This document shows, piece after piece, positions 1-32,000 of a DNA stretch of 32,000 bases; within the stretch, counting starts at the first letter, position 1, and the number at the start of each line of letters is the position of its first letter. The DNA is from Magnetococcales bacterium WMHbin3 (lineage in GTDB: Bacteria > Pseudomonadota > Magnetococcia > Magnetococcales > Magnetaquicoccaceae): NCBI GenBank assembly GCA_002753185.1, contig PDZX01000001.1, forward strand, positions 128,848 through 160,847, read 5' to 3'. The notes beneath the pieces were generated by a model. It was not told where the DNA came from and did not search any database. It saw only the letters and a program-made list of their open reading frames with translations. Both the position numbers and the translations under genes were made by a program.

Positions 1-1
1 C

Positions 2-1915
2 ACCAGGGGCGAGGTGTTGCTGTTGATCGATGGACTGGATGAAATCAGCGACCCTGCCGTGCGCATGCTCTTCTGCAAGGAACTGGAGCGCATGGTGGCC
101 CGCTATCCCGAAGTGTCCATGGTCGTCACCTCCCGGATCGTCGGCTATCGCAACATGCCTTATCGCATGGGGTCCGGTTTCGAACATGGCGTGATCGCCG
201 AACTGGACCGTAAGGAGAAGGACGGCTTTGCCGAGCGTTGGGTGCGGGTGACCGAACAACATCTGACCGGGGCGGAACAGGCGTTGCGCGTCCAGGAGTT
301 GCGCGACTCCCTGCACTCCAGCGACCGGATTGAGCGGCTCACCGGCAATCCCATGTTGCTGACCACCCTGGCCTTGGTGAAACGCAAGGTTGGCAAACTC
401 CCCAGCCGCCGGACCAAATTGTATGACGAGGCCGTGGGGGTACTGCTGAACTGGAATCCGCGTTACTACCAGACGATTGAGGAGGAGGAGGCCGTTCCGC
501 AGCTTGAATACGTGGCCTACGAGATGTGCCGCCTGGGGGTCCAGCGCCTGTCGGAGAACCAGTTGCTCGATTTGTTGGACGCGGTGCGCAACGACTATAA
601 AAATCTCCGTGCCATCCACCGCCGCAAGCCAGAGGAGTTCCTCGAATTGTTGGAGGCTCGCTCCAGCATCCTCATCTCCGGGCCTGCCTGGGGGGATGAG
701 CAAAAAAATGGCAAAACCGTATGGGAGTTTCGCCATTTGACCTTTCAGGAGTATCTCGCCGCCCGTGCCCTGCTGGATGGCCGTTATCCTAACCGAGACA
801 AAAATCGTTCCCTGGCCGAACAAGTGGCGCCCTTGGCAGGTCAGGTCAAAATGCCAGATTGGTTTTTTCCAGGCGAATTCCAGGACTCCTGGAGCGAAGT
901 GTTGCGGCTTCTGGTTACCGATTGCCGGGACGACGATGTTGATGATGTCATGCTTGCGATTCTCAACCCCTTGCAGGAGGATGAACCGGAACAAAAAGTT
1001 TTTTCACGTATAATTTTGGCGGCCAGATGCCTGACAGATGAGCCGAATGTGAGCGAGGAGGTTGCAAAACAGCTGCTTGAACGATTTGCCGCAAACTTGT
1101 CCAATAATAATGAATTTGATCATTTTTTATATACAGAAGATTTTGCAAAAAGTGAATGGGCTGAATTATTCGCTCAAGCAATGATTAATGAATATTGTCG
1201 TCGATCAGGTGATTCACGTTCGGCTCTAGGTTACAATTATGGATTAATGAAAGTAAGATCTTGGGAGATGTTAGGTAGTAACCTTCAAGAAACTTTAGCA
1301 GAGAGTATGATAAATTTACAATCAAATTCTCGCATCAAAGTAATTGAATCTGCTTTAGAGGTGGCGCAAATTTTGTTAAAAATTCCTGAAATTGAGGTTG
1401 ATGAGCGACTTTCTGGATTCCTCCTGGATTTATTGCAACGCGATGGAGACCTGATTGTCCATCATGCTGCTGCTACTGCATTAATGTGGTTATTTACGTC
1501 TCGTGATGATCATAACGAAAAAGCAATCATGATGCCGAAAAATGACGCGATTATCAAAATATTACATATTTTAGAAAACATACAAAAAGATGAACCTGAA
1601 GTTAAAAGTTATTTAATTTATGCGTTAAACGCAAGCCAGGATCCAAAATTACTCCCAGTCTTTCAATCAAGGCTGGATGATCCATTTGCTATTGTCAGAA
1701 TTGCCGCGATGGATGCAATCTACCGCTTGCGAGGTAAAAACTGGCGCGAAAATGAGCTCTTTGTAGACGAAACCAACACAGTTTATTGGGACCCTCACAA
1801 GCCAATCACGGAAAAACACATCCAAACAGTCGCCAAAGAGCTAAACCGCTCCAGCGAACAAATCCGTGCCGATTACCAAGCCTTGGCTGAGATTTATCAT
1901 CTGAGATTCGCATGA
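2..1915 (+). CDS. NACHT/STAND-family NTPase, C-terminal portion with HEAT-like repeats (5' end outside the window)
   Basis: The frame is open from the window edge (TRGE precedes the track's GTG start). It has a Walker-B-like VLLLIDGLDE and a NACHT-typical LTGNPMLLTTLALV. A helical region follows, with HEAT/PBS-lyase-like repeats near the C-terminus (e.g. LDDPFAIVRIAAMDAIYRL). Stop codon at 1913-1915. Confidence 0.8.
   Translation, partial: TRGEVLLLIDGLDEISDPAVRMLFCKELERMVARYPEVSMVVTSRIVGYRNMPYRMGSGFEHGVIAELDRKEKDGFAERWVRVTEQHLTGAEQALRVQELRDSLHSSDRIERLTGNPMLLTTLALVKRKVGKLPSRRTKLYDEAVGVLLNWNPRYYQTIEEEEAVPQLEYVAYEMCRLGVQRLSENQLLDLLDAVRNDYKNLRAIHRRKPEEFLELLEARSSILISGPAWGDEQKNGKTVWEFRHLTFQEYLAARALLDGRYPNRDKNRSLAEQVAPLAGQVKMPDWFFPGEFQDSWSEVLRLLVTDCRDDDVDDVMLAILNPLQEDEPEQKVFSRIILAARCLTDEPNVSEEVAKQLLERFAANLSNNNEFDHFLYTEDFAKSEWAELFAQAMINEYCRRSGDSRSALGYNYGLMKVRSWEMLGSNLQETLAESMINLQSNSRIKVIESALEVAQILLKIPEIEVDERLSGFLLDLLQRDGDLIVHHAAATALMWLFTSRDDHNEKAIMMPKNDAIIKILHILENIQKDEPEVKSYLIYALNASQDPKLLPVFQSRLDDPFAIVRIAAMDAIYRLRGKNWRENELFVDETNTVYWDPHKPITEKHIQTVAKELNRSSEQIRADYQALAEIYHLRFA
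985..1915 (+). other. AT-rich 3' segment inside the NACHT ORF (compositional chimera)
   Basis: By eye, the sequence changes from GC-rich to AT-rich around 985-1080. It stays AT-rich exactly up to the stop codon at 1915, and GC-rich sequence (cgcgggggcgggtc) resumes immediately after. Confidence 0.7.
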
Positions 1916-2059
1916 CGCGGGGGCGGGTCTGAGAGTGGGCATTGTCCTGCATCTGCCACGCGCCCATCTTTGCGACCTGTATTTTGACGCTGACTTCCGG
2001 TATGCTTATTGCGAGTTTGCCGGGCATCGTCTCGTTTCTTGCCGCAGGAGGCCCACGCC

Positions 2060-2254
2060 ATGTTCGAAATTCCCGATCTCACCCGCATCAAACTGGATCT
2101 GCTCCGGGAGATTCCCCGTGTTTACGGCAGTCTGCTGGCGCGCCTCAACCGGGAAGGGGTGACGGAAAGCGATCTGCTCAACGATGCCAAGAGCGCCCAG
2201 TGGGGGGGGATTCTGGAGGATTATTACGATCGTTTCATCATGCATGCGGGATGA
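2060..2254 (+). CDS. small hypothetical protein (64 aa)
   Basis: The internal ATG at 2060 is preceded by AGGAGG (2046-2051). Third-position usage looks like the GC-rich host genes. No recognisable motif. The 3' end overlaps the convergent 2238..4412 gene by 17 bp. Confidence 0.45.
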   Translation: MFEIPDLTRIKLDLLREIPRVYGSLLARLNREGVTESDLLNDAKSAQWGGILEDYYDRFIMHAG

Positions 2255-4412
2255 GTCCCACGCCCCGCTCCCGCCACATCCGCCGGTAAAGCCGCTCCAG
2301 ATCCCGCGCGAACCCCGCCGAATCGAACAGGGGGTGGGTCGCGCGATTGGCTGTCAATTGCTCCCGGATGGCGCGCAACCGCTCCGGGTCGCGCGCCAGT
2401 TCCAGGGCCAGCAGGAAATACTCCTCCCAATCCCCGGTGATCAACTCCGGCAATCCCACGGCATGCAACAGACTCGCCCCCACCCGGCTGGCGAAGGTCT
2501 CGCCGATGCGCGTGACCAACGGCACGCCACACCACAAGGCATCGCTGCCCGTGGTGTGCGAGGTGTAGGGAAAGGTGTCCAGGGCCAGATCCATCAATGC
2601 CAGCCGGGCCAGATGCTCCGGCAACGGCAGCCTGGGCGCGAAGATCAGACGCTTTGGATCCACCCCCCGTGCGGCTGCCTCGCGCCGCAGATTGGCCATG
2701 GCCTCCGGGTTGGGCTGCAACAGCCACAAACAACCGCCAGGCACGGCCAACAGCAACCAGCACCAGATGTCGAAGGTCGCGGCGTTGTACTTGAAACTCT
2801 GATTGAAACTGCCAAAAACGAACCCTTGCTCCGGCAAGCCCGCCTGGGCGCGTGACGGCCTGGCGGCCACCTGACGCAGACGGGCGTTGGCCTGATAGCA
2901 GTGGGGAAGCAAGGCCAAACGCTCGGCGAAATGGGCCGCATGCTCTGGAGGGGTCACCCAAGGGTCGCCGATCAGGTACTCCACCAGCCTCGCGTCGCCA
3001 AGCGTCCCCGGATACCCCAGCCAACTCGCCCGCACCGGGGCCGGGCGACAGGCGAGAATCCCCAAACGCGCGCCACCGGTGAAACCCTGCAGGTCCACCA
3101 GGATGTGAATCCCGTCTTCTGCAATGCGGCGCGCCGCCTCCTGGTCGGTCAGGCCGTTCAGCTCCACAAACCGGTCACACCCGGCCCGGATGCGCTGGCG
3201 CACCGGATGACCGTCATCCCGGCCATGGGAATAGAGATGGATGACAAACCGGTTCCGGTCGTGCAACTCGATCAATTCCGCGATCAGGTGGGCCACCGGA
3301 TGCTCCTTGATGTCGGCGGAAAGATAACCGATCCGCAACCGCTCCGGCTGGAATTCCGGCGCCACGGCAATCTCCCGGTATCGGGACACCAGCTTGCCGG
3401 AAAAGCGTTCCGCCAGGGCACGCTGTTCCATGGCCGTCACCGGCAGCGCCAGCGCGACGAACGGCACCATCTCCCCCGCTCCGGCACGCGCCAGGGTCAA
3501 CATCCGTTCGCTGGCCTCCGGCATCTCCCGCCAGTCGCACACGATGGAAAGCAGATGCACCAGCGAGGCGTGGGCCTCCAGAAAATCGGGCCGGCAGGCG
3601 ATGGCGCGTCGATGGCAGGCCATGGCCTCGTCGATCCGACCACGCGCATGCAGGATCAGCCCCAGATTCTGGTATGGCTCGGCCCGCTCCGGATCGAGGC
3701 GGATCGCCTCCCGATAGGCCGCTTCGGCCTCGTCGTGACGCTGCACCACATCCAGCAGAATGGCCAGATTGTTGTAGGCATCGGCATGACCGGGGTGGAT
3801 GCGGATCGCCTCCCGGAAGGCCTGTTCCGCCTCCCCGTGGCGCTCCAGGAGGAACAGGCGGGTGCCCAGATCGAAACGCACCGTGGCATCCCCCGGTTTC
3901 AGACGCGCGATTTCCCGCAAGGCGGTCACGGCATCGGGGAGACGCCCTTGCGACTCCAGCAGTTGATACAGATTGGCGTGGATCTCCGGATCGTCGGGAT
4001 CCAGGCGTGCGGCTTGGCGAAAGGCGGCCTCCGCCTCGTCCGGACGGCTCAGCCCTTGCAGGGCCAGCCCCAGATTGTTCCAGGGATCCGGCTGCTCCGG
4101 CACCAGGCCGAGCGCCCTGCGATAGCACGCCTCCGCCTCGGATGGATGATTTTGCGCCAGATGTTCATTGCCGCGCCGAAAAAGGGCCTGCCCCAGATGG
4201 CCCAGGGTCTCCGCGTCCCCCGGCATCCGTTGCGCGGCCTCTTCCAGGGCGGCGATGGCCTGGTCGTGACGCCCGGTTTGCAGCAGGATCGTCCCCAGGG
4301 CCTTCCAGCCGAAGCCCTCCCCTGGCAGGTCGGCGACCAGGCGTCTGGCCAGCAGCTCCGCTTCCGCAAAGCGCCCTTGCCCGAACAGGGCGATCAATTC
4401 GTCCGCGCGCAT
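2238..4412 (-). CDS. TPR-repeat protein fused to a GT41 (SPINDLY/OGT-like) glycosyltransferase domain
   Basis: The N-terminal half contains many 34-aa TPR units (AEAAYREAIRLDPERAEPYQNLG type). The C-terminal half shows GT41-like blocks (FGSFNQSFKYN, DTFPYTSHTTGSDALWCGVPLVT). The start lies 1 nt downstream of the stop of the preceding M50 gene. Confidence 0.9.
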   Translation of the reverse strand: MRADELIALFGQGRFAEAELLARRLVADLPGEGFGWKALGTILLQTGRHDQAIAALEEAAQRMPGDAETLGHLGQALFRRGNEHLAQNHPSEAEACYRRALGLVPEQPDPWNNLGLALQGLSRPDEAEAAFRQAARLDPDDPEIHANLYQLLESQGRLPDAVTALREIARLKPGDATVRFDLGTRLFLLERHGEAEQAFREAIRIHPGHADAYNNLAILLDVVQRHDEAEAAYREAIRLDPERAEPYQNLGLILHARGRIDEAMACHRRAIACRPDFLEAHASLVHLLSIVCDWREMPEASERMLTLARAGAGEMVPFVALALPVTAMEQRALAERFSGKLVSRYREIAVAPEFQPERLRIGYLSADIKEHPVAHLIAELIELHDRNRFVIHLYSHGRDDGHPVRQRIRAGCDRFVELNGLTDQEAARRIAEDGIHILVDLQGFTGGARLGILACRPAPVRASWLGYPGTLGDARLVEYLIGDPWVTPPEHAAHFAERLALLPHCYQANARLRQVAARPSRAQAGLPEQGFVFGSFNQSFKYNAATFDIWCWLLLAVPGGCLWLLQPNPEAMANLRREAAARGVDPKRLIFAPRLPLPEHLARLALMDLALDTFPYTSHTTGSDALWCGVPLVTRIGETFASRVGASLLHAVGLPELITGDWEEYFLLALELARDPERLRAIREQLTANRATHPLFDSAGFARDLERLYRRMWRERGVGLIPHA

Positions 4413-4413
4413 T

Positions 4414-6585
4414 TCAAAATCCCCCTTCCCGATGGAAAATCTCCAACAAGGTGTTCCACAAGCGGATCAGGGGGCGTTCCGGGCTGGAGGGGAAGGTCAT
4501 CACCCCGCGCGTCACCTGCCCCACGGGGATTGGGGCGTCGGGGGTCAGATCCACCCGGTGGAACGATCCCTCGACGCGTTGTTTCTCCATGTGCTCGCCA
4601 CGTACCGGCACCCCGCCGCCGTGCCGGGCGTCCAGTTCGGGATCGGGCAGGAGGCGGATTGGGGCCGGGTCCTTGCGCAGCACCCGGCCAGGCAGGGGAG
4701 CGGCGGCGGGGTCGTTCGGGTGGAAAATGGCCGTCATGCCGGGGGTGACGCCGGCCAGGTCGCGACCGGCCACGTATCCCTTGATCAGGGGCGTTTGCGG
4801 GTCGATGAGGGTCAACATCGCTTCCCCAGCCGCCACCCGGTCGCCAGGGGCGATCCCCTCGGCGCGTTCCACCACCGTGCCCGCGAAAGGAGCGGATACG
4901 CGCAGTTTTTCCAGTTCCCCGGCGACGAAACGCTGTTCCGCCAGGGCGGTGGTCAACTCCTGTTCCACCACCGCCGGGGCGCGCTCCCGGTTTTTGCCAG
5001 GCTCCGGCGCGTCCACGCCGAGGGCTTCCAGTTCCCAGCGCAGCAGGGTGATGGTCCGGGTCACGCTTTCCATGCGGTAGCGCAATTCGGGGTCGTCGAA
5101 TTCGATCAGAGATTCGCCCAGGGTCACCTCCTGGCCGGTGCGTACCGGAAAACGAGTCACCAGGGCGGCGGTCGGGGCATGGATGACCGTGTGCGCCCCG
5201 GCTTGCAGAACCGCCGGGGCCACGACCCCCGGAAAGCGCGCGGGGGTCAGGGACCAGACCAGCAACGCCATGCCGGACGACAGGGTGATGACCAGGTTGC
5301 GGTTCCAGCGCAACCCCGCGCGCAATCGATGCCAGGCCATGATCTCCCTTCCCACGGGCCGCAGGATGAACCAGCCGATCTCCACCAGAAACAAAAACAG
5401 CCCCAACAGCTTGAAGAAAAAATGGTAGACCAGCAGGGCGATGCCGGCAAACAGAAAAAATCGGTAGCACCACACCACCCAGGCAAAGGCGATCAGGAAC
5501 GCGGCCCGACCCGCTGGCGCCGGTTCCGGAGGGGGATGCCCCCAGCCGAACAGCCACTCGCGCAGCTTCCAGCGTCCCATGGCAAAGGCCCTTTCCTGCA
5601 AATTGGGCAGATCCAGGGCATCCGCGAGGAGAAAATAGCCGTCGAAGCGCATCAGAGGGTTGAGATTGACCGTCAAGGTGACGATCCAGGTGGAACTGGC
5701 CAGCAAAAAGGCCGCCCCGCGCATGGGGCCGTCCTCCAGGAAGCTCCACAGGCAGGCGGCCAGCCCCGCCAGGATCAGTTCCGCCGCCATGCCCGCGCCG
5801 CCCACGGCCAGGCGTTCCCGGCGGCTGGCCAGTTTCCACGCCTCGCTGGTCTCGGTATAAAAGACCGGCCACATCACCAGCAACGCCACCCCCATGGAGG
5901 GCACCCGGCAGCCGAAATGCCTGGCGGTCAGGGCGTGACCCAGTTCGTGCAGCATTTTTCCCGTCAGCAACGCCCCTCCCCAGGCCACCATCCCCAGCGG
6001 ATCGAAGAAGTGGAGGAAGGTCGCCTGGAAGGCCTCCCATTGCCGGATCACCAGCCCCAGGCCGAGCACGGTAAGCGTCAGCACAACCCAGGCGAAGCCG
6101 CGCGTAAACAGCCATGGAATGCCGGGCAGGAGCCGTTGCAAGAACGGATCGGGATGCCACAAGGGGATGCGCAGGAACAGATAATGATGCAACAGCCATT
6201 TTGCCAGTTGCGGTCTGGCCCGTTTTTGCAATTCCAGAAATCGTTGCCGATCCCCCTCGGTTTGAGGGCGCAGCAGGTGATTGCGTTGCAGGTGATCGTG
6301 CAGCGCATCGACCTCTGCGGGGGTGACCCGCAGGGTGGTCTCCCGGTCGATGGCGTCGGCGATGGCCTGAGCCGAGTCCAGTTCCCAGCGTGACAGGATT
6401 TCGAACTCCGGCCACCCCAGCCGGAAAAAACGCCCTGCCGCCGGATCGTGCAACGTCCAGGTGGGAAAACCACCGTCGCCACGGGGACCGGGGTGGAGGG
6501 TCAACTCCTCGCGCAGGGGGGGGAGGGTGGGCACGGAGCACCGTCCAGGTAGCGAGGATCCGGGAACGGGATTGCCATCCGCCAT
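4414..6585 (-). CDS. M50 (site-2-protease-like) zinc metallopeptidase fused to a C-terminal HlyD/barrel-sandwich adaptor-like domain
   Basis: HELGH zinc motif at 5935-5949 (minus strand), embedded in multiple hydrophobic helices. The C-terminal ~250 aa resemble membrane-fusion/HlyD proteins (SAPFAGTVVERAEGIAPGDRVAAGEAMLTLID). I prefer the ATG at 6585 (MADGNPV) to the track start at 6672, because the extra 29 codons are AT-rich intergenic-looking sequence. The start remains uncertain. Confidence 0.85.
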   Translation of the reverse strand: MADGNPVPGSSLPGRCSVPTLPPLREELTLHPGPRGDGGFPTWTLHDPAAGRFFRLGWPEFEILSRWELDSAQAIADAIDRETTLRVTPAEVDALHDHLQRNHLLRPQTEGDRQRFLELQKRARPQLAKWLLHHYLFLRIPLWHPDPFLQRLLPGIPWLFTRGFAWVVLTLTVLGLGLVIRQWEAFQATFLHFFDPLGMVAWGGALLTGKMLHELGHALTARHFGCRVPSMGVALLVMWPVFYTETSEAWKLASRRERLAVGGAGMAAELILAGLAACLWSFLEDGPMRGAAFLLASSTWIVTLTVNLNPLMRFDGYFLLADALDLPNLQERAFAMGRWKLREWLFGWGHPPPEPAPAGRAAFLIAFAWVVWCYRFFLFAGIALLVYHFFFKLLGLFLFLVEIGWFILRPVGREIMAWHRLRAGLRWNRNLVITLSSGMALLVWSLTPARFPGVVAPAVLQAGAHTVIHAPTAALVTRFPVRTGQEVTLGESLIEFDDPELRYRMESVTRTITLLRWELEALGVDAPEPGKNRERAPAVVEQELTTALAEQRFVAGELEKLRVSAPFAGTVVERAEGIAPGDRVAAGEAMLTLIDPQTPLIKGYVAGRDLAGVTPGMTAIFHPNDPAAAPLPGRVLRKDPAPIRLLPDPELDARHGGGVPVRGEHMEKQRVEGSFHRVDLTPDAPIPVGQVTRGVMTFPSSPERPLIRLWNTLLEIFHREGGF

Positions 6586-6826
6586 GCTGCCGGTAGATTT
6601 AAGAATATTTATTTTCATGTGTTTAATATATTTTATTTTGTTATTACAGGCATCACTAGGCTTTTGAATCATTGAAATGTGTGTGTCTATACTTGTCTCG
6701 TGATCTCACGATCATGCAAATTGGTTGCAAGGTCAATCGGCCTTCATGGATAGCGATCCTTTCCGTGCAGTTGGGCCGCCAGAGCGTCTTTTGTCTCCAA
6801 GCGGTTTGCCCCGGATTGAAGACGGG

Positions 6827-6856
6827 TTGACATGCAGGAGCCTTTTTCATTAACCT
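6827..6856 (+). promoter_or_regulatory. candidate sigma70-type promoter for the HEPN/ATPase cassette
   Basis: Perfect -35 TTGACA at 6827-6832. After an 18-nt spacer comes a weak -10 TAACCT (6851-6856). The element lies about 75 bp upstream of the 6929 start codon. Motif match only. Confidence 0.25.
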
Positions 6857-6870
6857 CAAAGTGACAAAGA

Positions 6871-6886
6871 AATTTCCAGGGAAATT
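6871..6886. promoter_or_regulatory. inverted repeat AATTTCC-AG-GGAAATT (possible operator)
   Basis: Two 7-bp arms are separated by 2 nt. The repeat lies between the candidate promoter and the GGAGG ribosome-binding site (6917-6921) of the 6929 ORF. Confidence 0.2.
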
Positions 6887-6928
6887 CTTAGGAACTCCCC
6901 TCTGGCGAACCATGATGGAGGCGGATGA

Positions 6929-7372
6929 ATGGCTCAGCAGACGACAAATCCCATTCGGTGCAATCCTGTGAATATTGCAGAATGGTGCCAGATTGCAAGA
7001 GAACGAGGTACGGATGTGGAGATTCTTTGTAACAACAAAAGATATAACATGTCGTTTTATATAGCGGGTTACGTTATAGAGGCCTATTTAAAAGCATACC
7101 ACATGACGAAAGGATGGCGTCCACCCATATCTGGACGAGTTGGGCATAATCTTTCGGAGTTATGGAAAAAGTCAGAGTTGCAATTCGGTTCTTCAGATGA
7201 AGATGTGGGGGTGGAAGAATTTATCCTACAAAAATGGTCAACTGATTTACGTTATTGTTCCGCAGATGTGTTGCCTGCCAACATTTCGATTGACAATATC
7301 GTGGTTGGGACGAAAAAATTGGCGCGGACCATTGCGAGCGCTGTCAAACGTTCAAAGAGATCCGGCAAATGA
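6929..7372 (+). CDS. HEPN-domain-like protein (147 aa), putative effector or partner of the downstream ATPase
   Basis: GGAGG lies 7 nt upstream of the ATG. The helical pattern matches classical HEPN (PF05168-type): YVIEAYLKAY, then GHNLSELW, then DLRY. I could not find a canonical Rx4-6H catalytic motif. The stop overlaps the next start (ATGA at 7369-7372). Confidence 0.7.
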   Translation: MAQQTTNPIRCNPVNIAEWCQIARERGTDVEILCNNKRYNMSFYIAGYVIEAYLKAYHMTKGWRPPISGRVGHNLSELWKKSELQFGSSDEDVGVEEFILQKWSTDLRYCSADVLPANISIDNIVVGTKKLARTIASAVKRSKRSGK

Positions 7373-10026
7373 GCCACAAGGAAATCATCAATAAAGTCCG
7401 TGAGAATCTTCGAGAATGCAATATCACGGATCCGGATATTCGGCTGCAACCGGATCATTTCCAGCCAAATGAATGGAGGATTGCAGTTATTTCATCACAA
7501 TTTTTAAATATTGATAATAATGATAGAGAAGAGATTGCATTAAAAAATTTAAATAATATAAAATTTCAATGGAAGGATTTTCTGACGCCAGAGGAAGCGG
7601 AATGGGCGGGACCGCTACCCAGTGCCGGGGACCCGGAGCATCTTCCCCTTTGGCCGGAAGTCCTCGCAGGCGAACCTGCGAGCGAATGGATCGATACCGC
7701 ATTTCCCACGGACGCCGATGATGATTTATCCCCTCCTATCGTCGTTACCTTTTATTCCCTGCGAGGTGGGGTTGGTCGTTCCACGGCCATGGCTTATACG
7801 GCAAAATTGCTTGCGGCCAAAGGCCGCAAAGTGATCTGCGTTGATATGGACCTTGAAGCTCCTGGATTGACATCGCTTTTTGCTATCTCCGAAGAAAAAA
7901 TCCGCTTACTGGAAGATGGAAAATCTCTAAGGGGGGTCATTGCATTGCTCGAAGAGTTGGATGCGGGTGGAAAACCTGATTTTGCCCAGCACCTGATCCC
8001 GGTCAATAAATACGACTCCCTGTTCCTGCTTCCTGCTGGCGTTCCGGGTGCGGAATATGCCAGGCAACTGCGCCTCATTACACCTGATTTTTGGTACAAG
8101 GAGGAACACAATCCTTTACAAGAGTTCTTTGAAGCGTTAGCGACGCGGCTTTTTTTCAAGCCAGACTTCATTCTTCTCGACGCTCGAACAGGACTCTCCG
8201 ATATAAGTGGGCCTTTATTGTTTGGATTGTCAGATATGGCAATCATAACATTTTTTCCTCATCCCCAGGCGGAAAGAGGCACAAGATTGTTGACCCGTGG
8301 ACTTCTTCGTGCAAAAGTCAAACGTTCCGGTCGTGATGGGAACCTCTCCCCTGTTCCCCGGTTCCTGGTGTCGCCTGTTCCGCAAAGCAATGCGCCTGAA
8401 GTCAAGAAGAGGTATCGGGATCGCGCCTTGGGATGGGTCGCATCCTGGATGAAGGCCGCACAACAAACCCGCCAGGACAAGGGATTGGAGGAGATTCTCG
8501 AGGAGGAAATCACCCATTTTGTGGAATACAGAGAAGATGTCGCGACATCGGATGCGATCCTTGAGTTCGATAATGAAAAATCTCCATATGATAAATTGGC
8601 GGAATGGATTGAGCGGTTGTTGCCGCAATATGGAGAACAGGTTGCCCAACATCAGGTCAAGGCTGGCAAGCAGCAGGTTCTCGACCAGTTGACGATCGCT
8701 CCGGGGACTGCGGAACATCAGGAGGATTTGCTCAAGCATTTCATTATCATTGATACCGTTACACGCGCGATGGATGAAAAGATCAATCTCGTCCGTGGTC
8801 GCAAAGGTACAGGAAAAACGGCGCTTTTCAGATGGTTAACCGAAAGCGAAGACTATAAATTAAAAGTAATTATCGTACATGCCCCGCAAGGACTTTCCAA
8901 TAATCCATCCTGGATGATGAGTTACGATGGATTCAAGGAGGTCGAACGAATCCTTGCTGCGGCGGATGCGGAATGGAGGCATTTTTGGGGTTATTACTGT
9001 TGCATTGCCGTGCAACATTTTCTACATGAGCATGACCACTCCGTAAACGTTGCCGCACCCCTGCCGAGTAGCGTATCGGGTTTCTTGGATGCATTCGACC
9101 AAACACTGAAAAGGACGCGATTTGGTATTCGAATCGAGGAAGATATTAAACAATTGAATGAGCAACTGGCCTCGAATTCATCATGTATTTTGATCATGGA
9201 TGGCCTGGATACAGGATTTGGCAGCACCGATGAAGACTTGATGCGACGCAAAAGGGCTGTTGAAGGCCTTTTTTCATTTTTCATGGAAATTTCTTCATCC
9301 CTGGATCGTTTGAAATTTAAAATATTTTTAAGAGAAGATGTTTGGCAAACCATCAACTTTCAAAATAAAAGTCATATGTTTGGTCGAACAGAGATTTTGA
9401 GATGGAAAGATCAAACGGATTATTTAAAAGTGATCATCAAACAAATTATGAATCATAGAGTGTTCGTCGATTTTCTTGCACGTTCCAAAGAAACAAAAAA
9501 TCTGGCAAACATCCCTGACGATCAATGGAGTTCTGACGATATTAATAATGTCTGGAACCTCCTGGTGGGCGAGCGCATGAAGGGAGGAAATGCGACATTC
9601 ACCCGAAATTGGATATGGACCCGCCTTGCCGACGGCAACGACGATCATACACCAAGATTTCTTCTGCAATTATTCTCTCATGCAATCAAATGGGAAAGGG
9701 ATGAACAGAAGAAGAATAATTACGATAAAAGCATAATACGGCCGCGCAGCCTGATTGATTGCTTATCAAAAGTATCCAATGATGCGGTCTCGTCGCTGAA
9801 AGAAGAATTTCAGGAACTTGCGCCCTTGTTTTCTCAATTATCAAGCATCGGTTATACACCTATTCAGAAAAACGATCTACAGTCACAAGAAGATCTCATT
9901 GAGTTGGCCAGGGAGATCGGATTGCTGCACGTATATGAAACAGACACAATGGGTAATGCCGTGCGTTACAAAGTTCCGGACATTTATCGAATCGCGTTGG
10001 GAATGACTCGCAAAGGGCAGGCATGA
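7369..10026 (+). CDS. 885-aa multidomain NTPase: small N-terminal domain, ParA/MinD-like (SIMIBI) module with a deviant P-loop, and a second Walker A/B P-loop NTPase module with a C-terminal extension
   Basis: Module 1 has SLRGGVGRST (7756-7785), VDMDLEAPG and the Walker-B-like FILLDARTG. Module 2 has GRKGTGKT (8797-8820) and ILIMDGLD (9187-9210). It is a long uninterrupted ORF translationally coupled to the upstream ORF. Confidence 0.9.
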   Translation: MSHKEIINKVRENLRECNITDPDIRLQPDHFQPNEWRIAVISSQFLNIDNNDREEIALKNLNNIKFQWKDFLTPEEAEWAGPLPSAGDPEHLPLWPEVLAGEPASEWIDTAFPTDADDDLSPPIVVTFYSLRGGVGRSTAMAYTAKLLAAKGRKVICVDMDLEAPGLTSLFAISEEKIRLLEDGKSLRGVIALLEELDAGGKPDFAQHLIPVNKYDSLFLLPAGVPGAEYARQLRLITPDFWYKEEHNPLQEFFEALATRLFFKPDFILLDARTGLSDISGPLLFGLSDMAIITFFPHPQAERGTRLLTRGLLRAKVKRSGRDGNLSPVPRFLVSPVPQSNAPEVKKRYRDRALGWVASWMKAAQQTRQDKGLEEILEEEITHFVEYREDVATSDAILEFDNEKSPYDKLAEWIERLLPQYGEQVAQHQVKAGKQQVLDQLTIAPGTAEHQEDLLKHFIIIDTVTRAMDEKINLVRGRKGTGKTALFRWLTESEDYKLKVIIVHAPQGLSNNPSWMMSYDGFKEVERILAAADAEWRHFWGYYCCIAVQHFLHEHDHSVNVAAPLPSSVSGFLDAFDQTLKRTRFGIRIEEDIKQLNEQLASNSSCILIMDGLDTGFGSTDEDLMRRKRAVEGLFSFFMEISSSLDRLKFKIFLREDVWQTINFQNKSHMFGRTEILRWKDQTDYLKVIIKQIMNHRVFVDFLARSKETKNLANIPDDQWSSDDINNVWNLLVGERMKGGNATFTRNWIWTRLADGNDDHTPRFLLQLFSHAIKWERDEQKKNNYDKSIIRPRSLIDCLSKVSNDAVSSLKEEFQELAPLFSQLSSIGYTPIQKNDLQSQEDLIELAREIGLLHVYETDTMGNAVRYKVPDIYRIALGMTRKGQA

Positions 10027-10049
10027 GATGGTAGTCACGCATCCCAGCC

Positions 10050-11390
10050 TCACATCCCCGTTACCCGCCGGGCCATGGCCAGGGGACGTCTCAGCAGATA
10101 ATACCAGAGAGATACCTCCTCTCCAAGGATCCGGGCCGCGCCGCGCACGCCCAGGGCGGGCAGGGGTTCTCCAGGGGGAAAATCGGCCTTGAGACGGTAC
10201 GCCAGGATCCCATCCGGGAGAAGTTCGGCACGATAACTCGAATAACGTAACACAGCACGGAAGCGACGACCGGGTTCGGCGGCGCCGAACAGCTCGATGG
10301 GGGCGCCTTTAGGAAAACTCAGCGCGTCGGCCACGGGGAGATAAATCTCCAACTCCACCTTGGCAGGGTCGGCCAGCATCAGAATTTTTTCACCAATCGC
10401 CACTGGACGACCCAGCCAGTCGTTGGCATCGCCGAAAACCGCCACCCCGTCGCGGCTGGCGGTCACCCGCACCCGCTCCACCTGCTGACGCAAGAATTCC
10501 AGATCCGCCCCCTTCTGCTCCATGCGCCCTTTCAACAGTGCCTGGCGGGTGGCGTCACGGGGATTGCGCAACGCGGTCTGCACCGCCTGCCGGTACTCGG
10601 CCCGCGCCACCTCCAACTCGGTTCGGGTGACGGCCAGCCGGTTCGACAGCTTGCGGGCGTCGAGACTGAAGAGCGCCTGGCCGGCGCTCACCACCTGGTT
10701 GGGCGTGACGTGGAATTCGTCCACCACCCCCTCCAACGGGGCGCGCACCAGCACCGGATCACGGGGGATCACCTCTGCTGGGGCCACCACCGACTGCCGC
10801 ACCGGCAACCACGACAAAAGCAAAACCAATGCAACCAACAACAAACGCCCTCTGCCGGGCAACCCCTCCCGCAAACGCCGCCAAAAGGATCTCCTGGCCC
10901 GCAACCCCCACCAGACCGGCGCAGAGGTGAGCAGCAATTGGGAAAACAGCACCTTCTCCCCCTCGCTCCAGGGTTCCTCGCGCGCCAGCAACAACCCCCC
11001 CAACGGACGACCGGCCTCCCCGGACAAGGCGATCGGCAGCCAAAGGGCGTGGCGCGGCAGCCACTCGTCCCATGCCTCGCCCAGGGAGGGTGGCAGATCT
11101 TTTGACTGTATGGAAACGGGATCCGTGTTTGTCTGCAAATGATTGCAAATTGCAGAAATCCAGCGCACGAAGGGGGTTTCCTGGTCGGGCAGCGGAATGC
11201 CGGACAACGCCTCCACCCGTCCGTTCGGGTCGGCGCGCCACAGAACGGCCTGCCGGTACGGCGCCAGATAGACCGTCTCGTTGACGAGGGAGTAATGAAA
11301 CTCCTCCAGGGTGGTGGTGCCGGCGATGCGTTGCTGGAGATTGAGCAACGCACCCAGGATCGAATCGAGGGGTTGCCCGGCGGTGCTCAT
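10050..11390 (-). CDS. HlyD-family membrane-fusion/adaptor protein with an N-terminal cytoplasmic domain (tentatively GAF-like) and one TM helix
   Basis: The ATG at 11390 overlaps the upstream stop (ATGA at 11387-11390), so I rejected the track's 72-codon Arg/Gly-rich extension. A TM segment (LLLVALVLLLSWLP) is followed by a coiled-coil plus barrel-sandwich pattern typical of HlyD proteins. Confidence 0.8.
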   Translation of the reverse strand: MSTAGQPLDSILGALLNLQQRIAGTTTLEEFHYSLVNETVYLAPYRQAVLWRADPNGRVEALSGIPLPDQETPFVRWISAICNHLQTNTDPVSIQSKDLPPSLGEAWDEWLPRHALWLPIALSGEAGRPLGGLLLAREEPWSEGEKVLFSQLLLTSAPVWWGLRARRSFWRRLREGLPGRGRLLLVALVLLLSWLPVRQSVVAPAEVIPRDPVLVRAPLEGVVDEFHVTPNQVVSAGQALFSLDARKLSNRLAVTRTELEVARAEYRQAVQTALRNPRDATRQALLKGRMEQKGADLEFLRQQVERVRVTASRDGVAVFGDANDWLGRPVAIGEKILMLADPAKVELEIYLPVADALSFPKGAPIELFGAAEPGRRFRAVLRYSSYRAELLPDGILAYRLKADFPPGEPLPALGVRGAARILGEEVSLWYYLLRRPLAMARRVTGM

Positions 11391-12151
11391 GGCGTGGCGG
11401 CGGGGCGCCCCCCTCCCAGCGTGACCCGTCCGCTCATGCCAGGGGTGAGTTCCGGAAAAACGCCCAGGATCTCGCCGTTGATCTTGACCTGCTGCCCCAC
11501 CGCGTCGATCCTGGCGCCAATCGCGCGGATCGCCGCCGGATAGCTCTTGCCGGTCTCGTCGATGCGCACCAGGAACCGCTCCCGCGCGGCGAGCCGTTGC
11601 AGCCAACGGGAGGGAATGTTGAACAGCAGTTCCAACGTGCGGGGATCGTGAATTTCCAGCAATGCTTCCCCTGGCTTGACGTATTGATGTTCCCGCGCAT
11701 TCAGGGTCACCACCCGGCCCGCGAAGGGGGCGAGGACCTGGCAGCCGCCGATTTCAGCGCGAATGATGGCTACCTCGGCCTGCGCCTTCTCCTCCTCGGC
11801 CTTGGCCACGACCATCTCCATGCGGCTGGTGACGTTGAGGTTGTCCAGCCTTTCCTGCACTTTGGCCTTGGCGCTCTCCGCCTGCAACGCCGCCTTGGCG
11901 CGGTTCAGGCGCGCTTGCAGGATTTCGCAGTTCAGGGAAACCAGCAGATCCCCCTTGGCGAAGGCATCCCCCTCGCGAAACGGAATCCGCAGAATGCGCG
12001 CCGCCATCTCCGAGGAAAGGGTGGTGAAATGACGCGCCACCAACTCCGCGCGCACCTCCATCTCCTCGACCGGCGCAGCGCCAGACGACTCCTCGCCCCA
12101 GGCCAAACCAGGCAACAGGGCCAGCAGGATTGCCATGTGGTATTTTCTCAT
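11387..12151 (-). CDS. HlyD/biotin-lipoyl-like periplasmic adaptor protein with a signal peptide
   Basis: N-terminal signal sequence MRKYHMAILLALLPGLAWGEE. A lipoyl-like hairpin (FREGDAFAKGDLLVSL) is followed by a coiled coil and then APFAGRVVTLNAREHQYVKPGEALLEI. Confidence 0.85.
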   Translation of the reverse strand: MRKYHMAILLALLPGLAWGEESSGAAPVEEMEVRAELVARHFTTLSSEMAARILRIPFREGDAFAKGDLLVSLNCEILQARLNRAKAALQAESAKAKVQERLDNLNVTSRMEMVVAKAEEEKAQAEVAIIRAEIGGCQVLAPFAGRVVTLNAREHQYVKPGEALLEIHDPRTLELLFNIPSRWLQRLAARERFLVRIDETGKSYPAAIRAIGARIDAVGQQVKINGEILGVFPELTPGMSGRVTLGGGRPAATP

Positions 12152-12242
12152 GAAACGAGCATAGCATTATGGCTTGAATGTTGAAAGAGATTGGGGTTAA
12201 TCTTGCCGTCGATGCTCCTGCCCGCCCCTTTTTGGTTGCGCC

Positions 12243-12542
12243 ATGTCACTTGCCACCCATCGTCATCGACCGCTGCTGCTCTGGGGAAGCCTCGGATTGC
12301 TGCTGGCGGGCAGTCTGATCGCCGAGCAGTCCGGCGACAACGACATCCGCCCCACGGCCAGGGGAGCAGGGGATCTGCCGCCGGGATTCTCCAAAGGCTC
12401 CGCGGAAATCCGCCCCGGTGACGATCCGATGCGCAACCGGTGTCGATCCCGTGACGGCTCCCATGGCGTCAATGGCGCGCCACGTCTGTGGGATGCCCTC
12501 GGCGATTGTCCGGTGAATGGAGGTGGCGATGTCGAGCGCTAG
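12243..12542 (+). CDS. possible small secreted protein (99 aa)
   Basis: Signal-peptide-like N-terminus (RPLLLWGSLGLLLAGSLIAEQ). GC-rich third positions resemble host genes. No motif recognised. It overlaps the start of the next gene. Weak call. Confidence 0.3.
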   Translation: MSLATHRHRPLLLWGSLGLLLAGSLIAEQSGDNDIRPTARGAGDLPPGFSKGSAEIRPGDDPMRNRCRSRDGSHGVNGAPRLWDALGDCPVNGGGDVER

Positions 12543-14649
12543 ATTCCTGCTGGCGACCCTGACCGTGCTCCTGGCGACGGCCCTTTTGCTGTACGCCTGG
12601 CGCCACGCCCCGGAAAGAAAAGAGGTGCTGGCCATCGGTCTGGGCGCCCCCCTGAGCGGCCCCTTCCGGGAGATCGGACACTCCATGCGCCGGGGCGCCG
12701 AACTGGCCGTCCAGCACATCAACCAGCGCGGCGAGTTGAAGAATTTCACCCTGGAACTGGTCCCCGCCGACGACAAGAGCGGCACCAACGTCAATGTCCA
12801 GGCCGAAAAGGCGGCCAGGGAACTCATGACCCGCTCCAACATCGTCGGCGTGGTGGGACATTACTTCAGCGTGCCCACCATCGACGCGGGCGATATCTAC
12901 CGCATGCATTCCATCCCCTTCGTCACCCCCTCCGCCACCTTGCCGACCCTGACCGCCAACAACGACTGGGCCTTCGGCATCATGCCCGACGACTACTATC
13001 AGGCCCTGTTCCTGGCCAATTACGTGATCCACGGCCTCAACCGCAAAAAGATCGCTGTGATCCACTCCAGGGATCCCTACGGCAACTCCCTGAGCGAGTT
13101 CTTCGTCAAGGAGTTGCAGGTCAACAATCTCAAGCCCACCGTGTTCGTCGGTCTCGACAAGGAGAATTTCCAGCCGGAACGGCTCAAGGAGCATATCGAT
13201 GCCCTGAACCAGTCCGAAATCGTCTTCCTGGCCATGAACTACGTCAACGCGGCCAAGGCGATCCAGTTCCTGCGCAAAAACAGCATGAATGCCGACTTCA
13301 TCGGCGCCGAAAGCCTGGGTGGCGCTCATTTCCTCCAGGAGGCGGGGATCTACGCCGAGGATGTCTACGCCGTCACCCCCTACCTCCCCAGCCTGTTCGG
13401 CGAGGAGTCGAAACATTACCAGCACGACTACATCAAGGAGTTCCAACGCGAGCCGGACTGGGTCTCCACCTACTCCTACGAGGCGGTCAAGCTCCTGGCG
13501 CACGCTATCGGCCAGGTGGGCAAGGATGGCACGCGCATGCGCAACTTCATGCGCAAGATGATCTCCCATCAGGAGGCCCTGTCCGGCATCGCCGGAGACC
13601 TCCATTTCAACGAAACCGGCTCCAGCCGACGTCCTCTTTCGGTCGGGCAGGTCAAGCAGGGGCGTTTCATCCCGGCCCGTTTCCAGTTGACCCCTGTCAA
13701 GTACCAGGAACTGGCCAAGGCCAAGAGCGAAGAGGAGGGGGCCGACATCTTCACCATGGAGGGACGCTTCATGAAGCGGGCCACCGTGGTCTACACCGGC
13801 ATTCACGTCGATGAGATCAAGGCCTTCAACCCGGTGGAAGGCTCCTTTGTCGCCGATTTCAATCTCTGGTTCCGCTGGGATCCGGGCAGGAACAAGAATC
13901 TCGATTTCGAGATGACTTACGGCAAGGTGTTGACCGCCAGCGTGCGGGAAAAATATTTCGATGACAAGACAAACAATAATTTCATCTCTTATGCCGTCTC
14001 CTCCCGCATGGTGGACGAATTCCCCCTGCACGAGTACCCCTTCGATCAGCAGGTCCTGAAAATCCGCATCAAGCCGAAACTCAAGACCAGCGAGGAGTTG
14101 ATCCTGGTGACCGACATCGATGACGATACCCTCTTGCACCGGAAACTGGATTTCGGCTCCTGGAAGGATATCCGGCATTTTCATTTCACCAGTTCCAGGG
14201 AGTTCCTGTGGAGTTACCGCAATCCCAAGTACGACCGCAAGCTCTTCACCCTCGATCACTCCCAGTACAATTACCATGTCATCCTGGAGCGGAAGGTGGC
14301 GGCCTATGTGATCACCCTGCTGCCGCTGATGATCCTGGTGGCGTCGGCCTACGTGATCTTCACCATCGACTTCGAGTGGATCTCCTCCCGCTATACCGTG
14401 GGCATCACCACCATGTTGAGCGCCATGGCCTATCACAATGTCAACAAGCTGGGCGTGGGCTACCTGGTGCGGGGGGATCTCTTTTTCCTTTTTTCCTATG
14501 TCCTGTTCTTTTTCACCATCCTGGAGACCTCGGTGGTGGGATATTTTCGCAAGATCAAACGGGTGGAGATCGCGCAGCGGTTGGACATCATCTCCCTGAT
14601 CCTCTACCCGATTCTGGTCGGCGTTGCATTGGTCTTTTTGCTGAGGTGA
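12529..14649 (+). CDS. type-I periplasmic-binding-protein domain (LivJ/amide-receptor-like) fused to a prokaryotic pentameric ligand-gated ion channel (Cys-loop family homologue)
   Basis: GGAGG at 12519-12523 favours the ATG at 12529; the track start at 12517 is an alternative. The N-terminal ~350 aa look PBP1-like (LAIGLGAPLSGPF, RRGAELAV). The C-terminal part has the YPFDQQ signature (14035-14052). After that come an M1-like segment (RKVAAYVITLLPLMILVASAYVIF), M2 (RYTVGITTMLSAMAY), M3 and a short loop before M4. Confidence 0.9.
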   Translation: MSSARFLLATLTVLLATALLLYAWRHAPERKEVLAIGLGAPLSGPFREIGHSMRRGAELAVQHINQRGELKNFTLELVPADDKSGTNVNVQAEKAARELMTRSNIVGVVGHYFSVPTIDAGDIYRMHSIPFVTPSATLPTLTANNDWAFGIMPDDYYQALFLANYVIHGLNRKKIAVIHSRDPYGNSLSEFFVKELQVNNLKPTVFVGLDKENFQPERLKEHIDALNQSEIVFLAMNYVNAAKAIQFLRKNSMNADFIGAESLGGAHFLQEAGIYAEDVYAVTPYLPSLFGEESKHYQHDYIKEFQREPDWVSTYSYEAVKLLAHAIGQVGKDGTRMRNFMRKMISHQEALSGIAGDLHFNETGSSRRPLSVGQVKQGRFIPARFQLTPVKYQELAKAKSEEEGADIFTMEGRFMKRATVVYTGIHVDEIKAFNPVEGSFVADFNLWFRWDPGRNKNLDFEMTYGKVLTASVREKYFDDKTNNNFISYAVSSRMVDEFPLHEYPFDQQVLKIRIKPKLKTSEELILVTDIDDDTLLHRKLDFGSWKDIRHFHFTSSREFLWSYRNPKYDRKLFTLDHSQYNYHVILERKVAAYVITLLPLMILVASAYVIFTIDFEWISSRYTVGITTMLSAMAYHNVNKLGVGYLVRGDLFFLFSYVLFFFTILETSVVGYFRKIKRVEIAQRLDIISLILYPILVGVALVFLLR

Positions 14650-14653
14650 TCGC

Positions 14654-16342
14654 ATGTTCAAGAACATGAAGCTCGCAACCCATCTGATGCTGCTCCTCCT
14701 GGTCGTGGAGGCCGGGGCGTTGGCGGGCGGGGGCAACGCCTTGCGCGTGGTCCAGCATCTGGAAAACCGGATCGCCAGCCTCGACGGGCGGGATTTCCCC
14801 CTGAACCTGGCGGTCGCGGACGCGGCCCGGCAGCAGATGGATCAGGTGTTGCGCTTCAGCGAGGTGCTGCTCTACGCCCAGGTGGATGACCGGCAGAACT
14901 TCGAGATCGCCAACGACGGTTTCATTCATGCCGGCAAGCGGCTCGCCAACGTGCTGATCGAGGCGCGCCACATCACCCAGAAGGCGCTGGATACCCCCGG
15001 TTCGGACGAGGAACGCAACCATCTGGAACGCATCAAGGGGGTGATGGGGGATTTGGAGAAAATCCATGGCGGCTATGAGCACCTGGCCGGCACCATCATT
15101 CGCGGGCAGTTCAAGTACCGTTTCCTGACCAAGGCCGGGCTGATCACCGGAACCGCCACCCAGAGCCAGGGCGAAGCGGAGCGGGAGTATCGCGAGGAGC
15201 TGAACAAGACCATCTCCAGCCTGGATGACGAAACCAAACGGCTGGAAAACAAACTCAAGGAGGCCTATCACCTCACCAAGGAGTTGCTGCGCAACCTGAG
15301 CGAACAGGCCGGACAGGAGAGGAAAATGGCATGGATCCTCTTTCTGCTCTGTTCGGGCGTGGCGCTGGTGGCCGGAGTGGCCTTGCTCCTGGCCGTGAAC
15401 CGCATCCATGGCCTCCGTTTCCGGGATCTGCAAAACGCCATCCGGCAGCGGGCGCTCCCCTTCGGCGAGAAGGCGGAATCCCTGCGCAAGACCGCGCAGC
15501 GGCTGGATCACTCGTTGAGCCATCAGGCGGAATCCAGCAGGCAACTGGCCGAAACGATGCAACATGCGCTAAGCGGCCTGGCCAACCTGGAGGGCCTCGC
15601 CGCCACGGCGGTCAGGGCGACCGTGGAGATCCAGGCGGTGATGGAGGGGAACGCCCACGGACTGACGGACGCGGATCGCGCGTTGCGGGAGTTCGGCGAG
15701 GCCGCGCGCCGTTCCATGGAGGAAGGAGAACACATCAACAAAAGCGTGGCGCAACTGGGCGGCCACGTCATGCGACTGAATCTGCTGGCCACCAGCGCCA
15801 GCGTGGAGGCCACCCGCGCCGAGGGCAAGCGCGGCTTTGCGATTTTTACCGATGAGATCAAGGAGATCTCGCAAAAGACACAGGGATGGATCGATGAGAT
15901 CGGCGAACGTTCCGCTGGCCTGCTCAAGGATCTTGCGGCGAGCCGCTCCGCGATGGAGCGGGCCGGGGGGACCCTGCGGGAGATCGCCGCCGCCGCCACC
16001 CGTCTGCAAGGAGTCGCCGGGGAAAAGTTGCAAGCCTCGCGGCAACTGGGGGGGCTGGTGGAGTCGGTACACTCCGACACCAGCGGATTGCACGAGCTGT
16101 TTGCCGCCTACTCCCGACTGCTGCTTGACAACGCGGGCGCCTGCCGTCAATTCCGGGAGCAGACCGAGGCCATCGAGGCGCTTCTCCAGGAGATCGGCGC
16201 CCTGATGGAGGATCGCCGGACGCAGACGGAGCGCCGGAGCGGACCCCCGATGGAACCCTCCCTGCCCGTGCCCCGTGCGCCATTCACCGGGGGCGATCTC
16301 AAGGTGGAGGATGGCGTGCTGAAACTGGAGAAGAAAGGATAA
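14654..16342 (+). CDS. methyl-accepting chemotaxis protein-like transducer (two TM helices, periplasmic helical domain, divergent signalling tip)
   Basis: It starts 4 nt after the channel gene's stop. TM1 is near the N-terminus and TM2 is MAWILFLLCSGVALVAGVALLLAV. An MCP hairpin-like block (RLNLLATSASVEATRAEGKRGFAIFTDEIKEISQKT) corresponds to the canonical NLLALNAAIEAARAGE.GRGFAVVA.EVR.LA. Confidence 0.85.
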   Translation: MFKNMKLATHLMLLLLVVEAGALAGGGNALRVVQHLENRIASLDGRDFPLNLAVADAARQQMDQVLRFSEVLLYAQVDDRQNFEIANDGFIHAGKRLANVLIEARHITQKALDTPGSDEERNHLERIKGVMGDLEKIHGGYEHLAGTIIRGQFKYRFLTKAGLITGTATQSQGEAEREYREELNKTISSLDDETKRLENKLKEAYHLTKELLRNLSEQAGQERKMAWILFLLCSGVALVAGVALLLAVNRIHGLRFRDLQNAIRQRALPFGEKAESLRKTAQRLDHSLSHQAESSRQLAETMQHALSGLANLEGLAATAVRATVEIQAVMEGNAHGLTDADRALREFGEAARRSMEEGEHINKSVAQLGGHVMRLNLLATSASVEATRAEGKRGFAIFTDEIKEISQKTQGWIDEIGERSAGLLKDLAASRSAMERAGGTLREIAAAATRLQGVAGEKLQASRQLGGLVESVHSDTSGLHELFAAYSRLLLDNAGACRQFREQTEAIEALLQEIGALMEDRRTQTERRSGPPMEPSLPVPRAPFTGGDLKVEDGVLKLEKKG

Positions 16343-16635
16343 TGGCGACGATGCCGGTTACGGTGGTGGTATGCGTCAAGGAGCGCGTATCGGGGAGTTC
16401 CTGCGCCGGAAGTGGCGGGGTGGCACTGGCGGATGCCGTGGAACGGGAACTGGCGCGCCAGGAGCTGCCCATTGGCGTCAAGCGGATCTTCTGCCTGGGG
16501 CAGTGCGAGCAGGGTCCGAACCTGCGCATCGCGCCCGGCGGGGCCTTTTTCCGCCGCATGACCATGGCGCGGCTCGGCGAGGTGGTGGAAGCGGCGCGCG
16601 TCGCGTATGAACAGGCCAGGGATCAGGCGCCCTGA
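16342..16635 (+). CDS. thioredoxin-like [2Fe-2S] ferredoxin family protein
   Basis: TAATG overlap with the MCP gene's stop. The cysteine pattern VCV...SC(x)...FCLGQCEQGPN, followed by P.G, is typical of the NuoE/thioredoxin-like ferredoxin fold. Confidence 0.75.
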   Translation: MATMPVTVVVCVKERVSGSSCAGSGGVALADAVERELARQELPIGVKRIFCLGQCEQGPNLRIAPGGAFFRRMTMARLGEVVEAARVAYEQARDQAP

Positions 16636-17099
16636 AGGCCGCGCAGCAGTTCGCTCCAGCGCTCGGTCTCGAAACGAACCGGTTCCGGGGCCGGGTCGAT
16701 GTACAGACGGGTACGCAATCCCTCTTCTTCGTCCGCCTCCCAGTCGATGGTGTAGCCGTTGCCTTCGATCAGGCGGAACAGCTCCAACAGGGCGGCGAGC
16801 ATCGCACGCTTCATGGTCGGGGCCTCCCGGTCGTAGAGCATCCGCAGCCACTCGTCGGCCTGGCCGTCGGCCAGCTTTTGCCACAGCAATGTCACCGGGG
16901 CGTCGTAGATGGTCCCTTCCCACTGATTTTCATAGGCGTCCCGATCCTGGCACTCCTCTTCGGGTTTGCCGATAATCAGCAGAATTTCCGCCTCCTCTTC
17001 CCCGGTCAGCAGATGGACCTCGCCGAAGGCGAAGGGATCTTCGTTCTTGTGGGTCTGAAACCATTTGCCGATTGCGCGGCACAGATCTTCGGTTCGCAT
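16623..17099 (-). CDS. acidic hypothetical protein (158 aa)
   Basis: I prefer the ATG at 17099 (MRTEDLC), because the track start at 17162 would overlap the upstream Nudix gene. Codon usage is host-like. No motif recognised. Confidence 0.55.
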   Translation of the reverse strand: MRTEDLCRAIGKWFQTHKNEDPFAFGEVHLLTGEEEAEILLIIGKPEEECQDRDAYENQWEGTIYDAPVTLLWQKLADGQADEWLRMLYDREAPTMKRAMLAALLELFRLIEGNGYTIDWEADEEEGLRTRLYIDPAPEPVRFETERWSELLRGLQGA

Positions 17100-17115
17100 G
17101 GGGGAGGACCTCGTT

Positions 17116-17766
17116 TCAGCGGAGCAGATGATAATAGCGCTGCATGAAGAGGCGCGCGCCATCGGCGTAATTCCAGGGACTGGTCAGCAGGTCGGCCAGC
17201 AGATCCTGGCGGTTGACGAGGCGGTGATCCCTGGCCTCCTGGTCCACGAAGCGCATGGGGCCATCGTAGGTCCCGGCGTAGACCGCCACGTTGTGGCGTT
17301 TCAGCCAGGGTTCTCCGCCGCGCACCCGGCTGATGGCCCCCTGCCAGGGGTCGTAGTCGATCATGCGGATCACCGCCTGAACGTTTGTGTCGATGGTACC
17401 GGATTGCAGCAGGCGGTGGTAATGGAGGTCGTCGCTGGCGATGACCACCTGTTCCACGCCGATCTCCTCGGCCATCTCCTTGCGGGCATTGGCGTCGAAA
17501 TCCTCGCGGGTGAGATGGGGGTTTTCCGTCACCACATGGCCGCCCACCGCCTTGTCCCACATGAAGGGATTTTCCGGTTTGTCGCCGCGTTGCACCAGGT
17601 GGATCTGTCCGGAACGGGTCAGGAGGATGATGTGGACCACCGGCACGGCGAGATGGGCATCGCCGTGCCGCAAGGAGTGGTCCCGGATCTCCCGGAGCAG
17701 GGCGACCCGTTCTCCGGTCTTGACGTAATGGCCGTGGCTGTCGGTGGCGTGCAGCAATTCGCTCAT
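17116..17766 (-). CDS. NUDIX-family hydrolase
   Basis: Nudix-box-like GGHVVTE...ARKEMAEEIGV, with a longer than canonical spacer. The ATG at 17766 (MSELLH) or at 17796 could be the start. Confidence 0.75.
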   Translation of the reverse strand: MSELLHATDSHGHYVKTGERVALLREIRDHSLRHGDAHLAVPVVHIILLTRSGQIHLVQRGDKPENPFMWDKAVGGHVVTENPHLTREDFDANARKEMAEEIGVEQVVIASDDLHYHRLLQSGTIDTNVQAVIRMIDYDPWQGAISRVRGGEPWLKRHNVAVYAGTYDGPMRFVDQEARDHRLVNRQDLLADLLTSPWNYADGARLFMQRYYHLLR

Positions 17767-18015
17767 GGGTGTCGCTCGGTTCTTGAGGGGTGTCACTTGG
17801 CGAGAGTATAGCGGAAAAGCCGATCACGCGCGAATGGGAAATCGCGTCAACCAAGGCAGAGTCTCGAGTGATCGGCAACACAATCCCATCCGTCCGGGTA
17901 AACGGTAATTTTTTATGGAACGCAATCGCAAAATGAGGATAACATGGATCGGATCAGTGGCGAGGGCCGCGCCTGTTCCGTCCTGGCCTGATATTTCCCA
18001 TCGCGAGGGGGTCGT

Positions 18016-21000
18016 ATGTCGGATCGCACCCGATTTTTGTTTCTCATGGCCATCATGGTGGGGGTTGCCTGTCTGATCGGCGGCATTGCGGTCTATTTTC
18101 TCTATCAGACCGCCCTGGAGCAGGAGGCGGTGCAGTTGCGGGAAAACGTGATGGGCCAGGCCCGCTTCATGGAGTCGGTGGCAAAGGTTGACGCGCAGCA
18201 AAGCCAGGAACTCTCCCGGCTCGCTGACCAGGATTTCGGCCCGATCACCCGATCCTGCCGCGACAATCCCCGCCGCGCCTCGCTGGACCAGATCCGTCAC
18301 GCCCAGAGCCAATACCAGGGCATCGATGCGGGCAGCGAACGGCTTCTGGCCCAACGGGTCAACGACACCATCGTATTCCTTTGGAGCCATCGCGGCCAGA
18401 CTTTCGACCAACCCGCGCCCATCCCCTGGGATTCCAACCTGGCAGAACCCATGCGCCGGGCGTTATCGGGTCAGTCCGGGTCCATGATCGGTGTCGATGA
18501 TCATGGCCGGAAGATGTTGGCGGCCTATGAGCCGGTGGCGTTGTTGCATTTGGGATTGGTCGCCACGATCGACATCGCGGTGTTCCAAAGGCCCTTTCGG
18601 CAAGCAGGCGGGATGGTCATTGGTTTCGGCCTGGTGACGTTGGGCCTGGGCGCTGCGATCTTCTCCTGGACCGGCGGTCCCTTGTTGGCGCGCATCATTC
18701 AGAGCGAGCGGCGTTTTTCCACCTTGGTGGAGAACCTCGATGTGGGCATCTATCGCAACACCGGCGGTCCCCACGGGCGTTTTCTGGAGGCCAACCCGGC
18801 CATCGCCCGCATGTTCGGCTACGACAGCGTGGAGGCCTTTCGCGCCGTAGCCGTGACCGACCTTTACCAGTCGCCGGAAGAGCGCCGGATGTTCGTCGCC
18901 ATGATGAAGCGGGATGGCGAGTGCCACGGTCAGGTGCTGAGGCTGAAGAAACGCGATGGCGCCCCCATCCTGGCGGCGGTCACCGCCAAGGTCAGTTTTG
19001 CCGAGGACGGTTCCATCCGGTGGATCGACGGGATGATCGAGGACATCACCGCCCAGAGGGAGGCCGAGGCCGCTCTGCGTCTCGCCAAGCAGGAGCTGGA
19101 GTTGCAGGTGGGGTGTGTCAATCGCATCCAGAACCTGTTCATCGAGGCGACCCCCTCGACCACGTTGTTCGGGGAACTCCTCGATGAACTGCTCAAGGCA
19201 ACCCGCAGCGCCTATGGCTTCATCGCCAGCGTGGAAAACGACGGCGACGGACAACCTTTCCTGCAAAATCTGGCCATCACCAATATCGCCTGGGATGAAG
19301 CCACGCGACGCCATTATGACGAACACGCCCCTTCCGGCCTCCGCTTTCCCATCAAACAGGCCCTGTATGCCGCCCCATATACCACACGCGAGGTCGTCAT
19401 CGCCAACGATCCGGCCAACGACCCGCGACGGGGCGGCTTGCCTCCCGGTCATCCCCCCCTGGAGGCGTTTCTCGGCATTCCTCTCTGGCGGGAAGAGAAG
19501 ATCATCGGGGTTCTGGGGCTGGCCAACCGTCCCGGAGGTTATGATGCCGGTCTGGTCTCCTTGCTGGAGCCGGTTCTGTCAGCCACGGTCCGCATCCTGG
19601 AAAGCCATCGCCTGCTGGGACAGATACGGCTGAGCCAGGAGATTCTCGCCAACATGGCCGAAGGGGTGGCCCTGATCCGCAGCCGGGACGGGACCATCGT
19701 CCACGCCAACCCCAAGTTCGAGGCCCTGTTCGGTTATGCACCGGGCGCGTTGACCGATCGCAACATCGCGGTCATCAACAGCGATGGCCAGAGGGAAGGG
19801 GAGGTGCTCAACCGGCGGCGGGACGGCTCCACCCTGTGGTGCCAGGTCAAGGTCACCACCTTCCGGCATCACCAGCACGGTGACGTCTGGCTGACCATCC
19901 AGCAGGACATCACCGAGCGCAAGAAAGCAGAGACCCTGCGGCAAAAAAACGAGATGCGCCTGCGCAAGCTCCTGGATCTGGACCGGCAATTGCCGAACCT
20001 CGACGAAGCCGGCTTGTGCCGCCAGGCCTTGGAGATCGCCGTGGCGGTGACCGACAGCGGGATCGGCTACCTGCACCTGCTCAACGAGGATCAGGACACC
20101 ATTCGTCTCATGGCCTGGAACGATACCGCGCTGGAGCAATGCCGCGCCGTCTACCACGGCCACTATCCCCTTGCCAAGGCGGGCATCTGGGCCGACTCCG
20201 CGCGGCTGCGGCGCACCGTGGTCCACAACGACTATCCCAACGAACGCAACCGCAAGGGGATTCCCGATGGCCACTTCCCGGTATCGCGGCACATGGGCAC
20301 GCCGGTGATGATGGGAGACAGGGTCCACTTGATCCTCGGCGTGGGCAACAAGGAGACCCCCTACGACGATAACGACATCCTCCAGTTGCAAATGGCGGCC
20401 AAGGAGGTGCAGATGTTCCTGACCCGCTGGCAGGATCAGGAGACCATCCGCGCCGCGCTCGCCCAGGCCGAGGCCGCCAGCCGGGCCAAGGGGGATTTCC
20501 TGGCTGTCATGAGCCACGAAATCCGCACCCCGATGAACATTGTCATCGGTATGGGGGAACTCCTGCTGGAAACCCGGTTGGATGAGATGCAGCGCGGCTA
20601 CGTCATCAAACTCCAGCAGGCGGGCGGCAACCTGCTGGAGTTGATCAACCAGATTCTCGACCTCTCGAAGATCGAGGCGGGTCGGATGCGGATTGTGGAT
20701 GAGCCGATCCCGATCACGGGGTTGATCGACGAGGTGGTCGGTTTGCTGGAGGTCATTGCCCGCGACAAGGGAGTGGCATTGCGCGCCGGGGTGGATGGGG
20801 CCGTGCCGCCCTGGATCCTGGGAGACCGGTTGCGACTGAAGCAGGTGTTGTTCAACCTGATGGGCAACGCCATCAAGTTCACCGAGCATGGACATGTCCA
20901 TGTGTCGGCGACGGTGGCGCCGGGCAGGCCGACCATGCTGCGCGTCATGGTGCAAGATACCGGTATCGGCATTGCCGCCGAGGAGATCGACGCCATCTTC

Positions 21001-21624
21001 GGGGCCTTTACCCAGGCGGACGCCAGCATCACGCGGCGTTATGGCGGCACCGGCCTGGGGCTGGCCCTGTGCCGCTCCCTGGTGGAGTTGATGGGGGGGC
21101 GCATCCAGGTGGAAAGCAAGGTTGGGGAAGGGAGTGCATTCCAGGTCATTCTGCCCCTCAAGGAAGCGCTCCCGCCCGTCACAATGGATGACGACAAGAT
21201 CACGGAGTGCGCGAACCGGGACATCGCCTCTCCCTTGCGCATTCTGTTGGCCGAGGATGTCGAGGAGAATCAGTTCCTCATGAGCGCCTATCTCAGGGCC
21301 ACGCCCTACCGGTTGACCTTCGTCAATAACGGCGGGGAGGCGGTGGCCAAGGTCCGGTCGGAGCCGTTCGACCTGGTTTTCATGGACGTGCAGATGCCCA
21401 TCATGGACGGCTACACCGCCACCCGCGCCATCCGTCAGTGGGAACGGGAAACCAGTCGCCACCCCCTGCCCATCGTCGCCCTGACCTGTAATGCCCTGGA
21501 AGGGGAAGCAGAACGCAGCAGGCATGCCGGCTGTGACCTCTATTTGAGCAAGCCTGTCAAAAAACAACAATTAATGGAAGTGATTCAACAGATCGTCTCA
21601 CCACGCGGCGGTCTTCGCATGTAA
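18016..21624 (+). CDS. hybrid sensor histidine kinase (2 TM, periplasmic domain, PAS-GAF-PAS-GAF, HisKA, HATPase_c, receiver)
   Basis: H-box [16 protein letters not shown] boxes ([34 protein letters not shown]), and a receiver domain with [14 protein letters not shown]. Confidence 0.95.
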
Positions 21625-21765
21625 CGGGCCGACACAGTGCGCATCAGCTTACAAAACGTTACGATTTCACCCCTGGCACACCACCGCCGGATATGTTCCA
21701 ATCCCCGCACCATCGGATGATGCGTTTTACCACAATGGGAATATAATTATTATTGGCCGTCAACC

Positions 21766-24738
21766 ATGGACAAGGATAAGAAACGTACGCTTCTGCTGTG
21801 GACCGGGGTATTGGTCCTGAACCTCCTGGTGGCGGGGTTGGCTTCGGTCAATCTGCGTGCCAGCTGGCTTTCGTATAACAGCAGCGCGGAAATCGCCACC
21901 CAGAATCTGGCACTGAGTCTGGAACGGGAAATCGCGGGCCTTTTCGTGAGCGTCGATATGACGTTGACGAGCATGCTGGATGAATTTTCCGCCAACGCGG
22001 GCAAGATGCCTACCTCGCAATGGAACGCCAGCATGCGGCGACGCCCCATTGCCTTGCCTGTGCCAGTCGATCTGGGAGCCGCCGACGTACAGGGCAGGGT
22101 GATTTGGGGGCAGGTGGCGGATCTGGGTGAGACAGAGGATTTGTCCTCGCAGGAGTGGTTTGCCGCGCAACAGGAGGACAAGGCGGATCGGTTGCAGATC
22201 TCGTTGTCCACGCCTTCACCGAAAACAGGACGAAGGTTGATTGTGCTTACCCGTCATCTGTGGGATGAGCAGGGCAACTTCGCTGGCGTTGTCGCCGCCA
22301 CCGTGTCGATGTCAAAACTGGAAGAAAGATTTTCAAATGTGGAACTGGGAACCAATGGCTCGATCGCACTGCGTGACCGGCAACTGCGCCTGCTGTTGCG
22401 TTATCCCCCTCTGCCGGATGGGGGAAAAATCGGCTCCGCGCAAATCTCGGATGATTTCACCCAGGCCTTGGCCACCAACCGCAACCAGGGAACCTATCGC
22501 GCCCAAGCCACTTCCATCGATGGGATCAGGCGCATCCATGGCTACCGCTACAATCCGGATTACGCATTTTTCATCAATGTCGGGATTGTCGAGGCGGAGC
22601 ATTTTGCTCCCTGGCACGCAGATTTTATTTATATAATTATTATATTAATAATTTTCATACTCATTACGGTGTTGTTGGCGATCTGGTTGCAGCGCAGCCT
22701 GCGGCAAGCTCAGGAAAACACCGAACGTTACCATGTGCTTTTCGAGACCGCGCCGGATGCGATTTTCCTTGCCGGCCTCGATGGCATCCTCCAGCACGCC
22801 AATAACGCCGCCTGCCGGTTGTTGGGACGTGGCTTGGAGGAAATCCGCGGTCTCCATCAATCCCGGCTCCATCCTCCCGGCATCGAACAAGAGGTGCGTG
22901 CCGTGTTTTGCGAGCACGCCAACCAGGCCATGGGTCTTGCCGGCAGAGGCCATGAATCGGCGGTCCAGCATGCGGATGGCCGGGTCATTCCCGTCGAAAT
23001 CCTGGGGAGTGTGCACCACTGGGGCGGACGAACCGTGCTACAAGGGGTATTTCGGGACATCAGCGACCGCAAACAGGCCGAGGAAAAGATATGTCGCGCC
23101 AAGGATGTGGCCGAGGCAACCGTGGACGAACTGCTCCGTGCCAATGCGTTCCTGGAACAGATGTTCAACACGACTCATTTGGCCGTGGTATTTTTGGATC
23201 GGGAGTTCCATTTCATTCGCGTGAACCGCGCCTACGCCCAGGCATGCGGGTTGGAACCGGATGATTTTTTGGGCAAGAATCATTTCGATATCTTCCCTCA
23301 TGCGGAGAACGAAGCCATTTTCCGGCAGGTGGTGGAGACCGGCGAGCCTTTCACCATTCTTGCCAAGCCCTTTGCCTATCCTGACCACCCGGAATGGGGC
23401 ACGACCTATTGGGACTGGTCCCTCTATCCGATCCGGGGCGCCCAGGGAGCCGTGGCGTGGCTCATCTTCATGCTGCGGGACGTCACCGAGGACAAACGTG
23501 CCCAACTGGCGCTGGTGGAGGCCAAGGAACAGGCCGAGGCCGCCAATCGCGCCAAGAGTCAATTTCTGGCCGCCATGAGCCACGAAATCCGTACCCCGAT
23601 GAACGTGGTCATCGGCATGGGGGATGTGCTCCTGGAAACCGATCTCAGCGAGGCGCAGCGTGGCTGTTTGCGCAAGCAGCAGGAGGCGGGCAACAACCTG
23701 TTGGACTTGATCAACCAGATCCTCGATTTCAGCAAGATCGAGGCCGCGAAGATGCAGATCGTCGCGGAACCGTTGCGGATCGAGGAGATTCTGCAAGAGG
23801 TTGTCGCACTGTTGCGGGTGGTGGCCACCGGCAAGGGGCTGGCGCTCCATTACCGGATCGGGGAGAGCGTGCCGCGCTGGGTGATGGGGGACCGGCTGCG
23901 TTTGAAGCAGCTGTTGATCAATCTGGCGGGCAATTCGGTCAAATTCACCGAACAGGGCGCGGTCAGTCTGGAAGTGGAGCGGCTGACCGATGCACCCGGC
24001 AGGCTCCTGTTGATGGTGCGGGACACCGGCATCGGCATCGACTCGAACTGCCTGTCTACCATTTTCAATGTCTTTACCCAGGCGGATTCCAGCGTTACCC
24101 GGCGTTATGGCGGCACGGGGCTTGGCTTGGCCATCTCCCGTTCCCTGGTGGAATTGATGGGGGGCACGATCGAGGTGGAAAGCAGGGTCGGAGCAGGGAG
24201 TTGTTTCCGGTTGGTCCTTCCCTTGCAGGCGGCACAACCACCGGAACCGGTCGACAAAGCGCCAGCCGATGGTGAGACCGTGCGGGCCGCCGCGATGGCA
24301 CAGCGCATTTTGCTGGTGGAGGATGCCGAGGACAACCAGATCCTGATCCGCACGTTTCTGCAATCCACGCCGCACCGCCTGACGATCGCCAACAATGGCG
24401 AGGAGGCGTGCCAGCAGGTGCGGGAGTCGGAATTCGATCTCGTCCTGATGGATGTGCAGATGCCGATCATGGATGGCTATACCGCCACCCGACTGATCCG
24501 CGACTGGGAGCGCCGGACCGCACGGCGGCCCATGGTGATCGTCGCCCTCACCGCGCATGCCATCGAGGGGGAGGAGGAACGCAGCCGGGAAGCAGGCTGC
24601 GATTTGTACTACAGCAAGCCGATCAGGAAACAGCGCCTGTTGGGGGTGATTGAACGGATTGGGGCCAGGGTGATGACGGATGAACGCAGTGCGCTTGGAA
24701 CGCCGGACGGTGCGAATCCAACCTCCGGAAGGGATTGA
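21766..24738 (+). CDS. hybrid sensor histidine kinase (Cache-like periplasmic domain, TM, 2x PAS, HisKA, HATPase_c, receiver)
   Basis: H-box [14 protein letters not shown], HATPase blocks ([34 protein letters not shown]), and a receiver domain with [14 protein letters not shown]. The C-terminal ~400 aa are clearly paralogous to the preceding kinase. Confidence 0.95.
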   Translation: MDKDKKRTLLLWTGVLVLNLLVAGLASVNLRASWLSYNSSAEIATQNLALSLEREIAGLFVSVDMTLTSMLDEFSANAGKMPTSQWNASMRRRPIALPVPVDLGAADVQGRVIWGQVADLGETEDLSSQEWFAAQQEDKADRLQISLSTPSPKTGRRLIVLTRHLWDEQGNFAGVVAATVSMSKLEERFSNVELGTNGSIALRDRQLRLLLRYPPLPDGGKIGSAQISDDFTQALATNRNQGTYRAQATSIDGIRRIHGYRYNPDYAFFINVGIVEAEHFAPWHADFIYIIIILIIFILITVLLAIWLQRSLRQAQENTERYHVLFETAPDAIFLAGLDGILQHANNAACRLLGRGLEEIRGLHQSRLHPPGIEQEVRAVFCEHANQAMGLAGRGHESAVQHADGRVIPVEILGSVHHWGGRTVLQGVFRDISDRKQAEEKICRAKDVAEATVDELLRANAFLEQMFNTTHLAVVFLDREFHFIRVNRAYAQACGLEPDDFLGKNHFDIFPHAENEAIFRQVVETGEPFTILAKPFAYPDHPEWGTTYWDWSLYPIRGAQGAVAWLIFMLRDVTEDKRAQLALVEAKEQAEAANRAKSQFLAAMSHEIRTPMNVVIGMGDVLLETDLSEAQRGCLRKQQEAGNNLLDLINQILDFSKIEAAKMQIVAEPLRIEEILQEVVALLRVVATGKGLALHYRIGESVPRWVMGDRLRLKQLLINLAGNSVKFTEQGAVSLEVERLTDAPGRLLLMVRDTGIGIDSNCLSTIFNVFTQADSSVTRRYGGTGLGLAISRSLVELMGGTIEVESRVGAGSCFRLVLPLQAAQPPEPVDKAPADGETVRAAAMAQRILLVEDAEDNQILIRTFLQSTPHRLTIANNGEEACQQVRESEFDLVLMDVQMPIMDGYTATRLIRDWERRTARRPMVIVALTAHAIEGEEERSREAGCDLYYSKPIRKQRLLGVIERIGARVMTDERSALGTPDGANPTSGRD

Positions 24739-25138
24739 GTTGCTGCTCAATATTGCTCAAAACCATTGCAATCTCGATGTGTTGTTATTGAATCTCGGCG
24801 CGGGTGGCTGTGGGGTCGAGTTGCCCCGGGACGAAGCGCTGCCGGAGATCGGCATTGCCTCGGAATTGACGTTGCATTGGTGTATCGACCAGCGCATTCG
24901 TTTGCGAGGCGCCCTGTTGCGCATCCACCACCATCCCGGCCCTCTGCTGACCGGTCATCTGCACTTTGCCATGGACGATCCCCGCGCGCTCCAGGAGATC
25001 ACCGCCCTGGTTTTCCGACTGGAACGGGTCCATCTGCGCGCCTTGGGCAACTGGTCGCACCCGGAGAATGCCTTTTTCGAGCCTCGAAAACCGCCTGCCA
25101 GGGGATATGCGCGCCGGTCCATCTGCCGTAGCTGTTGA
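24680..25138 (+). CDS. PilZ-domain-like protein (possible c-di-GMP receptor)
   Basis: An RxxxR-like ERRTVRI near the N-terminus is followed by NLGAGGCGV, resembling the (D/N)xSxxG PilZ motif. It overlaps the kinase's 3' end by 59 bp, so the start is uncertain. Confidence 0.5.
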   Translation: MNAVRLERRTVRIQPPEGIELLLNIAQNHCNLDVLLLNLGAGGCGVELPRDEALPEIGIASELTLHWCIDQRIRLRGALLRIHHHPGPLLTGHLHFAMDDPRALQEITALVFRLERVHLRALGNWSHPENAFFEPRKPPARGYARRSICRSC

Positions 25139-25216
25139 CAATCCGGACGTGGCGATTGGCCAATCCGGACGCTTAGTGAAACCTGGTGGCTCGGCCTTTT
25201 GCCTGGTTCATTCGTG

Positions 25217-25726
25217 TCAATGAACGGGCAGAGGCTTGATCTTCATGAAAGAGATCACGCGATTTTTGACTTCTTCCAGTTCGTTGACGTTTTTTTCAGG
25301 GCCAGGCGTCTCGACAAAGAGAGGTTCTTCTTGTTCGTTCTGCTTGTGGATTTTCATGGAACGGGCCTGAAATACCTTCTCGAACAGTTTTTTGGGTTGT
25401 TCCCTGAGGTCTTCCACAAGGGTGTCGAGATCATGGCGCGCATCCATCATCGCCAGAAGGTTGTGGAGTTTCCGGTGGATCTCCGGAGATGCGTTATGAA
25501 AGACGATCTTGTGGTGTTCCGGGTTGATGGCGAAGAACAGTTGGAGAAACATACCCATGGATGAGGGTGCGATCTGCTGGACTTTGGCCAGTTCGAAATG
25601 CAGGGTGGTTTCTCCGGCGTTGCCGAGGTTCTCGATCAACCTGGAAAAGGTTCGATAGGAACGGAAGGTGATTTTTTTGCCCTTGAACCGGACGATCCAA
25701 TCGCGACCGGCGATATCGATGATCAT
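25217..25726 (-). CDS. hypothetical protein with a tentatively STAS-like N-terminal domain and a charged C-terminal tail
   Basis: Clean 169-aa ORF of intermediate G+C. The pattern IVRFKGKKITF...LHFELAKVQQIAPSSMGMFLQLF...KIVFHNASPEIHRKL resembles the anti-sigma-antagonist/STAS topology. Pattern match only. Confidence 0.55.
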   Translation of the reverse strand: MIIDIAGRDWIVRFKGKKITFRSYRTFSRLIENLGNAGETTLHFELAKVQQIAPSSMGMFLQLFFAINPEHHKIVFHNASPEIHRKLHNLLAMMDARHDLDTLVEDLREQPKKLFEKVFQARSMKIHKQNEQEEPLFVETPGPEKNVNELEEVKNRVISFMKIKPLPVH

Positions 25727-25957
25727 GGATGCCTCATGGCGGTCAGTCGGTCATTGATGCAGGCACTGCCGTAAGGAGTGTAACACACTGAGAAGGTGTG
25801 ATACAAATGATGATTTTTACGGCGGCATGGGTTGGTCCCAGGCGCCGCCAGTGGCGTCGTTCGCACATGCGAGACAGTTTTCCTTGCGCCCGCATGATTC
25901 ACCAGCACAGACTCACAACATGGGAGGCTCACGTCATGGGTGAGGCTGGATAAGTGA

Positions 25958-25971
25958 TACTCCAGACGCAA
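25958..25971 (+). repeat. 14-bp direct repeat TACTCCAGACGCAA (left copy) flanking the AT-rich HEPN-like cassette
   Basis: An identical 14-mer is found at 26819-26832. Together the two copies bracket the AT-rich block (about 25985-26815). Confidence 0.5.
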
Positions 25972-25992
25972 GGCGCAGCCGAACGGATATTA

Positions 25993-26712
25993 TCAATAAT
26001 TTTCCATCTCAGAATCATCAGGGTCGTCAATCACAACGTCCAAGTATTTATAAAATATGGGATTTATAATACAACTTTGTTCGCGAGATCGTAAAATTTT
26101 CCAGGCTTCTTTTTCAGGTGTGATGTGAGAAATCCAATCTCTAGGAAAGCCAAGCTCATCTAAAGCGTCATCTAAAGACTTTCCATTTCTATTGAAGTTG
26201 CTTTCTGTAAAATACCATTTTGGATCGACAATGTATTTAAATTTATCATAACAATCAAATATGATCAAAATTATTGATTTAAAATAATTTATACATGCCT
26301 GCTTTGCATTAATTAATTCACATCCATTATTGTCACCCATGTTTGGCACTAACAGTACATCTGATTGATCGTGATGCAATATCTGAGCAGCCAAATAAAG
26401 TTTAAGATACTCCAAAGGTACTTCATTATACGGATTTTCTCCTTTGTGAACGACAATATTCCTAATTTCAACAAAATATCTTGCTAATGGATCAAGATTA
26501 AGTTTTTCTCTGGCAATGGAGTACCACGTATCGAATCCATCAATCCCTTTCATGCTGGCCTGGAGAGCAAAGGTAACGCTTCTTGAGGCTGACACAAAAG
26601 CGCTGAAATAATATCTTACCTCAAAGTCATTTTTATTACACGCCTGGATTTTTTCAAGAAAAAACTCAGCTTCGTAAAGTTTATTTTCAACAACGCCAAA
26701 TGAACAAGCCAT
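25993..26712 (-). CDS. HEPN-like protein with a canonical RNxxxH motif (239 aa), putative RNase-type toxin or Abi effector
   Basis: A strongly AT-rich ORF in a GC-rich context. RNIVVH is encoded at 26446-26463 (minus strand). It is preceded by helices (LYEAEFFLEKI, YYFSAFVSASRSVTFAL) arranged as in Abi-type HEPN families. Confidence 0.75.
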   Translation of the reverse strand: MACSFGVVENKLYEAEFFLEKIQACNKNDFEVRYYFSAFVSASRSVTFALQASMKGIDGFDTWYSIAREKLNLDPLARYFVEIRNIVVHKGENPYNEVPLEYLKLYLAAQILHHDQSDVLLVPNMGDNNGCELINAKQACINYFKSIILIIFDCYDKFKYIVDPKWYFTESNFNRNGKSLDDALDELGFPRDWISHITPEKEAWKILRSREQSCIINPIFYKYLDVVIDDPDDSEMENY

Positions 26713-26791
26713 GGTGATTCCTAAATACTAATGAGATAATTAGTGCAAATATATGCTGAATTCATACTAATTTCAGAGAGTTTCGAGACGG

Positions 26792-26805
26792 GAATTCTAG
26801 AATTC
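26792..26805. promoter_or_regulatory. perfect 14-bp palindrome GAATTCTAGAATTC between hicB and the HEPN-like gene (possible operator)
   Basis: Read directly from the sequence. It lies in the 105-bp AT-rich spacer upstream of the 26712 start and downstream of the hicB stop. Confidence 0.3.
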
Positions 26806-26817
26806 TATTGGGCTGAC

Positions 26818-27210
26818 TTACTCCAGACGCAACGCGGCTTTCGCCGCGCGTGCCAGGAAGCCGGATCGACTCAAATGGTGCGCCTTGGCGTAATCATCGA
26901 TGCGCCGGACCAGGGGTTCAGGCAGCAAGATATTCAACCGCAACGCCTTGGGACGAATCCGGGCAGTGTCGATATCGACCAGCATCCAAACTCCTCCCTG
27001 GTACTCCTCCAGGGGGGTCAGCAACTCCAAGGCAGTGGGAAAAGGGATCTCCATGGACTCCCCGTCAAAGTGGACTTCCGCCGCCTCCTGGACCATGGCG
27101 GGAATCTCCTCCCAGCGATCCGCAGCAGAAAAGCATCCTGGGAAATCGGGAATGGTCACGCCGTGCGCGTGGTCATGGTTCCCTGGATGCACATAAACGG
27201 GATACAACAT
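26818..27210 (-). CDS. hicB: HicB-family antitoxin with a C-terminal ribbon-helix-helix (CopG-like) DNA-binding domain
   Basis: The N-terminus MLYPVYVHPGNHDHAHGVTIPDFPGCFSAADRWEE is typical of the HicB fold. The C-terminus RLNILLPEPLVRRIDDYAKAHHLSRSGFLARAA is RHH-like. GGAGG lies 5 nt upstream of the ATG at 27210, so I prefer that start to 27222. Confidence 0.85.
   Translation of the reverse strand: MLYPVYVHPGNHDHAHGVTIPDFPGCFSAADRWEEIPAMVQEAAEVHFDGESMEIPFPTALELLTPLEEYQGGVWMLVDIDTARIRPKALRLNILLPEPLVRRIDDYAKAHHLSRSGFLARAAKAALRLE
26819..26832 (+). repeat. 14-bp direct repeat TACTCCAGACGCAA (right copy, overlapping the hicB stop codon and last codons)
   Basis: Identical to 25958-25971. It includes two bases of the hicB TAA stop. 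Confidence 0.5.
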
Positions 27211-27243
27211 GGTCACCTCCATTCACCGCCCCGGCTGCACCGC

Positions 27244-27855
27244 TCACTCCCCGCCGCGTCCCAGCCGGACCCGTACCGCCTCCTCCTGCTCCATCTCCTC
27301 CAGGCGGATGTCCATCTCGTGGATGGCCTCGTCCAGTTCCGGCAGGATCACATCCTCCAGGGCGCGGGCGCGGCGTTCGGTGCGCTGGTATTCGGCCAGC
27401 AGACGATGCAGATTGCCGGAAAGGGCGGCCAACTCCGTGGCCTGGGACAACAACCGGGCAAAGGTGTCCCGGCAGGCCCGCCGCTCCTGAGAGGGCAGCA
27501 GCGCCATGAACGCAGGAGAGAGGGGTTCTCCCGGCAAGAGGCGTGGCAACTCCACCAAAGGCACGCCGAAAAAAATACGGTCGGAACGCTCGACGACCGC
27601 TCCGGCAAGCTCACGGGCCGGGGCCACCTGCATGCCATGCAACCCATGCCGGGTCACGGCGGCACGCATGGCTTCCGACGCCTCCTGGTGCGCACGCAGA
27701 TACCCCTCCTGCAACTCCTGAAAACGACCAGCCATCTTGATGATCTCCGAGGCCAGCAGCAACCGCTTTTCGTCCAGAAAACGATACCCCTCGCCCATCA
27801 CCAAGCGTTCGTCCCGGGTCTCCAGCAACGCGCTGCGGGTGGGGGAGATCTCCAT
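27244..27855 (-). CDS. atpD: V-type ATP synthase subunit D
   Basis: N-terminal PTRSALLETRDERLVMGEGYRFLDEKRLLL and C-terminal YQRTERRARALEDVILPELDEAI match the conserved subunit D pattern. It follows subunit B by 5 nt. Confidence 0.9.
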   Translation of the reverse strand: MEISPTRSALLETRDERLVMGEGYRFLDEKRLLLASEIIKMAGRFQELQEGYLRAHQEASEAMRAAVTRHGLHGMQVAPARELAGAVVERSDRIFFGVPLVELPRLLPGEPLSPAFMALLPSQERRACRDTFARLLSQATELAALSGNLHRLLAEYQRTERRARALEDVILPELDEAIHEMDIRLEEMEQEEAVRVRLGRGGE

Positions 27856-27860
27856 GGCGG

Positions 27861-29257
27861 TCAGCCGTCAGCAGCCGGCTTGCGCAGATAACGCTTGATC
27901 TGCTCGTCGGACAGGCGCGCCAGTTCGGTCTCCGGCAACCCCCGCAACAACTCCCAACCCACCGCCATGCTCTCCTCCAGGGTGCGCGCCCCGTCGGGCT
28001 GGGCGACGAAGCGGCTCTCGAACTGCTTGCCGAACTCCAGAAACAGCCGGTCGGTGGGGGTCAGCCCCTCGGCGCCCACCACCCCGGCCAGCAGCCGCAC
28101 CCCCATGGTCCGGGCATAGGCCGCGTACAACTGATTGGCCAACGCCGGGTGATCGGGATGGGTGAAACCTTCTCCGATGCCGTCCTTCATCAGGCGCGAC
28201 AGACTCGGCAGCACCCCGATGGGCGGATAGACCCCGGCCCGGTCCAGCTTGCGGTCCAGGGTGATCTGCCCCTCGGTGATGTAGCCGGTAAGATCCGGAA
28301 TCGGGTGGGTGATGTCGTCCGCCGGCATGGTCAGAATGGGAATCTGCGTCACCGAACCGGGCCGCCCCTGAATGCGGCCCGCCCGCTCGTACAAGGTGGC
28401 CAGATCGGAATACATGTAGCCCGGATACCCCTTGCGGCTGGGAATCTCGCCGTGACTGGCCGAAACCTCGCGCAACGCCTCGCAGTAGTTGGTCATGTCG
28501 GTGATGATCACCAGCACATGTCGCCCCTCGACATAGGCCAGGTACTCGGCGGCGGTCAGGGCAAAGCGCGGGGTCAGCAACCGCTGCGCGCTGGAATCCG
28601 AGGCCAGATTCAGGAACAACGCCGTATGCCCCAGGGCGCCACCCGCCTCCAGACTCTTGCGGAAGGCCTCGGCCTGATCGTACGGCACCCCGATCCCGGC
28701 AAAGACGATGGCGAACGGTTCGCTTTTTCCGGAGCGCAGCCGGGCATGCAGGGCGATGTCCACGGCCAGGCGATTGTGCGGCAGGCCGCCTCCGGAAAAG
28801 ATCGGCAGCTTCTGCCCCCGCACCAGACTGTCCAGGGTGTCGATGGCGGAGATCCCGGTTTCGATGAAATCCTCCGGCTTGGCACGCCGCATCGGGTTGA
28901 TGATCGCCCCGTCGATGGAGACCCGCGTCCGGGCGGCCACCGGCGGCCCGCCATCCAGAACCCGGCCCACCCCGTCGAACACCCGGCCCAGAATCCCCGG
29001 CCCCAACGAAAAGGTCACCGGCTCCCCAACGAAGCGGATCCGGGTGCCGGCCAGGGTCAGACCGGAGGTGGACTCCAGGGTTTCGATGGTCATGAACGCT
29101 TCGTCCACCGCCGCCACCCGGCCCAGCCGGACGCGGCCATCGGCCCCGATCACTTCCACCGCCTCGTTGAGGCCCACCTCCACCCGCCGCCGCGCGAACA
29201 CCAGCGGCCCCTCGATGCGGGTCACCGCATCCGCGCAAAAAAGATCCGCCTGCACGG

Positions 29258-29261
<4 letters not shown>
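27861..29261 (-). CDS. atpB: V-type ATP synthase subunit B
   Basis: Subunit B hallmarks are present (ISAIDTLDSLVRGQKLPIFSGGGLPHN, ITEGQITLDR, PPIGVLPSLSRLM). ATGA overlap with the atpA stop at 29258-29261. Confidence 0.95.
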
Positions 29262-31020
<1,759 letters not shown>

Positions 31021-31024
<4 letters not shown>

Positions 31025-31638
31025 TTCGACGCTCCCTCCGGTTGCAACAGCGCCAACAGCATGGCGTCGATGGCCATGCGGTCGGCCATCAGACCCGTTG
31101 CGGTCCCATCCACCCAGGCCCCCTGGCAGGCGATGCGCAGGCCCGCCGTCATCCCGGCCTCCTCGCGCGCCTCTGGATCGGGTCCGCCGGCCTGCCGCAA
31201 TTTTTCCCGCAGCGGATCGAGCGCCCCGCTCGCCAGTCCGGACGGATGCCACACCTCCCATTGCCCCGCCGGCAGGCATGCGAGGGCGCGTTCGGCAAGA
31301 CCCGCGATCCATGCGCGCTGGCTCTCCGGGTTTCTCCATCGCTCCAGCAGGGCGTTTTCCAGCAGCAGGCGTCCTTTCCGCAGTTGACGGTTGGCCACGT
31401 TCATGGCATGGCCGCGCAGTTCGGTCTCCTGTCGGGTTTGCGTCGCTTGCAGGGCCTGGCGCGCCATGCGCCGTTCCGCGAGGATGGCCTCGTGCATGCG
31501 CGCCCTGGCCTGACGATGGGCATCGGCGATCAGGGCGTCGGCCTCGGTGCGGGCCTGCGCGAGGATGCGGTCCTGCTGTTGGCGTTTTTTTTCTTCCACC
31601 AGGGCGAGCATGGCCGCCAGAGTCGGTGAGGTGTTCAT
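31021..31638 (-). CDS. atpE: V-type ATP synthase subunit E (peripheral stalk)
   Basis: 205 aa with an N-terminal Ala/Arg/Gln-rich coiled coil (ILAQARTEADALIADAHRQARARMHEAI) and a globular C-terminus. It lies directly upstream of atpA. The ATG at 31638 overlaps the upstream stop (ATGA at 31635-31638). Confidence 0.7.
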
Positions 31639-32000
31639 GCGGAGATCCCCATCCGGGCGCGCACCCGGTGCGTCAGGTCGAAGGCGGGGGCCGGGTCCGT
31701 CACTTCCGGGACCACCAGGGTCAGGGGTCGAAGCGAGACGAGCGCGCGCTCCAGCAGGGTCTGGGGCAGGCGATGCGCGCATGAGGTGGAGAGCAGCAGC
31801 AGTTCCGTGCCCCCGGACAGGTGGGCGAGGACCGTTGCCGCCTCTTCTCCCGGCGTGGGGGTGACGACCCGCGCTCCGGCCAGGCGCCAGCCCGCCGCGC
31901 TCGCCTCGTCGCCGATGAAGACCGGGGAGAGTACGCGGACGACGAGCCGGTCTTGACCCTGCGCGACGGCCAGGGCCGCAACCTTCAGGTGGCCATGAGC
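31635..32000 (-). CDS. atpF: V-type ATP synthase subunit F (frame open to the window edge; only 31635-31922 looks F-like)
   Basis: My translation of the minus strand gives VFIGDEASAAGWRLAGARVV...ELLLLSTSCAHRL...PLTLVVPE, matching the subunit F pattern (IGD..GFrLaG...ilit...P.vv.iP). No in-frame ATG, GTG or TTG exists between 31923 and 32000. That part is the antisense of a duplicated atpA fragment. Confidence 0.6.
   Translation of the reverse strand, partial: AHGHLKVAALAVAQGQDRLVVRVLSPVFIGDEASAAGWRLAGARVVTPTPGEEAATVLAHLSGGTELLLLSTSCAHRLPQTLLERALVSLRPLTLVVPEVTDPAPAFDLTHRVRARMGISA
31923..32000. repeat. right arm of the inverted repeat (inverted atpA fragment, truncated by the window end)
   Basis: The plus strand here reads the atpA sense sequence (RGEYADDEPVLTLRDGQGRNLQVAMS). 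Identity runs to the last base of the window, so the true length is unknown. Confidence 0.95.

Follow-up and report, generated by a model that had tools for sequence, protein, structure and literature searches.

HEPN-MNT modules are type VII toxin-antitoxin systems, in which a HEPN protein of the PF05168 or DUF86 type is paired with a minimal nucleotidyltransferase (MNT), and the HEPN toxins of these systems are controlled by tyrosine AMPylation. Another pairing, of a MAE_18760-family HEPN with a ParA/Soj-like ATPase, was predicted as a toxin-antitoxin dyad; in the passages of the source that treat it, the HEPN is proposed as the effector and the ATPase as its nucleotide-dependent regulator (Anantharaman et al., 2013, PMC3710099). 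HEPN domains are also recurrent partners of STAND/ORC-Cdc6-type ATPases, for example in HEPN-DUF499 fusions (PMC12839542). The PADLOC phage-defence candidate PDC-M28 (cassette CAS_00115, FAM_01482>>FAM_02546>>FAM_01036) is one of 145 PDC candidates, which were chosen for their embedding in BREX, DISARM or type I RM loci, and it has been catalogued rather than characterised (Payne et al., bioRxiv 10.1101/2024.01.29.577857).

The locus described here lies in a window of 32,000 nucleotides from Magnetococcales bacterium WMHbin3, which is the whole stretch of DNA that was analysed. With about even confidence, it is interpreted as a two-gene conflict cassette of the PDC-M28 type that is complete in itself, was acquired horizontally and has its B and C ATPases fused; most likely it acts as an NTP-driven sensor or switch controlling a small HEPN partner.

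A coupled gene pair within a foreign segment

The pair consists of a HEPN gene, the PDC-M28A-type component (6929..7372, plus strand, 147-aa ORF), and a multidomain dual-NTPase gene, in which PDC-M28B and PDC-M28C are fused (7369..10026, plus strand, 885-aa ORF). The junction of the two genes reads ggcaaATGAgcc, and therefore the TGA stop of the first (7370-7372) shares bases with the ATG of the second (7369-7371). An earlier reading of the letters and open reading frames (hereafter the sequence-only reading) had pointed out this ATGA overlap, and both ORFs and the junction sequence were found as claimed. Through the overlap, the ATPase gene is translationally coupled to the HEPN gene.

The whole cassette is contained in a low-GC insert of ~3.46 kb (6586..10049), bounded by the stop of a HlyD-family gene (10050) and by an M50/HlyD gene that probably starts at ~6585. 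Both flanking genes are encoded on the minus strand, and the orientation of the cassette is opposite to that of the interrupted operon. The GC content of the inserted segment is 0.43-0.51 compared with ~0.63-0.67 in the flanks; the gene pair itself (6929-10026) has 45.6% GC and the flanks 63.5%. Related metagenome loci with both flanking genes numbered 19, and in all 19 the HlyD and M50/HlyD genes abut and leave no space for an insert. The GC contrast and the contiguous flank genes agree with the earlier description of an AT-richer segment dropped into an unrelated operon, and on the basis of its GC content and the split operon the segment is a foreign, horizontally acquired insertion. Direct repeats flanking the insert were not found. 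Upstream of the HEPN gene, an AT-rich non-coding leader (6586..6928, plus strand) matches no Rfam family and contains stretches resembling the sigma-70 consensus, such as TTGAAT-18-TATACT at 6664-6693, a likeness to the consensus only. The neighbours of the pair in the window are secretion, signalling and glycosyltransferase genes.

Architecture of the 885-aa protein

The AF2 model of the 885-aa protein has a pLDDT of 88.9 and a pTM of 0.81. The chain starts with an alpha/beta domain (aa 1-80, 7369..7608, plus strand), for which the predicted structure gives the topology alpha-beta-beta-alpha-beta-alpha. This topology is compatible with BolA, and 'stress-induced morphogen/BolA' is the JGI name of some homologues. 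The BolA family PF01722 is not matched by the window protein and is matched weakly in 6/10 homologues (E 0.012-0.24, all under the 25.7-bit cutoff), so the likeness of the modelled domain to BolA is kept as a resemblance only. A conserved linker with LPLWPE (aa 92-97) follows this domain.

The first P-loop module has a ParA/MinD (SIMIBI) fold of the 'KGGVGR-motif variant' (aa ~121-400, 7729..8568, plus strand). It matches the NCBIfam model NF047398 (KGGVGR-motif variant AAA ATPase) with 146.7 bits against a cutoff of 90 (residues 124-311), and also Pfam CbiA, AAA_31 and ParA; Foldseek retrieved Borrelia PF-32, BcsQ, MinD, Soj and FleN (E 5.9e-8 to 1e-5, target TM 0.6-0.72). Its P-loop is SLRGGVGRST (130-139, with R132 and R137), the switch aspartates are D159 and D161 (VDMDLEAPG), and D271 (LLDARTG) serves as the Walker B aspartate. 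Among 76 homologues, R137 is invariant and R132 is at least 90% conserved. The deviant Walker A motif KGGxxK[ST], with its signature and catalytic lysines, is not matched by the RGGVGRS of this module. The module is thus ParA-fold in behaviour and non-canonical as a member of ParA/MinD, and judging from the Arg-for-Lys replacement it could be no NTPase at all. KGGVGR modules also occur fused to TIR, and next to some KGGVGR ATPases the HEPN gene is replaced by an MqsA-like gene for a DNA-binding protein.

The second module (aa ~447-840, 8707..9888, plus strand) belongs to the Sll1717 family of AAA+ ATPases, resembles ORC/Cdc6 or STAND proteins and is followed by a helical lid. It was assigned by NCBIfam NF047389 (P-loop ATPase, Sll1717 family; 122.7 bits, cutoff 75, residues 447-840), and several full-length homologues carry the Sll1717-family name in NCBI and UniRef. 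Pfam AAA_22, AAA and ORC-CDC6-like are matched as well, NACHT and nSTAND weakly, and in Foldseek Cdc6/Orc1 structures were found (2qby_A, 1.8e-5; 1fnn_A, 2.8e-5). Walker A (GRKGTGKT, 477-484, with K483) and Walker B (ILIMDGLD, with D611/D614) are invariant in the 76 homologues. At the C-terminus, a helix and a beta-hairpin (aa ~834-885, 9868..10023, plus strand; H834-850, E854-858 and E864-868 by DSSP) are taken, from the topology of the model, as a probable winged helix. The chain ends in a conserved tail, YRxxLGMTRKGQA, which is present in the family consensus and also in the split C protein of an Enterobacter plasmid.

The ATPase motifs quoted in the sequence-only reading are thus all present, on conserved family positions that are invariant or nearly so. 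Its statement that two nucleotide-binding modules are combined in one chain stands as far as the ParA/MinD fold and the ORC/Cdc6-like AAA+ module are concerned; the first P-loop departs from the usual ParA Walker A in that both lysines are replaced by arginine. The ~270 aa of C-terminal sequence that had been left unassigned could be placed, because the Sll1717-family model spans residues 447-840 and the AF2 model folds there into a helical lid and what is probably a winged helix.

Relation to PDC-M28 and to other ATPase partners of HEPN proteins

The 885-aa protein matches both ATPase components of PDC-M28: PDC-M28B is represented by PDLC04559 (E 4.9e-24, residues 121-322) and PDLC04560 (E 3.4e-12), and PDC-M28C by PDLC04561 (E 2.1e-20, residues 449-839, model 24-409 of 480). 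The window HEPN matches no PADLOC model at E <= 1, being too divergent for the A models, unlike its homologues, of which 28/32 match PDC-M28A (best E 2.9e-8). The window cassette and PDC-M28 are composed of the same three families, arranged alike: HEPN (A), KGGVGR ATPase (B) and Sll1717 ATPase (C). This A, B, C order is also kept by the split homologues that plasmids and prophage-like contigs carry. In contrast to the three genes A>>B>>C, B and C form a single 885-aa polypeptide in the window, and the window instance lies outside BREX, DISARM and RM loci. The pair was filed as a fused PDC-M28 variant because B and C are one ORF and the fusion is kept in the best 120 listed homologues. One Syntrophobacteraceae locus contains the split and the fused form next to each other. 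As far as sequence similarity can tell, the cassette is a fused form of PDC-M28, a candidate that is 'known' in the sense of being catalogued only.

The sequence-only reading had not recognised the combination as any named defence system. This view had to be revised in light of PDC-M28 and also of the HEPN + ParA/Soj dyad already proposed in 2013 (PMC3710099). Like that dyad, the window pair joins a small HEPN gene with a gene for a SIMIBI/ParA-fold ATPase. Unlike MAE_18760, which is listed there with Rx4-6H, the window HEPN lacks this motif and belongs to PF05168; the second, ORC/Cdc6-like AAA+ module of the window ATPase goes unmentioned in the passages of the source on the dyad (PMC3710099).

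STAND/ORC-Cdc6-type defence ATPases (Avs/NLR-like; BrxC, BrxD, DUF499/HmaC) resemble the window protein in the hhhhDGLD Walker B, the helical lid and the probable winged helix, and the structural neighbours of the window AAA+ module are Cdc6/Orc1. In contrast to these ATPases, the window protein has no TPR, LRR or WD40 repeat sensor and carries, besides the AAA+ core, a ParA-fold module and an N-terminal domain resembling BolA; its HEPN partner is a separate protein instead of a fused domain, and there is no methyltransferase or helicase partner.

The HEPN protein

The 147-aa protein is a HEPN domain: it matches Pfam PF05168 with 32.7 bits (cutoff 22, E 9.1e-8), and its AF2 model (pLDDT 88.9) is an all-helical bundle for which the top six Foldseek PDB matches are all HEPN proteins, with a probability of 0.95-1.00, although at E values of only 2.7e-3 to 0.12. 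Best matches were 1wol, 2hsb, 1ufb, 4nqf and the sacsin HEPN. An alignment of 32 homologues showed that R26, Y44, G47, Y48, E51, K55, H73, R108 and Y109 are invariant. The HEPN signature proposed from the letters was in this way confirmed, and the motifs quoted for it fall on conserved family positions, namely YVIEAYLKAY on Y48/E51/K55, GHNLSELW on H73/L75/L78 and DLRY on R108/Y109. The protein also has a basic C-terminal tail.

The RNase motif of helix 4, R-x(4-6)-H, is absent from the entire 147-aa sequence. The invariant R108 is followed by Y109 and not by a conserved histidine, and the invariant H73 is located on an earlier helix. With its aligned ExxxK, GH and RY motifs, the protein resembles the PF05168/ST0689 type, and to our knowledge many HEPNs of this type have no demonstrated nuclease activity. 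Because the catalytic Rx4-6H is missing, a role of the HEPN as RNase effector is an assumption.

The same observation can be turned around: the ATPase might be the effector and the HEPN a non-catalytic, nucleotide-binding adaptor subunit. The ParA-fold and ORC/Cdc6-like modules, together with the winged helix, would then bind invading DNA and keep it from being replicated, partitioned or packaged, while the ExxxK/H/RY site of the HEPN would bind nucleotide and tune the switch. This would fit the lack of Rx4-6H and the alignment of ExxxK, GH and RY with the classical nucleotide-binding type (ST0689); the C-domain of kanamycin nucleotidyltransferase and the sacsin HEPN also bind nucleotides. Both folds of the ATPase are moreover typical of DNA-handling machines (ParA/Soj; Cdc6/Orc1 on origin DNA, 2qby), and the MqsA-like gene that replaces the HEPN next to some KGGVGR ATPases is DNA-binding. 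On the other hand, the ATPase contains no nuclease or other killing domain, and an invariant histidine and arginine point to catalysis more readily than to binding alone. HEPNs with alternative histidines can be RNases, AbiV being called an RNase in PDB entry 9bj6, and toxic HEPNs that lack Rx4-6H are noted in the relevant passages of PMC3710099. The HEPN as adaptor of an ATPase effector is considered doubtful.

AbiV, of the Lactococcus two-component antiphage system (9bj5, 9bj6, 9bj7), likewise has a HEPN fold without the canonical Rx4-6H and, according to the part of PMC3710099 that mentions it, is said to use an alternative conserved histidine. It is among the Foldseek matches of the window HEPN, although weak (E 0.6-2.4, TM about 0.4); unlike the window HEPN it has no ATPase partner, and the two share no sequence similarity. 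The likeness to HEPN-MNT systems comprises the subtype signature ExxxK, GH, RY, with ST0689/1wol as the nearest solved relative, and the tight coupling of a small HEPN to a gene for a nucleotide-using partner. These systems differ in their partner, which in the cassette is a dual P-loop NTPase and not an MNT, and in gene order, as the HEPN gene comes first here. An MNT gene is absent from the cassette, and across the loci compared only the HEPN and the ATPase are conserved.

Proposed mode of action

In the preferred reading of a sensor or switch that controls the HEPN, both proteins would be co-produced owing to the coupled ATGA junction and assemble into a complex. Their physical interaction is put forward as a proposal, since none of the 150 best HEPN relatives is a HEPN-ATPase fusion. 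Detection of an invader cue, which may be nucleic acid or protein, would fall to the ORC/Cdc6- or STAND-like AAA+ module with the probable C-terminal winged helix, and ATP binding by the AAA+ module would alter the oligomeric state. The ParA-fold module could act as a nucleotide-dependent dimerisation or latch element, and its Arg-for-Lys P-loop suggests that nucleotide is bound with little or no hydrolysis. Following AAA+/ParA-fold switching, HEPN subunits would be released or juxtaposed, and their invariant H73, R108, Y109, E51 and K55 would make up a non-canonical site for catalysis or ligand binding. The outcome might be RNA damage or growth arrest that blocks the propagation of phage or plasmid.

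A defence chemistry that has not yet been seen is also conceivable, although we regard it as a long shot. Here the Lys-to-Arg ParA-fold module and the Rx4-6H-less HEPN with its ExxxK/His/Arg-Tyr site would act jointly, either through a composite nucleotide site or through modification of an invariant HEPN tyrosine by the ATPase, comparable to AMPylation by MNT, and the STAND/ORC-like AAA+ module would gate the HEPN by a nucleotide-dependent latch instead of simple oligomerisation. If true, HEPN effectors would be regulated by a logic that is new, and a function would be given to the widespread 'KGGVGR' variant P-loop, which is also a partner of TIR and MqsA-like modules.

Co-inheritance and genomic context of the pair

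The 885-aa protein has >1155 homologues, of which the best 120 listed are 852-893 aa long and have a query coverage of 98-100%. Across 80 genome loci, which represent at least 10 phyla, HEPN and ATPase are the only conserved genes. The upstream HEPN could be assessed in 78 of these loci and was located directly upstream of the ATPase in 72-73, so that the conserved neighbour that the sequence-only reading had asked for was found; 28 loci have the same 4-bp overlap. HEPN homologues from equivalent positions mostly gave phmmer E values of 6e-30 to 1e-7 against the window HEPN. Pairwise identities of the HEPN and the ATPase are correlated (Mantel r = 0.87, reached in 0/999 permutations), which indicates that the two proteins co-evolve. 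Loci without the HEPN look decayed or IS-disrupted, and no locus was seen in which the HEPN occurs without the ATPase.

Such tight coupling of the HEPN and ATPase genes would also be expected of a toxin-antitoxin or addiction module that mainly stabilises mobile DNA and does not sense phage. The HEPN would then be a constitutively toxic RNase and the ATPase its antitoxin, acting by nucleotide-dependent sequestration or by modification of the HEPN, for example on an invariant tyrosine. Y44, Y48 and Y109 are indeed invariant, which is reminiscent of tyrosine AMPylation in HEPN-MNT systems. The cassette is found on plasmids, in two cases with an adjoining recombinase or integrase gene, and other toxin-antitoxin genes are sometimes near. 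In the passages of PMC3710099 concerned, the same model is proposed for HEPN + ParA/Soj dyads, and kinases are known there among MinD/ParA-fold proteins. Against this, the P-loop exchange of lysine for arginine speaks against efficient phosphotransfer, and an 885-aa dual NTPase with a probable winged helix is sensor-like and much more complex than the antitoxins known so far. The presence of ATPase-only loci, with no HEPN-only locus seen, is neutral to mildly against simple addiction, and the HEPN family of the dyad, MAE_18760, has according to the same passages the Rx4-6H that the window HEPN lacks (PMC3710099). Addiction is rated as improbable, if somewhat less so than an ATPase effector.

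Enrichment of the pair next to known defence genes had been suggested as a check. The fused loci have no recurrent defence-gene neighbour (at most 3/148 neighbours share one PADLOC family), and their neighbours are mostly housekeeping genes; a defence context is confined to split or distant forms on plasmids and prophage-like contigs. The split three-gene form was present in 8/8 IMG/VR matches, amid repressor, integrase, terminase and Q genes. On a Calothrix plasmid it adjoins a type III res gene and a DUF450 gene, and it is also located on conjugative plasmids of Enterobacter (pSurvcare220) and Burkholderia, the Enterobacter copy next to an integrase gene. A distant fused pair adjoins hsdR on a Nostoc plasmid.

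A housekeeping role, as a BolA/Mrp-like Fe-S cluster or morphogenesis factor or as an ATPase that partitions chromosomes or plasmids together with an accessory protein, is disfavoured as very improbable. It could draw on the weak BolA-like matches of the N-domain, on weak matches of the ParA-fold module to Mrp/NUBPL/ApbC Fe-S carrier models and on the database names 'ParA family protein' and 'BcsQ'. However, all housekeeping-family scores are far under their cutoffs whereas NF047398 and NF047389 pass, and no conserved ParB, centromere or Fe-S partner is near the pair across the loci. The distribution is patchy with variable genomic sites, relatives are found on prophages and plasmids, and in the window the cassette has a foreign GC content and splits an operon. 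Over the loci, the GC content of the pair averages 5.8 points under that of its flanks and is >3 points lower in 46/67 loci. In the closest Magnetococcales relative, the pair is located at a different genomic site.

Insertion of a HEPN/ATPase gene pair into a secretion operon

The cassette consists of a HEPN gene (6929-7372, plus strand, a 147-aa ORF) and a dual-NTPase gene, referred to as the ATPase gene (7369-10026, plus strand, an 885-aa ORF). Both ORF positions and the ATGA overlap of stop and start codon were exactly as given in an earlier sequence-only reading of this DNA. That reading had also placed the pair in an AT-richer segment dropped into an unrelated operon, and both points were borne out. 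The GC content drops from about 0.63-0.67 to 0.39-0.51 across about 6550-10030, and the pair has 45.6% GC vs 63.5% in the flanks (5 kb on each side). On the minus strand the cassette is flanked by an M50-peptidase/HlyD fusion gene (M50/HlyD, 4414 to about 6585/6672) and by a HlyD-family gene encoding 518 aa (HlyD-518, 10050-11606), with a further HlyD gene upstream (HlyD stretch at 10050-12151, minus strand). Genes near the cassette belong to secretion, glycosyltransferase, chemotaxis and two-component functions.

The insertion was analyzed in 24 metagenome loci encoding M50/HlyD relatives, 19 of which also hold a HlyD-518 homologue. In all 19 the HlyD-518 homologue ends 66-107 nt ahead of the position aligned to M50/HlyD residue 33, and therefore both genes abut or overlap. 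Since this arrangement is found in 19/19 related loci, it is concluded that the ∼3.46-kb opposite-strand segment represents a true insertion, specific to this lineage, by which a compact operon is split. No convincing flanking direct repeats or att sites were found at the insertion borders, promoter and terminator scans gave only consensus-level matches in numbers close to the shuffled expectation, and an Rfam scan of the whole window gave zero matches. The annotated start of M50/HlyD at 6672 falls within the AT-rich insert, so that the gene probably starts near 6585. Transcription from upstream can reach M50/HlyD only via antisense passage across the ∼3.4-kb cassette. The tightly packed HlyD/M50 secretion operon is thus cut in two by the insertion, and its expression may be affected.

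Domain architecture of the ATPase

An AF2 model of the ATPase (from 76 sequences; pLDDT 88.9, pTM 0.81) resolved five parts. The first (aa 1-80, window 7369-7608, plus strand) has an alpha-beta-beta-alpha-beta-alpha order with BolA-like topology and is followed by a conserved LPLWPE linker. Weak sub-threshold BolA matches to this domain were obtained for 6 of 10 homologues (E 0.012-0.24) and none for the window ATPase itself. The second part (aa ∼121-400) has a ParA/MinD fold; Foldseek retrieved Borrelia PF-32, BcsQ, MinD, Soj and FleN with E-values down to 5.9e-8, and NCBIfam NF047398, 'KGGVGR-motif variant AAA ATPase', was matched with 146.7 bits (cutoff 90). Its P-loop reads R132-GGVG-R137-S, in which the deviant Walker A signature lysine and the catalytic lysine are both replaced by arginine; among ATPase homologues R137 does not vary and R132 is conserved to at least 90%, and the aspartates of the switch and Walker B positions (D159, D161 and D271) are retained. 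Weak housekeeping matches of this module are to the Mrp/NUBPL/ApbC Fe-S carriers, which coincides with the BolA-like topology of the N-terminal domain.

A helical linker (the third part) connects the ParA-fold module to a P-loop ATPase of the Sll1717 family (aa ∼447-840; NCBIfam NF047389, 122.7 bits vs a cutoff of 75), in which the Walker A GRKGTGKT and a NACHT/ORC-style Walker B hhhhDGLD are invariant. The closest structures to this module in Foldseek are archaeal Cdc6/Orc1 (2qby_A and 1fnn_A, ∼2e-5). In the model the chain ends with a helix and a beta-hairpin (aa ∼834-885), which would represent a winged helix. The two nucleotide-binding modules in one chain recognized in the sequence-only reading are thus both supported by family models above cutoff, and the ∼270 aa described there as unassigned C-terminal sequence are the lid and putative winged-helix part of the second module. 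A DNA-directed ATPase effector, for which HEPN would be a nucleotide-binding adaptor, is considered quite unlikely as an explanation of the pair.

The small protein has a HEPN fold

The assignment of the 147-aa protein to HEPN, made from motifs in the sequence-only reading, was confirmed by Pfam PF05168, which scored above the curated cutoff (32.7 bits vs 22, E 9.1e-8). The AF2 model (from 21 sequences; pLDDT 88.9, pTM 0.84) is all-helical, and its six top PDB matches are all HEPN proteins, namely ST0689/1wol, AF_0298/2hsb, TT1696/1ufb, 4nqf, the sacsin HEPN domain and TM0613, with probabilities of 0.95-1.00 and modest E-values of 2.7e-3 to 0.12. An alignment of 32 homologues encoded at equivalent positions of their genomes shows R26, Y44, G47, Y48, E51, K55, H73, R108 and Y109 without variation, and a basic C-terminal tail; the three motifs originally quoted for the HEPN call coincide with invariant positions of the family.

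The canonical HEPN RNase motif Rx4-6H was not found in the 147-aa protein. R108 is directly followed by Y109, without a subsequent histidine, and H73 belongs to a preceding helix. The combination ExxxK + GH + RY can be aligned to that of the classical PF05168/ST0689 type. Membership in the HEPN fold is therefore established, while the status of a catalytic RNase is only putative. PADLOC and NCBIfam scans of the window HEPN alone gave nothing useful.

The pair is a co-inherited, mobile cassette

A scan of species-representative genomes identified at least 502 loci encoding relatives, of which 80 were kept for analysis. These derive from Magnetococcales, Chromatiaceae, Desulfobacterota, Myxococcota, many Cyanobacteria, Actinobacteria, Firmicutes, Acidobacteria, Chloroflexi, Bacteroidota, Dormiibacterota and one bin labelled archaeal. 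The protein database contains more than 1155 ATPase homologues; the best 120 are full-length (852-893 aa) with 44-66% identity, and the window ATPase is 100% identical to a protein of a Magnetococcales MAG. For HEPN, a word-indexed protein search gave only 2 and then 22 relatives, which reflects a limit of the search and not rarity, since profile searches gave 72 in the loci and 676 at E ≤ 1e-10 among 1.84 billion cluster representatives. The best 150 HEPN relatives are all 89-347 aa long and none is a HEPN-ATPase fusion, a form that would have spoken for interaction.

Among the 78 loci having upstream sequence, a HEPN gene, identified with a profile, is located on the same strand directly upstream of the ATPase gene in 72, plus one fragment. 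The identical 4-bp overlap of HEPN and ATPase is present in 28 loci, and loci lacking an upstream HEPN look IS-disrupted, frameshifted or decayed. Pairwise identities of HEPN and ATPase correlate strongly (69 loci; Mantel r = 0.87, reached by 0 of 999 permutations). When the 983 ORFs of the 80 loci were clustered all-against-all, the ATPase (78 loci) and HEPN were the only widely shared families, and no third conserved gene was found. The pair averages 5.8 GC points under its flanks, and for 46 of 67 loci the deficit exceeds 3 points. The site of the pair also differs in the closest Magnetococcales relative, where a histidine-kinase gene lies on either side. It is concluded that HEPN and the ATPase form a co-inherited, mobile two-gene cassette. 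A housekeeping role is highly improbable: a BolA/Mrp or partition function was rejected in view of the distribution, the composition and the sub-threshold scores.

In Halochromatium roseum (locus L036, 6371-7879) an ATPase with the P-loop SLKGGVGRT lacks an upstream HEPN and is preceded by a DUF29-like and a Uma2-like endonuclease ORF, both named from the sequence only; either a replaced partner or decay could account for this. A Lamprocystis MAG contains two fused copies on separate contigs (L004 and L071).

The cassette is a fused variant of PDC-M28

In the sequence-only reading the combination was not recognized as any named defence system, and this point was not borne out. The PADLOC models PDC-M28B and PDC-M28C match the two halves of the window ATPase (4.9e-24 and 2.1e-20), and the cassette represents a variant of the catalogued candidate PDC-M28 (A, HEPN; B, KGGVGR ParA-fold ATPase; C, Sll1717 AAA+ ATPase) with B and C fused. 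The window HEPN has no PADLOC match; PDC-M28A is matched by 28 of the 32 HEPN homologues, and the link is visible only through this homologue scan. The PDC collection comprises 145 'phage defence candidates' that are explicitly untested and were chosen because they occur within BREX, DISARM or type I RM loci, and PDC-M28 is the three-family cassette CAS_00115, beside which the number 121, taken as a count, is given (bioRxiv 10.1101/2024.01.29.577857). The cassette is not categorically new; it is notable for how widely it occurs, for an unusual P-loop and for a HEPN without RNase motif. The fused form may slip past the three-gene PDC-M28 rule of PADLOC, so that the family may be under-counted. 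Full-text literature on KGGVGR, Sll1717 and PDC-M28 gave nothing relevant, and a HEPN plus dual-ATPase system of this kind is not described in the papers on DefensePredictor and BREX diversity.

All eight IMG/VR matches carry the split three-gene form, with neighbours that include phage repressors, integrases, terminase and Q-like genes. The split form is also found on a Calothrix plasmid, adjoining type III res and DUF450 genes, and on conjugative Enterobacter and Burkholderia plasmids. In a Syntrophobacteraceae MAG (locus L001) a fused pair (7585-10619, plus strand) is convergent with a split HEPN/B/C triple (10982-14219, minus strand), and a distant fused pair (28% identity) adjoins hsdR on a Nostoc plasmid. 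Around the fused loci no recurrent defence neighbour was found: 148 flanking ORFs from 34 loci, compared with PADLOC and Pfam, are heterogeneous and mostly housekeeping with at most three members per family (three ABC-type ATPases, plus two PIN proteins). GenBank phage genomes gave no homologue at the protein level (tblastn), and E. coli complete genomes gave no match to the Enterobacter homologue at the DNA level (blastn).

On a Sinorhizobium plasmid (L091, 4989-7193) the KGGVGR domain is part of a 734-aa protein whose annotation is TIR domain-containing; two more TIR genes are present in the region, as is one for a UvrD-helicase domain. Massilia and Rhizobium plasmids (L097, 3434-5854, and L098, 3486-5854) encode a 619-aa KGGVGR-type ATPase coupled to an upstream gene annotated 'MqsA family antitoxin' in place of HEPN, so that the variant P-loop module has more than one kind of small partner. 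Since the module is thus also TIR-fused or downstream of an MqsA-like gene, this suggests that it is a hub ATPase with exchangeable partners.

Proposed function of the cassette

A dyad of a HEPN of the MAE_18760 family with a ParA/Soj protein has been described, and a toxin-antitoxin model was proposed for it (Anantharaman et al., 2013; PMC3710099). The HEPN family of this dyad has Rx4-6H, whereas the window HEPN has none. A toxin-antitoxin or addiction module is a reading with a precedent in that model, and is considered rather unlikely for the cassette. The preferred reading, held with roughly even confidence, is that the cassette would act as an NTP-dependent sensor or switch over its HEPN partner when the host is in conflict with phages or plasmids. 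Sensing and oligomerisation would likely fall to the AAA+/winged-helix module, while the ParA-fold module with its Arg-for-Lys P-loop would likely be a nucleotide-binding dimerisation latch and not a fast ATPase, and HEPN the output, acting via a non-canonical H73/R108 site.

The family is a large, predicted defence candidate spread over many bacterial phyla, among them Proteobacteria, Cyanobacteria and Actinobacteria. If it is phage-defensive, the known repertoire would gain a dual-NTPase/HEPN system, two NCBIfam families (KGGVGR-variant ATPase and Sll1717 ATPase) would gain a function, and the mode of action of a HEPN without Rx4-6H would be shown. The split homologue on the Enterobacter plasmid pSurvcare220 (locus L092, 4072-7402) is an enterobacterial version that may be more tractable in E. 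coli.

Other features of the window

The 3' part of a NACHT/STAND-like NTPase gene (14-1915, plus strand) runs off the left edge of the window. It begins at the Walker B 'LLLIDGLDE', has a weak NACHT match (E 0.022) and C-terminal HEAT repeats (E 5.2e-7), and its C-terminal half falls within a region of reduced GC (0.38-0.44 at 1001-2000). A second islet of low GC content (0.32 at 26001-26500) contains a 239-aa ORF (25993-26712, minus strand) without Pfam match, in which EIRNIVVHKG represents a canonical HEPN-type R-x4-H motif. It is accompanied by two ORFs at 26818-27222 and 25217-25726 (both minus strand), one for a HicB-like antitoxin (PF15919, E 4.5e-41) and one with a weak STAS-domain match. 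The 239-aa ORF may be a further HEPN-type toxin or Abi gene in the window.
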